From the IMG/VR virus record IMGVR_UViG_3300045539_000120, positions 1-64,000 of that record: a stretch of DNA of 64,000 nt; one strand, given 5' to 3'. Source of the DNA: a virus. The notes under the pieces were generated by a model. It saw nothing but the letters and a program-made list of their open reading frames with translations. It ran no database searches and was not told the DNA's origin. Both the position numbers and the translations under genes were made by a program. Positions 1 through 64,000 of the stretch are shown here, piece by piece. The first letter of the stretch is position 1. The number at the start of each line of letters is the position of its first letter.

Positions 1-110
1 ACCCTAACAAACTTGCTTTAATTGCGTTTTTTCCAGGATTTAACTTGGAAGCTTCATTTAAAGTAATTGTACTCATAATATAATTTTTTTTATTTAATTT
101 ATATATATCT

Positions 111-302
111 TTAATTTTCAATCCAAATATGCATATCAATCTCAAGTATATTTGATTTGCCAGGGATATATTCCGGATTGTTAATGGTTTTCCATTTCAT
201 TCCACATCTTTTACATGTGCATTTTGTTGGCATCCATCCAAAATTATAGGAATATTTATGTCCTCTAATCTTGCAAATAATTTTGGCTATCGTGTTTTTC
301 AT
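111..302 (-). CDS. small Cys-rich (zinc-ribbon-like) hypothetical protein
   Basis: ORF track; CxxC...CxxC spacing (CKIRGH...CTCKRCG); no recognisable family. Confidence 0.3.
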   Translation of the reverse strand: MKNTIAKIICKIRGHKYSYNFGWMPTKCTCKRCGMKWKTINNPEYIPGKSNILEIDMHIWIEN

Positions 303-699
303 CTAATTCCTTTATTTTACCAACAACCTCTGCTATTTTTGCATTAAATAGTTCTGTCTTCTTTCTATACTCTTCGCGAATCCATTCCTCTTTGCCATTT
401 TCAAACATTGTCTTATTAACCAGTTTGCATATTTTGTTGTAAATTTCATTTTGCACAATTACAGGACCTTTATGGTCTGGCGTATAAAAAATACCTTTAA
501 TATCAAAATCTTCAAACGTTAAAAATAACTCAACAGATCTTGAATAAATTGCATAAACTTTCGCTTGGACAGCAACTTGGACAAATGGTCCAAGTTTCTT
601 AATTGATGCTCTACTTCCATCTGCCAATTTAGGTTGGTCAAGTCTAATATGATATACATCATGTAAATAATTCTCTACTATAAATTCTGGATAGGTCAT
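265..699 (-). CDS. hypothetical protein
   Basis: 144-aa ORF in the co-oriented minus-strand gene series. Confidence 0.35.
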   Translation of the reverse strand: MTYPEFIVENYLHDVYHIRLDQPKLADGSRASIKKLGPFVQVAVQAKVYAIYSRSVELFLTFEDFDIKGIFYTPDHKGPVIVQNEIYNKICKLVNKTMFENGKEEWIREEYRKKTELFNAKIAEVVGKIKELDEKHDSQNYLQD

Positions 700-700
700 A

Positions 701-907
701 TTATTTTAGATATTTTCGTTTGAATTTGGTTTCACTCCTATTTAAAACAATAATGTATTTTTGACCTGATTTGGTTTTATACACTTGAAATCTTTCAGCA
801 TTTTCAAAATGCCATTCATTGGTATAACTATGGTCTTTAATTCTTTCCTCCACTCCTCCACATGAAATTATGGTAAAAGTAAATAAGAGTGCTATTAAGT
901 ATTTCAT
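701..907 (-). CDS. putative small lipoprotein (start moved to internal Met, MKYLIALLFTFTIISCGG)
   Basis: signal-peptide-like hydrophobic N-terminus ending in SCGG lipobox; internal start removes overlap with upstream gene ending at 909. Confidence 0.35.
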   Translation of the reverse strand: MKYLIALLFTFTIISCGGVEERIKDHSYTNEWHFENAERFQVYKTKSGQKYIIVLNRSETKFKRKYLK

Positions 908-908
908 A

Positions 909-1463
909 TTATTCTTGATTAAGGTCTTCAATATTTTTAAGTTGTTGCTCCAATTCACTCACATGCCACTCGTAATCAAATAATTCATCAATAGATAATT
1001 TCCCAGCCTTATGTGATTTGTATGCCCTAGATAATTCCTTGCGTGCGCGCTGCAGCATCTTATTGATGTGCGTTGCAGATTCATGAACAGATTCAATTTT
1101 TTGTACATTCACCTCTTTTTTGGTTTTAGTACAAATATTAAATTCAAATTTATTAAAAAAATTCAAAAACCCTTTAAATGTGATTCTATCGTTATCCATT
1201 CCTATATGTATTAATTCTATAAGATTTATATTAGGATCTATGATTTGTTTCACTAACCACCCCTTATATTCATTTATATTTGCACCATGCAGTTCATATG
1301 TTTTGGATTCAATCCATCCTAAAACTATAATTCTATAACATGCATCTTCAAAAAAGTTTGATTTTGCAAATGAGAAACAAGTTAGAACCTGCTCATATGT
1401 TTCACAACTATTAATAATAGATTTAATCTTGTCTAATTTTTCTTGGATTTTCATCTGTTTCAT
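909..1463 (-). CDS. hypothetical protein
   Basis: 184-aa ORF, tightly packed with neighbours. Confidence 0.4.
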   Translation of the reverse strand: MKQMKIQEKLDKIKSIINSCETYEQVLTCFSFAKSNFFEDACYRIIVLGWIESKTYELHGANINEYKGWLVKQIIDPNINLIELIHIGMDNDRITFKGFLNFFNKFEFNICTKTKKEVNVQKIESVHESATHINKMLQRARKELSRAYKSHKAGKLSIDELFDYEWHVSELEQQLKNIEDLNQE

Positions 1464-1467
1464 TTTT

Positions 1468-1641
1468 TTAATTATCTAAAATATCTAACATTTCATCGAT
1501 GTGATTTACACAATCTTCAATACTCCTACCACAACCATATGCCTCATCACAATCCTCTGTGTTAGAGAAAATAAACTTAGATTCAGGATGTGCAGGATTA
1601 TAACAATCATTCGCCTCAATTTTGTAATTTTTGTAAGTCAT
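1468..1641 (-). CDS. small hypothetical protein (57 aa, below ORF-track cutoff)
   Basis: ATG at 1641 lies 8 nt downstream of the conserved intergenic element copy at 1645-1722; ORF runs to TAA at 1468. Confidence 0.3.
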   Translation of the reverse strand: MTYKNYKIEANDCYNPAHPESKFIFSNTEDCDEAYGCGRSIEDCVNHIDEMLDILDN

Positions 1642-1644
1642 AGT

Positions 1645-1722
1645 GTATCTGTTTTAATTATAATGTAAATATAACTATAATATTTGATATAAAAAAATCC
1701 TAGTCAAAAAGTTATTAACAAT
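1645..1722 (-). promoter_or_regulatory. conserved intergenic element copy (candidate phage promoter/leader)
   Basis: ctgttttaattataatgtaaatataactataatatttga...aaagttattaacaat; immediately 5' of a minus-strand ATG. Confidence 0.5.
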
Positions 1723-2025
1723 TTAACTAGGATTCCATTCTTTTTTATAAATTAGTTCCCAATGCGCTCGATATTCTCGAACATTCATCATTTTAATTGT
1801 GTAATTTGAGTACATACCATCTTCATAAATACTGACAAATATTGCCATTGATGATGGTGTAACATGGTGTAATTTTGCCCATTTAAAAAGTGCTTTAATA
1901 TTACCCTTCTGTCTCATCTTTTTGGCAAAAGTCTTAAAGTCACAATCCCATCTAGTAGGATAGTAGCTCAGAATACCCGGGATACCAAATCCTATATAAC
2001 CAATATTAAATACAATTTGACTCAT
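1723..2025 (-). CDS. hypothetical protein
   Basis: 100-aa ORF; its stop lies beside the element copy. Confidence 0.4.
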   Translation of the reverse strand: MSQIVFNIGYIGFGIPGILSYYPTRWDCDFKTFAKKMRQKGNIKALFKWAKLHHVTPSSMAIFVSIYEDGMYSNYTIKMMNVREYRAHWELIYKKEWNPS

Positions 2026-3149
2026 TAGTGAGAATCTCCAATGTTATTTTTCTCACCAAATATTAAGTACTCTGGGTTTATAACCTTTGCAACCTTATTT
2101 CTTGCACCAGTAATATGTTTAATTACAATTCCTTCATGTGGTACCTTAGTGCCTTCAATAAAGTTATTGAATGTAAATTTATCTTGTACCTCTTGATTCC
2201 ATAATCCATTATATAATATTTCAACATGTGGAAGTTCTAGAACATCTTCTATGATGTATTCGGTCATCTCAGGGTCAACATAAGTTCCATTGATTGTTAA
2301 ATCAAATGCCGCAAATTCAATTGTATCTAAACCATATTCATAGTTCTTTTGAATTCCTGCACCATAAATTTCACCATACAGAACAAAACCAGAACCAATT
2401 TCCTCAACACTTCTACCTTTCACAGCAGTCCAAAGTTTTTCTTTGATACCAAGAGTTTCGTTAATAGTTCTCCAAACATCAGTTGAATAGAACCCTTGTG
2501 TGTCAGATCCTTTTTCACAGTTATGAGATCCGTAAATATATTCATAATCAATCCACTCATTGGCAATTCCTAAGAATTTTCTTGCCCGATCCCAGAATGA
2601 CAATTTAGATTTCTTTACAATACCATAACGTGCATTTGTACCATGTAATTTTCTGGAGATTTGAACTCCATCTTCTTCAGTAAATAAACCTGCAACATTT
2701 TTCAAGTTTGGAAACTTGTAGTACACATGAAAGTTTTGATTATCTCTCCATTTGATTTTTCTACCAGAAGCCAATTGAATTTGTTTTACGGGTGGTTCGA
2801 ATTTAGTGATACCTAACTCTTCCATTAAGTCTCTACCTTCTCTGATACTTGAAGCTTTGATATGTATTACTGGAATGATTAAACATTCAGAATAAACACC
2901 ACGCAACTTTACAGTACGTACCCTGCTTCCTTTTCTCAAGTATGAAGTAACACCCATCTTTTCAGAAAGTGCCTCTGGGATAACTGCATCTGTTGTTGCA
3001 ATTACAGTTAAGGACCCTTCTTTAAATTCACCTTTCTTTGTGATGGCATTCCATCCTCCAGCAACGACCAATTCAATGTTATCTGCTCCTTCGATTGCTC
3101 TTACTTCGTTTATTTTTGCTACATAGCAAACTGAATTTTGATTTTCCAT
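2025..3149 (-). CDS. ATP-dependent RNA ligase (Rnl-type nucleotidyltransferase)
   Basis: covalent nucleotidyltransferase motif I KLHGTN (K-x-H/D-G) and an N-terminal domain typical of phage/bacterial RNA ligases; sits beside a tRNA array and a PNK-like kinase. Confidence 0.6.
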   Translation of the reverse strand: MENQNSVCYVAKINEVRAIEGADNIELVVAGGWNAITKKGEFKEGSLTVIATTDAVIPEALSEKMGVTSYLRKGSRVRTVKLRGVYSECLIIPVIHIKASSIREGRDLMEELGITKFEPPVKQIQLASGRKIKWRDNQNFHVYYKFPNLKNVAGLFTEEDGVQISRKLHGTNARYGIVKKSKLSFWDRARKFLGIANEWIDYEYIYGSHNCEKGSDTQGFYSTDVWRTINETLGIKEKLWTAVKGRSVEEIGSGFVLYGEIYGAGIQKNYEYGLDTIEFAAFDLTINGTYVDPEMTEYIIEDVLELPHVEILYNGLWNQEVQDKFTFNNFIEGTKVPHEGIVIKHITGARNKVAKVINPEYLIFGEKNNIGDSH

Positions 3150-3166
3150 TTCTATATTTTTTTAAT

Positions 3167-3307
3167 TTATCTGTCTGCTAATCTTTTAAATACTGCTGCA
3201 ACTTCTGGCTCTTCTAATTTCTTTTTCAAAGATTGCCATTTTTCCTCCAAGAATTGGTTGTACTCTTGTTCAGTTTTAAATCCCATCTTTTTCCAATCCA
3301 TTTTCAT
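3167..3307 (-). CDS. small hypothetical protein (46 aa)
   Basis: ATG directly downstream of the element copy at 3310-3400; below ORF-track cutoff. Confidence 0.3.
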   Translation of the reverse strand: MKMDWKKMGFKTEQEYNQFLEEKWQSLKKKLEEPEVAAVFKRLADR

Positions 3308-3309
3308 AA

Positions 3310-3400
3310 TATTGTTTGTTTTAATTATAATGTAAATATAACTATAATATTTGAACTATGAAAACTTTTTTGAATTTATTTCCAAAAAGTTATTAACAAT
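3310..3400 (-). promoter_or_regulatory. conserved intergenic element copy (candidate phage promoter/leader)
   Basis: attgtttgttttaattataatgtaaatataactataatatttgaactatgaaaactttttt...aaaagttattaacaat. Confidence 0.5.
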
Positions 3401-3403
3401 TTG

Positions 3404-3890
3404 TAGTCAGGACAGGAATCGAACCTGCAACGCAAAACTTAATTCGTCTTAGCCTACTTTCACCTGACTTCCGTTCTAATGGAGGCATCGCACCTCAAAG
3501 ACTGTTCATAAACTAGTTTAATTAGCGTAGTCAGGACAGGATTCGAACCTATATGAGTTTCTTTCACCTCCACTCCATATAGAGTTGCGTCTCTCCAATT
3601 CCGCCACCTGACCTTTTGCAATTATGGTTGATTAGACCTCATGAAGTTTATTGCCCTCCAAGCCCAGTTTCCGTAACGGCGCAACTGAATTTCAAAACCC
3701 GCTCTTGCCTCACGCCCAAGAGTATGTCGGTACGTTTTACAGATACGCACATCATCTGAGTAATCAACTCATTGTAGTTAGGGTAGGATTCGAACCTACG
3801 ACATTTGCAACCAAAGGGATGTGATAGACCGCTTTCACATTACGCAATACCTAACTTCCATAAACCTAGCCTGACCTTCCAGACAGTACA
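3404..3890 (-). tRNA. array of at least 4 tRNA-like genes; several are non-canonical (e.g. a ~66-nt element at 3404-3470 with a perfect 7-bp acceptor stem and T-arm but a shortened D/anticodon region)
   Basis: repeated minus-strand T-loop signatures (RC of ggaatcgaacc / ggattcgaacc) with complementary acceptor strands (AGTCAGG/CCTGACT; GGTCAGG/CCTGACT; AGTTAGG/CCTAACT); anticodon arms could not be folded canonically by hand. Confidence 0.4.
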
Positions 3891-3934
3891 TGTCAAAATT
3901 AATTTGGCGCCTTGTTATGTAGTAGGTTCTTATT

Positions 3935-4534
3935 TTATATCATTACATCAATAAATTGTTTCTTCCAATCTAACCAAGGTTCCTTTGTCACCTTGAAATG
4001 GGTTAAATATTTCCAATGCATAAATAGTTTACGTTCATTCCAATCTTCATATTTCTTAATCAGATCACTTTGTTTATCTAGTTCAGTTTTATAAGTATCT
4101 GCCTTTTCAGAAAGTTTAGTAAAAACATCATCTATTTTTGCCAATCGGTTTACTGCCTTTTCAGTTGGTAAACCTTGTACCGATAACGAAACTATCAATT
4201 CTTTAAGATTAACTATTTTACTAATCATAGAATTTAATGTTGGAACACATGCATTATATGAAGTCTTTGCAGATTCTAAATGTCTTTTAAAACCATCAAA
4301 GTTCTCTTGTAATTCTCTGTCCTCTAAATCCTCTTTAAATAAAGATTCGGGATCGATTCCAAAGTATTTGTCAAAATCGTCTCCACCTGGAAGTGGCGCT
4401 TTAACTGCCAAACCTGCAATGTCCATATCTTTAACTTCATTAAGAACCGCAACATAACAATTACCTCGTTGAGTTTCTAAAAGTTCTTTAACCTGTTTTT
4501 CGTTATATAGTTTCATATTATAATTTAATTTCAA
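3935..4534 (-). CDS. hypothetical protein
   Basis: 199-aa ORF. Confidence 0.45.
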   Translation of the reverse strand: MKLNYNMKLYNEKQVKELLETQRGNCYVAVLNEVKDMDIAGLAVKAPLPGGDDFDKYFGIDPESLFKEDLEDRELQENFDGFKRHLESAKTSYNACVPTLNSMISKIVNLKELIVSLSVQGLPTEKAVNRLAKIDDVFTKLSEKADTYKTELDKQSDLIKKYEDWNERKLFMHWKYLTHFKVTKEPWLDWKKQFIDVMI

Positions 4535-4913
4535 AACGTTCTTTCATCTTTACTAATGTTTCTTTTGGAACATTGTGTGAATTTATTCCTCCATGCCTGT
4601 TTTCTACAACTATAGAATGTACTCTATATCCATATTTTTTGGCTAAATCATAGTAGGCCTGCATTTCCCATTCTTGCGTAAATGTGTTTGATACTACTAC
4701 ACTATGCTCATATTTCATAAGAAACTCTACCTCTTCTTGACACCAATCATGGGCTTCTTTAATCAGAGAAAAGTCAAATTTGTAATTTCCATCTCCGTCT
4801 ATAAAATACATATCGGCCTCTTTGTGACAATAATCTTTATCACCAACTAACATTTTTGCCAATGTAGATTTTCCAGCTCCTGGTAATCCTCTTAATAAAA
4901 ATAGTTCTTTCAT
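4518..4913 (-). CDS. P-loop kinase, polynucleotide-kinase-like (AAA_33-type)
   Basis: Walker A GLPGAGKSTLAK at the N-terminus; small size and adjacency to RNA ligase and tRNAs. Confidence 0.5.
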   Translation of the reverse strand: MKELFLLRGLPGAGKSTLAKMLVGDKDYCHKEADMYFIDGDGNYKFDFSLIKEAHDWCQEEVEFLMKYEHSVVVSNTFTQEWEMQAYYDLAKKYGYRVHSIVVENRHGGINSHNVPKETLVKMKERFEIKL

Positions 4914-4914
4914 T

Positions 4915-5160
4915 TTAGTATCTTTTATAATTTATAATGATGGACCATTTAGGCCAGTTTTGATTGGTTTGATTTTCAAGTGTTTTACTACTTACAAATT
5001 CATATCCATTTTCTTTGTTAATAACCGATTGCCAATCATAATTAGGGTCATCTACAGAGAATAAAACTCTAACGTTTTCTTTATTCATAATATTGTTGTT
5101 TCTGTGATTCGTAATATTCCTCTTCAGTGATCGGTCTTTTATCATATATTGCACTAGCAA
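4915..5160 (-). CDS. hypothetical protein
   Basis: 81-aa ORF. Confidence 0.35.
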   Translation of the reverse strand: MLVQYMIKDRSLKRNITNHRNNNIMNKENVRVLFSVDDPNYDWQSVINKENGYEFVSSKTLENQTNQNWPKWSIIINYKRY

Positions 5161-5229
5161 CTAAAAATCCCATAGTGAACGCAGTTATTGCAACTACTAT
5201 AATAATCCACTTAGTATCATCGCTTTCCA

Positions 5230-5616
5230 TTAGTTGATTTGAGCAAATACAGATTCATTAACAAATTGACTATCTTCATTTAAGATGTCTAATTCGTTTT
5301 CAGTCATTTCACGATCTCCGTAATCTGCAGATTCAATGTATGCATCACAAAAATCTCCATAATCTTCCATGTCAATTCCTCCAACCATTACGTTACTAAT
5401 CTTAGAATAATCTAATTTTATATCTTCAGTTACCATTCTATTTAATTCATTTAGGTCAGAAAGAGAACATTGAAATCTTGTTCCTTGGTTTGAATAAACC
5501 GTTTCTACCACAGCGGAAGTTGAATTTTCTTGCAATATATTAACGACAGTGTTTGCGCTAATAATTATACCATCGATCTTAAGATTTTGTCCTTTGTAAA
5601 CTTTGTAATTTTTCAT
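5230..5616 (-). CDS. hypothetical protein
   Basis: 128-aa ORF preceded by an element copy. Confidence 0.4.
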   Translation of the reverse strand: MKNYKVYKGQNLKIDGIIISANTVVNILQENSTSAVVETVYSNQGTRFQCSLSDLNELNRMVTEDIKLDYSKISNVMVGGIDMEDYGDFCDAYIESADYGDREMTENELDILNEDSQFVNESVFAQIN

Positions 5617-5618
5617 AT

Positions 5619-5708
5619 TTGTAGTGTTTTAATTATAATGTAAATATAACTATAATATTTGAACCATGAAAACTTTTTTACACTTATTTTTCAAAAGTTA
5701 TTAACAAT
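5619..5708 (-). promoter_or_regulatory. conserved intergenic element copy
   Basis: gtgttttaattataatgtaaatataactataatatttgaaccatgaaaactttttt...caaaagttattaacaat; the TAA inside ATTGTTAATAAC serves as stop codon of the upstream gene 5701-6309. Confidence 0.5.
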
Positions 5709-6309
5709 CTTCTAAACTATCTGGATAATATAAAAGAGTTGGATTTTTTCTTTGGATATCAATTTCAGGATATTTCTCACTAAACGCTTTAACATCAAAT
5801 CGAGATGTGATTAAATGATTTCCATTTTTAGTTCTGATGTTAGCAATGATTTTAGCGCCAAACGGTCTACATTTAGTATTAATAAATAATTGAACTTCTC
5901 TATCGAATTGTTCATCTTTAGTATCAATATCTACAATCCATCTTTTCTCTTGTGTTTTGATTTGACCAACTACAGAATCAAATAAACCCTTTTGATTTGT
6001 GTTACCATCCTGGATTCTTTGTGCGAGTGCAACCATCATATTAAGTGACACATCAAAGTGATTTTGTTTTTGAACATGAATATATGCGCGAGCCTTAAAC
6101 ATCTCACACAGGTCCTGTATTTCACTCCACCTGCGTTCTAGATGTTCAATACTCTCAATACAATAAGTCTTAATAGTTCTTACTGATTGGTGATTATCTC
6201 TCTCCTCGACTGGCTGATCTTTCTTGCGTTTAAACACATAAAGCATATAAAAGTCTCCTTTGTTTTCAAAGTTTAGGAGAGGTTTGATTATTTCTAGGTT
6301 GTTTATCAT
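5701..6309 (-). CDS. hypothetical protein
   Basis: 202-aa ORF. Confidence 0.45.
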   Translation of the reverse strand: MINNLEIIKPLLNFENKGDFYMLYVFKRKKDQPVEERDNHQSVRTIKTYCIESIEHLERRWSEIQDLCEMFKARAYIHVQKQNHFDVSLNMMVALAQRIQDGNTNQKGLFDSVVGQIKTQEKRWIVDIDTKDEQFDREVQLFINTKCRPFGAKIIANIRTKNGNHLITSRFDVKAFSEKYPEIDIQRKNPTLLYYPDSLEDC

Positions 6310-6310
6310 T

Positions 6311-6619
6311 TTAATAAGCTATTTTATCCTTTGGAACTTCAATTCCATTTAGTGCATTCAATAAAACTTGAATTCCTTCTTCAGTGTTTGGTCTAATAGT
6401 TCCGGCACATTTCATAGAGAATTGTTCATCACTAATATCAGTTCTACCCGTTGAAGTAGCAGATACAGATTTCATAAACCATGGGTTTCGACTAGGTCTC
6501 ATTGTTAAAATGGCGTACCATTTGTTATTACTACATTGTACAAGGGTACCTTCAACACTTGTGGTTGATTTTAAAGGTTTACTTTTAATTACTGTAATCT
6601 CTACTTTTTCAGTTGACAT
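6311..6619 (-). CDS. hypothetical protein
   Basis: 102-aa ORF. Confidence 0.4.
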   Translation of the reverse strand: MSTEKVEITVIKSKPLKSTTSVEGTLVQCSNNKWYAILTMRPSRNPWFMKSVSATSTGRTDISDEQFSMKCAGTIRPNTEEGIQVLLNALNGIEVPKDKIAY

Positions 6620-6701
6620 ATATTGTTTGTTTTAATTATAATGTAAATATAACTATTATATTTGACATAGTAAACATTTATTTAATAAAGTTATTAACAA
6701 T
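6620..6701 (-). promoter_or_regulatory. conserved intergenic element copy
   Basis: tattgtttgttttaattataatgtaaatataactattatatttgacatagtaaacatttatttaataaagttattaacaat. Confidence 0.5.
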
Positions 6702-7247
6702 TTCATCGTAGACGTTTGATTGTTTAATACCTTCACTGCTTCTTGGTGTTAGGACGAAGTTTTCTAGTCCATAACCTCCATTTGCTTGAGGACTCATATT
6801 TAAGTCATCAACCGCAACCCATTCTTTTACGTTTGGATTTAATTCTAAATATTGAAGAATTTCAAGGATTCTTTTGCGTTCTAACCATCCTTTCCACATA
6901 AACAGATCATTTGCCATAGGATCGAATTCATGTAGGTTTGGTGTAATTGCAATAGGTCTTTTTGAGATACCTTGCGCCTCGTAATAATCTCCAAGTTCCT
7001 CTAAGGTTGCATGCAATTTCCAATCAGAACTTACAACTATTTCAGCACCTGTAACTTCAAGTACTTTATTTAATATCTTAATTGCTTTTTTATCAAAATC
7101 ATCAAAACGTATTTCAACAGGTGCATCCTTTAAATTTGGACTGGATTCCGGATTTTGGGATCTATATTTAGACCATTTCTTATTTCTACCTCCCCAATTA
7201 TTTAAGAGACAAATCACACCATCGTTATCTAAGAATATTACCTTCAT
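6678..7247 (-). CDS. HAD-superfamily phosphatase-like protein (start moved to internal Met MKVIFLDNDGV)
   Basis: DxDG-type motif FLDNDGV at the proposed N-terminus; the longer ORF-track start at 7364 would overlap the upstream gene by 113 nt. Confidence 0.4.
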   Translation of the reverse strand: MKVIFLDNDGVICLLNNWGGRNKKWSKYRSQNPESSPNLKDAPVEIRFDDFDKKAIKILNKVLEVTGAEIVVSSDWKLHATLEELGDYYEAQGISKRPIAITPNLHEFDPMANDLFMWKGWLERKRILEILQYLELNPNVKEWVAVDDLNMSPQANGGYGLENFVLTPRSSEGIKQSNVYDEIVNNFIK

Positions 7248-7251
7248 CTTC

Positions 7252-7764
7252 TTATTTCTTTTTAAATTTGTAAAAATCTTCCAACAATTTACGTTCAACT
7301 CCTTTACGGTATTTGCAACCAATAAATGTTGATGTAAAATATCCCATACCTTGTGGAATTTCATGTGCTATTTCTAAAATTGCTCCGGATCTATCAGATG
7401 CTCGGTTCTCAGAATTTGTAGCCAAGATGCATACATCTCTCTCATAAATAAATGCCCACCATTCATTTGCACAACTCCATTCCCTTTCAAACATTTCAGA
7501 TAACCATGCATTTCTTTGATGCACGTGGGCTCTCTCTACTGTTAATGCATCTTTTCTATTTGGAATTCTCGCAAAATCCACGGATGCAAATGAATCTAAT
7601 GCTGCCTGTGTAATACCTATAACCCTCCAACTATCTGTGTAAAATGCACCTTGTGATTGTGAAAATCCTCTAATCAAATAGGTTCTATTTACCCCTGGTG
7701 TATTATATGCCACTTGTGTTGCTTTAAAAATATTAAAGTAGCTTTCAATATGTTCTTGTATCAT
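7252..7764 (-). CDS. hypothetical protein
   Basis: 170-aa ORF directly downstream of an element copy. Confidence 0.45.
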   Translation of the reverse strand: MIQEHIESYFNIFKATQVAYNTPGVNRTYLIRGFSQSQGAFYTDSWRVIGITQAALDSFASVDFARIPNRKDALTVERAHVHQRNAWLSEMFEREWSCANEWWAFIYERDVCILATNSENRASDRSGAILEIAHEIPQGMGYFTSTFIGCKYRKGVERKLLEDFYKFKKK

Positions 7765-7850
7765 TGTGTTGTTTTAATTATAATGTAAATATAACTAAAG
7801 TTTATGACCCGTGAAAACTTTTTTACACTTATTTTCAAAAAAGATAAAAA
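7765..7850 (-). promoter_or_regulatory. conserved intergenic element copy (variant lacking the GTTATTAACAAT module)
   Basis: gttgttttaattataatgtaaatataactaaagtttatgacccgtgaaaactttttt. Confidence 0.45.
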
Positions 7851-7891
7851 AGTCTCTCTATCTCATGATAAATATCAATAAACCAAATCCC

Positions 7892-8029
7892 ATGGCAAAA
7901 GCTGCAACACAATCTAATGTACTTGAAAAACCAAAAAAGGTAAGAAAAGGGGTACATGCAAAAACAAAATCTTCAAAAAACAAGGGTTCTCAAAACTACA
8001 AAAAGATTTACAAAGGTCAAGGTAAATAA
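7892..8029 (+). CDS. small lysine-rich basic protein (45 aa), the only plausible plus-strand gene here
   Basis: MAKAATQSNVLEKPKKVRKGVHAKTKSSKNKGSQNYKKIYKGQGK; followed by a GC-rich non-coding region and a terminator readable on the plus strand; start codon choice uncertain. Confidence 0.25.
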   Translation: MAKAATQSNVLEKPKKVRKGVHAKTKSSKNKGSQNYKKIYKGQGK

Positions 8030-8034
8030 TCCCA

Positions 8035-8291
8035 TTTGGGCGACGTGATGCAGGGGCCTTTTAAATATCCCGACAATATGTGCCTATGATATTCTCCCCT
8101 CGGGAAGGTCTCATTGCTTCATTTGGCATCTAATAAATCAAATAGTCGGTTGGGTATTAATCAAAACATCGGAGGGTTACATGTACTTTAAGGGTTCTGT
8201 ACCCTCTGACCCATTCTGGGGAATAGGCAAGGGAATCCGAAGGGGACCCTTAAAAATAAATTTTCCAAAAATTCCCTGAGCACTCTGACAA
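8035..8291. ncRNA. candidate structured ncRNA (GC-rich, ORF-free island)
   Basis: local GC clearly above the ~30% background; nested helices readable, e.g. GAGGGTTACA...TGTACCCTC, ATTC-TGGG-GAAT, AAGGG...CCCTT; bounded by the terminator at 8292-8330; strand unresolved. Confidence 0.35.
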
Positions 8292-8330
8292 ATAAAAAAG
8301 ACCCTAATTGCTTAAGGTCTTTTGAGTTTA
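8292..8330. terminator. bidirectional intrinsic terminator
   Basis: AAAAAAGACC-ctaattgcttaa-GGTCTTTTGAGTTT: 6-bp stem with A-run on one side and T-run on the other; ends minus-strand gene 8347-8562 and any plus-strand transcript. Confidence 0.6.
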
Positions 8331-8346
8331 GTAGGTAGTTAGATTC

Positions 8347-8562
8347 TTAGATAGAACCTGGGCGTAATACTGTAATTGCTGAAGCAACCATAACAGAATC
8401 CCGAACTGTAAGTGCACCTGCCGCTTGCGCTTGGCCTGCTGCCTGAATTAAAACATTCAATGCTCCTTCTGGAGTAATGTTTTTAATTTCATCAAAGATT
8501 GGAGTGAATCCTTCTTCTTGTTCTACTTCCTGTGAACGTTCTTGTGTAGCTGATTTTGACAT
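8347..8562 (-). CDS. hypothetical protein (Ala/Gln-rich)
   Basis: 71-aa ORF followed by a strong terminator. Confidence 0.45.
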   Translation of the reverse strand: MSKSATQERSQEVEQEEGFTPIFDEIKNITPEGALNVLIQAAGQAQAAGALTVRDSVMVASAITVLRPGSI

Positions 8563-8602
8563 AATTTTTAATTTTGTTTATTGATTATTATATAGGTTCT
8601 TT

Positions 8603-9274
8603 TTATTTTGTTTCAATGATTGGTTTAATAATTAGGAAAGATGCAGTCCATTCATTTGTAATTTCAAACTTAAGTTTATTCTTTTTTACAAATTCTTCTA
8701 CTGCTGGATTTACACCAAATACTCCCGAGTAGCCATCTTCAACGCTACCTGCTTCTCCTTTAATAGACCACTGATAACCATCTGCCCAAACATGAATATC
8801 CTTTTTGTTTTTTAATTTTGGTACAGATTTCCAATCAACAATTAAATAATCATGACCTGACATTAATCCTCCCTGTTTTAATTTTGGCCACCATAATTCA
8901 AGGTCCTGTTTAACATGAGCATAATCGTGGTTTCCATCAATGTAAATATAGTCCAATGAATTATCTTGGAATAAATGTACCATTTCTTCTCCTAACCCTC
9001 TAAGCATAAATGCTCTATCTTCATATCCTCTAATAGATTCCATTGTTTGCGCAAAAGCATCTTGGTGATTTTTATGATTTGATGAGTCTAAATACTCTTC
9101 ATCAGATAATTCTCTCCATGGATCTATAAGATATAATGTACCATTCCATCTTTCTAAAATATTACGTGAAAATTCTCCTTTAAATACTCCAATCTCAACA
9201 CCAACATGTGAATTTGAATTATTTAGAATATTTGAGATAGTTTCAATTCTATCGGTGTTTAATGCTTTTTTCAT
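8603..9274 (-). CDS. class I SAM-dependent methyltransferase-like protein (Methyltransf_24/TylF-like)
   Basis: VGVEIGVFKGEFS (SAM-binding-like) and IYIDGNHDY...DLE...GG...GHDY pattern typical of this fold. Confidence 0.45.
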   Translation of the reverse strand: MKKALNTDRIETISNILNNSNSHVGVEIGVFKGEFSRNILERWNGTLYLIDPWRELSDEEYLDSSNHKNHQDAFAQTMESIRGYEDRAFMLRGLGEEMVHLFQDNSLDYIYIDGNHDYAHVKQDLELWWPKLKQGGLMSGHDYLIVDWKSVPKLKNKKDIHVWADGYQWSIKGEAGSVEDGYSGVFGVNPAVEEFVKKNKLKFEITNEWTASFLIIKPIIETK

Positions 9275-10173
9275 TATAGTGATTTTAACATTGATATTAA
9301 GTTTGGTTGCGGAGACATGTCTGATTTATCCTTACGCGTAGAAGTATGACTTAACATACCTTTCACCTTTCCTTTATAAGCATCTGCTTTAAAATCAAAT
9401 GCAACCTGTGGAGTTTCAGTTTTTAACCATTCAACTAATCCTTTTTTAATGTCTATTCCATTACGTTCTTTAATAAACAAGATTAATTCTCTGAGTGCCT
9501 CTATTTGTGCATCTGAATATTTATGATAATATTGAAACCCTCTAAACTTGAATCCCAAATCACATACTTGGTCCTTGTGAACGATTGCTCCTGTATATGT
9601 TTTAAAAACATCTCCAACCTTTGTTAATGGACCAAAGTTACAAACTTCAATTCCTACTGAATTAACATGCATTGATTGAGAACCATTATCACCAAGGTGA
9701 TTTGCGTAAGCACCATCAGGTAAACATTTTACAATAATACCATCGTATTTGGTTTCTTTACCATTTATAGATGGACCACCTACAATAAATTCAGTTGCAA
9801 TTCTACCTCTAGTATCGTCATTCCACATATCTGATGTTGCAATTGGATTTGGACCACCTGCCGTATGATGTAAAAATAAATACTCTGGTTTATTTGGACC
9901 TGAGTAATATTCATCAGTATCTAAATATGCTAATTCAAATTGAGACACTGTGATTTGTGTATCTAAATTCTTTTCTAATTTTTCTTTGTTGAAAATTGCA
10001 AGTTGTGTGGTTGGACCAACTAATCCATCCATAACAAGTCCTCTACTACCCTGAAAATTCTTTACAGTTTGTTCGGTCGTTGGACCAAATACACCGTCTG
10101 CCTTTAATCCTAATTCTTTTTGAAGTAACTTAACATCTTCGCCAGTGTCTCCTCTCTTTAATAAACTTCTCAT
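9274..10173 (-). CDS. endolysin: N-acetylmuramoyl-L-alanine amidase (PGRP/Amidase_2) with N-terminal peptidoglycan-binding repeats
   Basis: two PG_binding_1-like repeats (LKRGDTGEDVKLLQKELGL..DGVFGPTT; GSRGLVMDGLVGPTT) then FLHHTAG amidase motif. Confidence 0.65.
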   Translation of the reverse strand: MRSLLKRGDTGEDVKLLQKELGLKADGVFGPTTEQTVKNFQGSRGLVMDGLVGPTTQLAIFNKEKLEKNLDTQITVSQFELAYLDTDEYYSGPNKPEYLFLHHTAGGPNPIATSDMWNDDTRGRIATEFIVGGPSINGKETKYDGIIVKCLPDGAYANHLGDNGSQSMHVNSVGIEVCNFGPLTKVGDVFKTYTGAIVHKDQVCDLGFKFRGFQYYHKYSDAQIEALRELILFIKERNGIDIKKGLVEWLKTETPQVAFDFKADAYKGKVKGMLSHTSTRKDKSDMSPQPNLISMLKSL

Positions 10174-10592
10174 GCTATTATTTTATTTAAATTATCAATA
10201 CATTCCTGTATTTGGTTATATATTATCTCTTGATTTTTATGTTCTAGGGTGCATTTATAAACAACCTTATTAGATTGTAAATGTCGTAATTCACATCTTA
10301 ATGTGTATTTTGGGTTTTTAATTAATAATGGTTGTAGATGAGTAACTGCCCAAATTTGGGTCTTTGCTTCTCCTGCAAATGCATGTGTAGTTTTAATGTG
10401 AGCTATTAATGAATATTCTTCACTTTTAATATTGGCAAACTCTTGAAGTTCTTTAGTACCATTTGTAATTAAATAGAGTCGGTGGGCTATATTGTAATCT
10501 GAAGTAAGGACCTCTTTAAGGGTCCCTACTTCTAATTTTTTATTTAAATATAGACTTCTTAGTCGTACTTTTCCAACTATTAATTCGGTCAT
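10170..10592 (-). CDS. hypothetical protein
   Basis: 140-aa ORF. Confidence 0.4.
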   Translation of the reverse strand: MTELIVGKVRLRSLYLNKKLEVGTLKEVLTSDYNIAHRLYLITNGTKELQEFANIKSEEYSLIAHIKTTHAFAGEAKTQIWAVTHLQPLLIKNPKYTLRCELRHLQSNKVVYKCTLEHKNQEIIYNQIQECIDNLNKIIA

Positions 10593-10609
10593 TCTTTTTG
10601 TATTAAACG

Positions 10610-10840
10610 TTAATCTAAACTAATACTTCGATTTTTATCGTCAGACGATACATTTGTTCGATATGCGTATAAAGGACCCTTTCCTCCAACTGTCGACGAA
10701 CTTGTATTTATTGTTTCAGATATTCCTTTAAATGATTCAATAGATTCCTCGACGATTACTGTTTCTATTTCAGGTAAACTTTCATCCATCGATATTATAT
10801 CGATTTCAATAGATTCTACTTCATCTTCTAAACCATCCAT
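10610..10840 (-). CDS. acidic hypothetical protein
   Basis: 76 aa, D/E-rich. Confidence 0.3.
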   Translation of the reverse strand: MDGLEDEVESIEIDIISMDESLPEIETVIVEESIESFKGISETINTSSSTVGGKGPLYAYRTNVSSDDKNRSISLD

Positions 10841-10908
10841 TAATGTAGCATCCCATTCTGAAATTTCATCATCGCTATATGTAAATTCTATAGATTCCTC
10901 TATACTAT

Positions 10909-11424
10909 CTACTTTTTTTTTGGGTGATTAATCTCTTCAGAAATCACATCTAAATCGTTTGTTGTAATGTCATCAGACTCTTGTTCTGGTTTAATATAAT
11001 CTACAAGCGATTTAATAAATCCTAATGCAACTAAAGGTAAGATAGCTCCTGAAACTGCTGCTAATAATCTTTTTTGTGCTAATGGTTCCCATTCAACTAA
11101 ATTAAATAACTCTACCCATCCATTATATTCTTTAAGATTAATAAATGCATAATACATATTTCCTTGCATTTGCATTAGTGTAATTGTAATGAATAACGCC
11201 CATACTAATGTTTTATTCATTTTATCAAGGGTTATCAACGCTGCCAATGATGCGGCTGCACCAACTTCAAATCCAATTGCTAATGAAATTGCTAGCCATT
11301 CTGGATTTGATAATTTGAAAAAGTCAATTACGTGAATTGTTGAGATAACACTCACCAATAAATATAGTGATACAAATGTTCCTATAATAAATCCATTGAC
11401 TAATTTACTCTTTGATGTCTTCAT
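10909..11424 (-). CDS. membrane protein, holin candidate
   Basis: about 4 predicted TM helices; located 0.7 kb from the endolysin. Confidence 0.35.
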   Translation of the reverse strand: MKTSKSKLVNGFIIGTFVSLYLLVSVISTIHVIDFFKLSNPEWLAISLAIGFEVGAAASLAALITLDKMNKTLVWALFITITLMQMQGNMYYAFINLKEYNGWVELFNLVEWEPLAQKRLLAAVSGAILPLVALGFIKSLVDYIKPEQESDDITTNDLDVISEEINHPKKK

Positions 11425-11620
11425 CTTGTTCTTTATTTTTATAAAATACTTTATTAACTAAAAGGTTTGGATCGTTTAAAGCTTCCTCGCGGGGACCACA
11501 TCCACAGTCCTCATATCCTAAGGCTCTAGCGATTCGTTGTGCCGCTTGATCTGCATGTAGAAATTTAGCTACTTTAGCTATATCACTACCAAACCCTTCT
11601 GACTTTTTTTCAATTGCCAT
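11405..11620 (-). CDS. hypothetical protein
   Basis: 71-aa ORF. Confidence 0.35.
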   Translation of the reverse strand: MAIEKKSEGFGSDIAKVAKFLHADQAAQRIARALGYEDCGCGPREEALNDPNLLVNKVFYKNKEQDEDIKE

Positions 11621-11910
11621 TATTTAATACCTTCTAAATCTTTTATTTCTTTTTCGATTTGAGTTTGTCTTTGTACATCTAACATTTTTCTGTCAGTTGC
11701 TTGAATCATTCTCTTTTCAACATTTAATCCTTCGATTTTAATATCGGTTGCAGATGGTAATGAATCAATTACGATTTTTTCAATACGAGCCTCTTTTTTA
11801 AGAGTTGTAACTTCTGAATCAATTGAACATGTTTTTAACCAAGTTAAAATTATAAATGTTAGAATTAATTTAGTACCATGTTTTTCTAAAAATAGATTTA
11901 TCTTTTCCAT
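11620..11910 (-). CDS. membrane-anchored or lipoprotein-like coiled-coil protein, spanin candidate
   Basis: N-terminal hydrophobic segment ending LKTCSI then a charged coiled-coil region. Confidence 0.3.
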   Translation of the reverse strand: MEKINLFLEKHGTKLILTFIILTWLKTCSIDSEVTTLKKEARIEKIVIDSLPSATDIKIEGLNVEKRMIQATDRKMLDVQRQTQIEKEIKDLEGIK

Positions 11911-11954
11911 AATTTGTTTATTTTTAAGTGTTTATTGCTATTATATATTCCTAT

Positions 11955-13043
11955 TTATTTATATCTCTTATTAATCGATAGAATTTTTTCAGGGGTTAAT
12001 GCCTTTAAGAACTCAACATATAATTTGATAGCGTACTTAACATCTTTCTTGTGAGCCATTTCCACTGTGGTATGCATATACTTTAATGGAGTTGCAAGAA
12101 TTGCTGTTGGTGTATTTTCTAAAAAGAAAGCCATTGTATCATTACCCATTGAACCTACTGTTAATTGAACTGGAATCTTTTTATCCTTTGCAACTTCTCT
12201 TAACATTTTATTAATTTCTCTGTGGTTTTGTGCAGTATATTCTAAACATGGACCTTCTCCACCTTTGTTATCTCCATCTTTTGCTTTGTCAATTTTAGGA
12301 GTATTTGTGTTATGGCAAACATCATGTACTAATGCCAAATCTGCCTGAAGTGTCTTTGCAATCATTGAAGCACCATGTAAACCAACCTCTTCTTGTACTG
12401 AATTTACAATATGTAAATTATACGGTAGTTTAATATTTTTATCTACGATAATTCTAAGTGCCTCAGCAATGATATATCCGCCTATTTTATTATCTAATGA
12501 ACGTCCTACATAATAATCACCAATCTCTTCAAGTTGAGTATCGAATGTTATTAAATTACCAATCTCAACCCCTGCCTTTTCAACTGCCTCTTTATCAGAA
12601 AGACCCATATCGACCCATAATTCTTGTTGATCGTATCCCATTGATGTGTATTCTTTTCTAGTATGAATTGCTGGCCATCCAAAAAGTCCGCGTAATTTCT
12701 TACCATCATGTGTATGAATCATTACAGTTTTAGAAGGTGCAATCATATTATCTGAACCACCATGTCTTTTAACTCTAATCATTCCATCACTTTCGATGTA
12801 TGTAATAATCCATGCAATTTCATCGCAGTGAGCTTCAATTACCACTGAAAGTGGAGTACCTGAATTTGTATCATTAACTGATTTTCTATATAAGGTTCCA
12901 TACGCAGTTCCGTATGCATCGATATTTACCGTATCTACTAATGGTCTAATATAATCTATCCATATATTCTGTCCTTCAGTCTCTTGTGCAACTGGAGCAT
13001 ATGCATTTAAATAGTTATGTAAAAATTTCTTGTTTGCTTTCAT
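11955..13043 (-). CDS. M42-family metallo-aminopeptidase-like protein
   Basis: EAHCDEI, DNKIGG and the hallmark QEEVGLHGA motif. Confidence 0.55.
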   Translation of the reverse strand: MKANKKFLHNYLNAYAPVAQETEGQNIWIDYIRPLVDTVNIDAYGTAYGTLYRKSVNDTNSGTPLSVVIEAHCDEIAWIITYIESDGMIRVKRHGGSDNMIAPSKTVMIHTHDGKKLRGLFGWPAIHTRKEYTSMGYDQQELWVDMGLSDKEAVEKAGVEIGNLITFDTQLEEIGDYYVGRSLDNKIGGYIIAEALRIIVDKNIKLPYNLHIVNSVQEEVGLHGASMIAKTLQADLALVHDVCHNTNTPKIDKAKDGDNKGGEGPCLEYTAQNHREINKMLREVAKDKKIPVQLTVGSMGNDTMAFFLENTPTAILATPLKYMHTTVEMAHKKDVKYAIKLYVEFLKALTPEKILSINKRYK

Positions 13044-13044
13044 A

Positions 13045-13716
13045 TTAAAAATTTGTTTTGGTTGTATTTTTGCCTTTATTTATTGATTTGTGAAATTCTA
13101 TTATTTTGTTCATTGCCTCTTCTGCTGAATCTACTATTCTAAATAAATCAAAATCTTTGTCACTCATTTTACCATCCGCTAAGACCGTATTTCTAAGCCA
13201 ATCAACAAGACCTGTCCAATATTCTTTTCCTACCAAAACTATTGGGTATTTTACATTATGTCCACATTGTGCTAATGTAATTGCTTCAAACATCTCATCC
13301 AAAGTTCCTACACCTCCTGGGAAAATTACAAATCCTTGAGAGTATTTAAGAAACATTACCTTTCTCGTAAAGAAATATCTATTTTCAACTCCTTTATCAA
13401 CGTATGGATTCATACCTGCTTCGAATGGTAATTCAATTCCAATTCCAATAGATTTTCCACCAACTTCTTTAGCTCCTTGATTTGCAGCTTGCATGATTCC
13501 AGGACCTCCTCCTGTAATTACACCGAATCCTTCTCTACTTATAAGTGCTCCAAACTTTCTTGCTTCATTATACCATCTGGTATTTACTTCCGTTCTTGCA
13601 CTTCCAAAAATTGAAATACATGGAATATTTAAATCATTAAATGTATCGAATCCTTTTGTAAATTCTGCCTGAATCCTTAGGATTTGCCAGGTATCTTCTG
13701 CCTTATTATTTCTCAT
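13045..13716 (-). CDS. LOG-family protein (nucleotide 5'-monophosphate nucleosidase / cytokinin riboside 5'-monophosphate phosphoribohydrolase-like)
   Basis: GGGPGIM and PGGVGTLDE motifs. Confidence 0.7.
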   Translation of the reverse strand: MRNNKAEDTWQILRIQAEFTKGFDTFNDLNIPCISIFGSARTEVNTRWYNEARKFGALISREGFGVITGGGPGIMQAANQGAKEVGGKSIGIGIELPFEAGMNPYVDKGVENRYFFTRKVMFLKYSQGFVIFPGGVGTLDEMFEAITLAQCGHNVKYPIVLVGKEYWTGLVDWLRNTVLADGKMSDKDFDLFRIVDSAEEAMNKIIEFHKSINKGKNTTKTNF

Positions 13717-14470
13717 TATATTGTTTTAAACGTTTCATGAATTCTTTAAAATAGTATTTCATATCATTATATGTCATTGTGAATATCTGTGGCTTTTCAT
13801 CTATTTCATTAGCCATCCATACTTCGCATCCTGTGGGTACAATTCCAGTTCTTTCATAAAATGCAACCGAATAACCTGCAACTTGACAAAAATAATCTTC
13901 TATCCACTCATCTCTCTTTGGTTTTCTACTATTTTTATAATCAATAATTAGTACTTTGTTTCCGACCATTTCCGAAGCATTATCGAGAGTACCTGCATAA
14001 CCTCGCTTAGACCATATAAATTTCTCTGCTGCCAATACTTTAACTACTCTATCAAAAAAATCTTCATGGTGATTCCAAAACTTCATAAAGAATTCCCATC
14101 CAGCCTTTAACCAAACATCTCCACTGGGATCCTCGTTAAATTGATTGACCTCTTCGTCAGTTGATGTAATAACATGTAGTTGTGATAAACGCTCTGTGGG
14201 TGTACCCTTTATGCCTTTATATAATTCAATAAGACGATGCATTATAGTTCCTCGGTTCATTGACAGATTTGAGATTCTATCTGCCTCTTCATGGCCTATT
14301 TTATTTCGCCATTCATCAAGACCACCTTTGTCCTTTGTTTCACCAAGAATTGTTGTCATGCTTGGAAAGATTCCAATTACAATATCATCTACTGTTACTT
14401 TATAATGCCTTAATCCGTTTACATCAACTCGCTCAATATGTTCGCTCATGCAAATGCTGAAATTAACCAT
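13706..14470 (-). CDS. PD-(D/E)XK nuclease-like protein (YqaJ/lambda-exonuclease-like)
   Basis: IIDYKNSRKPK ... YFCQVAGYSV resembles the D..(D/E)xK...QxxxY core; weak. Confidence 0.35.
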   Translation of the reverse strand: MVNFSICMSEHIERVDVNGLRHYKVTVDDIVIGIFPSMTTILGETKDKGGLDEWRNKIGHEEADRISNLSMNRGTIMHRLIELYKGIKGTPTERLSQLHVITSTDEEVNQFNEDPSGDVWLKAGWEFFMKFWNHHEDFFDRVVKVLAAEKFIWSKRGYAGTLDNASEMVGNKVLIIDYKNSRKPKRDEWIEDYFCQVAGYSVAFYERTGIVPTGCEVWMANEIDEKPQIFTMTYNDMKYYFKEFMKRLKQYNEK

Positions 14471-14871
14471 CTTGCAAGAAATACTAATGTGGTAACAATT
14501 CCGGCAAATGCTGTATTTCGTAAAAATGACATTGAATTAAAGTAATCATTTTCTGGATAGAGAACTACTAGAAATTGATCTGTATTTTGGATTTTACTTA
14601 TTTCAGGATATGATAAATCTGAAAGACCATATTTTACTAAAATTTCATTAATAGGTCCTAACTCTTGAAATACCATTGATTGTTGTATCATTTCGGGTTG
14701 AGTTCTAAACTCTTCTTTAATTGATACTACACCATAAATTCTGCCAATCCAATCTATTCTTAGATTTGCAGTGTTTAATTCAGGTTCAATACTTTTTACA
14801 GCTTTGTAATATTTTCTTGTAATCCATGCCTCTTTAATAAAACGGGGCCAAAATAATAGTATGTCTTTCAT
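14446..14871 (-). CDS. hypothetical protein with C-terminal hydrophobic segment
   Basis: 141-aa ORF. Confidence 0.4.
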   Translation of the reverse strand: MKDILLFWPRFIKEAWITRKYYKAVKSIEPELNTANLRIDWIGRIYGVVSIKEEFRTQPEMIQQSMVFQELGPINEILVKYGLSDLSYPEISKIQNTDQFLVVLYPENDYFNSMSFLRNTAFAGIVTTLVFLARWLISAFA

Positions 14872-15109
14872 ATTAATATGTGTATTTAGTAGTTATATTA
14901 AAAAATGAGAATTTGTTTCATAAAAAAATGGGACCGAAGTCCCATTAGATTAAATAGATAAAAGGTCACCGCTATCACCTTTAGTGGTAGTTTTAGGAAT
15001 TACTTCCAAGGTTTTGAATTCTTTAATGTCTTGTTCTAAAAGACTCAACGACTGTTGCATCGTTACCGCACGAAACTACTTATACCTTAACGCGAAGCGG
15101 TTTTAAGAA

Positions 15110-15186
15110 TGGCGGTTCCAGTGGGATTCGAACCCACGACCTCCGCCGTGACAGGGCGGCGTTGTAACCAACTCTACTATGGAACC
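15110..15186 (-). tRNA. tRNA-Asp(GTC), CCA encoded
   Basis: hand-folded cloverleaf: acceptor GGTTCCA/TGGAACC, anticodon loop CTGTCAC, T-loop GGTTCGAATCC, 3' GCCA. Confidence 0.8.
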
Positions 15187-15195
15187 AATTTAAAG

Positions 15196-15269
15196 TAGTC
15201 AATAATGGACTCGAACCATTGACCTCCTCGGTATCAGCGAGGCGCTCTAACCAACTGAGCTAAATGACT
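15196..15269 (-). tRNA. tRNA-Ile(GAT)
   Basis: acceptor AGTCATT/ATTGACT (one mismatch), D-arm GCTCAGTTGGTTAGAGC, anticodon loop CTGATAC. Confidence 0.75.
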
Positions 15270-15699
15270 ATATATTCTTACCTCGATATGTTGAAGTTTG
15301 ACTATGGCAATTTGGACATAATATCCTTAGATTATCTAATTTATGATTAGTTCTATTGCCATCAATATGGTCTAATTCTAAAGATATATGATTATCCATC
15401 CACATACCTATATTACATATCTCACATTTATGTTCTTTAATACCTTCTCTTATCAACCTAATTCTTAATTTATTAGTTTGATAACTAGGGTGGTTTCCAA
15501 TTAAAATATCACTTAATTCTATTTTTGAACCATTGTGTCTTTTATTAGTACCCTTTCCTGATTGATTAGGATTATATACGTTTAAATCGATCGCTTTCTT
15601 TTTAAATGTATTAAAATGCATCTTTAATATAGCGGCTGCTTCGCTCATAGATTTTGCATTCTTGCACACATCTATTATTTGTTCATTTGTATTTTCCAT
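15268..15699 (-). CDS. HNH homing endonuclease
   Basis: CEICN...HIDGNRTNHKLDNLRILCPNCH HNH motif; inserted between tRNA genes. Confidence 0.75.
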   Translation of the reverse strand: MENTNEQIIDVCKNAKSMSEAAAILKMHFNTFKKKAIDLNVYNPNQSGKGTNKRHNGSKIELSDILIGNHPSYQTNKLRIRLIREGIKEHKCEICNIGMWMDNHISLELDHIDGNRTNHKLDNLRILCPNCHSQTSTYRGKNI

Positions 15700-15750
15700 A
15701 TTATATATATCTAAACACTAGTGACAAATTTTCCAACGTGTTAATTATAG

Positions 15751-15834
15751 TACCCAGGGCCAGACTCGAACTGGCACGGACATACTGTCCACAAGAGTTT
15801 AAGTCTTGCGTGGCTACCATTACACCACCTGGGC
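15751..15834 (-). tRNA. tRNA-Leu(TAA), type II with long variable arm
   Basis: acceptor GCCCAGG/CCTGGGT, anticodon loop CTTAAAC, variable hairpin GGACAGTATGTCC. Confidence 0.75.
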
Positions 15835-15921
15835 AGTTTTAATATTTAACAGGATAACCTTTTGTTGAGTTTACAGATTCAAGTTTTTAATTTGCTGAAT
15901 GTATCCTTCAATAAATATTAG

Positions 15922-15995
15922 TGGAGGTGACAGGAATCGAACCTGCGACCCTCTGCGTGCAAGGCAGATGCTCTAGCCAACTGAGCTACACCCCC
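15922..15995 (-). tRNA. tRNA-Ala(TGC)
   Basis: acceptor GGGGGTG/CACCTCC with G3-U70, anticodon loop CTTGCAC. Confidence 0.8.
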
Positions 15996-16059
15996 AATAC
16001 AGGTTCCATTTTCTTTAACAGATGAGTATACCAATTCCTCCACTCCTTAATAAATTAGG

Positions 16060-16145
16060 GAGGTAGGACTCGAACCTACAACGTCTTTCGACTTCTGTTT
16101 CCTTATAGAATTTGATTGCTGTAAGGAACCTTTAATGTTTAGTAT
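16060..16145 (-). tRNA. degenerate tRNA-like element (possible pseudogene)
   Basis: T-arm GTAGGTTCGAGTCCTAC present but no complementary 5' acceptor strand found within 100 nt; sits in a ~380-bp ORF-free tract. Confidence 0.25.
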
Positions 16146-16375
16146 GTTAAAGAACTTCGATAGTATATATCATTTAAAAATTTGCAATATGAGAAACTAG
16201 CCTATTCCATTTAAAACTCATATCACTTCGGGATCCAACCGCTTTAGTCTCAGGTTCAGTGTTAGAACCACTACTTATCGTTATTGACTAGTGACCTTTA
16301 TCTATATATTTGTCCACCACTTTAGCGTCAGAGTGAATAAGTCGTAACGCCTACTCGAACAGTTTTTTAAATTAA

Positions 16376-16552
16376 TTAGACTTTTTTAGCGTCTGATACA
16401 GAAACTCTTACATCTTGCGCAAGGGTCTTGATAGTTTGCATTGCTTTACGAACTCTTGTTCCAGCAGCACCATTTCCTTTTTCTTCAAACTTAGCTGCAT
16501 CTTCTCTAACTGAATCAACTGCTGCTACGATTTGGTTTAATAAATCTTCCAT
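16376..16552 (-). CDS. histone H1-like small DNA-binding protein (58 aa, below ORF-track cutoff)
   Basis: MEDLLNQIVAAVDSVREDAAKFEEKGNGAAGTRVRKAMQTIKTLAQDVRVSVSDAKKV; the KGN-AAGTR-RK core matches Bacteroidota Hc1/H1-like proteins. Confidence 0.5.
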   Translation of the reverse strand: MEDLLNQIVAAVDSVREDAAKFEEKGNGAAGTRVRKAMQTIKTLAQDVRVSVSDAKKV

Positions 16553-16615
16553 TGTTTTTGTTTTAAATTATTAATTATTACTATTGTTATATTGGTGAAA
16601 CTTATATTGTTTCAG

Positions 16616-16840
16616 TTATTTTTCAGTAAATTTTGATAATGTTTCGCCATCAATTAAAATTGCAAGAATTGGATCCTCTTTTGTTGATGTAATATACTTT
16701 ATATATGCTACTGGATTTTTCACATTATCATATACTTTGATTCGACTTCCATAATGTACCTCTACGCTATGTCCACCTGGTGTTGTTGATAGGGAATTTG
16801 TTCTAAATTCCTGGCTAACAAATACTTTACTTTTTCCCAT
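16616..16840 (-). CDS. hypothetical protein
   Basis: 74-aa ORF. Confidence 0.35.
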   Translation of the reverse strand: MGKSKVFVSQEFRTNSLSTTPGGHSVEVHYGSRIKVYDNVKNPVAYIKYITSTKEDPILAILIDGETLSKFTEK

Positions 16841-17066
16841 TTTCTATTACTATTTTGATTCTATTAAATAATTTTTCTAAATCTTCTATGGAATCTACTG
16901 ACCAACCTTCTGTTTTTAAAACAAAGAAACAATCTCCATCTCTGTCTATTCCTAATGAACTTTGGGCTTTAACCTCTATAAATTCATATTCATTACTAGA
17001 TAAACAATTAGCATCTTGTGAAAATCTAAACTTTGCCTCTTCTAATATTAAACCTTGCTCTTCCAT
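16827..17066 (-). CDS. hypothetical protein
   Basis: 79-aa ORF. Confidence 0.35.
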   Translation of the reverse strand: MEEQGLILEEAKFRFSQDANCLSSNEYEFIEVKAQSSLGIDRDGDCFFVLKTEGWSVDSIEDLEKLFNRIKIVIENGKK

Positions 17067-17077
17067 GATTATTGTAT

Positions 17078-17677
17078 CTAAATTGTATGGTTTGTTTCAC
17101 TAATTATTTTATTTATAAAGAAATTATTGTCAAATTCAGGACGTTCTGGATGCCACTGTATTGCATAGATCCTTCTTTCAATATCTTCTATTCCTTCTAC
17201 TATATTTCCACAACTAACACTCCTATATGTTATTCTAAAATTATCTGCAATTATTGAACAATGTTGATGGTGTCTACTATTTACCATAAATGAACCTCCA
17301 TCCTCATCTTCAACTAAATGGTATTGTGAAGCTCTTTCACCATGGTCATTGTCATCTTCAAATGAATCCAACCTATGGGATTCTTCTGCCTTTTCATTTA
17401 AACTATTTACCATTCCTCCGAAATAAACATTTAATATTTGCATACCTCGACAAACTCCAAATATTGGTTGTCCATTTTCAAGTGCACTTCTAATCCAATT
17501 AAATTCTAATCTGTCTCGCTTTTTATTTACACCAATATCTGCACCTCCACATAATAGTAATGGTTGGTTAATTGTGGTAATTTCAGGGGTCAATACGGTA
17601 TATTTAAGGCCATGTTGATTTAACCATTGTATATAAAGTTCCAATTCAGATGAACCTCTCGGTGGTGCTATAAACAT
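17078..17677 (-). CDS. class I glutamine amidotransferase-like protein (peptidase C26 / gamma-glutamyl hydrolase-like)
   Basis: catalytic Cys context GVCRGMQ and His context IQWHPE. Confidence 0.7.
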   Translation of the reverse strand: MFIAPPRGSSELELYIQWLNQHGLKYTVLTPEITTINQPLLLCGGADIGVNKKRDRLEFNWIRSALENGQPIFGVCRGMQILNVYFGGMVNSLNEKAEESHRLDSFEDDNDHGERASQYHLVEDEDGGSFMVNSRHHQHCSIIADNFRITYRSVSCGNIVEGIEDIERRIYAIQWHPERPEFDNNFFINKIISETNHTI

Positions 17678-17889
17678 TACTTCTTCTTTTTATCGTCACC
17701 TGGTGACTTTAAAATTCTTAAATAGAAATCAGTATCTTTAATACATTCCTCGCAATATGGTGCATAATATTCTCCTTTATCTTCAGGAACTCCTCTATGC
17801 ATTTTTCTTACTACAGTGTACATTTCCTTTGTAATAAATTCATCTAAACAATTTGCACATACCGTGGTTGATACTACTCTTTTTGCCAT
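17677..17889 (-). CDS. zinc-ribbon hypothetical protein
   Basis: CANC...CEEC pairs. Confidence 0.35.
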   Translation of the reverse strand: MAKRVVSTTVCANCLDEFITKEMYTVVRKMHRGVPEDKGEYYAPYCEECIKDTDFYLRILKSPGDDKKKK

Positions 17890-17900
17890 TTTAAATATTT

Positions 17901-18140
17901 TTATTTTGCGTAATTTCTATCTAATAAATCATGCCATGTTAATACTCCAACTAAATGTGGAAGTGAATATGAATCAGTGTTCATTTCCCAATCTCCATCA
18001 AAATTAGTAAATTGAATCATATAACAATCTTCTAAAATTGTTATTAAACATTTATCATTTGCCCATTTATTAGGGCAAACATTTTTGAATGAGTTTCTAC
18101 CTAAGAAACTTTCCACATAAGGATTAACAATCTCTTCCAT
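17901..18140 (-). CDS. hypothetical protein
   Basis: 79-aa ORF. Confidence 0.35.
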   Translation of the reverse strand: MEEIVNPYVESFLGRNSFKNVCPNKWANDKCLITILEDCYMIQFTNFDGDWEMNTDSYSLPHLVGVLTWHDLLDRNYAK

Positions 18141-19419
18141 TTTCGTATATTGCTTTAACTGTTGGAAATCTTAAACTTGTTCCACCATTTTGGTTGTGAG
18201 TTTCTTCGAAATATTGGACACATATTTGTTTTCCAAGAATTTCACTAGGATTTTCGAAATAATATCTTTTTTGTTCGTGTGTAAATCCACTACCTACTTG
18301 TACTCTACTTCCTTTATGTTCTATCACAACATTTTTCATCATTAACTCTTCAACTTCTTTTCCATCTACGATAACTCTGTTTAATGCATTTTCAATATCG
18401 ACAACCACATATTCTGCATCAAAGAATTGTTTAACCTTTAAGATATCATTGCTACGTTTTCCTTGGTAAGTTGCATCTCTACGTAACATTAATCCTTCCC
18501 AACCATTTTCTTTAGCTAATTGACTATAGTATGTTATCATTCTCTCATCAATTAGGATTTGTTGGTCTAAACATCCAATATTTTTAAATTCTTTTTCAAA
18601 GAATAAATTATCTAATTGCACATTTCTAATTGAAAATGGAGTTGTTCCTTCCTTTGTAACAAATTCATCCATCGATAATATATCAAACATATAAAAGAAT
18701 GGATTCTCAATCGTATGGTCTTTACGTTTAATTTCTTTAATGATACCTTGGAAATTCTCATTTCCATTTGCATCCATCATACAAATTTCTCCATCAATTA
18801 CCATATTCTTTAGACCTAATGAAATTATTTCAGCATCTAAATTTTTAAGTGTTAGAAATTCATTTCCTCCACGTGAAAAATACGTAGGTTCACCTTCCGC
18901 ATCGATAATACAAATACATCTACAACCATCTAATTTTCTACTAACATACCAAACATCTTTGTCCATGTCAACTTTCTTAGCGGTTTTTTCATCGTATGAA
19001 TTTGCCAAAGCAACATCAAATGTTGGAATCAAGTTTGGAATAACTTTATTAACCATTGAAGCAGTAGAACGTGTTTTTAAATTTCTATCAATAATAGAGA
19101 AAATTAAATCCTCGTGCTTTTTGTTTGCTTCTACAAATCCATTTACTAAACTAATTGCCAAGTGACCTGTGATAAATCGTATTGATAAATCATCTAACAA
19201 TTTAAAAAGATCGCTATAACCATATTTGATTAAGTTTGAATTCTTTTTGCAATTAGCAGAAGTTACTCCATATTGTTTAAACGTATTGTAAGTATATTCT
19301 AAAGCATTACGAACTGCTTCATTTTCTGAGTATTGTTTTAACACATTTAATTTATCAGTGTTTGAGTTTGTAGAATTTTGTGCATCTACGAATTCTTGTA
19401 TTTGTTCTAAATTTGTCAT
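18124..19419 (-). CDS. ATP-dependent DNA ligase
   Basis: adenylation motif I RKLDGCR (KxDGxR), motif IV-like EGLMLR, motif V-like LKVK. Confidence 0.6.
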   Translation of the reverse strand: MTNLEQIQEFVDAQNSTNSNTDKLNVLKQYSENEAVRNALEYTYNTFKQYGVTSANCKKNSNLIKYGYSDLFKLLDDLSIRFITGHLAISLVNGFVEANKKHEDLIFSIIDRNLKTRSTASMVNKVIPNLIPTFDVALANSYDEKTAKKVDMDKDVWYVSRKLDGCRCICIIDAEGEPTYFSRGGNEFLTLKNLDAEIISLGLKNMVIDGEICMMDANGNENFQGIIKEIKRKDHTIENPFFYMFDILSMDEFVTKEGTTPFSIRNVQLDNLFFEKEFKNIGCLDQQILIDERMITYYSQLAKENGWEGLMLRRDATYQGKRSNDILKVKQFFDAEYVVVDIENALNRVIVDGKEVEELMMKNVVIEHKGSRVQVGSGFTHEQKRYYFENPSEILGKQICVQYFEETHNQNGGTSLRFPTVKAIYENGRDC

Positions 19420-19502
19420 AATTTGTTTGTTTTAATTATAATGTAAATATAACTATTAACTTTGACCCGTGAAACATTTATTTGATAAAGTTATTAACAA
19501 TG
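19420..19502 (-). promoter_or_regulatory. conserved intergenic element copy
   Basis: atttgtttgttttaattataatgtaaatataactattaactttgacccgtgaaacatttatttgataaagttattaacaat. Confidence 0.5.
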
Positions 19503-20041
19503 TTCTTTATATTCATTAGATGTTTATTTAATTCAGGATTTGAAGATTTCTTAACATTCCATATTTGGTACATTTTAATCCTATTGAATTTGAATATTTG
19601 AGGGAACACCATCACTCTTAAACGTATCCAGAGTATATTCAGGGACTTCCACATTAATGATTTGGGTGAAGTTGATGTAACAATTACTCCAAGTTTCTTG
19701 TCCTCTAGGAGACCCTTACCATCCTTAAATGCAAAGTTATTAATGAAAACTTGGTCAATAAATCCTTCGATTAGTGGAGATAATGAGAGCCATCTACTTG
19801 GTGAGATTATCCAAATATGTTGTGATGTTTTTATTAGGTGTCGATATGATTTTGCGAAAGCATTATCGTTTATTTTAGAAAGATCTCCGACGAACGATGA
19901 TGGATTATAACCATCAAGATAGAGATCCACTACTTGGACATAATGTCCCTCCTTATTATAGCACATCCTAATCGTTTTTAAGAGTTTGGTATTCTCAAAT
20001 GAAGTACGATCTGGATGTGCTATAACTATAAGGCAATTCAT
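19478..20041 (-). CDS. flavodoxin-like NAD(P)H-dependent oxidoreductase (NQO1/azoreductase-like)
   Basis: N-terminal MNCLIVIAHPDRTSFEN pattern typical of the Flavodoxin_2 family. Confidence 0.5.
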   Translation of the reverse strand: MNCLIVIAHPDRTSFENTKLLKTIRMCYNKEGHYVQVVDLYLDGYNPSSFVGDLSKINDNAFAKSYRHLIKTSQHIWIISPSRWLSLSPLIEGFIDQVFINNFAFKDGKGLLEDKKLGVIVTSTSPKSLMWKSLNILWIRLRVMVFPQIFKFNRIKMYQIWNVKKSSNPELNKHLMNIKNIVNNFIK

Positions 20042-20367
20042 TATTTTTTTAGGTAGTTTCTATAGCTAATTGTTCTTTTTGCAATAATTTCAAGGCGAGA
20101 TTCTGGATTCATTTCCATAATTCTTTCAACAGATTCAAAATAACTTCCTTTTCTCCATGAAGATTCCTTTTTAGATACTATGGTTTTATTCAATTGATAG
20201 ATTCGAATATAACGACTTCCGGTTGTTTCTCTTCTTCGAACATAACCACTTTCATAACTTAGATAATCACATTTAGCAATTGGGTCATGAAAACATTGAG
20301 TTCCATTGTTTGCTTGGCGTTGACTCGTTACTTCGATTAATCCTAATACATTTAATTTACTTGTCAT
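20041..20367 (-). CDS. hypothetical protein
   Basis: 108-aa ORF. Confidence 0.4.
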   Translation of the reverse strand: MTSKLNVLGLIEVTSQRQANNGTQCFHDPIAKCDYLSYESGYVRRRETTGSRYIRIYQLNKTIVSKKESSWRKGSYFESVERIMEMNPESRLEIIAKRTISYRNYLKK

Positions 20368-20368
20368 A

Positions 20369-20432
20369 ATTTGTTTGTTTTAATTATAATGTAAATATAA
20401 CTATAATATTTGACCCGTGAAAACTTTTTTGC
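20369..20432 (-). promoter_or_regulatory. conserved intergenic element copy (no GTTATTAACAAT module)
   Basis: ttgtttgttttaattataatgtaaatataactataatatttgacccgtgaaaactttttt. Confidence 0.45.
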
Positions 20433-20546
20433 AATTATTTTTTATTTTTTTTATTGATAATATTTCCATTATCATCTACCTCAGGTGCTGCCCGAATTGC
20501 AAGTACAATCCATATTATATATATGACAGCTATTAATAAAATACCC

Positions 20547-20885
20547 TTAAGCATTAAATATTTTTACAATAATCTTTACACAAATCATTTTAAATTTAGA
20601 AGGTTTATGTCCCCATAGGATTTGCTCTTCCACATCACATACCCAATCATATAGTGGAGTACTTAGATATAAAATATCCCAATTTACGAATCGTACCTTA
20701 GTACGTTCTGCTCCATTTGGTAATCTAAACTCAATTGACAATAATGAATATGGTCTATGGTCTTTAACTATTTCACAAAGTGAAAATCCCCAACATTCAT
20801 CTCCATCGTGCAAATAAATGTCAAGTAAATTAAACTTAAGATTCCATTTTCTAGTTGCCCATGATATTTTCTGTAGTAGTCCCAT
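20547..20885 (-). CDS. hypothetical protein
   Basis: 112-aa ORF. Confidence 0.4.
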   Translation of the reverse strand: MGLLQKISWATRKWNLKFNLLDIYLHDGDECWGFSLCEIVKDHRPYSLLSIEFRLPNGAERTKVRFVNWDILYLSTPLYDWVCDVEEQILWGHKPSKFKMICVKIIVKIFNA

Positions 20886-20887
20886 AA

Positions 20888-21574
20888 TTATTTGAATTTA
20901 TTTATATATATTCTAATTAGCATTACAACATCCATTGCATCTTCAAGTGCATTATGTGTTACAACACCATCAATTCCAGCACGTTGCTTACATTGGTCTA
21001 AACTTGGAATTGATTCGTCATTAATCCAATCCACAAATAAGATGCCTGGATCTAGAACTCTACTACGAATTGAAAATACTTGTTTCCATCTCGGCAACTT
21101 CTCTAAGAATTTCTTGTCAAATCCTGCAAAGTTCTTACCTGCGCAGTTCAGGTAGGTTTTTACCATATTTGAACCTAAAATTGGATATGGAATACCATCA
21201 ACTATTTTCATTTGTTTATTTAAAAAGTTAGGGTCTAAATCAACCAAACCATTTCTGAAACAAAATTGATACAGTGCCTCTACAACCTCATCTTCATGAT
21301 AAAACTTGGCTCCAAATGATTCCTCAACTTCTTGCTTTAATTCATCGGTTTTTGATTCAGAATAATCCTTCATTGCTTGGATTAAATCTTTGTTTAAATT
21401 GAGTGCAAAGATACTGCCATACACACTTTCGCGCTTAATAACAGCATGAAACTTTGGTAATTCTTCGAATGGAAGAGGATTTAAAGTGTCTTCAATTACT
21501 GCTCCTATTGAAAGGATTTGATTAAGATCTGCGTCTAATCCGGTGGTCTCGATATCTATTGAAATATACTTCAT
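20888..21574 (-). CDS. DEDDh-family 3'-5' exonuclease (DnaQ-like)
   Basis: Exo I SIDIETTGLD and Exo III HNALEDAMD motifs. Confidence 0.7.
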   Translation of the reverse strand: MKYISIDIETTGLDADLNQILSIGAVIEDTLNPLPFEELPKFHAVIKRESVYGSIFALNLNKDLIQAMKDYSESKTDELKQEVEESFGAKFYHEDEVVEALYQFCFRNGLVDLDPNFLNKQMKIVDGIPYPILGSNMVKTYLNCAGKNFAGFDKKFLEKLPRWKQVFSIRSRVLDPGILFVDWINDESIPSLDQCKQRAGIDGVVTHNALEDAMDVVMLIRIYINKFK

Positions 21575-21575
21575 A

Positions 21576-21833
21576 TTATTTATTTTCTGGGTTCATAGCT
21601 TTATAATTAGCCAATACATATTTTTGAACTCTTTTGGATGCCTTAGAAGTTCCATTTAAAATTGCTTCGTGTGCTTCTTTAAAACTCAAATTAACATATC
21701 TCAAATGTCTGTATAATTCTCGATGAATTGGATATGGTTGATTTGACCATCCATTTCCATTTTCAGATATGTACATTCCTTGTACTTCTCTAATATCAGA
21801 AAAATCTAGTTTTGTTCCTGTATAAAATGGCAT
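21576..21833 (-). CDS. hypothetical protein
   Basis: 85-aa ORF. Confidence 0.35.
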   Translation of the reverse strand: MPFYTGTKLDFSDIREVQGMYISENGNGWSNQPYPIHRELYRHLRYVNLSFKEAHEAILNGTSKASKRVQKYVLANYKAMNPENK

Positions 21834-21856
21834 AATTTTTTATTTTAAGTTATATC

Positions 21857-22243
21857 TTAAATCTTAGAAAAGTTTAAAAATTCTGTTGCTTTTCTCGCAT
21901 CGTTAAAAATCTTTAGTGCAGATTTAAATGATACCTTTCTACCTGAATTTGTTGTCAATAACTGAATTCCGGAATCTTTGAAATCATAGTCAGTTCCCCA
22001 TACTAAATAGTAATTAGATACCACATTACCATTTTTTAGATTGTAAGATCTTTTATAAGTAATCTCTCCTAAATTACTCCATTTTTCAGAAACATAAGGT
22101 TTCATTGTTGAAGTAACTAATGCAATTACCTTTGGTAAATCCTTACCATCTTCTGTTCTTTGGAAGCTCATTAAAACTTCTACCTTTCCTAAATCTTTGT
22201 GATTAAAAAATCTTTCCATGTTTATTTTTTTAAGGGGTTCCAT
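21857..22243 (-). CDS. hypothetical protein
   Basis: 128-aa ORF. Confidence 0.4.
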   Translation of the reverse strand: MEPLKKINMERFFNHKDLGKVEVLMSFQRTEDGKDLPKVIALVTSTMKPYVSEKWSNLGEITYKRSYNLKNGNVVSNYYLVWGTDYDFKDSGIQLLTTNSGRKVSFKSALKIFNDARKATEFLNFSKI

Positions 22244-22264
22244 TCATCGTTCCAATAAATAAAA

Positions 22265-22495
22265 TCAGAACAGTTCTTCGTGTTTTTCATATTTATATTT
22301 ACCTTTAATAGTTTCATTTAGCGCTTTACCAATTGAATCCGTATTTATCAATTTCAAATAATCCTCAAGAGTAACATCAAAATATGTGTACGTTACTCCA
22401 TGAATAAACGTTACCATAAGATTATTATCACTAGTAGAATAGTATAACGATTCTATTGTTGAAGATTTTACCAATGTTGTTTGTGATTTTATCAT
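22265..22495 (-). CDS. KTSC-domain protein
   Basis: IESLYYSTSDNNLMVTFIHGVTYTYFDVTLEDYLKLINTDSIGKALNETIKGKY matches the KTSC pattern. Confidence 0.45.
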   Translation of the reverse strand: MIKSQTTLVKSSTIESLYYSTSDNNLMVTFIHGVTYTYFDVTLEDYLKLINTDSIGKALNETIKGKYKYEKHEELF

Positions 22496-22674
22496 TATTC
22501 TGCGATTGATTTTAAATGTTTTTCCTTTAATACCTTAACTAAATCATTGTAAGTTTCTACTGCAGTGTTTGCGTCAACACTCTTTGCTCTAATTAATTGC
22601 AAAGTCTTTGCATCTCTAATCATAATAACATCTACGTCTAATTCTACCGATAATCCTCCTACTAAATTTTTCAT
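22495..22674 (-). CDS. small hypothetical protein (59 aa)
   Basis: ATG just downstream of a variant element copy; 1-nt TAATG overlap with the next gene. Confidence 0.35.
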   Translation of the reverse strand: MKNLVGGLSVELDVDVIMIRDAKTLQLIRAKSVDANTAVETYNDLVKVLKEKHLKSIAE

Positions 22675-22740
22675 GTTGTTTGTTTTAAATTGATATGTAA
22701 ATATAACTATAATATTTGACCTGTGAAAACTTTTTATAAA
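22675..22740 (-). promoter_or_regulatory. conserved intergenic element copy (variant)
   Basis: ttgtttgttttaaattgatatgtaaatataactataatatttgacctgtgaaaactttt. Confidence 0.45.
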
Positions 22741-23156
22741 CTATTATCTAATTCTTTTTTAATTTCATTTAAGGATTTTTGAATATTTCCCGTTATATCA
22801 TTTTCCATTTTTACTCTCATACCTTCCATTTTATTATCGAAAACATCTAAAGTTTTATTTAGTGTTCTACCTCCAATTGGGATTGTATAACTATAAACAT
22901 GATTTATAATTTGAATAGAACTGGAACCAATGATTACAAAGATTTCCTCACTGTCTAATTTGATATATCTTTTACCGCTTAAGGGCGACATTAGGAGAAT
23001 TGCTCCTGGTTTTTCAATTAACTTTTTACAAATTAAATAGGCTGAAGTTTGTTGATTATTAACTTCTCCTTTATACGCTGAATCAAATGTTGATTTTCTC
23101 CAGATATAAAATTTCTGCTTAATTCTTTTTAATTTGTGATTTAATGTTGCTTTCAT
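22734..23156 (-). CDS. hypothetical protein
   Basis: 140-aa ORF. Confidence 0.4.
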   Translation of the reverse strand: MKATLNHKLKRIKQKFYIWRKSTFDSAYKGEVNNQQTSAYLICKKLIEKPGAILLMSPLSGKRYIKLDSEEIFVIIGSSSIQIINHVYSYTIPIGGRTLNKTLDVFDNKMEGMRVKMENDITGNIQKSLNEIKKELDNSL

Positions 23157-23160
23157 TTTT

Positions 23161-23367
23161 TTAAATTTTAGTTAGTGGAATCCATTTACCTTCTTTAAAT
23201 TTGTGAGGTACACCATCAATTGTTTTAAATGTACTATGCAAATTTACTTGATTATCGTCAATCTTTGCCTTGCTTAAAGTATTTTCAAAATCTTCAGCGG
23301 TAGTTCTGCGTCTTACTATCGAAGGATCTACCTTCTTTTTTCTTCTTGGTCCATTATAGTATGCCAT
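23161..23367 (-). CDS. hypothetical basic protein (start moved to internal Met to avoid 80-nt overlap)
   Basis: MAYYNGPRRKKK... start. Confidence 0.3.
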   Translation of the reverse strand: MAYYNGPRRKKKVDPSIVRRRTTAEDFENTLSKAKIDDNQVNLHSTFKTIDGVPHKFKEGKWIPLTKI

Positions 23368-23401
23368 ACTGATATTATATAAAATATTAAAGTTTTGTTT
23401 C

Positions 23402-24046
23402 TTATTCGTGGTGGTCCTTAAATGCAAACATGGATTTAACAGGTTGTTTTTGCATGATTGAAAGAACCTCACGTAATTCAATTGGTTTTAAATCATTACC
23501 ATCAACTCCGACATCCATCATTCTCCCTGGACCTAGTCTTCTACCTTTTGGTAAATGAACATGGCCATGTAAATGCATAACCCCTTGTCCCATATCTTGC
23601 CAACTTGCCATTGGATAGTGGCTTAATATAAATCTGTTCTTTTGTGCAGGAAGGTTCTTAGAAATTGCCTGTATTACCACAGTAACATATAGGTAATGAT
23701 TAACACTTAAGAAATTATCTCTAACATCTTCCTTGTTATTTTCAATATGATGGTCATGATTTCCTAGGATTAGGTGAATATTTTTACAAACTATTCGGTT
23801 TCTAAACTCAGATATTTTCTCAATTCCACCAAAACTCCAGTCACCTAGGTGAATCAATATGTCATTCTCTCCTACTGTATTGTTTATATTATCTACCAGA
23901 ACTTGATTCATCTGGTGTAACGTATTGAACTCACGTGTTCCTCTTGAACCATCCCATTGGGAGATACCTCCACATATATTGGTGTGGTTATAATGTGTAT
24001 CACTTGTAAAAAATACCCTTTGTCCTTTTTCTACTACTATTTTCAT
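23402..24046 (-). CDS. calcineurin-like metallophosphoesterase
   Basis: SDTHYNH, HLGDWSFGG and LGNHDHH motifs. Confidence 0.75.
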   Translation of the reverse strand: MKIVVEKGQRVFFTSDTHYNHTNICGGISQWDGSRGTREFNTLHQMNQVLVDNINNTVGENDILIHLGDWSFGGIEKISEFRNRIVCKNIHLILGNHDHHIENNKEDVRDNFLSVNHYLYVTVVIQAISKNLPAQKNRFILSHYPMASWQDMGQGVMHLHGHVHLPKGRRLGPGRMMDVGVDGNDLKPIELREVLSIMQKQPVKSMFAFKDHHE

Positions 24047-24048
24047 AA

Positions 24049-24273
24049 CTATCTTTCTAAAATTACATATTCCCCAAACGCATTATCAAATGTTTGTACT
24101 AAATATTCATAATCACCACTCATCATATCTGCGATAAGAGCATCTCCTCGGTCTAACCATCCTAATTGGGTTGCAAATCTTTTAGCGTAAGCCATAAGCG
24201 CATATGCATTTCCATCAGGTCCTGTTAAATCTATAACGATTTGGTCATTTGTTTTTTGTTTACTTCGTATCAT
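24049..24273 (-). CDS. hypothetical protein (start moved to MIRSKQ, directly after the element copy)
   Basis: the ORF-track N-terminal extension runs into the conserved intergenic element. Confidence 0.4.
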   Translation of the reverse strand: MIRSKQKTNDQIVIDLTGPDGNAYALMAYAKRFATQLGWLDRGDALIADMMSGDYEYLVQTFDNAFGEYVILER

Positions 24274-24275
24274 AA

Positions 24276-24364
24276 TATTGTTTGTTTTAATTATAATGTA
24301 AATATAACTATAATATTTGAACCATGAAAACTTTTTTACACTTATTTTCAAAAAGTTATTAACA
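24276..24364 (-). promoter_or_regulatory. conserved intergenic element copy
   Basis: attgtttgttttaattataatgtaaatataactataatatttgaaccatgaaaacttttttacacttattttcaaaaagttattaacag. Confidence 0.5.
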
Positions 24365-24416
24365 GAAAAAAGTCCCTTATTAATAAGGGACTTTGATATA
24401 TCTTTTATTTATTGAA

Positions 24417-25262
24417 TTATTTGATACCAATCATGGAATTTGTTTTGTCACCTAGCATTGTTTCAGGTAATTTACCATTCCATTTGTTAATCCATTCTAA
24501 TTGAAGTAGCATTGGTGTGATGGTTTTTTGTTTTAAACTATTTGCCTCAGCCTCAGCTCTTGCAGATGCCAACATTGCAGCGGCATTACCGTTTGCAGTC
24601 GCAACTTTAATTTTAGCTTGTGCCTCTGCTGTTTTAACTTCATTTTCTGCTCTTAATGCTGACTGTACTGCATTGTTCTTAGCTTCAATTGATCGTTTAA
24701 ATGTCTCTGGATAAATTAAGTTTGATGTAAATTGATTAATAACGAATCCCTCTTTAAGTAATTGTCCTTCAAGTAATCTTCGTACTTCTACTTCAAACAC
24801 TGCACGATTTGAAATTAATTCGTCTGCTGTATATTTATTAGTAGCTAAACGGAATGCATCATAAACTGCTGTTTTTAAGAATCCTTCCTCGATTTCTGGA
24901 AGAGATCTACGATATTTAGCAAAAATTGCTGGTACTTTTTCTGACCTAACAGAGTAATTCATAATTGGAGAAACGCTAAATTCAGAACCATCCTTTGAGT
25001 TTACAATAAATGAATTATCTACTTCTTCGGTTTTCTTATATTCTTTATGTTGAATATAAGTTGGAAACTCATAAATTTTTGTTGAAATTGGATTAAAAAA
25101 TACAACTCCAGTACATGCCGTAACATCATCTACCCCTTTACCACTTCCATAAAGGTTAACCTTTACGCCAACATGTCCTGCATCAATACGCTCACATGAA
25201 AATACTAAAAATACTGATAAAAATACTACCGAAATAATTGCAATAATTGATTTAATTGTCAT
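24417..25262 (-). CDS. SPFH/band-7 (stomatin/prohibitin-like) membrane protein
   Basis: N-terminal TM segment then an Ala/Glu-rich coiled region (AEAQAKIKVATANGNAAAMLASARAEAEA) typical of SPFH C-termini. Confidence 0.5.
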   Translation of the reverse strand: MTIKSIIAIISVVFLSVFLVFSCERIDAGHVGVKVNLYGSGKGVDDVTACTGVVFFNPISTKIYEFPTYIQHKEYKKTEEVDNSFIVNSKDGSEFSVSPIMNYSVRSEKVPAIFAKYRRSLPEIEEGFLKTAVYDAFRLATNKYTADELISNRAVFEVEVRRLLEGQLLKEGFVINQFTSNLIYPETFKRSIEAKNNAVQSALRAENEVKTAEAQAKIKVATANGNAAAMLASARAEAEANSLKQKTITPMLLQLEWINKWNGKLPETMLGDKTNSMIGIK

Positions 25263-25482
25263 TTTGTTTTGTTTTTGAATTGTTAAACATTGAATAAATA
25301 GCGTATCCTATAGCACCGATACATGTTGTGTAAATAAAGAAACCTGCAAAAAAGCTTATATCACTTGGATATGTCATTAAATAATTTGCAAGATCTATTG
25401 CCTTAATCGTTACGACTCCAATAATAAACCAAATATAAAATTTGAGGAATCGTTCATAAAAATCTTTTAATTTTTCTTTCAT
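25252..25482 (-). CDS. small membrane protein
   Basis: two hydrophobic helices. Confidence 0.35.
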   Translation of the reverse strand: MKEKLKDFYERFLKFYIWFIIGVVTIKAIDLANYLMTYPSDISFFAGFFIYTTCIGAIGYAIYSMFNNSKTKQNDN

Positions 25483-25483
25483 T

Positions 25484-25565
25484 AATTTGTTTGTTTTAAT
25501 TATAATGTAAATATAACTATTATATGTGAACCGTGAAAACTTATTTTTATAAAGTTATTAACAAT
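25484..25565 (-). promoter_or_regulatory. conserved intergenic element copy
   Basis: taatttgtttgttttaattataatgtaaatataactattatatgtgaaccgtgaaaacttatttttataaagttattaacaat. Confidence 0.5.
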
Positions 25566-25568
25566 GTT

Positions 25569-26204
25569 CTAGTCCCACCATCGTTCAATATTTTGTTCCA
25601 TTATTTTGAATAACAATTTTCTTGCTCGATCGTGATTAATGTAACCTATATTCATAGCAATAACTTGTTTGTCATCTTCACGCCCTTCACGACCAAATGG
25701 ACCTTCTCCACCTAAAACTCGTTTATAGATTAATGGATATTTTTTAAAGAAATCTTCAAAGTTCTCTTCTAATAATTTAGATTCCCATGTACTATAACCT
25801 TCTTTTCCTGGTACATCTTCAAACCAATGCTTTGTTTTATGATAGTCAGAGTATTCACTGCTATAAGTTTCCTCTTGTACCAATTTCATAAGTCGGACGC
25901 ATGTCATCATGATTTCAGCATCCCTTTTGGCTCTGGTATGAATATCTCGACTTCCGATATATTCCGATTGAGCCTTGATTTTATGTGACAAGATTTCAAA
26001 GATATAGTGAGAATCCCAGTGTCTGTCTTTCCAAATGATAGGAAACCAATACCAAATATTCTTTACTCCCTGTTTAAGGTACTTATGATAATATCTACCA
26101 TCATTATCCCACCATAGCGGAATGCACTTTAGTTTTCTTACGAGCCATGATTCTTTTTCACGCGCTTCTGCCCACTGGTCAAATATGTCTTTTTCTGGTT
26201 CCAT
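25569..26204 (-). CDS. hypothetical protein
   Basis: 211-aa ORF. Confidence 0.45.
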   Translation of the reverse strand: MEPEKDIFDQWAEAREKESWLVRKLKCIPLWWDNDGRYYHKYLKQGVKNIWYWFPIIWKDRHWDSHYIFEILSHKIKAQSEYIGSRDIHTRAKRDAEIMMTCVRLMKLVQEETYSSEYSDYHKTKHWFEDVPGKEGYSTWESKLLEENFEDFFKKYPLIYKRVLGGEGPFGREGREDDKQVIAMNIGYINHDRARKLLFKIMEQNIERWWD

Positions 26205-26209
26205 ATTAA

Positions 26210-26917
26210 TTATATAAATGTGATTTCGTTTGTTTCAGGATTCCAATCAAATGTTACTGGTTTGTTATTATATTCATATCTCTCGTTTAATATAGATGCA
26301 TTAAAGAAATGTGTTCCATTATGAAACTTATAACCATATCCACCATGAATGTGTCCAAATACATGAATCTTAGGTGGTTGTTCATCTACCTTTTCTCTAA
26401 GTAATGCACATCCTAAATGAGGTTCATTGTATGGAGGACCACTAACATCTAAATGGTCTTGTGGTGGTCCATGTGTAATAAGAATATCAGTATCTTTAGG
26501 AATTGCTTCCCATTTTGACATTAATCCTGGACCACCCTTTGGTAAGTTAAATGCCCAACTATAAAATTCAGGTTGCCAAGGACTACCGTAAATAACTGTT
26601 TGCTGATCGTCTTGATCCCATAGATCTAATCTGTTATCTTGAAGATATTCAATGTTCTTAAAAGAAGTATAAATCTCACTTGCCATTTCTGGGTCATTTT
26701 CAAAGATTCTGTCATGATTCCCAGCAATAAACACCTTCGTATCGTATTGGTTTAAACTGTCGAACCATTTACAGAATTGATGAATATCCACTGGATTTCT
26801 ACCAGAATTCATGATATCTCCGGCATGAATTAATAGGTCTCCTCCTGGTAAATCTTTTGGATCGTAAGATAACTCATCATGTTTTGTGTGAGTGTCAGAA
26901 ATTAGTGTAATTCTCAT
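26210..26917 (-). CDS. calcineurin-like metallophosphoesterase
   Basis: SDTHTKH, HAGDIMNSG, AGNHD and GHIHGG motifs. Confidence 0.75.
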   Translation of the reverse strand: MRITLISDTHTKHDELSYDPKDLPGGDLLIHAGDIMNSGRNPVDIHQFCKWFDSLNQYDTKVFIAGNHDRIFENDPEMASEIYTSFKNIEYLQDNRLDLWDQDDQQTVIYGSPWQPEFYSWAFNLPKGGPGLMSKWEAIPKDTDILITHGPPQDHLDVSGPPYNEPHLGCALLREKVDEQPPKIHVFGHIHGGYGYKFHNGTHFFNASILNERYEYNNKPVTFDWNPETNEITFI

Positions 26918-26974
26918 TTGCTTAAATATTTACATCTATTATATTTGTATTTTAACCTTTGTTTCTAAAGATTA

Positions 26975-27250
26975 TTAACATTTACAAATTTTAATATTAA
27001 TATCTTTAAGGAATTCATGTATTTTAAAAAGTGATGGTTTTGCGTTCTCATGTTCTAATGTAAACCACCAACCTTTACCTTCACTATCAGTGATACTTAT
27101 AGTACCCGATATGAATTCATATACCCTTTCTACTGTAATATTCTGCATTACAGTTTGACCATATTGATCTTTAACATGAAGTGCATCATTGTCTTTAACT
27201 AATTTAAGACAATCTCCTTCGTAATTTATAAGTCCTATTGAATTTTTCAT
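26975..27250 (-). CDS. hypothetical protein
   Basis: 91-aa ORF. Confidence 0.4.
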   Translation of the reverse strand: MKNSIGLINYEGDCLKLVKDNDALHVKDQYGQTVMQNITVERVYEFISGTISITDSEGKGWWFTLEHENAKPSLFKIHEFLKDINIKICKC

Positions 27251-27251
27251 A

Positions 27252-27749
27252 TTATTCTACGTCTTTTAATTCTGTTCTTAATCTACCAATTGCAGACTCC
27301 ATTGTATTATAGAGTGGGATATTATATCTGCTGCAAACTATATCTACATTACCTTTACGATAAAATCCATCTGGACAACATACTATTATTTTACATGAAG
27401 TAGCATACAATCCAAGTTCTAATAAACTAATTGGACTCTTTGTTTCTGGTGAAAAGTACATGAAAATAATGTCAGCTTTGTCAAGGTGGTCTAATTCCCA
27501 ATTAACTTGTTCACTAAATTGAGGACTGGATTCTGTTTGTTCCCAACTAGAATCCCAATCATTGCGTCTAGGATTTAAGAATATCAATTCTTCGCGATCT
27601 TTAAATATTTGTGGAATTACAGCTTGCCAATCTTCGGCTTTACCCATTTCTATAGAACCCGCTAAGAAAATAGTGGTATTATTACTTAGTGCTTCTTTAT
27701 ATGGTGGTTTAATTACTTTCATTTTTGTTTGTGTATTATATTTGTACAA
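27252..27749 (-). CDS. nucleoside 2-deoxyribosyltransferase-like protein (Rcl/NDT family)
   Basis: IFLAGSIEMG N-terminal motif and overall length and architecture. Confidence 0.5.
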   Translation of the reverse strand: MYKYNTQTKMKVIKPPYKEALSNNTTIFLAGSIEMGKAEDWQAVIPQIFKDREELIFLNPRRNDWDSSWEQTESSPQFSEQVNWELDHLDKADIIFMYFSPETKSPISLLELGLYATSCKIIVCCPDGFYRKGNVDIVCSRYNIPLYNTMESAIGRLRTELKDVE

Positions 27750-27994
27750 TTTCCTTTATGTGAACCCCATTGAAAGTTACCCATTCCAACTACAATATAT
27801 TCACAACCTTCAAGAGTGTATGTCCTATAAGTTCTATCAGAATATTGTGAAGTACTATCTAATTCGTAACGACTAGCACTAGTATTTTGATGTGGGTCTT
27901 TATAATTTTCTGGTTTGCAGCTAGTAACCATAAAGATTACTAGTGCAGCCAAGATTATTATTATTAATGGTATGGGTGAGTTTTGTCTATTCAT
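27719..27994 (-). CDS. small secreted or lipoprotein-like protein
   Basis: hydrophobic N-terminus ending VTSCKP. Confidence 0.35.
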   Translation of the reverse strand: MNRQNSPIPLIIIILAALVIFMVTSCKPENYKDPHQNTSASRYELDSTSQYSDRTYRTYTLEGCEYIVVGMGNFQWGSHKGNCTNIIHKQK

Positions 27995-29493
27995 TATAGA
28001 TTAGTTAAACGTTTTCTAATTTCTGTCAAAGTAGTTTGGTTTTCTAATTGGCCATTGATATAGATAGTTTTTAACATTCCTTTACTCTCATCTTCCCATG
28101 AGCATTGATCGACTAGCATATAACAATCGTTAATACTTTTATTAAAAATTTTAGCAACATGCAATAAACCTTTTGCAGATTTCTTAACACCATCATCTGT
28201 GATTGGATCTTTAAAGATTTCACGACCTTCGATTGTGTAAGCTGGACTTCCAGATTCTGCTGGATGTTTAACTTCTACATAGGTGGCTTTCATTGCAAAA
28301 CCAAATGTATCTCTAGTGTTATATTGGTATGTAAAACTTCCAACACCTAATACAATATTTGTACTTGCAAAACCTTTTGCCTCTAATCTTGTGAAGATTT
28401 GTTCAGCACGGTCTAATGTAATACTGTCTCCGTAGATTGCTCCAATATGAGGGTCTAATACTTTATAACCTTGGTCGTTAATAGTTCCACCAAATACATC
28501 CCAAAGTAATTCAATAACTCCTTTATCTTGTGGCATTGTTCCAGGAATACTGTACTCACAACCACAAATAATATCTACTGGATCACCAGAGTCAGGTCTA
28601 ATAACTACTTTACCATCACGGGCTAAAATCTCTTCTTTCAAAGTAACGATATGTTCGGTACAAACTTTCCATAAATCCCAAGTATCTGATACAATTGAAA
28701 GAATTCCTGTTGGATATGTTTCCATCAAGTTTCTAAATGTTCCAACCTCATCTTCTTTACTTCCAGCACACATCACTGAGTGTTCAGTCGCATTCACAGA
28801 TCCAGATACAAATCCAGTTTCATTATAGAATTTACGTGCTCCAAAGATTGCTGGTAAACTGTCTGAACCTGAGAAACTTGTCAAGTGACCTAATCCTGAA
28901 CTAATAGTTGCATCAATAGAATCCATACCTCTCATTGAGAAATCATGTGCTTGCCAATCTACGAACCAACCTTTTTCAGCATCAGTTTTTTCTTGCCATG
29001 AAGTAAATAATTTACGATATGCATGCGCAATAGTTGCAGAAGTCATTGGTTTCCATAACAGGTTAGAAATAACTGTTTCTAAATAATTTGTAATCCAATA
29101 GAAATCCGGATGTGTATTATAAATTGTCAATACTGGAACTCTCATTGGTACTAAACTACCTTCTTCAATTGATTTAACAACGATAGGCAAATAACCTAAA
29201 TCATGTAAAGCTTCGAAGTGAGATACGTCATAGTCTGTATTTAAATACATTGACAATTCATTTTTCATTTCTCCACAAACTTCATCTTTAGGTTTACTAA
29301 AGAAATCTTTTTCAAAAGCTTCGTGAATTTGTTTAACTACCATTTGTTGTCCAAATGATACTAATTGATCGCAACCTTGGGGTGCGTACTTATTACTACG
29401 AGGAGTAAAGTTAGAATAAACCAACGTTGTTCCTTTTGGATATTGTTGGTGATGTCCTGTTTTGTAACCGTCTGTTAAGAATAATGGATTCAT
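27994..29493 (-). CDS. nicotinamide phosphoribosyltransferase-family protein (NadV/NAMPT-like; could be a Namat-type enzyme)
   Basis: N-terminal NPLFLTDGYKTGHHQQYP signature and ~500-aa length. Confidence 0.75.
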   Translation of the reverse strand: MNPLFLTDGYKTGHHQQYPKGTTLVYSNFTPRSNKYAPQGCDQLVSFGQQMVVKQIHEAFEKDFFSKPKDEVCGEMKNELSMYLNTDYDVSHFEALHDLGYLPIVVKSIEEGSLVPMRVPVLTIYNTHPDFYWITNYLETVISNLLWKPMTSATIAHAYRKLFTSWQEKTDAEKGWFVDWQAHDFSMRGMDSIDATISSGLGHLTSFSGSDSLPAIFGARKFYNETGFVSGSVNATEHSVMCAGSKEDEVGTFRNLMETYPTGILSIVSDTWDLWKVCTEHIVTLKEEILARDGKVVIRPDSGDPVDIICGCEYSIPGTMPQDKGVIELLWDVFGGTINDQGYKVLDPHIGAIYGDSITLDRAEQIFTRLEAKGFASTNIVLGVGSFTYQYNTRDTFGFAMKATYVEVKHPAESGSPAYTIEGREIFKDPITDDGVKKSAKGLLHVAKIFNKSINDCYMLVDQCSWEDESKGMLKTIYINGQLENQTTLTEIRKRLTNL

Positions 29494-29575
29494 ATATTGT
29501 TTGTTTTAATTATAATGTAAATATAACTATTATATTTGACATGGTAAACATTTATTTAATAAAGTTATTAACAAT
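29494..29575 (-). promoter_or_regulatory. conserved intergenic element copy
   Basis: tattgtttgttttaattataatgtaaatataactattatatttgacatggtaaacatttatttaataaagttattaacaat (near-identical to the 6620 copy). Confidence 0.5.
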
Positions 29576-29576
29576 T

Positions 29577-29780
29577 TTAATTTTTTCTAATTCCTGTTAC
29601 CATTACATATTTAAACGTTCCATTTGATAAAAACGTATGTTGAATAAATGTTACCTCGTATGTTGCGGCTTTTTCCATTGTTATTAATTCATCTATTAAT
29701 GGTTTTTCAACTTCGCAAATAAAATCATGTTCGCAAACACCTTTATTCATTAGGATAAATCTACACTTCGTCATTGTCAA
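29577..29780 (-). CDS. hypothetical protein
   Basis: 67-aa ORF. Confidence 0.3.
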   Translation of the reverse strand: MTMTKCRFILMNKGVCEHDFICEVEKPLIDELITMEKAATYEVTFIQHTFLSNGTFKYVMVTGIRKN

Positions 29781-30564
29781 TATTTTTAGATGGGTTTAAC
29801 AATCCTCTAATAAAAAATCTGTCCTGGGTAAATGTTGGAGTTTCAATAACTTGCCATTTGTTTCTGGTAAAAGTTCCGTTATCATTTGTTGTTGTAACTT
29901 CAACTTTAGCAATCGCTCCTCCTCTTTTCTTACGGAAATCATAATCATTCCAATTAATTCCTTTTTGGAAGATAAATTCTTGCATTTGATCAGTTTTAAC
30001 TCCATGCAGTTCTTTAGTACTATAAAGGCTTTGTGCAACTGAAGAGATACTATTTCTTACAGCATCTTGCTGTCTCCAGATAAAATAGTTTTCTACCTCA
30101 TCAATAAATGGAATTTGAAATGCTCTAGCATCGAATTCTGCCATTCTCATTGCTTTAATATGCTCAGGTTCCAGAAATATTTGACTATTTCTCATCATCC
30201 TCATCATTCGGAGTCTGTTAAATTCTGAGGTTGCCATAGATGCAGCAACACTTACCATTTTCTGCAGATTATTGTCGAACCAAGCATGAGTTCCTAAGTC
30301 ATCAAAGTCTGTTAGGACTAAACTAATCTCATCTGATTGTACATAACCAAATTTAGCACCTTGAATATTCTTACAAAGATATGCAGTAGTTGCATTCATA
30401 TCTTCAATAAGACCCTCATCAAATGGTCTTGTTAATCCTTTAGTGTAAGTGTGGAATGCCTTACCATCAATTCTAATAATTGTGTAAGTTCTTCGTGGAA
30501 GTTTGATTCTAGTTCTATCCTCATAGAACTCTTTCATTCTGTCGCCAAGTGCGTCATTTTTCAT
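29761..30564 (-). CDS. Thg1-like protein (tRNA-His guanylyltransferase family, 3'-5' nucleotide addition enzyme)
   Basis: TIIRIDGKAFHTY, RPFDEGLIEDM and YVQSDEISLVL align with the conserved Thg1/TLP catalytic core (VVRLDGRNFH..., SDEYSFVF). Confidence 0.55.
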   Translation of the reverse strand: MKNDALGDRMKEFYEDRTRIKLPRRTYTIIRIDGKAFHTYTKGLTRPFDEGLIEDMNATTAYLCKNIQGAKFGYVQSDEISLVLTDFDDLGTHAWFDNNLQKMVSVAASMATSEFNRLRMMRMMRNSQIFLEPEHIKAMRMAEFDARAFQIPFIDEVENYFIWRQQDAVRNSISSVAQSLYSTKELHGVKTDQMQEFIFQKGINWNDYDFRKKRGGAIAKVEVTTTNDNGTFTRNKWQVIETPTFTQDRFFIRGLLNPSKNIDNDEV

Positions 30565-30644
30565 AATATATGTTATTGTGCAACCTTCGTGTGTTGGATG
30601 CTGGTTATGGTTATTATATAAGTATTACTTATTTTGTTTCAACA

Positions 30645-30893
30645 TTATACATAACATGCAAAATATTCATCTTCTAGCATCCAATTAAGTTGTGCTAATT
30701 TAATAGCATCTTCTTCGCTTAATATTTCAATTACATCTTCGGCATTAATACTATAAATAATATCATGTTCGGCTGCACAAATGACATTTTTTTCGGTGTA
30801 TTTTGCTAAAATTTGTAATCCTTGAAAGGCATTATCACCTTCCCATTTAGATTGTGTTTCTTCAAAAATCTCTTCTAATCTTTCTAGTGTCAT
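30645..30893 (-). CDS. hypothetical acidic protein
   Basis: 82-aa ORF. Confidence 0.35.
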   Translation of the reverse strand: MTLERLEEIFEETQSKWEGDNAFQGLQILAKYTEKNVICAAEHDIIYSINAEDVIEILSEEDAIKLAQLNWMLEDEYFACYV

Positions 30894-30895
30894 AT

Positions 30896-31369
30896 TTATT
30901 TAATTTGATTTTTAACTAAATTTAATGCTTGTCCTAAAAGGTTTAAACCTAACCAATAAGATGGGTCATCAATTCCTTCTGCATTTTCATCAAGTCCAAT
31001 ACCCCAAATATTATCTAATGGAGATGCTTCAACAAAAAAGCGATCACCTGTGTTTAACATTTCGTATCTTAATTCAGGATTTTGTTTGAATTTTGCCAAG
31101 TTTCCTTCATAAACAATTGCCAAACAATTTTTATCCCAAGTTGCTTTATCAAAATTTTGGATTTGTCTACCATATTTCTTTTGCTCTCTTGGATTCGTTT
31201 CTTGCATAATTTGTTCTGCAATATCTTCATCTCCAAATAACAATGCTTTTTGATGCATCATATATTGTTCACAAGAATTATATTCAATATTGTCAATTGT
31301 CATTGGCGCTTTATGCCATTGTGAGTAAATTCCATTCCAGAAAAATACATGTTTGTCTGTGATTTTCAT
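30896..31369 (-). CDS. NADAR-domain protein (YbiA-like)
   Basis: VFFWNGIYSQW...EQYMMHQKALLFGD...IWGIG pattern of NADAR/DUF1768. Confidence 0.65.
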   Translation of the reverse strand: MKITDKHVFFWNGIYSQWHKAPMTIDNIEYNSCEQYMMHQKALLFGDEDIAEQIMQETNPREQKKYGRQIQNFDKATWDKNCLAIVYEGNLAKFKQNPELRYEMLNTGDRFFVEASPLDNIWGIGLDENAEGIDDPSYWLGLNLLGQALNLVKNQIK

Positions 31370-31372
31370 TTC

Positions 31373-31945
31373 TTATGGTTTATAAATTACTACTGACACT
31401 TTCATGTCTTTTAGTTCTGTTTGAATAATCTTTTTAATTCTGTTCCAATCTCCACCCGCTAATCCTGCACCAATCTTTGGCAATCCAATATGTTTACCAC
31501 TAAATACATTATTGATTTTTCTCATACAAAGGGTTAGTGCTTCGTAATCCAAAGGTTTTGAAACTCCATCGGTATGATTCTTACCATAACGAAATTGGGT
31601 GTATGAATTCACAACCGATAATTCAGGTTCATTCAATTTATTGTCAGCATCCTCTAAAGACCAAATAGCATTTTCTCCAATAACGAATTCTTGCCAATCA
31701 ATACAACCAAGTTTTTCAATTGTTGCACCCCAAAGTTCCATTTCAAATTTATCAACTCCAAATGCCTTTGCCATTTGAGGTGCAATTCCAGCTCCCATAT
31801 TTGAAAGACAATTACAACCATGCGTAATTACATCAAAAGTACCTTGCTTTGCTAATGTAATTAAATCACCTTCAATTTCTTGATATGTTGTTTGTTCATT
31901 AGTTTCTATCGCCGATTTTATAAAATCATTAAGTTGTCTTTTCAT
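31373..31945 (-). CDS. macro-domain protein (ADP-ribose binding/processing)
   Basis: ITHGCNCLSNMGAGIAPQMAKAFG matches the macrodomain N.xN..L..G.G core. Confidence 0.6.
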   Translation of the reverse strand: MKRQLNDFIKSAIETNEQTTYQEIEGDLITLAKQGTFDVITHGCNCLSNMGAGIAPQMAKAFGVDKFEMELWGATIEKLGCIDWQEFVIGENAIWSLEDADNKLNEPELSVVNSYTQFRYGKNHTDGVSKPLDYEALTLCMRKINNVFSGKHIGLPKIGAGLAGGDWNRIKKIIQTELKDMKVSVVIYKP

Positions 31946-32457
31946 TATGCAAATCTAAATTGTTTTAAAAACTCTCTTAAGAATACGATTCTTCGAGCCT
32001 CTTGTTCATCAAATTTCATCATCCAATCCCAGTAGCTTGTTGCTTCTGGAGTTCCATCGACATAAAAAGTTCCATCATATTCTGGCCAAGTAACTTTGTC
32101 AAATACTCTGTCATCAACTAAAAAAACTACTGCAGTTAATTGGTCACCTAAATCTGGTTCAAAGAAACTACGAAATTGAACACCTTCGTCTGATAATAAT
32201 TGTCTATGATTATTTAAAGAACCGATATGGTCATGACCTAGCACAAACCTAGTGTTTGTTGTTCCTCCATTTAAAATGATAAAAGTTTTGTCTTCTTTGG
32301 CCCATTTCTGGTATTCTGGAGTTTCAAAAAACTCTAATCCATATTCTACAACAGCATGTCCAAACTGAATGCCTTGTTGGATTGGGCTTATGTTGTAAGG
32401 CACCAATCCATACATTCTATATGTTCTATTGCTCATTAGTAGTTTCCTCTGGAGCAC
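31945..32457 (-). CDS. hypothetical protein
   Basis: 170-aa ORF between macro-domain and PRS-like genes. Confidence 0.45.
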   Translation of the reverse strand: MLQRKLLMSNRTYRMYGLVPYNISPIQQGIQFGHAVVEYGLEFFETPEYQKWAKEDKTFIILNGGTTNTRFVLGHDHIGSLNNHRQLLSDEGVQFRSFFEPDLGDQLTAVVFLVDDRVFDKVTWPEYDGTFYVDGTPEATSYWDWMMKFDEQEARRIVFLREFLKQFRFA

Positions 32458-32568
32458 CTAGATCTGCCTCTACTTCAACTGATTGCAACTCATATCTTGA
32501 ACCTAAGATCGCATCTTGTACTAATACTAAACGGTCCACTGTTTCTGTTTTAATTTCTTTATTCATTT

Positions 32569-32784
32569 TTATATTAATTTTAAGTGTTTTAATTCCTCTA
32601 TTGCATCGTCAAATGCTTCTTGCCAAGTTCGGTGTAAATACCAATTTTTAATTTCGATTCTTTCGTAGTTTCCAAAATGTGTATACTTAAATATATCATA
32701 TGCATACTTAGGGGCACTCGTCTGGTCTAAACTTATTTCTATAATGTAACCACGTTCCGTATATAATGAATCAATGGTGTACAT
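32569..32784 (-). CDS. hypothetical protein
   Basis: 71-aa ORF. Confidence 0.4.
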   Translation of the reverse strand: MYTIDSLYTERGYIIEISLDQTSAPKYAYDIFKYTHFGNYERIEIKNWYLHRTWQEAFDDAIEELKHLKLI

Positions 32785-33680
32785 TATATTACCTTGAATG
32801 TTGTTGCGTTTGTTTTTTCTTCGTACTCATTATCTGCAATATCTCTGTGAGAATTTGTAGTATAAATATGTTCAAAGTATTGTGATAATTCTTTGAATCC
32901 AGCACTGAAAATACCATGTGTAACTATTAAATAAATCTTAGCACTTATTCTTTCATTCTTGATTGCTTTAGCTAATTCTATAAAAGTTCTACCGCCGTCA
33001 CATATATCGTCAATGATTACATATTTCATACCATCGTTAGCAGAGTTAGGGTCTCCAATAGATCCTGGTAAGTTTGGCAATTCAGTTTTAAGAATTTTAC
33101 CAGTTCTCATGTCTCGCACTTTATTTGCCGTAACAATATTTTGGATTTGAAACTTCTTAGCAACGTCGAAGATTTTCTTGTATGCTCCAGCATCTGGGCT
33201 TACTAAGCAAATTCTTTCTTGAGCATCTTTTCTATTATCAATTTCAGTAAGTGCATATTTAACTACAGTGTGATTATCTAATTTTTCATAGTTATTCAAA
33301 CATGCTTCTAAAACATCTGAATGTGGATCTAATGTAATTACCGTTACAAAATTTAAGGAATTAATAATTGGACAAATTACTTGTTTCAAATAATTAACTC
33401 CACCTTCAACAAATTTACGATCTGAACGAGCACCCATAAAGTATGGAACGTAAAGAGCAATTTCTCGATTTGGTTTAATATTTCTGATTGCTGCCGTTGC
33501 ACAAATAATTAATTCTAAATCTTTAAAACTATTTAAACGTGAACTAATTTTCACAGCATCTTCATATATTAATAAGTCATTCCATTCTATAAGGTCTACT
33601 GTTTGTTGACCATCTGGAAATTGACTAATTTTGTACTTGATTTGTGATTTTTCCGGATTAACTAAATCTAATGTTATCAT
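32784..33680 (-). CDS. ribose-phosphate pyrophosphokinase-like protein (PrsA-family; possibly ADPR-PP synthetase type)
   Basis: PRTase nucleotide loop VIIDDICDGGRTF and PRS-like N-terminal domain. Confidence 0.65.
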   Translation of the reverse strand: MITLDLVNPEKSQIKYKISQFPDGQQTVDLIEWNDLLIYEDAVKISSRLNSFKDLELIICATAAIRNIKPNREIALYVPYFMGARSDRKFVEGGVNYLKQVICPIINSLNFVTVITLDPHSDVLEACLNNYEKLDNHTVVKYALTEIDNRKDAQERICLVSPDAGAYKKIFDVAKKFQIQNIVTANKVRDMRTGKILKTELPNLPGSIGDPNSANDGMKYVIIDDICDGGRTFIELAKAIKNERISAKIYLIVTHGIFSAGFKELSQYFEHIYTTNSHRDIADNEYEEKTNATTFKVI

Positions 33681-33681
33681 T

Positions 33682-33771
33682 ATGTGTTTGTTTTAATTTA
33701 TATGTAAATATAACTAAAAGTTTCTATATAAAAAAATATTTAACTACTTATTTTTAAAACTTATTAACAAT
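33682..33771 (-). promoter_or_regulatory. conserved intergenic element copy (variant)
   Basis: tatgtgtttgttttaatttatatgtaaatataactaaaag...aaaacttattaacaat. Confidence 0.45.
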
Positions 33772-34134
33772 TATTCTGCCAGTAATCTGTGTTCCATTAA
33801 GAGTATCTTGAGTTGCCCAATCAATAAGATCGCTTCGCATTATTTCATCACAGATTTCTCTTTTAATAGCAACCTTAATAGTATCTAACGCAAAATTGGT
33901 ACCTTTTGCAACATCAGCACCATACAACATTTGCATATTAGACATATTCTTTGTACTTCTGATTTCGATAGGATTTCCTACTTTAATATCGTATTTAAAT
34001 ACCTTTCCTGTTTCAAATTGGTTTGCATTCTTACCTTTCATAAAAATACTGAATGGAAATAGGTGTCTAAGGGCAGATTTAATTGCTTCAATTGTACTTT
34101 TAAAATCTACCTTTTTATTTAATATTGATTCCAT
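33754..34134 (-). CDS. hypothetical protein
   Basis: 126-aa ORF. Confidence 0.4.
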   Translation of the reverse strand: MESILNKKVDFKSTIEAIKSALRHLFPFSIFMKGKNANQFETGKVFKYDIKVGNPIEIRSTKNMSNMQMLYGADVAKGTNFALDTIKVAIKREICDEIMRSDLIDWATQDTLNGTQITGRIIVNKF

Positions 34135-34136
34135 AA

Positions 34137-34562
34137 TTAACTTCTATAAATACATTCTTTATTCTTATAAATACTTAATACACTTCCTTGGCCATGTGTG
34201 ATTGCAAATTGGTACCCATAGAAATCATAAACCATTGAAGAGAAGTTCTCTGTTAGACCATCGATTGGGTCTATTTCAACTCCTTCTTTTGATGCAATTT
34301 CCCACATTAAATTCAAGATATGCAAGGTACTATCAGTATATGTTGAGTAATGTCTCTTGTCATATTTCTTCTGCTTCTCTAATATTGTTAACATTAAGTC
34401 GTCAAATGTTGCATCATCACAAACTCCCCATCTTTCTATAATACCTTTGGCTCTTGCCTGTTCGATAGCATCCCGCTGTGCAAGTTTATTAAAGTAATTT
34501 TCCATACTTTTTTGTCCTTCGGGACTCTTCATATATTCTAATGCTTCTTTCATTTTACTCAT
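34137..34562 (-). CDS. hypothetical protein
   Basis: 141-aa ORF. Confidence 0.4.
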   Translation of the reverse strand: MSKMKEALEYMKSPEGQKSMENYFNKLAQRDAIEQARAKGIIERWGVCDDATFDDLMLTILEKQKKYDKRHYSTYTDSTLHILNLMWEIASKEGVEIDPIDGLTENFSSMVYDFYGYQFAITHGQGSVLSIYKNKECIYRS

Positions 34563-34696
34563 TATCTGTATTTTTATATGTTGGTGTTAAAAGCAATGCC
34601 CATAATGGTGTTGCTGAACTTGTGAAATAACATGCGAACCCTATTAAGCCGAAGAATGCAATGTATATTAGTGTTATTGAAAAATGTTTCATAATT

Positions 34697-35239
34697 TTAT
34701 TTTGTTGAATGTTTCCAATCTATTTTAGGGCAATATTTGTTATAAGATGCTTTAACAAATTCTACAATTATATTTGGTTGTTTTTCTGTAGGTTCGTCCC
34801 AAATTCTATAACCGTTTGCATCGTATTTAATGTTACGATTTTTCCATTTCATTTTAAGGTATTGTATTCCTTGATAGATTCCAATTGTAATTGCAGCGCC
34901 CCAACCTATAGTTCCTGTGACAAATAATTGCATATACAAAGTATCTTTACCCGGAAGACTTATGAAAATAGGTGCTAATACAGCTATCATGCATGTTAGC
35001 ATAAATAATAAGAACCATAAAATGAATCCCATACCTGCTCGTTCTCCCGTTGAATGATATCTGCTTCTATCTAATCTTTCCATGATAATCATTGGAAGAG
35101 ATAAAATAGAATAAGGTACAATAAGTAACCACATTAGGACTAATTTCCAGAAGTATGGACATAATGAATATGGCATTCTATTTGTTCCATAGAACCATCT
35201 ATATAATTGTGCTGTGTTTGAATTGATGTTTAATTTCAT
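34697..35239 (-). CDS. integral membrane protein
   Basis: about 4 TM helices. Confidence 0.4.
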   Translation of the reverse strand: MKLNINSNTAQLYRWFYGTNRMPYSLCPYFWKLVLMWLLIVPYSILSLPMIIMERLDRSRYHSTGERAGMGFILWFLLFMLTCMIAVLAPIFISLPGKDTLYMQLFVTGTIGWGAAITIGIYQGIQYLKMKWKNRNIKYDANGYRIWDEPTEKQPNIIVEFVKASYNKYCPKIDWKHSTK

Positions 35240-35243
35240 ATTT

Positions 35244-35654
35244 TTAGTTATTAATGATTACGTGAAAACCTTTGTCTGAACTTTCTATTAATTCATCTAC
35301 ATATTCCTGTGCTTCTTCAGTAGATTCGAAGTTAACTCCTAATGAATGTTTATAACTCAAGTACACTGTAACATGCGCCTTGTTATAAATACGTTTATTA
35401 TTCTCATCAATTCGATACCATTGGTAATCATCAAAGTATGATGATTGTATTCGATTCCAAGGACGGTATTCCCTTCCATCGTCATCAACTTTATTGTTCC
35501 AACCGGCAATAATTCCAGGTTTCATACCATACTTAATTCCTAAAAATGTTTTAGGGCTTGGTGGAATAGAAGGGTACCATCGGTAACTTGATTCTTTTTC
35601 GTAGGTCAATGTAATTGATTCTACTTTGTCTAATTCGAAATAATTCTTTGTCAT
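35244..35654 (-). CDS. hypothetical protein
   Basis: 136-aa ORF. Confidence 0.4.
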   Translation of the reverse strand: MTKNYFELDKVESITLTYEKESSYRWYPSIPPSPKTFLGIKYGMKPGIIAGWNNKVDDDGREYRPWNRIQSSYFDDYQWYRIDENNKRIYNKAHVTVYLSYKHSLGVNFESTEEAQEYVDELIESSDKGFHVIINN

Positions 35655-35900
35655 TTAATAAGTATTAGTGATTTGTGTTGTTAGTATATGTGTATCTCTT
35701 TCCTGTGATTCGATTCCTAATGATATGGATTTTCCATAAGCAATTGCTTTAATCTGATCATCTTTTTCATCAAATATAAATCTTACAAATCCGGCTCCTG
35801 TTGCGATTTCATTGTGACCAACCATATCTTTATGTTGGATTGCAGCCGAGAATATGATGGCACATCCATCGACTATTACGTATTTTGCTGAACTTAACAT
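35655..35900 (-). CDS. hypothetical protein
   Basis: 81-aa ORF. Confidence 0.35.
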   Translation of the reverse strand: MLSSAKYVIVDGCAIIFSAAIQHKDMVGHNEIATGAGFVRFIFDEKDDQIKAIAYGKSISLGIESQERDTHILTTQITNTY

Positions 35901-35901
35901 A

Positions 35902-36240
35902 TTACTTAACTTCTATAATGTTAGGATATGAACTCAAAAAACCAATACGGTAACCTGATGTTTTAAAGGTATATGTAGAATCTTGTTTAAGTTTACCATA
36001 CACATCGCTTGAATAAAAATTACCGCGGAAAAGATCATCTTCTAATTTGAATGTACCTTTATCGGTATAAACTAAATAGAACGATTCAATGTCTTTTCCA
36101 ACTGATTCTGTGATTCTTTCTTTACCTTCAACTTTTACGTTTATGGTATTTACGTTACCATATCCGGTAATTCCAAAACCAATCGCTCCGATAATAATTG
36201 CTACTACTAAAATTTGAATTAATCCAATTGAATTTCTCAT
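35902..36240 (-). CDS. hypothetical protein with N-terminal TM or signal anchor
   Basis: 112-aa ORF. Confidence 0.4.
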   Translation of the reverse strand: MRNSIGLIQILVVAIIIGAIGFGITGYGNVNTINVKVEGKERITESVGKDIESFYLVYTDKGTFKLEDDLFRGNFYSSDVYGKLKQDSTYTFKTSGYRIGFLSSYPNIIEVK

Positions 36241-36244
36241 AATG

Positions 36245-36335
36245 TTTTGTTTTAAATTGTTTGTTTTAATTATAATGTAAATATAACTATTAAATTTGAC
36301 CCGTGAAAACTTATTTGCAAAAAGTTATTAACAAT
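36245..36335 (-). promoter_or_regulatory. conserved intergenic element copy
   Basis: ttgttttaaattgtttgttttaattataatgtaaatataactattaaatttgacccgtgaaaacttatttgcaaaaagttattaacaat. Confidence 0.5.
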
Positions 36336-36338
36336 TTT

Positions 36339-36704
36339 TTATAGTGTTAACATTGGAAAATCTATTAATTCGATTAGTTTTATTACCTTTGAAGTATCTT
36401 GTTTTATTACTAGGTGTTGGAACCTTTCGTAGAATCTTACATCTTCTGCGTGGAATTCATGAACATACCATCCATGTGATTGCAATCTAATAATATCCTC
36501 TTTAGTAAACCATTTCCATAGGGATTCTAAACTATCAGTCGCAGATAACCATCCTACGATGCTTTCATCGAATTCCATTTGAAGTTCTCTATTTGCACAA
36601 AAATCAAATTTGCCGTGGATTAATCCTGTAAAATCTCCATCATACGCATACCATAATCCTTGTAAGGTTTCTTTATGGCATACTCTATAGTATGTTTGTT
36701 TCAT
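36339..36704 (-). CDS. hypothetical protein
   Basis: 121-aa ORF. Confidence 0.4.
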   Translation of the reverse strand: MKQTYYRVCHKETLQGLWYAYDGDFTGLIHGKFDFCANRELQMEFDESIVGWLSATDSLESLWKWFTKEDIIRLQSHGWYVHEFHAEDVRFYERFQHLVIKQDTSKVIKLIELIDFPMLTL

Positions 36705-36708
36705 ATCT

Positions 36709-36858
36709 TTAGTTTTTATAAAATGCTAATAATTCTTTTGATTTCTTGATTTGTTGTCGCAGTTCTTCCATCTTTGAGTGGGAAAGCTCTGACATTTCAT
36801 ACAATGCTTGCATCATCACTATTTGATTTTCTAACATTAACATTTCTATTCCGTTCAT
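36709..36858 (-). CDS. small hypothetical protein (49 aa)
   Basis: ATG immediately after the element copy at 36859-36950. Confidence 0.3.
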   Translation of the reverse strand: MNGIEMLMLENQIVMMQALYEMSELSHSKMEELRQQIKKSKELLAFYKN

Positions 36859-36950
36859 AATTTGTTTGTTTTAATTATAATGTAAATATAACTAATTCCC
36901 GTGACATAAAAAAATTTAATTGTACTTATTTTCAAAAAGTCTCCGGAACA
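36859..36950 (-). promoter_or_regulatory. conserved intergenic element copy (variant 3' module)
   Basis: aatttgtttgttttaattataatgtaaatataactaattcccgtgacataaaaaaatttaattgtacttattttcaaaaagtctcc. Confidence 0.45.
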
Positions 36951-37183
36951 CCTTATTTTACCCACAGGCTTAAAGACTTTAGTTATATTGTCCACGTGGA
37001 TATTTGTTTCAGATATTAAAATTATCTTTGTAAATAATATATCATGTGCAGGTTAAAATAGGCCAGGTTGCAATCCCTGTATACATTTGTTTGATTATTA
37101 ATTGTTAGATGTTATGTTTTACAATAATATTATTGATGTCCTAGAATCATCCAAATGAACCTATATAATTTACCCAGAAGACA

Positions 37184-37210
37184 TAAAAAAACCAGACTAA
37201 TTTGTCTGGT
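37184..37210 (-). terminator. intrinsic terminator
   Basis: minus strand reads CCAGAC-aaatta-GTCTGG followed by TTTTTTT; 10 nt downstream of the stop of gene 37221-37622. Confidence 0.55.
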
Positions 37211-37220
37211 TAATTTGTAT

Positions 37221-37622
37221 TTATAAACTTTTAAGGATTTCTTTACCCTCGGAATGCTCTTCACATAACGTTGATATCCAACCAGGTCCTCTGACTTGAC
37301 CAAGATTTCCACATTTTTCGCAAGTAATGTAGGACGCAGATTCTGCCAAATGAATGCGCTGCCAAATTTCTTCACTACCACTATTAATATAAAATCGCAG
37401 ACCTCCAAACTTTTCTTTAACTTGACATATTTGTTTGTCCCATCCAAGTTCTATAAGATCTTCAATTAATCTTTTAATAATACCATACCATCCCCTATGG
37501 CATGAAAAGAAACCGGCACTTTTGATTGTTGGTCTATTGGAGTAAAATCCATTTTCCAATCCACCAATGCTCTCGAGGAATTCATTCATTTCCTCATCTG
37601 TCATGTAATTATTATTCATCAT
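37221..37622 (-). CDS. hypothetical protein (Cys/His-containing)
   Basis: 133-aa ORF followed by a terminator. Confidence 0.45.
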   Translation of the reverse strand: MMNNNYMTDEEMNEFLESIGGLENGFYSNRPTIKSAGFFSCHRGWYGIIKRLIEDLIELGWDKQICQVKEKFGGLRFYINSGSEEIWQRIHLAESASYITCEKCGNLGQVRGPGWISTLCEEHSEGKEILKSL

Positions 37623-37630
37623 TTCCCATT

Positions 37631-38035
37631 TTATACAGTATGTTCAATTCTTACTCTTATACAGTTCTGTGGCAATCTATGGATATGTCGATAGTTATTT
37701 ATATAACCCATCATATTTGCGCTACCAACTGCATTTGCAGAGTGTATTACAACATCAACAACAGTAGCTCCATCCAACCATTGATTGACCAACCATTTAG
37801 TGCAATCCATTCCAGTCTTCTCTGTAATATTATCATAGTTCAATTCGTAGTTGTGATATACGTTTTTATGCCATTCAGCCATCGCGGTGTCTCCTAAGTC
37901 ATGGTCTAATGAAATTAAATCGATGTTCTCAAGTCCAATTTCAGTAACTTTTTCTACAAATTCATCGTAACTTCTAACAACAACCCAGTCTTTTTCAACT
38001 GGAGTTCTTACATCATCTAAATATACTCTAATCAT
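37631..38035 (-). CDS. hypothetical protein
   Basis: 134-aa ORF. Confidence 0.4.
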   Translation of the reverse strand: MIRVYLDDVRTPVEKDWVVVRSYDEFVEKVTEIGLENIDLISLDHDLGDTAMAEWHKNVYHNYELNYDNITEKTGMDCTKWLVNQWLDGATVVDVVIHSANAVGSANMMGYINNYRHIHRLPQNCIRVRIEHTV

Positions 38036-38318
38036 TTTTTAATTCCTTTAAATAGTTTACCAAATCTTGCAATTTATCAGCGTCCTTTGGATTAAATATA
38101 AATTCATCAAAGGCTCCATAATTACATTGATATCCAAAAATGTATTTTATTCCATGTTTAACTCGTTGCCAAAATGGTTTTTTAGTTAAATGTATATGAA
38201 AATAACATGTTGGATATTTGTGCCCTTCGACCTCATCTTCATCGTATAATATTATGAGTTGGTGGTCGGTCGAGTGACAAGCACAAATTAAAATCTCTTT
38301 ATCTTCTAGTTGTTTCAT
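38028..38318 (-). CDS. hypothetical protein
   Basis: 96-aa ORF. Confidence 0.4.
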   Translation of the reverse strand: MKQLEDKEILICACHSTDHQLIILYDEDEVEGHKYPTCYFHIHLTKKPFWQRVKHGIKYIFGYQCNYGAFDEFIFNPKDADKLQDLVNYLKELKND

Positions 38319-38347
38319 ATCTATTATATGTACAAATGTGATTTTGT

Positions 38348-39088
38348 TTATTTTTTCTCAAATGTAGGTTTTAACCACATACCATCTTTAAAAACAAGAT
38401 TTAAAAATCCTGGAATAACTTGGTCAATATCTACCAATAATCTAAGACTTCTTGGAGTATCGTGTGCCATCATTTTAAATATTTCTTCTCTAATTCTTTG
38501 GCCGCTTACGGTTTGCTCAAGTTTCTTCAGGATGTTTGGTTGTTTCATTGCCTCCCAAATATCATCACTCATAATGAAATCCTTTGTAACTGTAAATCTC
38601 AATGCTCTTAATATTCTTAATGGGTCATCCATTAGGGTAACTTTAGCATCCATTGGAGTACGTAAAATACCAACCTTTAAATCTTCAATACCTCCAAAAA
38701 GATCAATAATGTTTCCATCAATATCTTCTGCTAAGGCATTTAAGGTAAAATCTCTACGAAGTAAATCATCTTCTAAAGTACCTAATTCTAAGATTGGTCT
38801 ACGAGTTCCTTTCGTGTAACCTATTTCCTTACGAGCCATTACAAAATCTGCAACCAGTCCTGCAAATTGATGGTCCTTTGGAAACTTGGCGCGAATTGTA
38901 AAACAATCTGGAGTACTTAAGAATATTTCAAATCCTTGGTCCGTCATCCAGTTCGTCATGATTTGAAAACCATCTTCAACTGTAAATCCTTTGGTATCTT
39001 CTAATACGAATGTGAAATCTATATCTTTGGAATCTACACCAAGGAATTTATCCCTGATGCAACCTCCTACTTTAAATATTTTTGCCAT
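38348..39088 (-). CDS. tRNA nucleotidyltransferase (CCA-adding enzyme / poly(A)-polymerase head-domain family), minimal form
   Basis: VGGCIRDKFLGVDSKDIDF (GGxVRD...DxD) and RRDFTLNALA motifs; start placed at MAKIFKVGG. Confidence 0.7.
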   Translation of the reverse strand: MAKIFKVGGCIRDKFLGVDSKDIDFTFVLEDTKGFTVEDGFQIMTNWMTDQGFEIFLSTPDCFTIRAKFPKDHQFAGLVADFVMARKEIGYTKGTRRPILELGTLEDDLLRRDFTLNALAEDIDGNIIDLFGGIEDLKVGILRTPMDAKVTLMDDPLRILRALRFTVTKDFIMSDDIWEAMKQPNILKKLEQTVSGQRIREEIFKMMAHDTPRSLRLLVDIDQVIPGFLNLVFKDGMWLKPTFEKK

Positions 39089-39095
39089 TTTTATC

Positions 39096-39449
39096 TTAAT
39101 TAAATAAGGTACTTGGTGCACCTACGTTATACATTAAACTTGCGAAGAATTTAAAACCTTTATATGAAGTTCCATCCGCACTTCCAATTGCATTCATTAA
39201 ATCATTACCTACAAATGCCTGAACAAATCCACCTCCTTGATAACCAACCCCCCATTTTGTACAAAGAATCGATGTACCTATTTGGATAATATGATTCTTT
39301 TCAGATTCTGGTAATTCAGATAAATTTAACCATTGAGCATTTTCAGCAAAATAATTAGTTACTACTTCTTTTACGATTTCAATTTGGTCTACTGTGTTCA
39401 TATTGTTTATGTTTTTAATTATAATGTAAATATAACTAAAAAAAGCCAA
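39096..39449 (-). CDS. hypothetical protein
   Basis: 117-aa ORF. Confidence 0.4.
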   Translation of the reverse strand: MAFFSYIYIIIKNINNMNTVDQIEIVKEVVTNYFAENAQWLNLSELPESEKNHIIQIGTSILCTKWGVGYQGGGFVQAFVGNDLMNAIGSADGTSYKGFKFFASLMYNVGAPSTLFN

Positions 39450-39494
39450 ACAAGAAAACGTTTGGCTAATTATTTTATAAAAGTTATTAACAAT
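39401..39494 (-). promoter_or_regulatory. conserved intergenic element copy split by an embedded intrinsic terminator
   Basis: gtttttaattataatgtaaatataact + aaaaaaaGCCAAACaagaaaacGTTTGGC + taattattttataaaagttattaacaat. Confidence 0.5.
39438..39467 (-). terminator. intrinsic terminator inside an element copy
   Basis: minus strand GCCAAAC-gttttctt-GTTTGGC followed by TTTTTTT. Confidence 0.55.
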
Positions 39495-39512
39495 GTGTAA
39501 TTACTAAATAAT

Positions 39513-40394
39513 TTATTGGACATATATTGTCTGTGTATCTTTTTTCCAATATGTAGTTGATATTGGGTTGCCAACATTATTAGTACTTGCTCTATATGAA
39601 TTTACTAAATTGACATTATTTACTTTAATCTCATATAAGTTTGGATTATTAGAGGTTGAACATGTTCTAGGTACACCATTATTTGCAGTATTTTTAATAT
39701 TTAAAGTGCGTAAATCGCAACCATCTAACACTATTACATTTAATATTGGATTTTCAGATAAATCTAAATGTTGTATAGGATTTCCTCCATTTGGATTATT
39801 AAAACCTACGCCTAACCAAAGATCAGTTAATCGTGGGCAATTACTTACGTCTAGACTTGTAATTCTATTTACCCATAAATATATTCTTTCTAGTTTAGTA
39901 TTATATGTTAAATCCAAGCCTATTAATCCTTTTGTTTTTCCATATTCATATGTAGGGTCAGATATCCGTTGGCTATTATTTTGAAAATCAAGTTCTACTA
40001 ATTCGGTATTTTGTGATAAATCCAAGATTGTCAATGGGCATTCGCTTAATCCTAATAATTTTAACTTTTTTAAACTTCTTAAATTAATAGAAGTAAAATC
40101 ATTATCCCATAGTAAAAGAGTTTCCAAGTTTATAAAACTTTCAATTCCAGAAATATTTTCAATTCTCAAATGTTCAAGTCTAATAGATCTTAATAAAGAT
40201 ATATTAGAAGTTAGTACCTTTCCATCTAAAAGATTATCATGTCCTAGCGATATCAATGCTGTTTCAAATTTTAGATCTGGAATTAAAGTCCATTCCGGAA
40301 GTGCAGGAGGAGTAATTATGTATGGCTCCTCGGTAATGCTAGGAGTTGAACATGACACAATTGTAATTGCTAATAGTAACAGTAATTTTTTCAT
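39513..40394 (-). CDS. leucine-rich-repeat lipoprotein
   Basis: lipoprotein signal MKKLLLLLAITIVSCS followed by repeated LxxLxLxxN-type units. Confidence 0.5.
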   Translation of the reverse strand: MKKLLLLLAITIVSCSTPSITEEPYIITPPALPEWTLIPDLKFETALISLGHDNLLDGKVLTSNISLLRSIRLEHLRIENISGIESFINLETLLLWDNDFTSINLRSLKKLKLLGLSECPLTILDLSQNTELVELDFQNNSQRISDPTYEYGKTKGLIGLDLTYNTKLERIYLWVNRITSLDVSNCPRLTDLWLGVGFNNPNGGNPIQHLDLSENPILNVIVLDGCDLRTLNIKNTANNGVPRTCSTSNNPNLYEIKVNNVNLVNSYRASTNNVGNPISTTYWKKDTQTIYVQ

Positions 40395-40466
40395 AATTTT
40401 AATTTTGATTAATAATATTCAAATATAACTAAATAAAATGACATAAAAAAACATTGTTAATAACTT

Positions 40467-40979
40467 TTATTTTCCAATAAAAAGATAATCTTTCCACTCT
40501 TCTGGAATATGGTCAATAGTTTTCATTAACATCAAATAATGTGGTCTCTTTGGATTTGGAATTTCTTTACCATATTCCTCAAGGCTAAGATCTGCCTTTT
40601 CACCATTACATTTTCTGCATGCTGTAACAAGATTCTCCCAACTGTTTGGTCCACCCTTACTTTGTGGAATAACATGGTCAAGTGTTAGTACCTTTCTATT
40701 TGTTTGTCCACAATAAACACATGTCCATTCATCTCTTTTAAATACATTATCTCTGGTTAATGGAACACTCACATGTCTAGTATTTACATACTTAGGAACT
40801 CTAATGATAGATGGTTTGTGTAAAATAACAGTAGGATCGCACATATTAAATGTTGCATCATGGTTTTGAACAATACTAGCGTTTCCCTTATACACAATGA
40901 CAAAGGATCTTAAGCTACTAATAATACTACGAGGAATATAGCTTGAATCTAACACTAATGTTTTTGAATATTTGTCCAT
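40467..40979 (-). CDS. HNH endonuclease
   Basis: CVYCGQ...LTLDHVIPQSKGG...WENLVTACRKCN. Confidence 0.75.
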   Translation of the reverse strand: MDKYSKTLVLDSSYIPRSIISSLRSFVIVYKGNASIVQNHDATFNMCDPTVILHKPSIIRVPKYVNTRHVSVPLTRDNVFKRDEWTCVYCGQTNRKVLTLDHVIPQSKGGPNSWENLVTACRKCNGEKADLSLEEYGKEIPNPKRPHYLMLMKTIDHIPEEWKDYLFIGK

Positions 40980-41095
40980 GTTTTTATTTAATAGTATAAC
41001 ATATTGGTAATAATTTGGGTGTAAGGACGGTACCGCCCCGTCTTCTCAAGATTCACAGTCTTGCACTTCACTAAAAAGCTTCGAACACCATATAA

Positions 41096-41152
41096 TTTGG
41101 GAAACGGTAGGATTCGAACCTACGAAGACCTCCGTTGTCTCATTTCCCCTTT
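41096..41152 (-). tRNA. tRNA-like minihelix (~54 nt: acceptor stem + 4-bp hairpin + canonical T-arm, no D-arm)
   Basis: minus strand GGGAAAT-GAGACAACGGAGGTCTTC-GTAGGTTCGAATCCTAC-C-GTTTCCC-A; 7-bp acceptor with one G-U. Confidence 0.3.
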
Positions 41153-41514
41153 GTACCGACTACAAGTTACGCTCTTGTCTGAAAATACTTATGAGATATT
41201 TTCGATCCTAGATCAAGTCGGCAATTATACTCCATACCCATCACGTTAAGGCTGATTATGGGCGACGCAACCTACGGTCAACTTTCGTTATGGAGTTTGC
41301 GGAAAGCAGAGGTATCGATCCCCATACCATTAAAGGTACGATTCGCTTAGCAAGCGGTCCTGAATCCTATTCAGTTTACTTTCCATTTAGAGAGACTTTG
41401 GGTCTTTCAGGGTTACTGGTTAAATGCAATGAGTGAGCTCTTCCTACTACTAACCCTTTTTCAGAAATTAATACACTCTACCTTTTAACTACAGCTTAAA
41501 CTGTCTCTCTATTG

Positions 41515-41594
41515 TACCCAGGGAGAGACTCGAACTCTCAAGCTTTCGCCACGGCTTCTAAGACCGCTGTGTCTACCAATTCCACCACCAAGGC
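41515..41594 (-). tRNA. tRNA-Leu(TAG), type II
   Basis: T-arm GAGAGTTCGAGTCTCTC, acceptor GCCTTGG/CCTGGGT (one mismatch), anticodon loop CTTAGAA, variable hairpin GCGAAAGC. Confidence 0.6.
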
Positions 41595-41691
41595 ATAAAG
41601 CCAATCCCGTAGATTGGCCGCTCAACTTAAGGTATTGAGTTTGCAAGAATAAATCTCTGACCAGGTCATGCGTCCTTTGGGCGCCGACAGT

Positions 41692-41763
41692 GACCCCGGT
41701 GGGACTCGAACCCACGACTCCCTGATTAAAAGTCAGGTGCTCTACCAACTGAGCTACGAAGTC
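41692..41763 (-). tRNA. tRNA-Lys(TTT)
   Basis: acceptor GACTTCG/CGGGGTC, D-arm GCTCAGTTGGTAGAGC, anticodon loop CTTTTAA. Confidence 0.8.
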
Positions 41764-41820
41764 TTGCCTTTTTTAGAGTTTTTATAGAACTCAAGGATAG
41801 TACAACCTATAAACTAAAGT

Positions 41821-41892
41821 AGCGGGTGAGGGACTCGAACCCCCGACCTTAAGCTTATGAGGCTCACGAGATACCAACTTCTACCAACCCGC
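41821..41892 (-). tRNA. tRNA-Met(CAT)
   Basis: acceptor GCGGGTT/CACCCGC, anticodon loop CTCATAA. Confidence 0.6.
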
Positions 41893-41903
41893 AATATATC
41901 TTG

Positions 41904-41975
41904 TAGTCAATAAAGGACTCGAACCCTTATTCCCGAGTTCGTAGCCCGGTGTTCTATCCATTGAACTAATCGACT
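41904..41975 (-). tRNA. tRNA-Arg(ACG)
   Basis: acceptor AGTCGAT/ATTGACT, anticodon stem CCGGG/CTCGG, loop CTACGAA. Confidence 0.75.
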
Positions 41976-41977
41976 AA

Positions 41978-42054
41978 TGGTGGTCCATTCAGGACTCGAA
42001 CCTGAGACCTACTGATTATGAGTCAGGCGCTCTAACCAACTGAGCTAAAAGACC
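41978..42054 (-). tRNA. tRNA-Met or tRNA-Ile2(CAT), CCA encoded
   Basis: D-arm GCTCAGTTGGTTAGAGC, anticodon loop CTCATAA, 3' ACCA. Confidence 0.65.
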
Positions 42055-42059
42055 ATTAA

Positions 42060-42470
42060 ATAATAAGTTGTTCCATACCGAACTATTAGGAACTATTAGG
42101 GCTTCTCGGACGAGGTGCACAACCCATAACGGCTATGATATGTTCTCTGTTACTTGGCTCCACCTACATGGATTAATCAGGAATCGAACCCACCTAATCG
42201 ATATATGCCTATATCAATGTTCACAGCATATCAACTTATCATTTTGCACAAGCAGAAGGGGTCGAACCTTCATCATCGGTTTTGGAGACCGGTATGCTAC
42301 CATTGCACCATACTTGTATTTTGTGGGAGATTATGGAATCGAACCATACCCTCTTACAGAACGATTTTACAGACCGCTTACATCACCAGATGCTGAAACC
42401 TCCCAAATTTAACTACCACCTGACTCCTTTCGAGCAGTGGAAACTCGTATCATTCAATTTTGGTAGTTAG
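42060..42470 (-). tRNA. tract of tRNA-like elements and fragments with aberrant arms
   Basis: several minus-strand T-loop signatures (RC of ggaatcgaacc, ggtcgaacc, ggaatcgaacc) without canonical full cloverleafs on hand-folding. Confidence 0.3.
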
Positions 42471-42471
42471 C

Positions 42472-42545
42472 TCCCCAGCTAGGACTCGAACCTAGGACCC
42501 CCTGATTAACAGTCAGGTGCTCTAACCAACTGAGCTACTGAGGAA
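42472..42545 (-). tRNA. tRNA-Asn(GTT)
   Basis: acceptor TCCTCAG/CTGGGGA, anticodon loop CTGTTAA, T-arm CTAGGTTCGAGTCCTAG. Confidence 0.8.
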
Positions 42546-42780
42546 TATTGTTGACTAATAAGGATTTGAACCTTAATCCTGTGTCCGCCCTCAGTCACTT
42601 CCGTACTTACTAACTTCTACTGTGCACCATACACCATAATCATTCCGAATGTTTCGAACCATTCAGTCTTAAGATTAATTACTTCTTAAGATTTGTTGCG
42701 ATTAGAGGAATCGAACCTCTCAGTGGTATATCTACCAAATCGTCTCATGAGAACGAACCTACACCGATATCGCAATTTAG
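42546..42780 (-). tRNA. tract of tRNA-like elements
   Basis: includes acceptor+T-arm minihelix TGACTGA...TAAGGTTCAAATCCTTA-TTAGTCA; a perfect 8-bp palindromic hairpin TCTTAAGA-agtaattaa-TCTTAAGA; further T-loop-like motifs. Confidence 0.3.
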
Positions 42781-42782
42781 TG

Positions 42783-42856
42783 TCTTTACATGGGATTCGA
42801 ACCCATACTCTTCGGGCTCAGTGCCCGCGTTCCAAACCAAGTTAAACTACGTAAAG
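42783..42856 (-). tRNA. tRNA-Gln(CTG)-like (4-bp anticodon stem)
   Basis: acceptor CTTTACG/TGTAAAG, anticodon hairpin CGGG-CACTGAG-CCCG, T-arm TGGGTTCGAATCCCA. Confidence 0.4.
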
Positions 42857-42954
42857 CAATCAATTAAAATTACAGAAATTAGTGTCGACAAATTTCTTTA
42901 AGCTATATGTAATCTTAATCGTTAGGAAGATATTGCTGATCAGGCATCTTCTTT

Positions 42955-43062
42955 GTAATTATGATTGGATTCGAACCAATTTCAGCTTTACAATAAAGAG
43001 TATATTTCAACTCAACCTTTGTGAGGTGCCGCCAACCAATGGCCTCATAATCATTTGTGGAT
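42955..43062 (-). tRNA. tRNA-like element with long extra arm and no readable standard anticodon
   Basis: acceptor GATTATG/CATAATT (G-U at bp 1) and T-arm ATTGGTTCGAATCCAAT. Confidence 0.25.
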
Positions 43063-43547
43063 AGAAACCAGACCTATCCTAGAGCTGCAGCTCTGTTATA
43101 ACTTATGCATCATCCTCAATGCTTCAACCCTTTGGCTATTACGGGTGTGGACTCGAACCACATTTTTCAGTTACCTATGCTTTTTCAAACTTGGTTTTAG
43201 TTGCTTTCCTTGCGCAAGGTTCATAACTAATTTCCAGTATCACCACGAGGAGGTGTTTGATTGATACCGCTACGCTTCGTTGGTACTTGCCGTTTCTTAA
43301 GTCGACACTTTCCCCGTTGCACGTTTTATTTAAGTGTACTTCCCTACTAGCGTCCTTGAAGCCAACACTTTTTAATTTGAGCTGCCTTATTACTAAGGTT
43401 TCGGATCGCATCTTTGATTAGGTAGCGAACCTATCATTAACGTCTCAAAGTAATTGTTAGTCTTTTCCTTACCTCTTAATAATTACACTGCCCGTCAGAT
43501 GTTACTGTCTGATGCTTACCAATCATACTGGGGTAATTATTAAATTG

Positions 43548-43619
43548 TAACGCCACGGAGAATCGAACTCCGATTTTTAGGATGAAAACCTAATGTCCTA
43601 ACCGTTAGACGATGGCGTC
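43548..43619 (-). tRNA. tRNA-Glu(TTC)
   Basis: acceptor GACGCCA/TGGCGTT, anticodon stem TTAGG/CCTAA, loop TTTTCAT, T-arm CGGAGTTCGATTCTCCG. Confidence 0.7.
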
Positions 43620-43651
43620 ATTTAAATTATTATCAAGATGTCAAATAACGT

Positions 43652-43727
43652 TTGTTCTAATTTGTTATGTAAATATAACTATAATATTTGAACCATGAAA
43701 ACTTTTTTCCAAAAGTTATTAACAATT
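43652..43727 (-). promoter_or_regulatory. conserved intergenic element copy heading a tRNA operon
   Basis: tgtcaaataacgtttgttctaatttgttatgtaaatataactataatatttgaaccatgaaaacttttttccaaaagttattaacaat; nearest downstream minus-strand feature is tRNA-Glu, no ATG. Confidence 0.5.
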
Positions 43728-43731
43728 TTTG

Positions 43732-43803
43732 AGCGACTAGAGAGAATCGAACTCTCATCTTCAGATTGGAAGTCTGAAGTAATGACCATTATACGATAGT
43801 CGC
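43732..43803 (-). tRNA. tRNA-Gly(TCC)
   Basis: perfect acceptor GCGACTA/TAGTCGC, anticodon loop CTTCCAA. Confidence 0.8.
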
Positions 43804-43812
43804 ATTGTATTG

Positions 43813-43901
43813 TGCAAGAAGCTGGGATCGAACCAGCGGCACGTCCATGTTCCTTCCAACCGAAGTACTGGGGATTGCTCTACCAACTGAGCTATTCTTG
43901 C
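43813..43901 (-). tRNA. tRNA-like gene with canonical acceptor, D- and T-arms but expanded, unfoldable anticodon region (possible Tyr-GTA type or pseudogene)
   Basis: acceptor GCAAGAA/TTCTTGC, D-arm GCTCAGTTGGTAGAGC, T-arm GCTGGTTCGATCCCAGC; 39 nt between D- and T-arms contains CAGTACT. Confidence 0.35.
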
Positions 43902-44044
43902 ATTTGGGTAGGTCAGAGGCCTTCTGCCTACCGAGACCTCGTCGTTGAACTTCTGGAAGCCAGAGCGTACCGAGACACTTTTTAAATAAAAATCAGGATC
44001 GGTTTGTTTTTAGTGCTCTACCAACTGAGCTACTTGCTTTTCAT

Positions 44045-44115
44045 CAAGATACACAAGGTCGGATTCGAACCGACGACCACTGCTTTAAAAGAGCTGTTTG
44101 TTACTGTTTGCTGTA
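44045..44115 (-). tRNA. tRNA-like element (T-arm GTCGGTTCGAATCCGAC)
   Basis: T-arm plus CTTTTAA-like loop, but stems not canonical. Confidence 0.25.
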
Positions 44116-44136
44116 ACGATCCTTATTATTTTATTG

Positions 44137-44209
44137 AGCTTCTGACCGGGTTCGAACCGATGACATCTTCATTACAAGTGAAGTGCTCTACCAACTAAGC
44201 TACAGAAGC
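44137..44209 (-). tRNA. tRNA-Thr(TGT)
   Basis: perfect acceptor GCTTCTG/CAGAAGC, anticodon stem CTTCA/TGAAG, loop CTTGTAA. Confidence 0.8.
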
Positions 44210-44271
44210 AAATTAGAGTTTTCGTATTATTAAAGCCAATACCCGGAATAATCTCTCAACCAAAACACTAG

Positions 44272-44342
44272 TCCCCTCAGGTGGAATCGAACCACCGCCA
44301 ATTGCATGTAAAACAATTACGCTACCATTACGCCATGTGGGG
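44272..44342 (-). tRNA. tRNA-Val(TAC)
   Basis: acceptor CCCCACA/TGAGGGG (one A-A mismatch), anticodon stem ATTGT/GCAAT, loop TTTACAT. Confidence 0.6.
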
Positions 44343-44401
44343 AATTCTAATTCTACGCTCACAATATGTAGTTCTATGAATTAGTAACAGTCTCGTCTGT
44401 G

Positions 44402-44472
44402 TCTAATAGGCAGGATTCGAACCTGCGTACTCCTCAGTCCAAGTGAGGCATGTGACCTAGCTTCGCTACTAG
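44402..44472 (-). tRNA. tRNA-Pro(TGG)-like
   Basis: acceptor CTAGTAG/CTATTAG, perfect anticodon stem CCTCA/TGAGG with loop CTTGGAC; D-arm atypical. Confidence 0.45.
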
Positions 44473-44483
44473 AAATTTAATTT

Positions 44484-44562
44484 GTTGCCTATGAAGGTAC
44501 TGACCCTCCTCCGATGCTGTCAAAGAGCATTGTACCACCTTTATACGAATAGGCAAAAAGTT
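44484..44562 (-). tRNA. tRNA-Gln(TTG)-like with aberrant T-loop (probable pseudogene)
   Basis: acceptor GCCTATT/CATAGGC, anticodon hairpin ATGCT-CTTTGAC-AGCAT; T-loop lacks the TTCGA motif. Confidence 0.3.
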
Positions 44563-44566
44563 TCAG

Positions 44567-44639
44567 TGGACCCTACAGGAATCGAACCTGTTCCTCTAGT
44601 TCTTCAGACTAGCGTACGCACCAGCTATACCAAAGGTCC
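44567..44639 (-). tRNA. tRNA-Phe(GAA)
   Basis: acceptor GGACCTT/AGGGTCC, anticodon stem CTAGT/ACTAG, loop CTGAAGA. Confidence 0.75.
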
Positions 44640-44655
44640 ATCTATTATTACCAAT

Positions 44656-44750
44656 ATGTCAAATAACGTTTGTTTTAATTTCTTATACAAATATAACTAT
44701 TACATTTGAAATAAAAAAACTTTTAATGTTAAATTTATGTTAACATTTTT
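44656..44750 (-). promoter_or_regulatory. degenerate element copy heading a tRNA operon
   Basis: atgtcaaataacgtttgttttaatttcttatacaaatataactattacatttga...; shares an extra 5' segment (tgtcaaataacgtttgtt) with the 43652 copy. Confidence 0.4.
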
Positions 44751-44751
44751 G

Positions 44752-44822
44752 AGTTCAGTATTGGAATCGAACCAATATCTCAGAGTTTGCAATCCTGCGC
44801 CTAACCATTCGGCCAACCGAAC
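44752..44822 (-). tRNA. tRNA-Cys(GCA)
   Basis: acceptor GTTCGGT/ACTGAAC, anticodon loop TTGCAAA (as in E. coli tRNA-Cys), T-arm ATTGGTTCGATTCCAAT. Confidence 0.6.
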
Positions 44823-45125
44823 TTGTAAAATCAAAAAAGGACCAATCATTTCTGAAAGGTCCTTTTGAATATATTATATGTTAATAGCGCTTAGCTCATA
44901 CTAACATTTCTTTTTTCAAAAAGACCAACTTGCTTCCATTCATTATAAAAGGGACATATCGTGCCAACCATTCCTAGGACCGGTTGAAAACTATTTATAT
45001 GTTGCTGAGTTGTTTGCATTTTAATTGTTTTGTTCTTAATAAACAAGAGCGTTAATGTTCTTGTGTTAATTATATATCTATATATCTTTTTGTTTCAGTG
45101 AATTCACACTTTATTTAAATTATTT

Positions 45126-45413
45126 TCAAAAAAGTTCATTTCCATGATTCTTTATTATCTTTATGATAATATCTCCATGACATGGGCCTGGTTTGCACCA
45201 ACATCCAAGTGTCTTTCCTTTTAATTCTTGTAAACTTTCCATCAGTTCACTATTTGAAAGTAGATATTTTTCATATGCACTTATTGCTTCCTTTATTGTG
45301 TTTACTTTAAATTCTGCAAGTGTTCCATCTTTATGCGAATATGGATTTCCCCAAATACTTGGCCTTCCGATATAAACATCGTATGGTTCTTTATTTATAT
45401 GTACTACTTTCAT
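45126..45413 (-). CDS. DUF4326-like protein
   Basis: GRPSIWGNPY ... CWCKPGPCHGD pattern. Confidence 0.5.
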   Translation of the reverse strand: MKVVHINKEPYDVYIGRPSIWGNPYSHKDGTLAEFKVNTIKEAISAYEKYLLSNSELMESLQELKGKTLGCWCKPGPCHGDIIIKIIKNHGNELF

Positions 45414-45416
45414 TTG

Positions 45417-45490
45417 TGATTCGGACAGGATTCGAACCTGTGGCCTACGGTTTAGAAAACCGTTGCTCTATCCGGCTGAGCTACCGAACC
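45417..45490 (-). tRNA. tRNA-Arg(TCT)
   Basis: acceptor GGTTCGG/CCGAATC, anticodon stem ACGGT/ACCGT, loop TTTCTAA. Confidence 0.8.
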
Positions 45491-45500
45491 TAATTGTTAA

Positions 45501-45902
45501 TTATATATCAATTGCCATCTTTGTTTCAAGCGCCTTGATATGTTTACAGTGTCCTCTTCTAAATGAAGATGCTGGACAATTACAATTCCACTGCTCTCTT
45601 TTATAAGTAACTAAATATTCAGACTTGCCATTTGACGATGGTACCTTAAATTCAAGTTCTTTCTGAGATATTTCAGGTGATTTTAAGGGTTGCTTATATT
45701 TGTCAACTGTTATATCATCACTAAATTCTATATCATCTCGGGTTGTTCCTTCATCAACAGGGATCCATCCTGGACAGATATATAGACCATTTAATGTTCT
45801 TACAATTCCAAAATCCTTAAACACAGGGTGTCTTGCTATTTTATACTTACTCATACGTTTGTTTTTTATTATATACAAATATAAACAAAAAAAGCCAAAC
45901 AA
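45501..45902 (-). CDS. SWIM-type zinc-finger hypothetical protein
   Basis: WNCNCPASSFRRGHCKHIKALE (CxCx...CxH). Confidence 0.4.
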   Translation of the reverse strand: MFGFFCLYLYIIKNKRMSKYKIARHPVFKDFGIVRTLNGLYICPGWIPVDEGTTRDDIEFSDDITVDKYKQPLKSPEISQKELEFKVPSSNGKSEYLVTYKREQWNCNCPASSFRRGHCKHIKALETKMAIDI

Positions 45903-45916
45903 AAAAATGTTTGGCT
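45887..45916 (-). terminator. intrinsic terminator
   Basis: minus strand GCCAAAC-attttttt-GTTTGGC then TTTTTTT; same stem as the terminator at 39445. Confidence 0.5.
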
Positions 45917-45941
45917 ACTTATTTTCAAATAAAATTAATTT

Positions 45942-46112
45942 TTATTTTACTGAATCAATTTTAACTGTAGCAGAATCTGTTTGAACTAATGTACTATCAG
46001 TTTGAACTAATGTACTGTCAGTTGTTGTAGTTTCTTCAGTTGTTGCTGAATTGTTTTTGCAAGAAGTCAATGTTGCGATAGCTATTAAAGCTAATAAAAA
46101 TACTTTTTTCAT
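45942..46112 (-). CDS. small lipoprotein with tandem DSTLVQT repeat (56 aa)
   Basis: MKKVFLLALIAIATLTSCKNN lipobox; below ORF-track cutoff. Confidence 0.35.
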   Translation of the reverse strand: MKKVFLLALIAIATLTSCKNNSATTEETTTTDSTLVQTDSTLVQTDSATVKIDSVK

Positions 46113-46177
46113 GTTTGAATTGTTTTGATTAATTTATTATTTGATAATTATATATTTAAATTTAAAAAGGTTTCAAT

Positions 46178-46675
46178 TTATTTTTTAATTTCTTTCATTT
46201 TTTCTATAGCCCAATCGACTCCTTCATCTCCACCCCATAGTAACCAAGCAACGTATCCTCGGTCTTTCCATGGAGTGTCTTTATATTCGGGTGCAATTGT
46301 AGAATTTTTGCGATGTCTATTAAATTGTGCAATACGTGAAACTACATCTGCTGAAAGTTTTTCACCTTTAGATAATTGGCTTGCACGTTGCCATCCTACT
46401 GGAGTACCTGCATCAACTTCATCTCTACCATATTCGTCTCGCCATTCAATTGCCTGTTTTGCATTTTTCTTTGCGGCTGCAGGATAATCGCCATACGTTT
46501 CTTCTGCCTCATTTAAGGACTCTTCAACTTTTATTTCAATAGGGGAATTATCATGGCCACATTCATGGCAAATAAATGGATCTTCTCCACCATCTTCTAA
46601 TCTCCATTTCCAACCACAATTATCGCACTGTACTTGATTTGCTGAAAATTCGTCAAATAATTTTATTTTTTTCAT
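46178..46675 (-). CDS. hypothetical protein with zinc-ribbon; shares its N-terminus with the next two genes
   Basis: MKKIKLFDEF...CDNCGW...CHECGH. Confidence 0.45.
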   Translation of the reverse strand: MKKIKLFDEFSANQVQCDNCGWKWRLEDGGEDPFICHECGHDNSPIEIKVEESLNEAEETYGDYPAAAKKNAKQAIEWRDEYGRDEVDAGTPVGWQRASQLSKGEKLSADVVSRIAQFNRHRKNSTIAPEYKDTPWKDRGYVAWLLWGGDEGVDWAIEKMKEIKK

Positions 46676-46688
46676 AATTTAATACACT

Positions 46689-47702
46689 CTATTTTACCGA
46701 AATAGGATCTAAACTTGATTTATATTCTTCAGGATATTCACTAGCCATCATGCTTCTATGTTTATTTACAATTTCTTGTAATTCTTCTTCGCATTCTTTA
46801 GATATATCAATACCTAATGCCATTTTTTGAAATGATTTGTAAATTGAAAGAAACATTGATGGTCCAATTCCTGGAGCTCCATTAATTTCTGGTACCCATA
46901 AAGCACCTGATTTATCTAGGATTAAATCAATATTATAAAATTCAAGTTTAACACTCTTATTAAGTTCGTCCATGATTTCATTGATTCTATCAATATGTTC
47001 AAATGTTTCTAGGTTCTGATCAAAATAAACAAGGTCTATTTTCTCATCTATTCCTTTTTTACCAACTGACATATCATTATTCGCATTAGTAATTCTTTCA
47101 GCGATATGAATAACCTTTTTATCCATTATAAATGCACGAAATTCACGATCTATTTCTTTACCTTCTTGCCAAACATCAAACGTTGATTTACTCTTTTTAG
47201 CATCATCGTATGTATCAAATTTCTCAATACCTTGTGCACTGAAACCTTGTGATGGTTTTGCAATTATTGGCAAATCTAAGTTTTCAATATCATCTAATGA
47301 ATATACCGTCTTTGGAATAAAATTAGTATTTGGGAAAGTTTTATAAAATAATTTTTTATCAGCACTTAATTGCAAATCTTCAATTTTATTATAAACCTTT
47401 GCTTGCATATCAGATACAAAATTATGATCCGTAGAAGTAAAGTTTAAAAGTGGAACATTGTATTTAATTTTATTAAATCTTCTATTGCCTGGTATTCTGT
47501 CTTCTCTATTATATTCATCACTTCCATCAATCAAAACCATGTGGATATATTTGTCATAAAGTGTTGCCATTAATTCTTTGGTAAAATCTTCAGTTTTAGA
47601 AGTTAAACCAATAGTTCCTCTTAATGTGATTTGTAATTGTGGGATTTGGTCGTCGATGTATCTTTCATTTAAGAACTCCTCGAATAATTTGATTTTTTTC
47701 AT
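46689..47702 (-). CDS. ATP-grasp-fold ligase-like protein (paralog A)
   Basis: PIIAKPSQGFSAQGIEKF (nucleotide-binding loop-like) and EINGAPG near the C-terminus; N-terminus MKKIKLFEEF. Confidence 0.5.
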   Translation of the reverse strand: MKKIKLFEEFLNERYIDDQIPQLQITLRGTIGLTSKTEDFTKELMATLYDKYIHMVLIDGSDEYNREDRIPGNRRFNKIKYNVPLLNFTSTDHNFVSDMQAKVYNKIEDLQLSADKKLFYKTFPNTNFIPKTVYSLDDIENLDLPIIAKPSQGFSAQGIEKFDTYDDAKKSKSTFDVWQEGKEIDREFRAFIMDKKVIHIAERITNANNDMSVGKKGIDEKIDLVYFDQNLETFEHIDRINEIMDELNKSVKLEFYNIDLILDKSGALWVPEINGAPGIGPSMFLSIYKSFQKMALGIDISKECEEELQEIVNKHRSMMASEYPEEYKSSLDPISVK

Positions 47703-48646
47703 TATAATTTGATTTCAAAATTTTTAGTTTTGTCTGAGGCTGTAACCTCATCCATGTATTTACTTAGTTTATCTATTTCGGTATTAGATTCTTTAGATAG
47801 ATCTTTTTTATAAAAATCTTTAAAGATTAATTTATATAATTCATTAGGTACGTTAAAAGGTGAACCTGGGTGACTGTTTCCTTCAATTACATATATTTTA
47901 CCATCTTTGTCTTCCATAATATCGAAACAAACAAATGGTAAATCTTTGAATATTTCAGCAAATTCGGAAACAACATCACTAAAGTTTTTTGGTAATTTAT
48001 TAATGTCCTTTTTAATGTACTTAAACATCATTCGATCTTCACCGTTACCATTCCCTGATTTAGCTTTATCATTTACTGGATTTCTTTCCATCCAAAAGAA
48101 TGGAGTTCCTTTAAATAACATAACTCTATGTTCTGATTTTTTATCAACGTACACAGAATAAACATTAAATTTTGAATGATCTGCAGCATCCCAATCTTTT
48201 TGATTTTTAAAGATTTGAATACCTAATCCAGAATGTCCTTTTGCTGGTTTTGCAATTAGGGGAAATCCAATCTTTAAAGCATCTTCAGTATTATATGCAG
48301 TTTTCGGTATGTTATCATTTCCATTTACTCGTTTATGGAATTCTTTCTTAGAACCAACGATTGGATAAAATTCCGGAAGATTATATACATTTTCTTTTTT
48401 AATTCTACCAGAATCTAATAAATCTTGAGAAATTGTCTTATTGTAAGTTAATACTGGAAATTCTTTGTCAATATTAATTTTATCGTAATTTTCTGGAGTA
48501 ATCCATTTGTAAATTGAAGAATCTTTAAAATCCTTATGATTATACCACTTTTGATCTGGTCCATCCATTGTGATATAAATTTTGTGCAAATCAGAATTAT
48601 TTTCTTTCTCTGTAATAAACTCCTCAAATAATTTAATTCTTTTCAT
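47702..48646 (-). CDS. ATP-grasp-fold ligase-like protein (paralog B)
   Basis: PLIAKPAKGHSGLGIQIF and VIEGNSHPG; N-terminus MKRIKLFEEF. Confidence 0.5.
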   Translation of the reverse strand: MKRIKLFEEFITEKENNSDLHKIYITMDGPDQKWYNHKDFKDSSIYKWITPENYDKINIDKEFPVLTYNKTISQDLLDSGRIKKENVYNLPEFYPIVGSKKEFHKRVNGNDNIPKTAYNTEDALKIGFPLIAKPAKGHSGLGIQIFKNQKDWDAADHSKFNVYSVYVDKKSEHRVMLFKGTPFFWMERNPVNDKAKSGNGNGEDRMMFKYIKKDINKLPKNFSDVVSEFAEIFKDLPFVCFDIMEDKDGKIYVIEGNSHPGSPFNVPNELYKLIFKDFYKKDLSKESNTEIDKLSKYMDEVTASDKTKNFEIKL

Positions 48647-48661
48647 TTATTATATATTTAT

Positions 48662-49225
48662 TTATATACCTTTAAATTCTGCAAATGGCTTGATATCGCT
48701 TCTACCTGATTCAGAGTATATTTTATATGCATTTCTTTTATCACTGCTTGATAAATCATTGTACATTTTCAAGATTTCCTTTTCTTGTTGAGATCCTTTA
48801 TTATACACATTAGAACTATCAGAGTACATGTATGTGCTATCAAAACCTTTGAAATTTAATTCCCATCGTTCTAGTGGAGTTAAACCCTTATTAGTTAATA
48901 TGGTATGAATATCAGATTCTGACATTTTCTTTTTATTTAGATACCATTCCCAACTTCCTAAAAATCTACCAATTTTAAATGCATGCAAGGTATCTCCTGT
49001 TGTAGTTTTAATTTCGAATTTGATTCCTTTTTTATCATCTGAAATATCTTCCACTGAAGATATCCACTTATCATCAAACGTTGGAGCTAAATGTTTAGCT
49101 CTAATTGTTACATCACTTTCCAAATCATCTCTAAGTTTTTCGATATTGTTTCCAAGTTTATCACCATTCTTACTATAATCAGAATATGTTTGGTATGCTT
49201 CGAATGTCATTACTATTTTGCTCAT
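48662..49225 (-). CDS. hypothetical protein
   Basis: 187-aa ORF. Confidence 0.45.
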   Translation of the reverse strand: MSKIVMTFEAYQTYSDYSKNGDKLGNNIEKLRDDLESDVTIRAKHLAPTFDDKWISSVEDISDDKKGIKFEIKTTTGDTLHAFKIGRFLGSWEWYLNKKKMSESDIHTILTNKGLTPLERWELNFKGFDSTYMYSDSSNVYNKGSQQEKEILKMYNDLSSSDKRNAYKIYSESGRSDIKPFAEFKGI

Positions 49226-49275
49226 AATTCTTGTATTTATTTAATCTATTTATCTTTATTTTATAGTACAAATAT

Positions 49276-49325
49276 AATAAAAAATCCTGAGATAAAAAAA
49301 TCTCAGGATTAAAGTTATTAACAAT
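49276..49325 (-). terminator. intrinsic terminator followed by an isolated GTTATTAACAAT module
   Basis: 11-bp perfect stem AATCCTGAGAT-aaaaa-ATCTCAGGATT with flanking A/T runs; then aaagttattaacaat. Confidence 0.5.
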
Positions 49326-49537
49326 TAAATTGTTTCGTGATTTTTAATTTTATGTTGCTTTTTATAATGCTCAATGAAAAAATCTCCAACTCCAATTTCA
49401 TCTATAACATATTCATTTGGAATTAATGGTTTTCTAGCATTACCATTTATAATTCGGTCTGGATTTTGTTCAGTTTCAAATACAGTCATGTACTTTTTCT
49501 TTGAACTTTCAGATTTTCGGTATACAACAACTACCAT
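49325..49537 (-). CDS. hypothetical protein
   Basis: 70-aa ORF. Confidence 0.35.
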   Translation of the reverse strand: MVVVVYRKSESSKKKYMTVFETEQNPDRIINGNARKPLIPNEYVIDEIGVGDFFIEHYKKQHKIKNHETI

Positions 49538-50133
49538 TATGCTACAGATTCTTCGATGATTGCCTTACCTCTACGGATTCTATTTTTAATGGTCTGCAAT
49601 GGAAGGTTGTGCTTTTCAGCAATATCTTCATATTTCATATCATTAATAAGACGGTCAACTACGATTCCTTTGTACATTTCCTTAAGAGAATCAATTGCTT
49701 TTAAAGCATTACCATATTTTAACATTAACTCATCTTCCTCTTCAAGAAAATCTTGTTCTGTTTTCATTTCGTAATCGTCAAATGCTCCTTGTAAACCATT
49801 TGTAAATTCTCCAGCTTCATTGATTTCAACTCCAAATTCTGATAAAGCATCTAAAGATGTTTTCTTGTTTCTACTGTTGATATGTCCTAATGCATCGTTA
49901 AATGCAATTCTATATAACCAAGTGGTGATTTGATATTGTGGATCGTATTGGTCAATTTTTGTCCACAATTTTGTTAATGTATTAATAGCAATATCCTCAG
50001 ACATTTCTCTGTCCTTTACAATTTTGTTAATATAGGAAGTTAATCCCGGTTTAACTTTGTAAAATAAAGCTGTGAAATCTGCGTCTGAACGTGTTTGTAA
50101 AAAGTTTTCTGTTAATTCTCTGTAACTTGCCAT
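49537..50133 (-). CDS. sigma-70-family (ECF-like) RNA polymerase sigma factor
   Basis: region-2-like TWLYRIAFNDALGHINS and region-4 HTH IAEKHNLPLQTIKNRIRRGK. Confidence 0.7.
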   Translation of the reverse strand: MASYRELTENFLQTRSDADFTALFYKVKPGLTSYINKIVKDREMSEDIAINTLTKLWTKIDQYDPQYQITTWLYRIAFNDALGHINSRNKKTSLDALSEFGVEINEAGEFTNGLQGAFDDYEMKTEQDFLEEEDELMLKYGNALKAIDSLKEMYKGIVVDRLINDMKYEDIAEKHNLPLQTIKNRIRRGKAIIEESVA

Positions 50134-50144
50134 AAATTTGTTTT

Positions 50145-50237
50145 TATTTGTTTGTTTTAATTATAATGTAAATATAACTATAATGTTTGATATAAAAAAA
50201 CTTTTTTGCAATTATTTTCAAAAAGTTATTAACAATT
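50145..50237 (-). promoter_or_regulatory. conserved intergenic element copy
   Basis: tttgtttgttttaattataatgtaaatataactataatgtttgatataaaaaaacttttttgcaattattttcaaaaagttattaacaat. Confidence 0.5.
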
Positions 50238-50757
50238 ACTGATTAACCTCATCAAGTAATTCTATAATTTTGGAAACCTCAATAGGTTTAAAATCCCAAA
50301 GGTCACACGCACAATTAATTACGCGAGTTTTATGATTAGTTTTATGTTCTTTTGCAGGATATCCAATAATGGAATAGGTTCCTTTTGATTTTCTTGGCCA
50401 TTCACTTAATGGCCAATAGGACATAACCACGTTTGCCTCTGGATGTTCCTCGATTGCATTGTATAGGAAATCAATATCTACAATACCTGACATTTCGGCA
50501 ATATCTCTGGCCGCGTTATCATGCTCTCCTGATATAACTATAATATTTCCATTTAGAGATTTAACAACAACCTCTAGGGTTTCAGGATCCCATGCAAAAT
50601 TTCCAAGCACATATACAATATCATCAATACCAACTACCGAATTCCAAATATTTATTAGTTGGAGATCCATATCGTCAGTATCAATGAATGGCCTTTTATA
50701 CGCCCTTATGGCGCCTTTTCTACCAAATTGTTGGTTTGACGTTACGAATACTTTCAT
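50236..50757 (-). CDS. metallophosphoesterase-like protein
   Basis: DIVYVLGNF and ISGEHDN motifs (weaker than the other two MPEs). Confidence 0.45.
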   Translation of the reverse strand: MKVFVTSNQQFGRKGAIRAYKRPFIDTDDMDLQLINIWNSVVGIDDIVYVLGNFAWDPETLEVVVKSLNGNIIVISGEHDNAARDIAEMSGIVDIDFLYNAIEEHPEANVVMSYWPLSEWPRKSKGTYSIIGYPAKEHKTNHKTRVINCACDLWDFKPIEVSKIIELLDEVNQ

Positions 50758-51294
50758 TTATACTATTGCAAATTTTACATTAAAATTATCCCACAGATTT
50801 TGTAGGAATTTTTGTTCGTTTACTGCAGTAGAACCATTTACGATTTTACCATCAGGTGATGTGTCAATAAACATATACATAACAAAATCGTATGCCGTTG
50901 AATAAATTACAGATTGTCCAAATCCTTCACGAAGTGCAGAACCTCTATCACCTTTTTTAAATTCAATTGCAATAATAACTCCATCACTTTCAATTGTCAT
51001 GTCTGGTCTATTTGCAGTTCCCATAAATTGAATGTTTTTTACGGTAGTGTTTACATTACCTTCCCATTTAATCATGGTTCTTGCCTTTTCTCTAGCAAGA
51101 CCTCTACTAAAGCCTTTCTTTTCTACAACGTATTCCGTTATTTGGTCAAGCAGGTGAGGATAAATAAATTGCTTTATTTTATCCTCGCTCTGTGACTTAT
51201 AATTAATTGTTTCGAAAATATCACGCGTAGTGATTCCACCTTGGATAGCTTCTAATAGATCTATTCTTTTCTTAGATTTACTTGCTAATTTCAT
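50758..51294 (-). CDS. hypothetical protein (possible restriction-endonuclease-like fold)
   Basis: DMTIESDGVIIAIEFKKGD pattern. Confidence 0.3.
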   Translation of the reverse strand: MKLASKSKKRIDLLEAIQGGITTRDIFETINYKSQSEDKIKQFIYPHLLDQITEYVVEKKGFSRGLAREKARTMIKWEGNVNTTVKNIQFMGTANRPDMTIESDGVIIAIEFKKGDRGSALREGFGQSVIYSTAYDFVMYMFIDTSPDGKIVNGSTAVNEQKFLQNLWDNFNVKFAIV

Positions 51295-51308
51295 TTGATT
51301 TATTTTTT

Positions 51309-51815
51309 TTAAATCTGTTCTACCTCTACTGTAGGTTTTTCAGCATTTTCGATTTCAATATCTAATTCTGCTAATGCGACATGTCTTTCTTGAATAACTG
51401 TGTTGTTATCTGCCATTTCTTTCAAAGCATCGGTGATTTGAGCACCTACGTTTGTTAATAATTTTGTAAATCTACGTGCAGATTCAATTCCTACTCCATT
51501 GATATTTGTTAATACAGTGTACAATGTATTTAATTGCATACTATTTAAAGAAATTTCAGTACTTTTTTCTTTAGAGTTTGTGTTGATTTTCTTTTGATCG
51601 TTTAAAGTATCGTAAAGATTAATCAAAAATGCAGCATTCTTAATATTCCAACCATAACTCTTGTCGATTTGAGTAAGAATAGCATTTAAATTACTTGCGT
51701 TTTCAATATCTACTGAATATTCTCTAGTTGCAAGTTCCGTTTGTAATTCGTTTACTTCAATTTCTAATTGAGCACGTAAATCCTTTAATTCATTAGTTGA
51801 TTTTGCTTTTGCCAT
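51309..51815 (-). CDS. hypothetical coiled-coil protein
   Basis: 168-aa ORF. Confidence 0.4.
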   Translation of the reverse strand: MAKAKSTNELKDLRAQLEIEVNELQTELATREYSVDIENASNLNAILTQIDKSYGWNIKNAAFLINLYDTLNDQKKINTNSKEKSTEISLNSMQLNTLYTVLTNINGVGIESARRFTKLLTNVGAQITDALKEMADNNTVIQERHVALAELDIEIENAEKPTVEVEQI

Positions 51816-51832
51816 TTGTATTTTATTTATTG

Positions 51833-52312
51833 TTAAAAATTTTGATTTGTTATTATACAGTCGTAATTCAAAAAGTTTCCGAATTGCTCATTATCTGCCT
51901 GAATTCTTCTTTCGATTGTATCATCTTTGTCGTTACGTTGATATAATCTAGCTCTTCTGGTTTCCTCAGGGATGTCTAGGTAGATTACAAATAATCTGTT
52001 GCGGTATACATCATCTAGTAATTCAACAGCCTCAGCATTAAGTATCATTACATCACATCGTTCGAATTCGTCAACAGTTAAACCATATCTCCAATCGTTA
52101 AATGCTTGCCATTCTACAAATTGTCCATTGTCAATATTTAATTGAAATTCTTCTTGAGATAGGAAGTAGTAATCTTCTCCATGGATTTCTCCAGGTCGAG
52201 GTGGTCTGGTAGTGCATGAAACACCATACTCAAACCCTCTATTCATAAATCGTTTTCTTAGATAATCTTTGCCGGAAGTCGCGGCTCCTACTAATGCAAT
52301 TTTGCCTTTCAT
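51833..52312 (-). CDS. guanylate-kinase-like nucleoside monophosphate kinase
   Basis: VSCTTRPPRPGEIHGEDYYFLSQEEF closely matches the GMP-kinase substrate-binding motif. Confidence 0.55.
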   Translation of the reverse strand: MKGKIALVGAATSGKDYLRKRFMNRGFEYGVSCTTRPPRPGEIHGEDYYFLSQEEFQLNIDNGQFVEWQAFNDWRYGLTVDEFERCDVMILNAEAVELLDDVYRNRLFVIYLDIPEETRRARLYQRNDKDDTIERRIQADNEQFGNFLNYDCIITNQNF

Positions 52313-52347
52313 TTATGTGTTTTTAGAATATTATATAACCCTTTTAA

Positions 52348-52800
52348 TTAGAACGGCCCTTCGGCAACTTGCATACATGTGATACCATTGTCTCTCCACA
52401 TTTTAACTACCTTGTCTCTATCATCAAAAACACACATAACGTTATGTCCATCTTGAATCAAATCATCTAACCACATTTTTTTAAGTTTATCATCAGGCGT
52501 AAAACTTCCGTTTTTACGCATTTTCAAAAATGCAGGTTTAATTCCAAATGTTGCTAACCAATCAATGGTAACTTCTCTACTAATATCATCTCTACCACTA
52601 AAGATTCCAACTGTAAAACCTGCAAGTTGTAATGCCTTGAATGTATTAATTACTGGCCAGTTTGGTTTATCCAATCCAATATTTACTGGATTAAAAAAAG
52701 CTTTCCAATTCATTTTTCCATCAGGAAATGTGGCCAATGCTCGTCTTTCATCGATAAGGGCAAGTGTACCATCTAAATCGAAAATTACAGTCTGTGTCAT
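52348..52800 (-). CDS. HAD-superfamily phosphatase (PNK 3'-phosphatase-like)
   Basis: N-terminal VIFDLDGTL motif. Confidence 0.55.
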   Translation of the reverse strand: MTQTVIFDLDGTLALIDERRALATFPDGKMNWKAFFNPVNIGLDKPNWPVINTFKALQLAGFTVGIFSGRDDISREVTIDWLATFGIKPAFLKMRKNGSFTPDDKLKKMWLDDLIQDGHNVMCVFDDRDKVVKMWRDNGITCMQVAEGPF

Positions 52801-52801
52801 T

Positions 52802-53017
52802 TTATTTCTTTGTTGATGTTGTTGTTTTAAATAATAATGAAAATAAGAAATTTAATCCTAACGCTTGCCAAAATCCAATTTCATGGGTTCCGTCAACCGC
52901 GGGCACTAAACATCCATTCCATAATAATTGTACTGGCCATGCCAATACTATAGCTGCAAATGCTATTAAAAATATTGAAGCTAAAAATAATCCTAATCCT
53001 TGTGTTACCTTTTCCAT
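52802..53017 (-). CDS. small membrane protein
   Basis: two TM helices. Confidence 0.35.
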   Translation of the reverse strand: MEKVTQGLGLFLASIFLIAFAAIVLAWPVQLLWNGCLVPAVDGTHEIGFWQALGLNFLFSLLFKTTTSTKK

Positions 53018-53157
53018 AATTGTTTTATTGTGTTATTACTATATACTTTACTGTTTCTATTTCTTTGGTTATTCCAGAGGCAACCAATACCTTTACTTCT
53101 TCTAAATCGTGAGCTGCCATTAAATTTAATGTTTGCTCCATATAAATTAATTTCATA

Positions 53158-53388
53158 TTAATATCCTCTTTCCATTCGTTGAACTAACTCATGATGCTCA
53201 TGCTCAGAGTATAAATTAAGATTCAACCATTTATTTTCATTTATATTAAATAAATGTGTTTTAGTTTCTTCAGCATCCCACTCTTTACAAAATTCATACT
53301 CCTCTTTGGTTAAATACTCTGCGGTGTTTATTAAAGATTGAAATTTAATGTAATCCTGATTTGCCTGGTAATCTTGTTCGTTTGTCAT
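53158..53388 (-). CDS. hypothetical protein
   Basis: 76-aa ORF. Confidence 0.4.
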   Translation of the reverse strand: MTNEQDYQANQDYIKFQSLINTAEYLTKEEYEFCKEWDAEETKTHLFNINENKWLNLNLYSEHEHHELVQRMERGY

Positions 53389-53389
53389 G

Positions 53390-53470
53390 ATTTGTTTGTT
53401 TTAATTATAATGTAAATATAACTATAATATTTGACCTGTGAAAACTTATTTGCAAAAAGTTATTAACAAT
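53390..53470 (-). promoter_or_regulatory. conserved intergenic element copy
   Basis: atttgtttgttttaattataatgtaaatataactataatatttgacctgtgaaaacttatttgcaaaaagttattaacaat. Confidence 0.5.
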
Positions 53471-53612
53471 CTTCGGACTTACCCTTGTGTTTTGTCTTTT
53501 TAAAATATTTCTTTTTATTTCTATGAGGTGTTGGCATTTTTAATGCATCAAACCATTCAGTAAGTGTTAAATTAATTTTAGTTAATTTTCTGTTATGTGG
53601 GTTTTGTTCCAT
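53463..53612 (-). CDS. small basic hypothetical protein (49 aa)
   Basis: flanked by two element copies; its stop codon is the TAA inside the GTTATTAACAAT module. Confidence 0.25.
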   Translation of the reverse strand: MEQNPHNRKLTKINLTLTEWFDALKMPTPHRNKKKYFKKTKHKGKSEDC

Positions 53613-53700
53613 GTTTTTAGTATTTAATTATAATGTAAATATAATCAATTCCGGTGACATAAAAAAACTTTTAATACTTTTTTATTAAATATTTTTCATA
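53612..53700 (-). promoter_or_regulatory. conserved intergenic element copy (variant)
   Basis: tttttagtatttaattataatgtaaatataatcaattccggtgacataaaaaaactttt. Confidence 0.4.
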
Positions 53701-54273
53701 ACTTCCTTTAACTGATTTATTTGGAAAATAATACGTCTTAAATAATTTTCCATTAAGTGTTATAACCTTTGAAAAACCAGTTGGAATGCTTGCTCCTGTG
53801 GGTAATCTAGATGATTTTGAGAAATCAACGTAAATTGTAATTGTAACTATATTATTGATGGCAAGTTCCTTCTCGTATGCTTCAAGTTCCTTCCAAGGTC
53901 CACGGTTAAGGTCTTTATGTTGCAATGCACAATTTACATAAGAAAATGTTCTTTTTAAATCATTTAAGTTACAATTAAATGCAGCAGCAGGAGCCATGTG
54001 TCCCTTGTCCCATTGATTATTAAAATAGTCAGCATCATCTGATGTGTGTATTGTTGGCTCTTTATAAAATGTTAATCCACTTCTACTATAATATTTCTTA
54101 GATAATTTATTGCATGTTATTTTATATTCAATTTGAGTAGGTTGTTCCAACTCCTGTGAATAAATGATATGATATGTTTGGTTTTTAATATCTACGTTTG
54201 GAAGCGAAGTATTAAATGCTAAAAAAAGGCATGTAAACAATAATGTAAACATGCCAATTAAAATCTTCTTCAT
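53671..54273 (-). CDS. secreted DNA/RNA non-specific endonuclease (NUC/EndoG-like)
   Basis: signal peptide MKKILIGMFTLLFTCLFLA and active-site-like NQWDKGHMAPAA. Confidence 0.6.
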   Translation of the reverse strand: MKKILIGMFTLLFTCLFLAFNTSLPNVDIKNQTYHIIYSQELEQPTQIEYKITCNKLSKKYYSRSGLTFYKEPTIHTSDDADYFNNQWDKGHMAPAAAFNCNLNDLKRTFSYVNCALQHKDLNRGPWKELEAYEKELAINNIVTITIYVDFSKSSRLPTGASIPTGFSKVITLNGKLFKTYYFPNKSVKGSYEKYLIKKY

Positions 54274-54276
54274 AGA

Positions 54277-54594
54277 CTATTTATCATTAGTGGAAGTGGT
54301 ACATGTAACTGTCCAATTAGGTTGACCGGGTGAAGTTCCTGGAGTACTCCAATCGATATATGGTTGTAAAATAGGTTGGTGCCATGGATTTGTTTGATTT
54401 GGATAATTTGGAATGTAACTACCTGATTCTTTTTCTTTTAATAAGGTAACTGCCTCTAGTTTTGTAATATTACCATCATTTGCAAGATCTGAAATAATTT
54501 CAGTTTTCCCATGTTTATTATTTAAAATAGCATCTGCCATTTCAATGGTGATATGTCCTTCTGTTAATAATCTTTCAATAATACGATCTTTCAT
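54277..54594 (-). CDS. hypothetical protein
   Basis: 105-aa ORF. Confidence 0.4.
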   Translation of the reverse strand: MKDRIIERLLTEGHITIEMADAILNNKHGKTEIISDLANDGNITKLEAVTLLKEKESGSYIPNYPNQTNPWHQPILQPYIDWSTPGTSPGQPNWTVTCTTSTNDK

Positions 54595-54672
54595 GTCTAA
54601 GTATTTTTATTTATAATTATACTAAATGGGTTGGTTTTGTTTCATAAAAAAACCCAGAAATTCTGGGTTTTG

Positions 54673-54757
54673 CGGAGGATGTAGGATTCGAACCTACGGT
54701 ACCTTGCGGTACAACAGTTTTCAAGACTGCCGCGATCGACCACTCTGCCAATCCTCC
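54673..54757 (-). tRNA. tRNA-Ser(TGA), type II
   Basis: perfect acceptor GGAGGAT/ATCCTCC, anticodon loop CTTGAAA, variable hairpin GTACC-gcaa-GGTAC, T-arm GTAGGTTCGAATCCTAC. Confidence 0.8.
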
Positions 54758-54803
54758 AATATCATTATATATCTATTATATAAATGTTTTTATTTTAGTT
54801 TCT

Positions 54804-57500
54804 TTATTGTTTAGAAACATCAATAATTTTAATTGCTCTATCAAATCTTGCTTCCAAGTCTTGTATTGCATCTATCAATGGCTGTAAATCAATTGATTCG
54901 CCAGCGGCTTTAGTATCTTTATTTATTTTATCTGCTGTTTTCTTAACTCCTATTACTGTTTCTTTAACTGTGTCCATTACACCAGAAACAACGTCTCCAA
55001 TTCCACTGGTAGCCTTTCCTTGTGTTTCAACTGATTTTTCAAGATTTTCCACAGTTCCAGATAATTGTTTAACTGCTTCTAATAATTTATCGGCTAAAAC
55101 TGACATTGCAGATTCTCCTTTATTTTTGGCAAGATCAGTTAATGCAGTAAACATACTCGTAGTTGCATTAATTGCTGGAATATTCATAACCTTACTAGAA
55201 TCGGCAATCATCTTATATGATTTTCCTATTTTAACGCTTGCATCTGCACGTGCATTAAAATCATCAACATCAACTTCATCATTAAAGTTAATAGCAGCTT
55301 CAAACGCTTTCATAACTCCACCTGCTGCAAGGTTAATTGCAGAGAACCCTTTACCAACTTCGGTTAATGGTTTTGCTAAGTTTTGTATATTTGGACCTAA
55401 TAATGCAATTTTTTCAAGTAATTCAATTGGCGATGGAGTATCTCCTCCAAATAATTTTCCGATTCCTTCGAATAATCCTCCAATTGCAGTTCCAATTCCA
55501 CCCACAACACTTGCTCCACCTATTGCTGCAGAGAATATTAACCATGCTCCTCCTAATGCTGCAACACCAACTGCAAGACCAAGCATATTTTCAATTCCTA
55601 TTTCATTTTTAAATCTTGCAAAAACATCTACGATACCATTTATTGGTGCTAATAATACTTCGGTTATTCCCTTTGCAACAGTAACCAATGATGGCATGGC
55701 AGGGGCTAACGCTGATAAAATCCAACCAACTGCAACTATAGTGATTGCTGCTACAATAATTCCAAGTGCTCCTAATAATAAGGTCACTGGTGTTAGTGCA
55801 GTAACCGCAATTCCCATTACCACTATGGCGGCACCCATAACTCCAAGAGCAAGAGCAACATTCATGGTCCAATCCTGCGGAGGTGCAATCATCGCTGATG
55901 GTAAAAGTTGAAATAACCACGCGACTGCTACTACTGCGAATGCAGCAACAACTACACCAACAAGAGCCTTTAACATATCGCCTATTCCCATTTTTCCAAC
56001 TGTTTTGCTAGATAGCCAAAGAATTGTACCAAATATAACAACTGACAATCCGGCCTTTAACGTCCATCCTGGTTCAGGTGCTACAAAATCAATTCCGCCT
56101 AATGCTTGAAAAATCCATGCAGTTGCAAGAACTCCAAATGCAACTATTGGAATAGCAAGTGTCATAAATAACATTTCTTTAATATTCATTCCTCCAATTG
56201 CCTTCGATATAATATAGAATGGAATTGCAAATATTAATAGTGCAAATCCTGCTTTAAGAACCCACATTGGATCTGGAGCAACCCATGTACTAACATCTCC
56301 TAATAATCCAAATATAAATGCCGTAGCAACAATTCCAATTGCCATCAATGGAATGGCTATTGAACCAAATATAAGTTCTTTAATACTTGCTCTTTTAACT
56401 GCTTTCAATATAAAGTAAAATCCTATTGCAAATAATCCAATTGCGAATGCAGATTTTAAAGTCCACATTGGATCTGGAGCAACCCATGTACTAACATCTC
56501 CTAACATTCCAAATATAAGTGCAACTCCAAGAATTGATACTGCCATTAATGGAATAGCAACTGATGCAAAAATAATATCTTTTAAACTTGCTCTTTTAAT
56601 TGCTTTTAATATAAAACTGAATCCAATTGCAAATAATCCAATAGCCAATCCAGCTCTTAAAGTCCATCCTAAATCCGGAGCAACCGGATTACTTGGCATT
56701 AACATAAATGCATAAGCAACTCCAACAACTCCTATGGCAATTGCTACCATAGATAAACTTACCATACCTAATGTCATTAATCCCTTCTTATCGGCTGTTA
56801 AACCACTCTTAGTTAATGATCGAGTTATCATTCCAAATGACAATGATAAAAAGATAAAAGCGATTCCTATCAATGCAGCTGTTGCAAATTGTGCAAACGA
56901 AATTGGCTTTACCATAGAAAGAATATATGAAGCAGCAGTAGTTCCAGCTGCCATTATCACCATGGCAAGTCCAACACCTGCAAGTAATTTACTCATACTT
57001 GGAGTATCTCCATTTCCTACTCCTGATACCTTTCCAATTATCCTATCAGTTAGGCCAGGTCCTTTAAACGCTTCACTTATTTTAACAAACATAGGTACTA
57101 ACATTACGAATAATACTCCAAGTGCTAGGGCCGTTAATATTTGTATAGCGCTAACAGGTTGCATATATCCTAGAATTCCAGAAGCAGCAACTAAAGCACC
57201 TGCCATTATTACGATTGCAACACCAGTTTTGGCAGCACCCATAATACCTGGCATTTTAGTTTTTCCTCCACCTCCAGAACCACCTTCTTTTTGATCAGCT
57301 TGTTGTTTTAATAAACCTTTAATATCTAATAAAACATCAGTTTGTTTTTTTAATTCCTTTACTGTATCTATTGCATAAGTACTAAGACTTATAACAACGG
57401 CGTTAATTTGCATTAAAATACTAGCGGATGCCTCGGAAGCTTCTGCTATTCTTTGTAATGGCGATGCTAAAATTGAAAGTTGTTTTGTATTATTAGTCAC
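54804..57500 (-). CDS. tape-measure-like protein with highly hydrophobic tandem internal repeats
   Basis: 898 aa; Gly-rich linker GGSGGGGKTK; at least 4 repeats of ~71 aa (AP(D/E)P(M/G)WTLKAGxAxxxFAIxFxxIxKAxxxxxIKExxF...), coiled-coil C-terminus; position downstream of the sheath-tube genes; could instead be a membrane protein. Confidence 0.45.
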   Translation of the reverse strand: MTNNTKQLSILASPLQRIAEASEASASILMQINAVVISLSTYAIDTVKELKKQTDVLLDIKGLLKQQADQKEGGSGGGGKTKMPGIMGAAKTGVAIVIMAGALVAASGILGYMQPVSAIQILTALALGVLFVMLVPMFVKISEAFKGPGLTDRIIGKVSGVGNGDTPSMSKLLAGVGLAMVIMAAGTTAASYILSMVKPISFAQFATAALIGIAFIFLSLSFGMITRSLTKSGLTADKKGLMTLGMVSLSMVAIAIGVVGVAYAFMLMPSNPVAPDLGWTLRAGLAIGLFAIGFSFILKAIKRASLKDIIFASVAIPLMAVSILGVALIFGMLGDVSTWVAPDPMWTLKSAFAIGLFAIGFYFILKAVKRASIKELIFGSIAIPLMAIGIVATAFIFGLLGDVSTWVAPDPMWVLKAGFALLIFAIPFYIISKAIGGMNIKEMLFMTLAIPIVAFGVLATAWIFQALGGIDFVAPEPGWTLKAGLSVVIFGTILWLSSKTVGKMGIGDMLKALVGVVVAAFAVVAVAWLFQLLPSAMIAPPQDWTMNVALALGVMGAAIVVMGIAVTALTPVTLLLGALGIIVAAITIVAVGWILSALAPAMPSLVTVAKGITEVLLAPINGIVDVFARFKNEIGIENMLGLAVGVAALGGAWLIFSAAIGGASVVGGIGTAIGGLFEGIGKLFGGDTPSPIELLEKIALLGPNIQNLAKPLTEVGKGFSAINLAAGGVMKAFEAAINFNDEVDVDDFNARADASVKIGKSYKMIADSSKVMNIPAINATTSMFTALTDLAKNKGESAMSVLADKLLEAVKQLSGTVENLEKSVETQGKATSGIGDVVSGVMDTVKETVIGVKKTADKINKDTKAAGESIDLQPLIDAIQDLEARFDRAIKIIDVSKQ

Positions 57501-57550
57501 GTGAACTTTATTTTTTTATATAAGACATATCTAGCATTATATATCTAAAT

Positions 57551-57580
57551 AAAAAGGATCCCACTCGGGGATCCTTTTTT
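57551..57580. terminator. bidirectional palindromic hairpin
   Basis: AAAAA-GGATCCC-actcg-GGGATCC-TTTTTT (two BamHI sites). Confidence 0.5.
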
Positions 57581-57851
57581 ATAGCTTCGGCATTTTCATG
57601 CTAGGCATTTTCATGCTAGGCATTTTCATGTTATTCATCATTCCTGCTGTTGAATCATTTTGCCCTTCGTTCTGTTTATTCTCCGCCTTAATATGTTCTA
57701 TTAAGTCTTTCACCAAATAATGGAATTCATAATATTCCAAATTCTCAAGTTCGCTTGGTTGTATATGTAATTTAAGATAAATATGAAATTTAGTCTTAAA
57801 GAAGTTCTCCAGCGATATCTTGAACAATGAAAAGAGATTTGATGCCGTCAC
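57579..57851 (-). CDS. hypothetical protein with C-terminal MKMPS tandem repeats
   Basis: 3 x 16-bp DNA repeat ggcattttcatgctag at 57590-57637. Confidence 0.3.
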   Translation of the reverse strand: MTASNLFSLFKISLENFFKTKFHIYLKLHIQPSELENLEYYEFHYLVKDLIEHIKAENKQNEGQNDSTAGMMNNMKMPSMKMPSMKMPKL

Positions 57852-58764
57852 GAAAGCTAATGGGAACCTCTTCCTCCTCGTCCCCTAATTGCACTAACAT
57901 ATTTGGTTGAATTCCTATTTTCATTTTTTCAGCAAGTGTATATACTAAATTGTATTTTTTACTTGACCATCCATTCAATTCAATTTCGAAATCAAATAAC
58001 GTTTTATCGTTAAATCCTCTCCAATCATGATGCAAATAAGGTATGATTTGTAAAATAGACTGATCTATCTTTTCTCCCTTTTGTTGTCTTTCCTTAATGT
58101 ATGCTGTGATTTTTTGCATAACTCCAATAACAGGTGGTCTCATTGAAATGTTTCCAAAAGACTTTGTTTCAACAATAAAAGATCTTACATCATTATCATA
58201 ATATTTATCTAATTCTGCTGGAATTTGAAAATATTGAAAATAATCCTTTTTAATTTCAACTTGGTGCTTTTCACCTTTCTTACTTCTATGGTCAATTTTT
58301 AAACTTGACTCTGGTTCTGGAAATGTTAATTCTCTAATTGATAAAATAATATAAAATCTATCTTCTTCTAAAATATCTTTATAAGATAATCTTTTAGCCG
58401 CACATGTGATTCTTATACATGATTCTACAATTTGATTTAATTTTTCATCAATATCTAATACATTGGTTTCATCGATTGTTGAAAAGTGTCTAACTTCTCC
58501 AACCTTTGCAGAACGTATTGAAATTTCAGTTCCTTCTGGATAAAACATACCACCTGATGGTAATGAAATTACAGGGATATCATGATATCCTAAGTGAAAA
58601 TCTGCTCCTTCAGCTCGTTGTGCACTAAAACGTTCCATGTTAACTTTACCTAAATTAACAGGTTGCTCCTGTACTTCTTCAACATACTGTACATTCTCAT
58701 CAGATTGAACAATATTCTTATATTGTTCCTCTAAGTTTAAATCATTTTCTTTCTCGTTACTCAT
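57796..58764 (-). CDS. hypothetical protein (tail-module position)
   Basis: 322-aa ORF between the tube and tape-measure-like genes. Confidence 0.4.
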   Translation of the reverse strand: MSNEKENDLNLEEQYKNIVQSDENVQYVEEVQEQPVNLGKVNMERFSAQRAEGADFHLGYHDIPVISLPSGGMFYPEGTEISIRSAKVGEVRHFSTIDETNVLDIDEKLNQIVESCIRITCAAKRLSYKDILEEDRFYIILSIRELTFPEPESSLKIDHRSKKGEKHQVEIKKDYFQYFQIPAELDKYYDNDVRSFIVETKSFGNISMRPPVIGVMQKITAYIKERQQKGEKIDQSILQIIPYLHHDWRGFNDKTLFDFEIELNGWSSKKYNLVYTLAEKMKIGIQPNMLVQLGDEEEEVPISFRDGIKSLFIVQDIAGELL

Positions 58765-58767
58765 AAA

Positions 58768-58983
58768 TTATTTGTCTTTAAGTTTTCTGATGTCAATTTT
58801 TTCAAAAGGCTTGTCATCTTTTACCTTATTTTCTATTTCCTGTCTGATTATTTCTCTAATAAATGCTGAAATTGAAATTGGTCTTTCACCTGTTTCTATT
58901 GCTTCATTTAAAATAATTCTATTAATTAAAGATACTTCCTCTTCTGACAGAAGAACTTGTAACTTTTTTGTAAGTTTATCCAT
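58768..58983 (-). CDS. hypothetical protein
   Basis: 71-aa ORF. Confidence 0.35.
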   Translation of the reverse strand: MDKLTKKLQVLLSEEEVSLINRIILNEAIETGERPISISAFIREIIRQEIENKVKDDKPFEKIDIRKLKDK

Positions 58984-59077
58984 TTAGCTTTGATATATTA
59001 TATTATCATTATATTATGTTTTTGTTTCATAAAAAATGGGGGATAATTTTGCAACTATCCCCCATTTATGAAATAAT

Positions 59078-59632
59078 TTATGCTAAGTCTTCTTTCCAAG
59101 CATCGCATCTCCAACCCATTTCTAATGTAGCTGCTTCTGATGAATCGTATCCTAAGTCATTTGTGAAACCTACTGCTGTAGAAATTAAACAATCTTCTAA
59201 AGTTACAGTTCTAAAAATATCTCCTGCTCTATTAAATTGTACAACTACGATAGTTCCAACGTAATCTTTCTTAAGTCCCATTGAACCATTTGTTGGGTCA
59301 TATTGCTTGTGGTACCATTGTCTCATTGATTTATAAAGGTAAGCTTGGTTAGCCTCATTTAAGTTTAATGAAAAGTTAATTGTTACATCAACTGCGGTTC
59401 CGTCAGGCATACCAGCAAATGATCTGGTTGCGAATTTATACTTTTGCTCGATTGGACCAACTTCTTTGTGTAAATCCAATCCTCCGATTGAATTAATATG
59501 TTGAAGCATTAAAGGCGCATCCGATACTCCAGCTGGAGGTAAAATCGTAACTTCGAATAAATTACCTTGTACAGGTTCGAAGTTTCTACCTTTTCTAGAT
59601 GTTTGATCTTGTGAATAATGTGGTAAAGCCAT
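59078..59632 (-). CDS. tail tube protein candidate
   Basis: 184-aa ORF directly after the sheath gene (conserved sheath-tube order); no diagnostic motif. Confidence 0.45.
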   Translation of the reverse strand: MALPHYSQDQTSRKGRNFEPVQGNLFEVTILPPAGVSDAPLMLQHINSIGGLDLHKEVGPIEQKYKFATRSFAGMPDGTAVDVTINFSLNLNEANQAYLYKSMRQWYHKQYDPTNGSMGLKKDYVGTIVVVQFNRAGDIFRTVTLEDCLISTAVGFTNDLGYDSSEAATLEMGWRCDAWKEDLA

Positions 59633-59665
59633 GTTTATTAATGTTTTATTTTTTTATATATCTTA

Positions 59666-62599
59666 TTAACCTAGGTTACCAGATTGTATTTCTCCTGTAT
59701 TTAAAATTGTAGTTCTATGAACAACGATTTCTAAACCTTTAACTGGTTCTACATAGGTATCAATGATTCCGATGTTATTATCGATAACTTCATTTGTGTT
59801 ATTGGTATTATCCATAACATTTTTAAATTCGTAAACTCCACCATCTTGTTTAATACCTGACATGAAAGAATCTGCAAGCGTTTTAATTTCTAATCTTGTT
59901 TGTACGTTATTAAATTCGAATACGTAATCTTTTAAAATATCTGCCATACCATCTTGGATATAAATAAGTGCTTCTCTAACGTGAGCTGAAGAAAGTGCTG
60001 ATTTAATAGATTGTTGTGCAGTTTTATTTCCTAAGATTGTTAATCCTACTCCTCTTTGGAATACGATAGGATTGATTCCGAATGGTTCTAGGTTATCTCT
60101 ATCATCTTTGTCAAATGAATATTCAACACCTTTAACGTTGGTACCTGCGACAACTCCACGTCTTGGTCCAGCAACAATTGACCATGGAAGGGCATTTGTA
60201 TATTTGTCTAAGAAGTTATTTGAAACATAAGCCGCAGCTGGTACAATGATATCTTTACCATTGTCAGATACAATTAATCCAGGACCATAGTAAAATGCGT
60301 AATTTGCACCTGCATTAATACTAGGTAATGAATAAACCTTAGTTGGATTTTTATCTTGATTTCCTCCAGTAGAAACATACAATGAATTAAATACTCCATT
60401 CTCATCAGTGAATGATGGATCTGTTGATTTTTTAAAATCTTCGATTGTTGGTGCATTTAAAATAGCAGATGCATTTTGTCTGTCTTTTGCTAATTGAGAA
60501 AGATTTGATTTATTATTAATTCCATTTAAATCAAAAGAAGTAAAGGTATCAACAACATATCTAAAATCGATAATATCTTTGTCGATTAAAGCGTCATATA
60601 ATCCATTTCCACCTGAAAGAACTGATAAATAATCGCTGATGTTTTTAACAGCAACTTCAGATTTTCCTAATACGAATGTTTTGTAAACATTAGAAGCATT
60701 TTCAAATGATTTAATAATTCTATCATTGTAATCTGGTGTAATGTCTGTGAATATTTCAAATATTGTATTTAATCCTACAATTTTCTTTGAAATTCTATTA
60801 ACTCTAGCAATTCTACCAGTTGTTGTTGAATCTACATAATCTCCAGGAATAATTTCAAAAGAAAATCCTGTTAAAGGAAGTGCTGACGTTAAGTATGTTA
60901 CAATGAAACTTGTACTATTACCTAAACCTGGAGTAACTACTCCACCATAATAATCTCCAAATGCATATAAACCAACTCTACCGTTTGAAACATGTAAGAA
61001 TTCTAAAGTATCTCCAATTGATGGCGATGCATCAATATATGTTGTACTGATATTTGCGTCACACTCTATTGTTAAAGTACCTAATGCAACTGGATTTCCT
61101 AAGATAACACCGTTATCAGCAAAAAGATTAAAGTTAGCTGATCCTGCGTTTGATACTGCGAATGTTCCAGAACCTACCGCAGTAAGAACCGTTCCAACAC
61201 CTGCTACAAAAGCAACAGTAAATGCAGTATTTGCAATACCAGTTCCTGCTAATAAAAACGAACCTGTTAATATTGGAGTAACTAATAGTGGATCTGTATA
61301 ATTATTAAAAACTAATGGATTTGAGTTTGTAATTGTTAAAACCGTATTTCCAGCTGAAAGTACTTTACTATCATCAGTCAATAAACCGAATGTAGTAGAT
61401 GCTGTATTGTTATAAGTATTTGGTGTTGCTGGAGTTGTTTCAACCCATGTTGTATTTGTAATGGTTGTATATTCTCCAGTAGAAAGAGCTAATAATGAAT
61501 CTTCACCTTCAATTGCGTTGTTAGCTTCGCCGAATGTAATATCGGTAATAGTTATTGTATCTGTTGATACTGCAACACTTTCAATTCCTGTAAATGTAAT
61601 TGGATTTTGTCCAACTTCTACAATTTGTTTTACTGAATGTGATAATAATTCATAATCTTGATCTACGTCAACAATATGTCCAACAAAATCAATTTTAGTT
61701 CCATTATCATTAAGTACTGCATCTTCATCAACTGCACAGAATAAACCTGTTCTTCTTGCTTCTGCATTAATAATTGATTCAATATATAAGTTTCTACCTT
61801 CAAGATCTTTAAATCCTGGTAGGATAGAACCAGTGTATTGCGCAATTAAACTAACTTGTCTTAAATTTGCAAATTCATTTAATTTGGTTTTATCTAAACC
61901 TTCTGTTGTAAAATATTCAGAGTAGATTGGGTCAACTGCCATTATTGCAGCATCAAATTCTCCTTTAAATACAAAAACATCTAGCATAAAATCTGCCATT
62001 TTGTCGAAGTCATTTAAATATTCTGGAACGTTTCCTTGACCGTACCATTCTCTAGCTGTTAAATCAAATTCTTTAACAGAAGCAGCTTGTCTTACTATAA
62101 TAGTAATTGAATCTTGTTTAATGTTAACAAAGTTTAATAAATTGTTATCGCCATTTCCAATAGTATTTAATGTATTGGTATCTGATGGTGTCATGAATTT
62201 ATCATTATCGAAGAATTTATCATAATCTTCAGAACCTTCAACTGCAGTGTTACCTTGTATTGAACCCTGTGTCGAAAGAGATTGATAATTTGCATAATCA
62301 ATTTCTGATGTAAATTTACCTAAATTCAATGCTAAGATAGGACCTCTTGAAAGAGCTTCTAAACATGATCTGTGGAAAAACATTCCCTTTTTTTCTAATC
62401 CCTTGTCAATTGAACCAAAAACATTGTTAAATGTTTCTTGTGAATCAATTAAAACTGGAGTATTGTAAGGTCCTTTTTTAGAGTGACCTACTACTAATCT
62501 AAGAGTCTCTACGTTAATATTAGCCGTTTGAGATTTATCAAACTCTAGTCTATAAACTCCTGAGCTCTTAAAATTCAATAATTGAGGACTTAATGCCAT
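59666..62599 (-). CDS. contractile tail sheath protein (unusually large, 977 aa)
   Basis: N-terminal SSGVYRLEFDKSQ (sheath S-x-GVY-x-E-x-D-x-S signature) and C-terminal FGINPIVFQRGVGLTILGNKT (sheath C-domain signature). Confidence 0.65.
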   Translation of the reverse strand: MALSPQLLNFKSSGVYRLEFDKSQTANINVETLRLVVGHSKKGPYNTPVLIDSQETFNNVFGSIDKGLEKKGMFFHRSCLEALSRGPILALNLGKFTSEIDYANYQSLSTQGSIQGNTAVEGSEDYDKFFDNDKFMTPSDTNTLNTIGNGDNNLLNFVNIKQDSITIIVRQAASVKEFDLTAREWYGQGNVPEYLNDFDKMADFMLDVFVFKGEFDAAIMAVDPIYSEYFTTEGLDKTKLNEFANLRQVSLIAQYTGSILPGFKDLEGRNLYIESIINAEARRTGLFCAVDEDAVLNDNGTKIDFVGHIVDVDQDYELLSHSVKQIVEVGQNPITFTGIESVAVSTDTITITDITFGEANNAIEGEDSLLALSTGEYTTITNTTWVETTPATPNTYNNTASTTFGLLTDDSKVLSAGNTVLTITNSNPLVFNNYTDPLLVTPILTGSFLLAGTGIANTAFTVAFVAGVGTVLTAVGSGTFAVSNAGSANFNLFADNGVILGNPVALGTLTIECDANISTTYIDASPSIGDTLEFLHVSNGRVGLYAFGDYYGGVVTPGLGNSTSFIVTYLTSALPLTGFSFEIIPGDYVDSTTTGRIARVNRISKKIVGLNTIFEIFTDITPDYNDRIIKSFENASNVYKTFVLGKSEVAVKNISDYLSVLSGGNGLYDALIDKDIIDFRYVVDTFTSFDLNGINNKSNLSQLAKDRQNASAILNAPTIEDFKKSTDPSFTDENGVFNSLYVSTGGNQDKNPTKVYSLPSINAGANYAFYYGPGLIVSDNGKDIIVPAAAYVSNNFLDKYTNALPWSIVAGPRRGVVAGTNVKGVEYSFDKDDRDNLEPFGINPIVFQRGVGLTILGNKTAQQSIKSALSSAHVREALIYIQDGMADILKDYVFEFNNVQTRLEIKTLADSFMSGIKQDGGVYEFKNVMDNTNNTNEVIDNNIGIIDTYVEPVKGLEIVVHRTTILNTGEIQSGNLG

Positions 62600-62653
62600 A
62601 ATTTTAAATGTATTTTTTTTCTTTTATTATATATCCTTTTTAATTGTGATTAT

Positions 62654-64000
62654 TTACAGCAAATCATAAATATCGTACTGTAAATCGCCTTGAATATCAT
62701 TATCTTTATAAAGTATTCTTTCCATTAGGAGATGCTTTTCAGGTTCTATTATATCTAATAATTCCTCGACGTAATCTGCATAATCACTTGTTCCAAAAAA
62801 TTCAGTTCCTGTGATGCACGTCATGATTGTATCATCATTACCCATCTGCGCTCCATAACTTCCATTTCTTAATGTACCAAATAAACTTGCCTCCTGTACT
62901 GTTATAATATCGTTAACAATAATACGATTCATTTCAATTAATTTCTTAAAGTTTTGACAGAACACTGATTTATTATCTGATTTTAATCTTATACCTGGTT
63001 TTAATGCTCTAGAATCATGTCTATGTTTAAACCTAAGAACCATCTCATCTTCAAAATCATTTCTACCTGGAAATACAGTACTTAAGTATTGTAATAAAAT
63101 ACTTCCGTATGTATTGTACTCTATAATCATCTTAACATTTTCTGAATTAAATACATCAATTGCTAATGTATAAAGTACCTTGGCGAAATCTTCAATCGAA
63201 TGTTCATTACTTCTAAACACTGCAACTTGGTTTAATCTAAAGAAATCATACATTGCTCCTGGACTAACAAAGTTTTCAATATCCCTATCATCCATTGCCT
63301 CTACTTCAAATACGTTAATTACTGAATAATCACCGCCATTTCCTTCTGCAATATCTACCGAAAATAAATAATACTTATTTGATTCAGAAGAAGAGTCAAC
63401 ATCAAAGTCTGGGTCAAATGATAAAAATCCTTCGGTTGCTATATGAATATTATCAAAATCCTCTAAATCATGATAAACAAATTTCTTAGCATTTTTTCTT
63501 ATATTTTTCATAGTACCTGGACTTAATAATAAACTCGATGAACTTGTAAATTCATTTCCATATTGTCTATTAAAAGCATCTTCCGAACCTAAGTTTCCAA
63601 GTTCTCTTTTGTACCATGCATCATCTCGGTCTGGATGTTGCCACCAATCTATTCTTGTTGCTTTATATTCGTTATTACCCTTTTCGGCATCAGCATAAAT
63701 TTCATAGAATTTATTAAATCCATTTGGTGTAGATGTGATATTAATTCTTGAGATTTTAGATGCAGATAACGTTGGATAAACGTTTTCATAGAATGAATCC
63801 ACAATAGTCGGATGGACGTGAGCAAACTCATCTAAGTATAAATTATGAATCGTAAAACCAATACCAGATTTTGCGGTTGTTGATTGTCCTACTAAACGAC
63901 ATCCATTGTCTGAACGAACATTCATTACATCATACTTAATAATACCGGGTTTCATGAAAAATGGAAGGTTTTCAATTACAACCTTTGCCTTGTCAATAAT
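62654..64000 (-). CDS. terminase large subunit (partial; frame stays open to the window edge)
   Basis: ATPase-end motifs LYLDEFAH (Walker B) and ITSTPNG, then a nuclease-domain-like region with acidic clusters; no in-frame stop upstream of the listed Met, so the N-terminus lies beyond 64000. Confidence 0.7.
   Translation of the reverse strand: MIDKAKVVIENLPFFMKPGIIKYDVMNVRSDNGCRLVGQSTTAKSGIGFTIHNLYLDEFAHVHPTIVDSFYENVYPTLSASKISRINITSTPNGFNKFYEIYADAEKGNNEYKATRIDWWQHPDRDDAWYKRELGNLGSEDAFNRQYGNEFTSSSSLLLSPGTMKNIRKNAKKFVYHDLEDFDNIHIATEGFLSFDPDFDVDSSSESNKYYLFSVDIAEGNGGDYSVINVFEVEAMDDRDIENFVSPGAMYDFFRLNQVAVFRSNEHSIEDFAKVLYTLAIDVFNSENVKMIIEYNTYGSILLQYLSTVFPGRNDFEDEMVLRFKHRHDSRALKPGIRLKSDNKSVFCQNFKKLIEMNRIIVNDIITVQEASLFGTLRNGSYGAQMGNDDTIMTCITGTEFFGTSDYADYVEELLDIIEPEKHLLMERILYKDNDIQGDLQYDIYDLL

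Follow-up and report, generated by a model that had tools for sequence, protein, structure and literature searches.

A phage DNA in which nearly all genes lie on the minus strand, and whose GC content is 0.322, raises a question where that gene series is interrupted by a GC-richer stretch with no open reading frame: does this stretch encode a structured RNA and, if so, from which strand and as part of which transcript? The DNA, here called the window, is the whole 64,000-nt stretch that was analysed and surveyed for ORFs. The first-pass annotation had described the interruption as a GC-rich, helix-rich, ORF-free island closed by a bidirectional terminator and lying downstream of the only plus-strand ORF, and had suggested a separately transcribed structured RNA whose strand it left open. 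The composition was borne out, in that the ORF-free segment 8030-8295 has a GC content of 0.429 (0.412 for 8035-8340), a value equalled by only 5% of 300-nt windows, the richest of which are tRNA clusters. The stems, the terminator, the A- and T-runs and the lysine-rich ORF that had been named are also all present (Table 1). ARAGORN placed 24 tRNAs in the window, none of them within 7765-8346, and it reported no tmRNA.

The description as helix-rich held in part. The stems exist, but their stability on the single sequence is not beyond chance: the z-score of the minimum free energy (MFE) of the whole island against dinucleotide shuffles is -0.51 on the plus strand and -0.96 on the minus strand, both unremarkable, and the best single-sequence fold, the central 93 nt of the plus strand (8134-8226), reaches only -1.55. 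The single-sequence MFE is no better than that of the shuffles, and the visible helices are not evidence by themselves.

Table 1. Features of the island, its flanks and its wider surroundings; positions are those of the window unless a contig is named.
Feature	Position	Strand	Description
HAD_SAK_2 'RNA repair' domain protein	6681-7364	minus	
170-aa protein	7255-7764	minus	no assigned family; beyond the gap
Upstream region/short leader of lysine-rich ORF	7835-7891	plus	holds GATAAATAT at 7867-7875
45-aa lysine-rich gene	7892-8029	plus	encodes MAKAATQSNVLEKPKKVRKGVHAKTKSSKNKGSQNYKKIYKGQGK; stop codon 8027-8029
5' domain	8030-8133	plus	small hairpin CCC 8031-8033 / GGG 8038-8040, then irregular hairpin region
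Irregular 5' hairpin (example)	8086-8089 / 8111-8114 around 8096-8098 / 8103-8105	plus	
Hairpin Hb	8141-8158	plus	AAUA-GUCGGUUGG-GUAUU
Conserved 17-mer ATAGTCGGTTGGGTATT	8142-8158	plus	overlaps Hb; core GGTTGGGTATT
Main stem-loop Hc	8169-8209	plus	GAGGG...CCCTC stem extended to 16 pairs
Stem GAGGGTTACA / TGTACCCTC	8172-8181 / 8198-8206		9 bp, single bulged T
Variable G-rich hairpin segment	8210-8251	plus	ATTC/GAAT and AAGGG/CCCTT; length hypervariable in relatives
Stem ATTC / GAAT	8213-8216 / 8221-8224		
Stem AAGGG / CCCTT	8229-8233 / 8247-8251		
A/U-rich tract AAAAATAAATTTTCCAAAAAT	8252-8272	plus	start of the most conserved tail
TCCCTGAG, then mini-hairpin CTGAG-N4-CTGA	8276-8288	plus	rest of the most conserved tail, which spans 8252-8288; coordinates are those of the mini-hairpin
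Bidirectional intrinsic terminator	8296-8323 (arms 8296-8307 / 8312-8323)	both	12-bp stem, 4-nt loop
71-aa protein gene	8347-8562	minus	convergent with island; C-terminus ...AGALTVRDSVMVASAITVLRPGSI; positional anchor of island across lineages; protein at 8350-8562
Methyltransferase	8606-9274	minus	
Amidase endolysin	9277-10173	minus	
-7-like boxes of promoter module	1665, 3332, 5640, 6643, 7785, 19443, 20391, 22697, 24298, 25507	minus	
-7-like boxes, continued	29517, 33704, 36277, 36882, 39426, 43669, 50168, 53412, 53635	minus	
RNA-repair-type genes	window 6681-7364; L035 446-1015; L036 1645-2469; L045 213-647	minus (window)	

All further plus-strand ORFs of 80 aa or more lie 75-100% within minus-strand ORFs or in the tRNA cluster, so that the lysine-rich ORF is the sole credible plus-strand gene in the window, as had been claimed. 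A word-indexed search returned 124 homologues of its product, and a full profile search gave 327 clusters at 50% identity; almost without exception the members stand alone and measure about 45 aa, and there is no domain fusion among them. The family consensus is MAK-x9-KPKxxRxGVHAKTKTSKxKSSKNYKKxYKGQGK, with the conserved core GVHAKTK...SSKNY.K.YKGQGK, and the nearest homologue from an isolate is a protein of Flavobacterium phage immuto annotated 'hypothetical protein'. No Pfam or NCBIfam match was obtained; a PHROGs match, to phrog_516, was weak and not significant (E 0.009), and the best match of a PDB profile search, which paired the N-terminal half with the N-terminus of the eukaryotic ribosomal protein eL29, was likewise insignificant (E 6.5). 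As judged from its sequence, the ORF is a real protein gene of a large, uncharacterised phage family, and this family of about 45-aa lysine-rich proteins is genuine and widespread. Its conservation is also a sign of plus-strand expression across the ORF. Phages of the immuto type and marine phages carry the gene inside operons that are tightly packed and co-directional, and no island-like sequence follows it. In the window, an 8-nt direct repeat, AATCCCAT, at 7886-7893 and 8028-8035 flanks the ORF exactly and overlaps its start and stop codons; since it is absent as a conserved feature in relatives, it is probably due to chance and not an insertion scar.

At its other end the island is bounded by the terminator, the stem of which has an A-run before it and a T-run after it; the tail reads TTTTTTATTT in the minus direction and TTTTGAGTTT in the plus direction. 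A terminator scan flags the minus-strand direction only, and the plus-direction U-tail is weaker still in L016, L035 and L042-L044. With its stem, loop and T-runs on both strands the structure is nonetheless bidirectional, as proposed, albeit with the weaker tail on the plus strand. It is kept in all 16 homologues described below, and it serves both the 71-aa gene on the minus strand and the island transcript on the plus strand.

Homologues of the locus were recovered from metagenomic phage contigs by searching from the 71-aa protein and from the small ORF. They comprise 16 distinct homologous islands, each just past the terminator of the conserved 71-aa gene. In group 1, which has ten members (the window, L010, L016, L019, L033, L035, L042, L043, L044 and L049), the order is ORF, island, shared terminator and convergent 71-aa gene. 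In group 2 (L002, L003, L004, L014 and L015), the island lies between the terminator and the promoter of the next gene, and no homologue of the lysine-rich ORF is found in up to 13 kb of available DNA. In L045-L047, a 68-aa minus-strand gene (1658-1864) is inserted between the lysine-rich ORF and the island; the 5' half of the island is replaced there by unrelated sequence and the 3' half is kept. Near more distant relatives of the 71-aa gene, the island is absent. Because the island occurs without the ORF in sister lineages, and the ORF without the island in distant phages, the two are separable modules. The first-pass annotation had named an ordinary protein gene at this position in related phages as something that would refute its proposal; what they carry instead is a homologous non-coding island.

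Within group 1, the aligned island columns are 77-83% identical, as compared with 75-89% for the flanking coding genes and 57-82% for the flanking proteins. Three parts show no variation in this alignment: GGTTGGGTATT at the core of the 17-mer, CCTCTG on the 3' side of Hc, and the greater part of the tail. All groups share one order of blocks, which runs (UU)GGAU...GGNUAUUC; GGGUUCUG.(G)CCCUCUGA; YUCUGGGG; a variable G-rich segment; and AAAAAU(N)UUCC-AAAAAUYYCC-UGAG-N4-CUGA, followed by the terminator. No conserved ORF runs through the island: from one to another of the 16 homologues, stop-free stretches vary in both frame and sequence, and even the conserved blocks contain 1-nt indels. The island is therefore not coding, and it bears no trace of a decayed ORF.

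The segment in the middle is hypervariable. In L044, at 510-539, Tandem Repeats Finder detects 3.3 copies of a 9-nt unit, CCCGGGAGA, and in L004, at 4324-4355, four copies of an 8-nt unit, CCCCAGAG; it reports no tandem repeat in the window. L043, which is near-identical to L044, has one 9-nt unit fewer, and a difference in copy number between contigs so alike indicates that slippage or diversification is active. Beyond the recovered loci, the island has a narrow distribution. An exact-pattern scan of the tail finds the island-bearing loci, and the same motif gave 44 matches in 185,579 bacterial and archaeal representative genomes, none with the flanking features of the island, which we judged to be chance. 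An exact scan of IMG/VR for the 17-mer gave two matches, also attributed to chance. A covariance model of the central domain detected its own training clade only; L045 was marginal, group 2 went undetected, and there was no second copy in the window.

Folding the homologues together, as the first-pass annotation had proposed, gave a consensus structure with compensatory changes. The RNAalifold consensus was derived from the 10 group-1 sequences, and all pair counts refer to the structure from that alignment. It contains a hairpin just after the stop codon, a 5' hairpin region, Hb, the 16-pair Hc and a possible long-range helix. Over the 10 sequences, 93.7% of cells are paired as compared with 89.7% in column shuffles, none of 500 of which was as high, and sliding the partner columns leaves pairing at 38-52% only. 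Changes on both sides affect nine pairs, where 5.1 ± 1.3 would be expected; one of 500 shuffles reached that number. The compensatory changes concentrate in the 5' hairpin, where they are CG↔UA, GC↔AU, UA↔CG and AU↔CG, and in the distal part of Hc; helices 3 and 4 of the 5' domain hold six such pairs between two sub-clades, and Hc (helix 6), in which 94.9% of cells are paired, holds three. Because the 10 sequences fall into roughly two sub-clades, these changes may reflect few events.

The 5' domain segment also has a competing upstream pairing that leaves its exact fold unsettled, so that firm ground is limited to Hb, Hc and the fact that covarying 5' hairpins exist. A long-range helix between 8214-8221 and 8275-8282 is possible but unproven, since both sides are invariant within group 1, and the A/U-rich tract is probably single-stranded. 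A further long-range helix enclosing the 5' domain was rejected, as it was significant in one sub-clade only.

The same alignment bears on the strand. Three positions of Hc are G·U in eight or nine of the 10 homologues and Watson-Crick in the rest, and A-U pairs of Hb become G·U in 4 of 10 sequences, changes that are tolerable on the plus strand only. There are 73 G·U cells in all, and the pairs that are canonical in 93.7% of cells on the plus strand are canonical in 78.3% on the minus strand. The central domain has a mean MFE of -28.7 on the plus strand as compared with -16.5 on the minus strand, and the plus strand was the more stable in three of three alignments. Together with the position of the ORF, which ends 2 nt before the first hairpin, the G·U pattern and the folding assign the island to the plus strand. 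Thus, the proposal of a structured RNA stands, on comparative evidence and not on the helices visible in one sequence, and the strand that it had left open is plus. The island is conserved, non-coding and plus-strand, and contains several helices.

The Rfam scan that had been suggested found no known family. At gathering thresholds, the whole window gave tRNAs only; at E <= 10, the region 7700-8450 gave one chance match, to a CRISPR-DR model, inside the ORF; and at E <= 5, the relatives gave only matches far below gathering scores. The island therefore belongs to no Rfam 15 family, whether riboswitch, ribozyme, 6S, RNase P, SRP, GOLLD/ROOL or phage motif, and ARAGORN finds no tRNA in it. Several classes were also considered by inspection and set aside: an HDV-like or pseudoknotted fold, in which the 9-bp pairing 8187-8195 / 8246-8254 is not conserved among relatives; an RNase P-like reading of the minus strand (ACAGAACCC), which conflicts with the strand evidence, is not conserved and has no Rfam match; hammerhead and C/D-box (k-turn) RNAs, the core motifs of which are not conserved; a CRISPR-repeat mimic, GUUGUAG...CUACAAC, seen in some relatives and absent from the window; and a G-quadruplex, the motif for which occurs in 2 of the 16 homologues only.

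As to how the island is transcribed, no plus-strand promoter was identified upstream of the ORF. The one conserved element there is GATAAATAT, which lies about 20 nt ahead of the ATG in all nine of the group-1 loci examined at this point; because it resembles the Bacteroidota -7 box TAnnTTTG only poorly, a promoter role for it is conjectural. The island begins directly after the stop codon, 2 nt separating the two, and since this leaves no space for a promoter before the first hairpin, the island is most simply the 3' part of the ORF transcript. The suggestion that it is separately transcribed is thus unsupported in the window. Stop codon, island and terminator follow one another on the plus strand, so that the island shares its 3' end with the gene in the manner of a 3'-UTR-derived sRNA. 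Two candidates for dedicated promoters elsewhere were rejected. In group 2, a perfect TAAATTTG box on the right strand lies within a TTAACATAAATTTAACA element that also precedes another promoter of minus direction, and in L045 the promoter-like motif is simply the promoter region of the inserted minus-strand gene, read as its reverse complement.

The best-supported interpretation of these results, to which we give an even chance, is that the island specifies a plus-strand, non-coding structured RNA of a new, clade-restricted family, carried here at the 3' end of the small-gene transcript and acting in trans. Such an RNA would probably serve as a trans-acting regulator or decoy, to go by its pattern of conservation. 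Transcription would continue from the lysine-rich protein mRNA and end at the terminator shared with the convergent 71-aa gene, giving an RNA body of about 265 nt plus the terminator hairpin, in which a lineage-specific 5' hairpin domain would be followed by Hb, Hc, the hypervariable G-rich hairpin or repeat segment, the A/U tract, the mini-hairpin and the terminator. The RNA would be stable and would accumulate, be it at full length or as a fragment derived from the 3' UTR; a target RNA or protein would be contacted through the conserved tail and the Hb loop, and expansion of the G-rich segment would be tolerated. A bolder version, which we put forward as a long shot, is that of a modular phage lncRNA whose Hb loop and A/U tail capture a host factor, be it ribosome-associated, RNA-binding or a nucleic-acid-sensing defence protein. 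Here it would be fused to the gene of a ribosomal-protein-like basic micro-protein, the two being made together and possibly forming an RNP, while the G-rich repeats would take part in an arms race.

Alternatively, the island might be a cis-acting 3' UTR with no independent RNA function, whose hairpins shield the lysine-rich protein mRNA, possibly a very abundant one, from 3' exonucleases and insulate the convergent units. We consider this unlikely, although much about the locus would suit it: ORF and island adjoin, one terminator serves both convergent units, the middle is hypervariable, repeat-prone and spacer-like, and the stability of the single sequence is unremarkable. It does not explain, however, why a homologous island persists in group 2 with no ORF upstream, why L045-L047 tolerate a minus-strand gene between ORF and island, or why other phages have the ORF without such a UTR, and simple hairpin protection has no need of the 17-mer core and tail that are invariant in group 1. 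Because island and ORF each persist alone, and because blocks that appear unpaired are invariant in group 1, we favor a function of the island's own, exerted through sequence-specific contacts, over mere protection of an mRNA 3' end.

Another scenario is that the element works as DNA, with iterons and an AT-rich tract forming a replication origin or a packaging or recombination site and the hairpins being incidental. The CAGAG/CTCTG-type tandem or dispersed repeats of relatives, including those of L004 and L044, do lie beside a conserved AT-rich tract, and the position relative to the terminator is fixed whatever the other flank. We regard this scenario as improbable because the helices are kept by way of G·U pairs, which in duplex or minus-strand terms are A·C mismatches, because the window has no tandem repeat and a uniformly negative GC skew with no inflection at 8 kb, and because the island is single-copy and lies among nine screened neighbours that include no replication or terminase gene, the annotated ones being for lysis and a methylase. 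A replication origin in particular was rejected on the skew, the lack of repeats in the window and the dependence of the helices on G·U, the presence of the AT-rich tract notwithstanding.

There is also a slim chance that the island is a functionless remnant, that is, a slippage-prone GC-rich spacer or a decayed gene persisting by descent in a narrow clade. Its conservation at the level of the neighbouring coding DNA, where the flanking proteins are 57-82% identical, and its invariant blocks in group 1 argue against this, as do the substitutions that preserve pairs and the lack of any trace of a decayed ORF. In its favor are the narrow distribution, the absence of any island at L011, L012 and L021-L026, the 71-aa genes of which are close relatives, the hypervariable middle and the lack of an assignable function. 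Finally, a minus-strand RNA, made by read-through or as a leader past the terminator and antisense to the lysine-rich ORF, is barely credible: the best-conserved tail does lie immediately downstream of the terminator in the minus direction in every lineage, and all other genes are on that strand, but helix pairing falls to 78% and folding weakens there, the tail has no acceptable Bacteroidota promoter (as read in the sequence, a mere 7 nt separates TTTG from TAnnTTT), transcription in the minus direction meets a strong terminator, and the gene that follows has a promoter of its own, a copy of the repeated phage promoter, at 7785-7794. In sum, what counts against the DNA-level, remnant and minus-strand explanations is the G·U pattern, together with the blocks that do not vary in group 1 and a GC skew that stays flat.

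A trans-acting plus-strand RNA of this kind would work most like a 3'-UTR-derived or dual-function sRNA, though it is larger, more structured and modular. As in the 3'-UTR-derived sRNAs CpxQ, SroC and DapZ, the RNA lies right behind a coding sequence whose intrinsic terminator it shares, and a conserved, apparently unpaired tract lies near that terminator; unlike them, it is about 265 nt long, hence much longer and more structured, and is found also without an upstream ORF. With the dual-function RNAs SgrS/SgrT, RNAIII/hld and SR1/SR1P, it shares the combination of a conserved small ORF and a conserved structured non-coding part, putatively on one transcript, but here the two are evolutionarily separable and there is no sequence relationship. 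In a further difference from the 3'-UTR-derived sRNAs, Bacteroidota, the host phylum, are generally considered to lack Hfq. Sponge RNAs such as CsrB/RsmZ offer a further parallel in the short repeated motif of the relatives (YUCUGG/GGGAGACC), the G-rich multi-hairpin segment and the variable copy number, whereas the island motif differs from GGA and is present in few and inconsistent copies, and the window has no clear repeats.

GOLLD, ROOL and candidate phage motifs (PMC10690425) are, like the island, phage-borne, GC-enriched and conserved in structure, and occur in tRNA-rich genomes; the island differs in having no Rfam match, in its smaller size, in not adjoining tRNAs and in its hypervariable repeat segment. 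Comparative scans have produced more than ten thousand candidate phage RNA motifs (PMC10690425). The island probably represents a new RNA family and is, in kind, one more conserved phage RNA where thousands of candidates exist. Its interest lies in the setting: regulatory RNAs have hardly been explored in phages of Bacteroidota, hosts whose promoters and translation signals depart from the standard. The locus is a well-delimited candidate for experiment; its strand is resolved, it has blocks invariant in group 1 as well as one hypervariable segment, and among its natural variants some have the ORF and others lack it.

The surrounding DNA identifies the kind of phage. About 20 genes of the window have, 20-30 nt ahead of their starts, nearly the same promoter module, which is about 50 nt long and reads ...GTTTTCACGGGTCAAATATTATAGTTATATTTACATTATAATTAAAACAAAC... 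It looks like one dominant class of phage promoter with a Bacteroidota-type -7 box; its -7 element has the form TAnnTTT, as in promoters of Bacteroidota. A blastn search of 7000-9500 against 50,697 phage records matched only a 74-nt promoter region of Chryseobacterium phage MA9V-2, and one related contig is 235.7 kb long. The -7 box, the MA9V-2 match, the immuto homologue and this large relative together point to a Bacteroidota jumbo phage, and the small clade that carries the island consists of uncultivated, tRNA-rich Bacteroidota jumbo phages that probably infect Flavobacteriia. Several related contigs, among them L043 and L044, end right beside the small ORF, probably because of the repeats of the promoter module.

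Three more ORF-free gaps of at least 380 nt lie in the window, at 3150-3934, 36705-37220 and 57414-57795. No RNA is annotated in the latter two. The first, which is rich in GC, contains a tRNA-Pro that at 87 nt is unusually long and whose Rfam score, 34 bits, is low. Genes of RNA-repair type, with a HAD_SAK_2 phosphatase domain or encoding AAA_33/zeta-toxin-like kinases, recur a few genes from the small ORF in several unrelated tRNA-rich phages (Table 1).

Follow-up and report, generated by a model that had tools for sequence, protein, structure and literature searches.

Does the cluster of NAD+- and ADP-ribose-related genes carried by this phage encode a dedicated route for rebuilding NAD+, or a set of ordinary salvage enzymes? 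The window, that is, the whole stretch of DNA analyzed here, spans 64 kb and comes from a large phage, uncultured, whose G+C content is 31%. A preliminary description had grouped deoxyribosyltransferase-like, NAMPT-like, NADAR, macro-domain and PrsA-like genes, interleaved with a Thg1-like gene, into one NAD+/ADP-ribose island, and favored a pathway of the NARP1 type. With a probability that we put at about three in four from sequence comparison, the genes of the interval specify NAD+ reconstitution of the NARP1 type, and probably its extended version, NARP1-AP. This is a known two-enzyme pathway for rebuilding NAD+, correctly called at the outset, and not a new system. The call is based on the families and clades to which the proteins belong, on diagnostic motifs and on synteny kept among relatives; from these we infer all enzymatic steps and the anti-defense phenotype.

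Organization of the interval

All of the genes named in the preliminary description were recovered in their places on the minus strand, in an interval that runs from the stop of the deoxyribosyltransferase-like (NDT-like) gene at 27252 to the PrsA-like gene's start at 33680 (Table 1). Five more ORFs, absent from that description, lie inside it: u170 (170 aa, or 165 aa with the start adopted here) and ORFs of 71, 82, 67 and 91 aa. The genes form four translationally coupled blocks on one strand, Adps-s71, PTH2-like-Macro-NADAR-s82, Thg1-s67 and Namat-s91-NDT-like, and no minus-strand terminator-like sites were found in the interval. The genes of the proposed island are thus present, but the single metabolic unit gives way to a mosaic of tightly packed gene blocks. 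The module is spread out, with other repair genes mixed in, and is not a compact operon.

Table 1. Genes of the interval, in order of transcription.
Gene	Product	Length (aa)	Coordinates	Strand	Remarks
Adps-like	Prs-family protein	298	32784..33680	-	predicted pyrophosphorylation of ADP-ribose to ADPR-PP
s71		71	32569..32784	-	1-nt overlap with Adps stop
u170	PTH2-fold hydrolase	about 165	31945..32442	-	1-nt overlap with macro gene start
macro	macro-domain protein	190	31373..31945	-	probable Adpp (ADPR-1''-phosphate phosphatase)
NADAR	NADAR protein, YbiA-type	157	30896..31369	-	probable ADP-ribosyl-guanine DNA glycohydrolase (AdfN-like)
s82		82	30645..30893	-	last ORF of its block
Thg1-like	3'-5' nucleotidyltransferase	267	29761..30564	-	Pfam Thg1, PHROG 4717
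s67		67	29577..29780	-	20-nt overlap with Thg1
Namat-like	nicotinamide ADP-ribose transferase, predicted	499	27994..29493	-	ADPR-PP + nicotinamide to NAD+
s91	small predicted lipoprotein	91	27719..27994	-	1-nt overlap with Namat stop
NDT-like	nucleoside 2-deoxyribosyltransferase-like	156 (from ATG)	27252..27722	-	Pfam PF15891

The arrangement recurs in 19 related contigs from IMG/VR, with the same genes in unchanged order, so their clustering is beyond chance. The order Adps, PTH2-like, macro, Namat, s91 and NDT-like is kept, and NADAR and Thg1 are variable. Among the small ORFs, s71 lies directly 3' of Adps and s91 3' of Namat in most relatives, and s67 lies 3' of Thg1 in L012, L013/L014 and L017. 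Neither s71 nor s82 has a match in Pfam or PHROG, and s82 was not detected in the relatives at E<=1e-5.

The Namat-like and Adps-like proteins

At the SCH site of the selectivity clamp, the NAMPT-like protein reads GSFTYQYNTRD, an exact fit to the published Namat signature GSX-phi-X-phi-X-phi-TRD; the corresponding residues of NARP2-type Nampts are GGGLLQ..RD (PMC12774641). Its SCL, PRSNKY, is of the Lys-aromatic type, and its catalytic core is complete (F185, R188, D211, H238, R299 and D301). The protein matches the SPbetaL1 Namat structures (PDB 9W5X/9W5W) with 520 bits, against 210 for the bacterial Xcc Nampt and 180 for human NAMPT; it scores 587 bits with a Namat profile and 271 with a NARP2-Nampt profile, and it forms one clade with the validated Namats at 100% bootstrap. 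General models match as well, namely Pfam NAPRTase (3.1e-35) and NAMPT_N (9.5e-08) and NCBIfam PRK09198 (536 bits, cut-off 405), the last being unable to tell Namat from Nampt.

The PrsA-like protein (PHROG 619) is predicted to be an Adps and not a housekeeping Prs, with the choice between ADP-ribose and ribose-5-phosphate unreadable from its sequence. It shares the motifs DPHSDV, DDICDGGRTF and VTHGIFS with validated Adps, its ribose-phosphate loop has Adps-type substitutions, and its K187 corresponds to the conserved catalytic lysine K162 of SPbetaL1 Adps. With the Prs model TIGR01251 it scores 80.6 bits (9e-23, under the model's cut-off), where Adps references reach 100-124 and E. coli Prs 423; an Adps profile gives it 192 bits and E. 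coli Prs 108, in a comparison with one cellular Prs as outgroup. Its Pfam matches are Pribosyltran (1e-06) and Pribosyl_synth (1.4e-05), and it falls below every curated Prs cut-off by a wide margin. With a Namat homologue no more than 10 genes away, its position agrees with the operational criterion for NARP1 (Osterman et al. 2024). The HMM comparison of Adps/Namat with PrsA/NadV that the preliminary description had called for thus places both proteins with Adps and Namat, bearing out its preference for a NARP1-type pair, and the two very probably act as NARP1.

The macro-domain protein

The macro domain is matched weakly in Pfam (0.006, under the cut-off) and is confirmed by PHROG 335 (6.6e-43) and by the macrodomains that are the protein's PDB neighbors, BT1257, SCO6735, Poa1p, DarG and TARG1. 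Over its full length it shares 34% identity, and every motif position, with the Adpp of Vibrio phage Gary (KNV71_gp137), a validated ADPR-1''-phosphate phosphatase (10.64898/2026.01.28.702374) that also belongs to PHROG 335. Given this full-length homology to Gary Adpp, the module is probably NARP1-AP. The earlier statement that the macro domain processes ADP-ribose can be narrowed accordingly, the best reading being the Adpp phosphatase of NARP1-AP (2026 preprint), and the odds lean slightly toward such an activity. About 2700 phage records contain a member of PHROG 335, many of them without an adjacent NARP1, and therefore family membership alone is no proof of Adpp activity. The closest cultured homologue, in Cellulophaga phage phi17:2 (48%), has no adjacent NARP1 genes.

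One could envision instead a plain NARP1, with a macro protein that hydrolyzes ADP-ribosyl groups on nucleic acids (DNA or RNA) or protein to counter, for instance, DarT2-like toxins, as part of a NADAR-paired counter-defense that merely lies inside the interval. The NADAR gene does follow directly 3' of the macro gene in one coupled block, with a 3-nt gap; TARG1, SCO6735 and DarG remove ADP-ribose from protein or DNA; an NCBIfam DarG match (1.8e-8) involves the C-terminal 42 residues; and a phage DarG2-like macro antitoxin is on record (PMC13309987). We nevertheless regard this scenario as unlikely. The protein is much nearer to the Adpp family (57 bits, E 2e-15, full length, to the Thalassavirus Cody homologue of Adpp) than to DarG (16 bits), and the PDB neighbors of Gary Adpp are the same set. 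Moreover, in relatives without NADAR (L008-L010, L021, L013-L018) the macro gene still sits between Adps and Namat, as it does here. The PTH2-fold gene u170 adjoins the macro gene in most of the 19 related contigs.

Accompanying genes

The NADAR protein (Pfam 4.8e-50; TIGR02464 149 bits) has homologues in 732 phage records, among them those of the genus to which Bas60 belongs, a phage with a NADAR of demonstrated activity against DarTG1 (PMC11257639). The most likely role of the protein in this interval is that of an AdfN-like enzyme that acts against DarT1 by taking ADP-ribose off guanine in phage DNA. It too had been said to process ADP-ribose; as a DNA de-ADP-ribosylase it would stand outside NAD+ synthesis. 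The NADAR gene is found in some relatives only, and in L008-L010, L021 and L024 the interval lacks the Thg1-like gene (Pfam 5.8e-30, PHROG 1.4e-86). As a passenger, Thg1 goes with the phage's tRNAs and its genes for RNA repair, the window having 24 tRNAs and many RNA-repair domains. Both genes are co-located cargo of the NARP1 interval.

The NDT-like protein, with its start at the ATG called on the NCBI contig, matches Nuc_deoxyri_tr2 (1.5e-34) and the uncharacterized PDB entry 4mcj (112 bits), and the Glu of LLELG is conserved. The gene had been counted as part of the NAD+ island; it is present, and its sole tie to NAD+ is its conserved position, at most about 1.5 kb from Namat in every relative with sequence available and between Adps and Namat in L024. 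The neighboring s91 has a hydrophobic stretch followed by Cys at its translated N-terminus and belongs to PHROG 19356, a family of unknown function.

Salvage or decay

In a conventional salvage route, the PrsA-like protein would make PRPP, the NAMPT-like protein NMN, and an NMNAT of the host or from a distant phage locus would complete NAD+, following a NARP2-like logic. The Prs-like and Nampt-like labels of Pfam and NCBIfam agree with this, PRK09198 is blind to the difference, and Namat enzymes retain some PRPP-dependent NMN synthesis in vitro. The NARP1 reading has weak points of its own in the distance between Adps and Namat, 3.3 kb, in the identity of the Adps-like protein to biochemically validated Adps, only 31-32%, and in the relatives L019, L020 and L022, where Adps and macro are present with no Namat close by. 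However, NARP2-type Nampts lack the motif and clamp described above, the profile scores and the Prs cut-offs point the other way, and SPbetaL1 Adps makes ADPR-PP from ADPR and ATP and no measurable product from PRPP and ATP (preprint text; the legend to Fig. 2D gives ribose-5-phosphate as the Prs-type substrate tested). For Bas63, rescue from NAD+ depletion has been demonstrated in a pncC nadR double mutant, a host without the enzymes that salvage NMN to NAD+. Searches of 68 ORFs (every minus-strand ORF of 110 aa or more and four small island ORFs), and tblastn, turned up no NMNAT family or homologue, which upholds the earlier observation for the 64 kb window of a genome probably 165-256 kb long. 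On balance, salvage appears quite improbable.

That the cluster is an inactive remnant, its Adps and Namat uncoupled by insertions in a decaying pathway, seems most improbable of all: although Namat is no longer near Adps and macro in L019, L020 and L022, the macro gene is lost in L012 and L024, and insertions of up to about 7 kb (L013, L017) mark the interval as a hotspot, all ORFs are intact, catalytic residues are conserved, no frameshifts or stops were seen, and the identities across relatives (61-92% for Adps, 75-94% for Namat) with preserved order argue for purifying selection.

Proposed pathway

In the NARP1 reading, bacterial NADases (SIR2, TIR or SEFIR effectors) would split NAD+ into ADP-ribose and nicotinamide. 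The Adps-like protein would then use ATP to pyrophosphorylate ADP-ribose to ADPR-PP, and the Namat-like protein would join ADPR-PP to nicotinamide, regenerating NAD+. The Adpp-like macro protein would most likely dephosphorylate ADPR-1''-phosphate, supplied by RES-type NAD+ phosphorylases such as aRES, to ADP-ribose. With this step, the pathway would be able to counter RES-type defense (aRES) too.

Comparison with known systems

NARP2 of Vibrio phage KVP40 (Nampt/NadV with NMNAT/NatV) resembles the present system in its Nampt superfamily enzyme and in its purpose, NAD+ restoration. The window protein, however, differs from NARP2 Nampts (28-31% identity) in carrying the adenine clamp motif and in having a Prs-like partner, with NMNAT undetected in the 64 kb. 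The stand-alone NADAR recalls AdfN and the anti-DarTG1 NADARs of T4 (gp30.3), Bas32 and Bas60 (Johannesman et al. 2024). Phages of the Bas60 genus encode homologues (about 36%) of the NADAR described here, which is of the YbiA type (TIGR02464, Glu in VEAS), whereas T4 gp30.3 is of the His type.

NARP1 as characterized in the Bacillus phages SPbetaL1 and FADO and in Escherichia phage Bas63 (Osterman et al. 2024) likewise pairs a Prs-derived Adps with a Nampt-derived Namat on one strand, with no NMNAT nearby. The window Namat is 51-54% identical to the characterized ones, its SCH is identical to that of SPbetaL1, and the catalytic Lys of Adps is conserved; the SCL is Lys-Tyr, the class assigned to Bas63 (PMC12774641), in place of the stacking Arg of SPbetaL1. 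In contrast to the adjacent pair of the characterized systems, seven genes separate Adps from Namat here, and the Adps is only 31% identical to that of SPbetaL1. Vibrio phage Gary NARP1-AP (Adps-Adpp-Namat; Osterman et al. 2026 preprint) likewise has a PHROG 335 macro gene between Adps and Namat. It is a compact three-gene operon, whereas the window macro gene has a coupled PTH2-fold gene 5' and NADAR 3', and its closest cultured homologue has no NARP1 link. A precedent for extra enzymes beside NARP1 is found in mycobacteriophage DyoEdafos, where RyDEP feeds it ADP-ribose from other NAD+-derived molecules (2026 preprint). In the present phage no protein with a RyR domain was recognized, and the extras to consider would be the deoxyribosyltransferase-like and PTH2-fold proteins, as candidates with a putative link to NAD+.

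Results

Organization of the island and its genomic setting

Eleven ORFs, all on the minus strand, occupy the interval 27252-33680, and each of the domains named in the preliminary description was recovered in Pfam, NCBIfam and PHROG searches. Intergenic distances divide the ORFs into four coupled blocks that match the modules seen across relatives. The interval contains no minus-strand terminator-like sites; a sigma-70 promoter scan gave fewer sites than shuffled sequences and, beyond indicating no obvious transcription break, was uninformative.

ORFs of the NAD+/ADP-ribose island
Feature	Position	Strand	Place in transcription order	Remarks
PrsA-like gene (Adps-like)	32784-33680	-	first	
71-aa ORF (s71)		-	second	after PrsA-like gene
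170-aa ORF, PTH2-like	31945-32442	-	third	no Pfam match
Macro-domain gene	31373-31945	-	fourth	
NADAR gene	30896-31369	-	fifth	
82-aa ORF		-	sixth	between NADAR and Thg1-like genes
Thg1-like gene	29761-30564	-	seventh	
67-aa ORF (s67)		-	eighth	after Thg1-like gene
NAMPT-like gene (Namat-like)	27994-29493	-	ninth	
s91, 91-aa predicted lipoprotein	27719-27994	-		hydrophobic N-terminus, then Cys; PHROG 19356
Nucleoside 2-deoxyribosyltransferase-like gene	27252-27722 (from ATG)	-	last	

The window has a G+C content of ~31%, with nearly all genes on one strand. Since it carries a terminase, a tail sheath, 24 tRNA genes and many RNA-repair domains, it is part of a large phage genome. Megablast with the full interval as query found no match among 50,697 phage records: the phage has no close cultured relative. 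Exact-protein look-up matched only two contigs, one of 8 kb (an NCBI MAG) and one of 1.6 kb (Logan); the lineage is one of large phages known only from metagenome-derived contigs, the related ones reaching 256 kb. An SPFH/Band 7 protein is encoded at 24417-25262. Cellulophaga phage phi17:2 has an annotated member of a homologous family (gp169) as well as the closest cultured homologue of the macro protein, a hint that the two phages are distantly related and that the host may belong to the Bacteroidota. A metallophosphoesterase (23402-24046) is 44% identical to phi17:2 gp018 and 32% identical (E 3e-25) to a "phosphoesterase" of Thalassavirus Cody encoded two genes upstream of the Cody NARP1-AP operon. 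A second, unrelated Metallophos gene lies downstream of the island at 26210-26917. Elsewhere in the window, a LOG/SLOG-type protein with a nucleotide N-glycosidase-like fold (13045-13716; Lysine_decarbox PF03641 and LDcluster4) is flanked by genes for an M42 aminopeptidase (11955-13043) and a PD-(D/E)XK nuclease (13706-14470).

The PrsA-like protein groups with Adps

No Adps structure is present in the PDB, where the best matches of the PrsA-like protein are Prs enzymes at 49 bits or less. We compared the protein with four Adps (from SPbetaL1, Gary, Bas60 and a Felix-O1-like phage) and with E. coli Prs, the single cellular Prs on which the contrast rests. Of these references, the SPbetaL1 enzyme is biochemically validated and that of Gary is validated as part of NARP1-AP. 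The alignment shows DPHSDV, DDICDGGRTF and VTHGIFS to be common to the window protein and the Adps set, whereas E. coli Prs reads DLHAEQ, DDMIDTGGTL and ATHPIFS at the same sites. Residue K187 aligns, in an invariant column, with K162 of SPbetaL1, whose replacement by alanine abolishes NAD+ formation (Osterman et al. 2024). Against TIGR01251 (cut-off 113) the window protein reaches 80.6 bits, lower than the Adps references (100-124) and much lower than E. coli Prs (423); against PRK01259 (cut-off 297) it scores 68.9 bits, compared with 533 for the E. coli enzyme. All 11 of the curated NCBIfam Prs models leave it far below cut-off. An Adps profile, in contrast, gives it 192 bits and E. coli Prs 108. 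Motifs, catalytic lysine and profile scores thus argue for an enzyme of the Adps type and against a housekeeping Prs. In PHROG 12872 (547 positions), the first half is matched by Adps proteins and the second by Namat proteins; because this family spans both, natural Adps-Namat fusions probably exist in some phages.

The NAMPT-like protein carries the Namat selectivity-clamp signature

The NAMPT-like protein scores 520 bits against PDB entries 9W5X/9W5W, which are SPbetaL1 Namat according to the data-availability statement of the corresponding paper (PMC12774641), versus 210 bits against the Xanthomonas Nampt and about 180 against human NAMPT. Namat is set apart from Nampt by a two-part adenine "selectivity clamp": a helix motif (SCH), GSX-phi-X-phi-X-phi-TRD with X aromatic, and a variable loop (SCL) providing an extra stacking residue, either Arg or a Lys/Tyr followed by the stacking residue (PMC12774641). 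The SCH of the window protein is GSFTYQYNTRD, the same in our alignment as that of SPbetaL1. Its SCL reads PRSNKY, with K35 aligned to R40 of SPbetaL1 and followed by Y36; the Lys-then-aromatic class has been assigned to Bas63 (PMC12774641), and the loop of the window protein would likewise supply the adenine-stacking residue. Residues of the Nampt-like catalytic core (F185, R188, D211, H238, R299, D301 and G355-D356) are invariant in the alignment.

Were the protein a Nampt of the NARP2 type, where the enzyme is paired with an NMNAT, a different signature would be expected: the NARP2 Nampts of a KVP40-like phage, of Slopekvirus and of Brevundimonas phage Kabachok read GGGLLQ..(D/T)RD at the SCH site and have a shorter loop. 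The window protein is 42-54% identical to validated Namats, compared with 28-31% to NARP2 Nampts, and scores 587 bits with a profile built from four NARP1-linked Namats versus 271 with one built from three NARP2 Nampts. In a small neighbour-joining tree, it joins the Namats validated in SPbetaL1 and Gary in a clade with 100% bootstrap support that excludes the NARP2 Nampts, and it does not belong with the PRPP-preferring, clamp-less Nampts of the KVP40 clade. Clamp motif, profile comparison and tree all agree in pointing to a Namat-type enzyme. PRK09198 and PHROG 448/619 were left out of these calls because they do not tell Namat from Nampt, or Adps from Prs.

A probable NARP1-type pair and no NMNAT in the window

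By definition, NARP1 is an Adps-clade gene accompanied by a Namat homologue no more than ten genes away (Osterman et al. 2024). Here the two genes lie on the same strand with seven genes between them. Their nearest cultured homologues are both from Leptolyngbya phage Lbo-JY46 (46% for Adps and 49% for Namat), where the pair is separated by two unannotated ORFs that give no informative Pfam match. NARP2 would call for an NMNAT. Pfam searches of 68 ORFs in the 64 kb window (64 ORFs of 110 aa or longer, the complete set on the minus strand, and four small island ORFs) detected no NMNAT or cytidylyltransferase-like (CTP_transf_like) family, and a tblastn search of the window with the NMNAT/Nudix protein of Kabachok had its best match, at E 0.076, in 12672-12764. 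This site falls within the M42 aminopeptidase gene and was rejected as a candidate for a NatV-like protein. The earlier statement that no NMNAT could be recognised thus holds within the 64 kb window; related contigs, among them IMGVR_UViG_3300042472_000628 (165 kb) and IMGVR_UViG_3300042563_003307 (234 kb), extend to 165-256 kb. The NARP1-type reading proposed there gains support from the clade and motif membership of both proteins and from the lack of an NMNAT in the window.

The macro-domain protein as a candidate Adpp

A macro-domain gene accompanies the operon in 15% of NARP1 phages, according to a 2026 preprint from the NARP1 group (10.64898/2026.01.28.702374). In the same work, the Adpp of Vibrio phage Gary (KNV71_gp137) converted ADPR-1''-phosphate, the product of the RES-domain defence aRES, to ADP-ribose, and aRES was overcome by NARP1-AP, that is NARP1 with Adpp, but not by plain NARP1 (10.64898/2026.01.28.702374). 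In the window and in most relatives, the macro gene is placed between those of Adps and Namat, as in NARP1-AP. The Pfam macro match is below cut-off; PHROG 335 (6.6e-43) and matches to solved macrodomains confirm the fold. PHROG 335 takes in both the window protein and Gary Adpp (148 and 171 bits). The two are 34% identical over their full length, with every conserved motif position retained, and share the same PDB neighbours (BT1257, TARG1, SCO6735, DarG and Poa1p), the window protein being far nearer to Adpp than to DarG. Its alignment with the Cody homologue likewise spans the full length (BLASTP E 2e-15). On this homology, the balance tips slightly towards Adpp. We go no further because the family is very broad, with about 2700 phage records, and because the closest cultured homologue, from phage phi17:2, is encoded away from NARP1 genes.

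A stable frame with a variable slot

Window proteins were mapped onto nineteen IMG/VR loci whose Adps are 61-92% identical to that of the window. The relatives share a stable frame, Adps - [s71] - PTH2-like - macro - ... - Namat - s91 - deoxyribosyltransferase-like, and in most of them s91 separates Namat from the deoxyribosyltransferase-like gene. The NADAR gene occurs in only four of the nineteen loci (L006, L007, L011 and L023). Four identical loci of the 234-kb type (L008-L010 and L021) are devoid of Thg1 and s67, and their order is Adps - PTH2-like - macro - Namat. L012 lacks both the PTH2-like and macro genes and L023 the PTH2-like gene only, while L024 reads Adps - deoxyribosyltransferase-like - Namat. 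In three loci (L019, L020 and L022; positions 10001-20858), the Adps, s71, PTH2-like and macro genes are retained, but no gene for Namat, Thg1 or the deoxyribosyltransferase-like protein lies within 10 kb; the deletion reaches into the region of the phosphoesterase and ligase genes. Adps rarely occurs without Namat (Osterman et al. 2024). The stretch between the two core genes behaves as a slot in which genes for other counter-defence and repair functions accumulate. Pfam searches of the ORFs in the variable regions of L013 and L019 were informative only for a DNA ligase and a YqeY-like protein. The macro-Namat slot of L013 contains a YqeY/GatB-like gene (18169-18627), and another (6533-6994) adjoins the deoxyribosyltransferase-like gene of Caulobacter phage CcrColossus.

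The NADAR protein (Pfam NADAR, 170 bits; TIGR02464, 149 bits) has the NADAR fold and is of the YbiA type. A candidate catalytic Glu is read from the translation in "...FFVEASPLDNIWGIG"; under the acidic/His class rule for the last-strand catalytic residue (PMC11125620), it would be equivalent in position to that residue. The phage NADARs assayed so far, including that of Bas60, strip ADP-ribose from DNA guanine and neutralise DarT1; a homologue in the Bas60 genus is about 36% identical to the window protein. By analogy, the latter reads as a separate counter-defence gene, predicted to be AdfN-like. The Thg1-like gene fits the tRNA/RNA-repair complement better than NAD+ metabolism. The 24 tRNA genes, all on the minus strand, are spread over 3527-54757, with clusters at 15110-15995 and 41514-45490, and cover 19 amino acids; tRNA-His was not found in the window, although a Thg1-like homologue of tRNA-His guanylyltransferase is encoded. 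The RNA-repair set (2025-3149, 18124-19419 and ORFs between 36339 and 63955) comprises an RNA ligase with a PHA02142 OB domain, an ATP-dependent ligase, a PNKP-type HAD phosphatase, cREC_REC (cyclic-phosphate-processing), HAD_SAK_2 "Swiss army knife", a PolyA_pol/CCA-adding head domain and an AAA_33 kinase.

Two conserved neighbours

The deoxyribosyltransferase-like protein matches an uncharacterised PDB structure, 4mcj, at 112 bits and retains the family Glu in "LLELG". Its gene is found near Namat in all eight distinct relatives for which sequence was available. Since no NAD+ genes lie beside its counterparts in the unrelated cultured phages CcrColossus, Erythrobacter L02 and Xanthomonas X1, the association with NAD+ genes is lineage-specific; the literature on PF15891/Nuc_deoxyri_tr2 holds no functional work tying the family to NAD+ or anti-defence. 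The PTH2-like protein has the PTH2 fold, gives no match at E<=0.01 to the Pfam and NCBIfam PTH2 families, and has PHROG 3668 ("hydrolase") as its sole match. Distant homologues in cultured phages are encoded near tRNA nucleotidyltransferase or nucleotide-metabolism genes, not NARP1.

Discussion

NAD+ depletion is among the commonest bacterial anti-phage strategies, and phages are known to answer it mainly through NARP1 and NARP1-AP. The module described here is probably a NARP1-AP in a dispersed arrangement. Our observations place Adps and Namat in their families by clade and by motif, relate the macro protein to Adpp by homology, show the gene order to be conserved, and find no NMNAT in the window. 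Going by the published biochemistry of the homologues, Adps would use ATP to convert ADP-ribose to ADPR-PP, from which Namat, with nicotinamide, would form NAD+. The macro protein would feed the first step by turning ADPR-1''-phosphate into ADP-ribose. The outcome would be escape from NAD+ depletion of the SIR2, TIR, SEFIR and RES types. The layout of the locus indicates that core NARP1 genes need not adjoin; scans demanding an adjacent two-gene operon would miss loci of this kind.

It is conceivable, though we think it improbable, that the deoxyribosyltransferase-like N-glycosidase and the macro-coupled PTH2-fold hydrolase are dedicated NARP1 accessory enzymes, converting other NAD+-derived defence products to ADP-ribose or nicotinamide. 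Candidate substrates would include ADP-ribose signals in cyclic or conjugated form, ADP-ribose carrying acyl or other modifications, NMN and nicotinamide riboside. The case is built on synteny within one lineage; if it is true, NAD+ reconstitution would defeat a wider range of defences. The locus offers two proteins that can be tested as additional NAD+-related accessory enzymes. Such a role would parallel those of Adpp and RyDEP. In other respects the system is already known: the two conserved neighbours are the only feature that might be novel, and the locus leaves the current picture of NARP1 unchanged.

Follow-up and report, generated by a model that had tools for sequence, protein, structure and literature searches.

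A bacterial-type Thg1-like protein encoded by an uncultured jumbo phage and its probable part in RNA 5'-end maintenance

Thg1-like proteins in phages and their characterised homologues

Thg1 genes of phages were reported in 2013 (PMC3601020), and the catalogue of jumbo-phage RNA-repair functions compiled by Iyer et al. 2021 comprises RNA ligases, PNK/phosphoesterases, RlaP, a CCA-adding enzyme, Thg1 and PTH2 (PMC7824862). It has been proposed for jumbo phages that Thg1 restores the 5' ends of tRNAs beside the CCA-adding enzyme, which serves the 3' ends, and RNA ligases (PMC7824862 section 3.4.9). The roles of individual residues have been worked out for BtTLP, the Thg1-like protein (TLP) of Bacillus thuringiensis (PMC3701042). 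Replacement of its K43 by alanine lowers adenylylation about 10-fold and leaves guanylylation unchanged, the lysine serving to position ATP (PMC3701042). In MaTLP from Methanosarcina acetivorans a beta-hairpin with R215 contacts the tRNA elbow (PMC4820378). A biological function is established for no bacterial or archaeal TLP (PMC5041481). An earlier sequence-only reading of the DNA analysed here had regarded a tRNA-repair role of phage TLPs as not established, and in agreement with this the literature yielded no experiments on a phage TLP.

The TLP described in this work is encoded by an uncultured T4-like jumbo phage with a GC content of 32%. The window, that is the whole stretch of DNA that was analysed, comprises 64,000 nucleotides (positions 1 to 64,000 of IMG/VR record IMGVR_UViG_3300045539_000120). 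The novelty implied by the sequence-only reading does not hold, as phage Thg1 has been known since 2013 (PMC3601020), forms PHROG 4717 and is present in 164 GenBank phage records with TLP homologues, the majority of which, among the matches listed, are annotated as tRNA-His guanylyltransferase. The protein is an ordinary, already-annotated member of its family, and since many phages have an annotated protein of this type, for which the mending of tRNA 5' ends has already been predicted, the find is solid but not new. TLP phages that also have RNA-repair genes and a large set of tRNAs nevertheless offer a tractable setting for finding out what TLPs do.

The phage TLP, its active site and its predicted fold

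The gene is situated as follows:

29761 to 30564, minus strand: TLP gene, open reading frame of 267 aa from ATG to stop

The reading frame that had been put forward for this interval is real and lies on the minus strand, which had been left unstated; translation of the opposite (plus) strand is riddled with stops. Its motifs follow each other in the order claimed, with IIRIDGKAFH at residues 29-38, RPFDEGL at residues 46-52 and YVQSDEISLVL at residues 74-84. The Thg1 profile PF04446 matches the protein with E=5.8e-30 and 104.3 bits (gathering score 29.2), the match spanning profile positions 2-130 of 130, and PHROG 4717 ('tRNA-His guanylyltransferase') matches with E=1.4e-86. In a phmmer comparison BtTLP (PDB 4kgk_A) aligns with residues 4-254 at E=7.2e-61, whereas the best eukaryotic Thg1 match reaches E=1e-11. 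The agreement with PF04446, PHROG 4717 and BtTLP far exceeds what chance would give. The Pfam Thg1C profile stays below its cut-off of 26.3 with 15.4 bits, while the BtTLP alignment extends to residue 254. None of the NCBIfam models matches TLP, and none of the PADLOC defence-protein models matches TLP or three neighbour proteins. GenBank phages contain neither a TLP homologue of more than 60% identity nor a DNA-level relative of the window; the nearest relatives of the protein, with 70-96% identity, are encoded on metagenomic contigs of about 165-370 kb.

The predicted catalytic carboxylates are D33, D78 and E79, which align with D30, D75 and E76 of BtTLP and with D29, D76 and E77 of hTHG1. 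The sequence-only reading had made the family assignment depend on these residues, and all three are present at the aligned positions and invariant across an alignment of 39 sequences of the clade. NTP binding and activation are predicted to involve E15, R31, H38, R46, S77, K102, R147 and R164. Residues E12, R28, D30, H35, S74, D75, E76, K99, R131 and R147 of BtTLP are all identical in the phage protein, and the sole change among the catalytic residues is a conservative one, from K43 in BtTLP to R46. Within the clade alignment the active-site positions are invariant with the exception of H38, which is kept in at least 90% of the sequences, and of position 46, which is arginine in most members and lysine in P0105. 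As all catalytic residues are retained, the enzyme is predicted from its sequence to be catalytically intact. The eukaryotic anticodon-recognition motif HINNLYN is absent and VRNSISS stands in its place (aligned segment: WRQQDAVRNSISS in the phage TLP versus WRQVDCHINNLYN in Candida Thg1), which points to a bacterial-type, template-dependent TLP.

An AF2 model of TLP (pLDDT 77.7, pTM 0.78) was compared with the PDB by Foldseek and found closest to BtTLP (4kgm/4kgk), with E=4e-21 and a target TM of 0.83 for 4kgm_C and an alignment with 4kgm over about 255 columns. All of the top 32 PDB matches are Thg1/TLP structures, BtTLP being followed by Candida and human Thg1 and by MaTLP, and the first class outside the family is GGDEF with E >0.01. 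The model has a beta-hairpin at about residues 215-240, formed by strands 215-227 and 230-240, in which R234 is invariant throughout the clade while length and sequence of the hairpin vary. In the model R234 may be likened to R215 of MaTLP, by position only. Profile, sequence, residue and fold evidence fully support the identification as a Thg1-like 3'-5' nucleotidyltransferase, and, as judged from sequence and model, the gene product clearly belongs to the Thg1/TLP 3'-5' polymerase family.

Repair genes and tRNA genes around phage TLPs

The following further features of the window bear on the function of TLP:

2025 to 3149, minus strand: ATP-dependent RNA ligase, DRB0094/Rnl5-like (PHA02142 OB domain and RNA_ligase PF09414)
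4518 to 4913, minus strand: AAA_33 P-loop kinase, polynucleotide-kinase-like (profile match)
5701 to 6309, minus strand: phrog_14949 protein without Pfam match, predicted AEP (primase-polymerase)-like fold
6678 to 7364, minus strand: HAD_SAK_2, 'Swiss Army Knife' RNA-repair HAD phosphatase domain (domain match)
15110 to 15995, minus strand: second, small tRNA array with Asp, Ile, Leu and Ala (ARAGORN, Rfam)
31945 to 32457, minus strand: phrog_3668 'hydrolase', 170 aa (PHROG)
38348 to 39121, minus strand: short (257 aa) tRNA nucleotidyltransferase/CCA-adding enzyme for 3'-end completion and repair (profile match)
41017 to 41089, minus strand: cryptic tRNA-His-like gene, anticodon GTG, overlooked by ARAGORN and Rfam
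41514 to 45490, minus strand: main tRNA array, 19 ARAGORN tRNAs

The RNA ligase, the PNK-like kinase and the CCA-adding enzyme reported earlier are thus all present in the window. The phrog_14949 gene sits within the ligase-kinase-HAD cluster, and neither Pfam nor the PDB sequences gave a match for the phrog_3668 'hydrolase'. The repair genes are dispersed, the ligase/kinase cluster lying about 23-27 kb from TLP, which is itself embedded in an island of NAD+-salvage and ADP-ribose genes. At least 11 relatives have a YqeY gene downstream of TLP, but the window has none.

ARAGORN finds 24 tRNAs in the window and Rfam 22 at gathering score, in keeping with the approximately 20 noted before. The majority of the main-array tRNAs encode N73-C74 without C75-A76, and the tRNAs of this array are presumed to be substrates of the phage tRNA end-maintenance enzymes. 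The set had been described as lacking tRNA-His, which is wrong: the tRNA-His-like gene at 41017-41089 encodes G-1, paired with C73, as well as C74. Its D-loop lacks GG, its T-loop GGCGGTA is non-canonical and its acceptor stem contains mismatches. The existence of this gene rules out the notion that a His-less tRNA set needs Thg1; its product is a possible client of TLP in 'His mode'. Further non-canonical tRNA-like genes, among them Ser(GCT)-like and CAT tRNA-like ones, are hidden in the tRNA array. Among alt-elbow tRNA genes, which have the T-loop GGCRGTA, those for His have one additional G at the 5' end compared with those for Lys, Thr and Ile. Several tRNA-like genes with non-standard elbows are conserved in this phage group but escape both ARAGORN and Rfam, and tRNA repertoires of phages, or a remark such as 'no tRNA-His', can therefore be in error. 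As a by-product of the analysis these hidden odd tRNAs are more novel than the TLP gene.

Gene neighbourhoods were surveyed for 80 IMG/VR TLP loci, the results being raw counts that ignore kinship among the loci. A CCA-enzyme gene is found near TLP in 16 of the 80, a count to which the same limit applies. Where the TLP is 49-69% identical, the recurrent neighbours are RNA ligase, HAD_SAK_2, CCA enzyme, phrog_3668 and phrog_14949, and these are often located on the same strand at a distance of 10-1400 bp; phrog_3668 is the most persistent neighbour outside the close clade. Repair genes directly adjoin TLP in L153, L150, L117, L122, L112 and L110. An RNA ligase homologue is found 56-453 bp from TLP in L153, L150 and L117, a phrog_14949 gene at 10-15 bp in L151 and L156, and a HAD_SAK_2 gene at 141-628 bp in L112 and L110. 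L153 presents a tight operon in the order TLP, 8 nt, Rnl, overlapping Pnkp (AAA_33 + HAD_PNKP), Metallophos. In L118, L126, L127, L130, L155, L167 and L086 TLP sits inside tRNA arrays. NAD genes accompany TLP only in the close clade, which indicates synteny by descent and not a functional link. An NAD+-linked function, as could be read from the NAMPT-like, PRS-like, NADAR and macro-like neighbours, was rejected on the same grounds.

Proposed role and comparison with known systems

With its conserved active site, its fold and the repeated linkage of its gene with repair genes and with tRNA arrays, TLP is most probably a catalytically intact, bacterial-type enzyme that provides the 5'-end arm of a phage RNA/tRNA maintenance set. 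What we infer in this proposal is that the enzyme is active, that tRNA is its substrate, and where the 5' damage comes from, be it a host defence nuclease or imprecise 5' processing. Modelled by homology on BtTLP and MaTLP, the enzyme would bind a tRNA that lacks one or a few nucleotides from its 5' strand, and since the beta-hairpin would read the tRNA elbow, the length of the acceptor stem would be measured. A 5'-monophosphate would then be activated by ATP or GTP, whereas a 5'-triphosphate could be used directly. Nucleotides would be added in the 3'-to-5' direction, with the 3' strand of the acceptor stem as Watson-Crick template, until addition stops at +1 or, in tRNA-His, at G-1 opposite C73. 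RNA ligase, polynucleotide kinase/phosphatase and CCA-adding enzyme would act as partners, and the set as a whole would keep the large phage tRNA repertoire, and perhaps host tRNAs too, usable during infection.

To our knowledge there is no defence nuclease that shortens tRNA 5' ends, and the damage to be repaired is therefore hypothetical. Also counted against a repair function are the distance of the ligase/kinase cluster in the window, the NAD+-salvage/ADP-ribose neighbours in the close clade, the Thg1C score below cut-off and the exchange of K43 for R46 at the ATP-positioning lysine. The tight TLP-Rnl-Pnkp operons, on the other hand, speak for the rebuilding of 5' ends as a component of RNA healing in phages, and they are concrete candidates for functional study. 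The interpretation of the window genes as a tRNA-repair toolkit, already offered by the sequence-only reading, holds by inference and gains strength from TLP adjoining Rnl, Pnkp, HAD_SAK_2 and CCA enzyme in unrelated viral contigs; what falls away is its implied novelty, the role having been proposed before (PMC7824862).

Most database records name the protein as a dedicated tRNA-His guanylyltransferase, which would add G-1 to phage or host tRNA-His for charging by HisRS. The C73 of the tRNA-His-like gene in the window would suit such an enzyme, as TLPs add G-1 opposite C73 in an anticodon-dependent His mode (PMC4820378; DdiTLP2, PMC6471195), and with its odd elbow and mismatched acceptor stem the product of this gene might not be cut reliably by RNase P at -1. 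However, the genome itself supplies G-1 opposite C73 in this gene and in every alt-elbow His gene, G-1 is likewise present in most of the relatives' canonical tRNA-His genes, and a tRNA-His gene with A73 and without encoded G-1, as in eukaryotic-type G-1 maturation, was not found among the window His-like gene and the alt-elbow His genes checked. The absence of HINNLYN and the general RNA-repair enzymes as recurrent protein neighbours likewise speak against a dedicated enzyme, which we consider unlikely. tRNA-His lies only 27 nt from TLP in L118 and 71 nt in L086, but these striking single cases stand against a lack of enrichment (4 of 137 tRNAs in TLP loci; 2 of 43 within 1.5 kb), so that a His-specific role by linkage was rejected.

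It is rather improbable that TLP acts on substrates other than tRNA, restoring 5' nucleotides on small RNAs of phage or host or on cleaved mRNAs before ligation. DdiTLP4 is robustly active on non-tRNA substrates, namely 5S rRNA and small ncRNAs, and its investigators consider it distinctly possible that prokaryotic TLPs use such substrates as well (PMC5041481); Rnl and Pnkp, the partners in the operon, are not restricted to tRNA either. Against this stand the repair of tRNA by BtTLP, the closest characterised homologue (52% identity), the predicted retention of an elbow-reading hairpin with its conserved arginine, and the frequent embedding of TLP genes in tRNA arrays.

We give an equally low chance to TLP being a maturation or quality-control factor for structurally non-canonical phage tRNAs and not, or not only, an anti-defence repair enzyme. 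Its clients would be tRNA-His with G-1:C73, T-loop GGCRGTA and a D-loop without G18G19, together with the products of the Ser(GCT)-like and CAT tRNA-like genes. RNase P of the host reads the elbow and may cleave such tRNAs imprecisely at the 5' end; TLP, which would likewise measure from the elbow, could then rebuild the correct end.

Replacement of mismatched genomic nucleotides 1-3 of phage tRNAs by a mitochondrial-type 5'-editing polymerase, the one role that has been proven in vivo for a TLP of the repair type (DdiTLP3; PMC6471195, PMC5041481), is highly improbable and was rejected because in 21 of the 24 window tRNAs the pairs 1:72, 2:71 and 3:70 are standard; the few 1:72 mismatches are T.T in Met(cat) at 41819-41893 and G.A in the weak Gln(ctg), the exceptions to full pairing include two of the weakest tRNA predictions, and a partner 5' nuclease is not evident.

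MaTLP (PDB 5AXK-5AXN) and Dictyostelium TLP3/TLP4 share the fold and the predicted template-dependent repair chemistry with the phage TLP, in which the beta-hairpin is likewise predicted to read the tRNA elbow, but are only about 20-24% identical to it, and the 5' editing of mismatched mitochondrial tRNAs by DdiTLP3 is unsuited to the tRNAs of this phage. BtTLP (PDB 4KGK/4KGM) is the best fold match, with 52% identity over about 232 aligned residues; the two proteins are of the same size class, lack HINNLYN and have in common the three carboxylates and, in BtTLP numbering, E12, R28, H35, S74, K99, R131 and R147. They differ in K43, which is R46 in the phage protein, in M158, which is S175, in the helix region 120-140, where the phage TLP has about 16 additional residues, and in the beta-hairpin, which is longer and variable in the phage TLP; moreover, BtTLP is chromosomal whereas its counterpart is encoded by a 32% GC jumbo phage. 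Annotated phage tRNA-His guanylyltransferases, for example those of the Bacillus phages Bc431v3 (gp143), Hobo (gp168) and BM15, fall into the same PHROG 4717 with 48-51% identity, and these phages, too, are large myoviruses that have tRNA genes and, separately, a nucleotidyltransferase; the window TLP differs in its location in an NAD+-salvage/ADP-ribose island. The sets described by Iyer et al. 2021 contain the same components as the window (Rnl, kinase, HAD_SAK_2, CCA enzyme and TLP) and follow the same logic. Thg1 is termed 'sporadic' there and no operon is reported, whereas tight TLP-Rnl-Pnkp and TLP-HAD/CCA/AEP-like linkages, which the earlier survey by Burroughs & Aravind 2016 may already describe, are apparent in the viral loci compared here.

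Family placement and active site of the phage TLP

The gene at 29761-30564 encodes a genuine, intact, bacterial-type Thg1-like protein (TLP) of a jumbo phage. It is read from the minus strand, starts with ATG and specifies 267 aa; translation of the plus strand over the same interval gives no open reading, with stops throughout. The window has a GC content of 32%, and nearly all of its long ORFs lie on the minus strand. The three Thg1 blocks put forward in the sequence-only reading are present in the order claimed (residues 29-38, 46-52 and 74-84), and profile search and structure prediction, two of the checks it had proposed, both place the protein in the Thg1 family. The Pfam model Thg1 (PF04446) aligns over its full length with 104.3 bits (cut-off 29.2), the C-terminal model Thg1C stays sub-threshold at 15.4 bits, and PHROG 4717 ('tRNA-His guanylyltransferase') matches with E=1.4e-86. 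The best PDB sequence match is the TLP from Bacillus thuringiensis (BtTLP, 4kgk/4kgm; E=7e-61, residues 4-254), followed by weaker matches to eukaryotic Thg1s (1e-11 to 1e-4) and the archaeal TLP 5axk (9e-6). Modelled with AlphaFold2 from 39 clade members (pLDDT 77.7, pTM 0.78), the protein has BtTLP chains as its top Foldseek matches (E ~1e-21, target-normalised TM 0.83), and all 32 significant matches are Thg1/TLP structures.

Functional residues of BtTLP (PMC3701042) were mapped onto the phage protein by pairwise alignment. The catalytic carboxylates, on which the assignment had been made to depend, are kept: the metal-binding D30 and D75 of BtTLP correspond to D33 and D78, and the third carboxylate, E76, to E79. 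Likewise, E12, R28, H35, S74, K99, R131 and R147 of BtTLP find identical counterparts in E15, R31, H38, S77, K102, R147 and R164. The sole change is K43 to R46. In BtTLP, K43 positions ATP for adenylylation, and a K43A exchange reduces that reaction some 10-fold without an effect on guanylylation (PMC3701042). Within the clade alignment, position 46 is usually Arg, with Lys in the member P0105; apart from this position and H38, which is present in at least 90% of the members, the mapped positions are invariant. Since VRNSISS stands in the alignment where the eukaryote-specific HINNLYN motif would be expected, the protein is of the bacterial type.

TLP homologues were found by tblastn in 164 GenBank phage records, all below 60% identity, from phages of Bacillus, Prevotella, Caulobacter, Mycobacterium, Brevundimonas, Erwinia, Vibrio and other hosts; most among the matches listed are annotated as 'tRNA-His guanylyltransferase'. 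The GenBank phage collection holds no DNA-level relative of the window. The family is abundant in metagenomes, where matches of 70-96% identity often lie on contigs of 165-370 kb. The T4-like terminase of the window is closest to that of the uncultured huge phage LR756500 (51%), followed by those of Flavobacterium, Tenacibaculum and Sphingomonas jumbo phages (~30%). Because of these relatives we regard the source as an uncultured jumbo phage, and they permit the guess that its host may belong to the Bacteroidota.

Gene neighbourhoods in the window and in other viruses

The RNA ligase, PNK-like kinase and CCA-adding enzyme (tRNA nucleotidyltransferase) claimed as parts of a repair toolkit are all encoded in the window, but they are dispersed, and NAD-related genes adjoin the TLP gene.

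Repair genes and TLP neighbours in the window
2025-3149, minus: RNA ligase (RNA_ligase plus PHA02142 OB; DRB0094-like)
4518-4913, minus: AAA_33 PNK-like kinase
6678-7364, minus: RNA-repair HAD phosphatase domain (HAD_SAK_2)
27252-27749, minus: nucleoside deoxyribosyltransferase-like, TLP neighbour
27994-29493, minus: NAMPT-like, TLP neighbour
30896-31369, minus: NADAR, TLP neighbour
31373-31945, minus: macro-like, TLP neighbour
32784-33680, minus: PRS-like, TLP neighbour
38348-39121, minus: short CCA-adding enzyme

The CCA-adding enzyme is unusually short (257 aa), with Pfam matches to head and neck domains only. The TLP, NADAR and macro-like genes stand between the NAMPT-like and PRS-like genes, and the gene order around the TLP recurs in relatives of ~250 kb.

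Every ORF of the window was compared with 80 IMG/VR TLP loci (TLP gene +/-10 kb). NAD genes accompany the TLP almost only where TLP identity is at least 70%, and their position beside it is synteny by descent. At 49-69% identity, repair-type genes recur nearby, and those listed here as adjacent share the strand of the TLP gene.

Genes near the TLP in other viral loci, with distance
RNA ligase: L153, 56 bp
RNA ligase: L150, 98 bp
RNA ligase: L117, 453 bp
RNA ligase: L122, 1.4 kb
HAD_SAK_2: L112, 141 bp
HAD_SAK_2: L110, 628 bp
CCA enzyme: L122, L110 and L150, 1.3-2.3 kb
phrog_3668 protein: nine loci (TLP identity <70%), within about 7 kb
phrog_14949 protein: L151 and L156, 10-15 bp

Locus L153 (IMGVR_UViG_3300023082_000011, 9992-13722) carries a compact one-strand operon of TLP (9992-10840), RNA ligase 8 nt further on (10848-12170), an overlapping polynucleotide kinase/phosphatase (AAA_33 plus HAD_PNKP; 12160-13044) and a metallophosphoesterase. 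In several loci the TLP gene is embedded in tRNA arrays. By guilt by association, these neighbourhoods, whose counts ignore phylogeny, support a repair module.

Two further neighbours were noted. In at least 11 relatives the TLP gene is immediately followed, and in some of them overlapped, by a YqeY/GatB-like gene (PF09424), which occurs at L001 (8842-9300) and 14 further TLP loci; the window lacks this gene and has just a 67-aa ORF (29577-29780) in the corresponding place. An 81-aa ORF of the window (35655-35900, minus) has a homologue 41-47 bp from the TLP in L110-L113 (TLP identity 67-68%).

Canonical and hidden tRNAs

ARAGORN finds 24 tRNAs in the window, all on the minus strand, 22 of which Rfam confirms at gathering score; they cover 19 amino acids, with only His missing. 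Since 22 of the 24 encode N73-C74 without C75-A76, routine tRNA maturation probably requires the phage CCA enzyme. Position 74 is C in 23 of the 24 despite the low GC content of the genome. Odd calls occur at 43812-43901, 44012-44107, 42782-42857 and 3527-3613 (all minus), among them a 'Tyr' of 90 nt whose anticodon stem pairs poorly, a weakly supported Gln(ctg) and an 87-nt Pro. At 44012-44107, between tRNA-Thr and the 90-nt 'Tyr', there is also a YrlA (Y-RNA-like)/tRNA-like signal below threshold.

The set is not 'tRNA-His-less', as had been stated. In the relatives L009, L018 and L015 a tRNA-His ends the syntenic array, and in the matching position a 73-nt gene of the window (41017-41089, minus) contains a flawless His anticodon stem-loop (GTG). 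This gene stands where L009 and L018 have their canonical tRNA-His, is homologous to that of L009 and is 96% identical to the L008 copy. Its acceptor helix spans 8 positions (G-1:C73), C74 is encoded, the T-loop reads GGCGGTA and the D-loop lacks GG; the gene escapes ARAGORN and also Rfam, even at E up to 5. An HNH endonuclease gene (40467-40979, minus) starts ~40 nt downstream, where the array ends; L008 instead has a tRNA-Gln(ttg) after its His-like gene.

The 17-nt T-arm of this gene recurs in 23 viral contigs, with ~19 matches inside tRNA-like genes bearing His, Lys, Thr, Ala (with G3:U70) or Ile anticodons, and the TLP locus L126 as well as L175 contain variants whose T-stems covary. A cloverleaf over 13 such alternative-elbow sequences is 94% paired (0 of 500 shuffles reach this; slid controls 32-50%), with compensatory changes in 18 of 22 pairs. 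Because the 13 sequences represent paralogous types of tRNA, such covariation is to be expected if they are real tRNAs. An extra 5' G is confined to the His members. The combination of a GGCRGTA T-loop and covarying T-stems with a G18G19-less D-loop marks a recurrent phage tRNA class (His, Lys, Thr, Ala with G3:U70, Ile, Asp), found at L126 (~2040-5160), L171, L175, L176, L179, L183 and L188; a literature search found no description of it.

The adjoining 424-nt 'spacer' (41090-41513, minus) consists of blocks 80-97% conserved in the tRNA arrays of relatives. Block B (41296-41388) folds into a type-II tRNA-like, Ser(GCT)-like shape in which the loop TTGCTAA presents the anticodon GCT; the D-stem has 6 bp and the T-stem 4 bp, the variable arm is long, and G73-C74 is present. 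Across relatives, compensatory changes affect 13 of its 28 predicted pairs. Its shape recalls allo-tRNA or tRNA-Sec. Block C (41142-41226) has a CAT anticodon loop on an 8-bp stem and a very small D-loop (compensatory changes in 11 of 24 predicted pairs), and a D-armless minihelix lies at 41090-41149. The literature search gave nothing specific on such phage tRNAs. These hidden non-canonical tRNAs are a more unusual observation than the TLP itself and merit their own follow-up.

Role of the TLP and likeness to known systems

Most likely, the TLP rebuilds tRNA 5' ends within a phage RNA-maintenance set. The sequence-only reading inferred such a role correctly, but the idea is not new (PMC7824862) and is unproven. 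A phage tRNA-His guanylyltransferase, Bc431v3 gp143, was highlighted in 2013 as possibly modifying phage or host tRNAs (PMC3601020), and another mention followed in 2018 (PMC6292376). A 2021 jumbo-phage survey lists Thg1 under RNA repair, beside CCA-adding enzyme and RNA ligases, as restoring 5' nucleotides (PMC7824862); the functional prediction for phage TLPs is therefore already published. As of 2016, a biological function was established for no bacterial or archaeal TLP (PMC5041481), and our literature search turned up no phage TLP that had been studied by experiment.

That the TLP is a dedicated tRNA-His enzyme is not favoured: tRNA-His directly adjoins the TLP in L118 and L086, yet it is not enriched near TLP genes, and its G-1 is genome-encoded wherever this can be checked. 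Editing of mismatched 5' ends is disfavoured, as positions 1-3 pair normally in 21 of the 24 tRNAs.

With regard to known systems, PADLOC gave no match for the TLP and three neighbours; the NAMPT-like and PRS-like pair resembles, by analogy, the Namat and Adps of NARP1, an NAD+ reconstitution pathway known in phages. For the proposed rebuilding of tRNA 5' ends by the TLP, the Methanosarcina acetivorans enzyme (MaTLP) offers a comparison, in which a hairpin and R215 read the tRNA elbow and set the elongation stop (PMC4820378). The phage model contains a beta-hairpin at ~215-240, variable in length among relatives and with an invariant R234, which by its position may be the equivalent of the MaTLP hairpin and R215.
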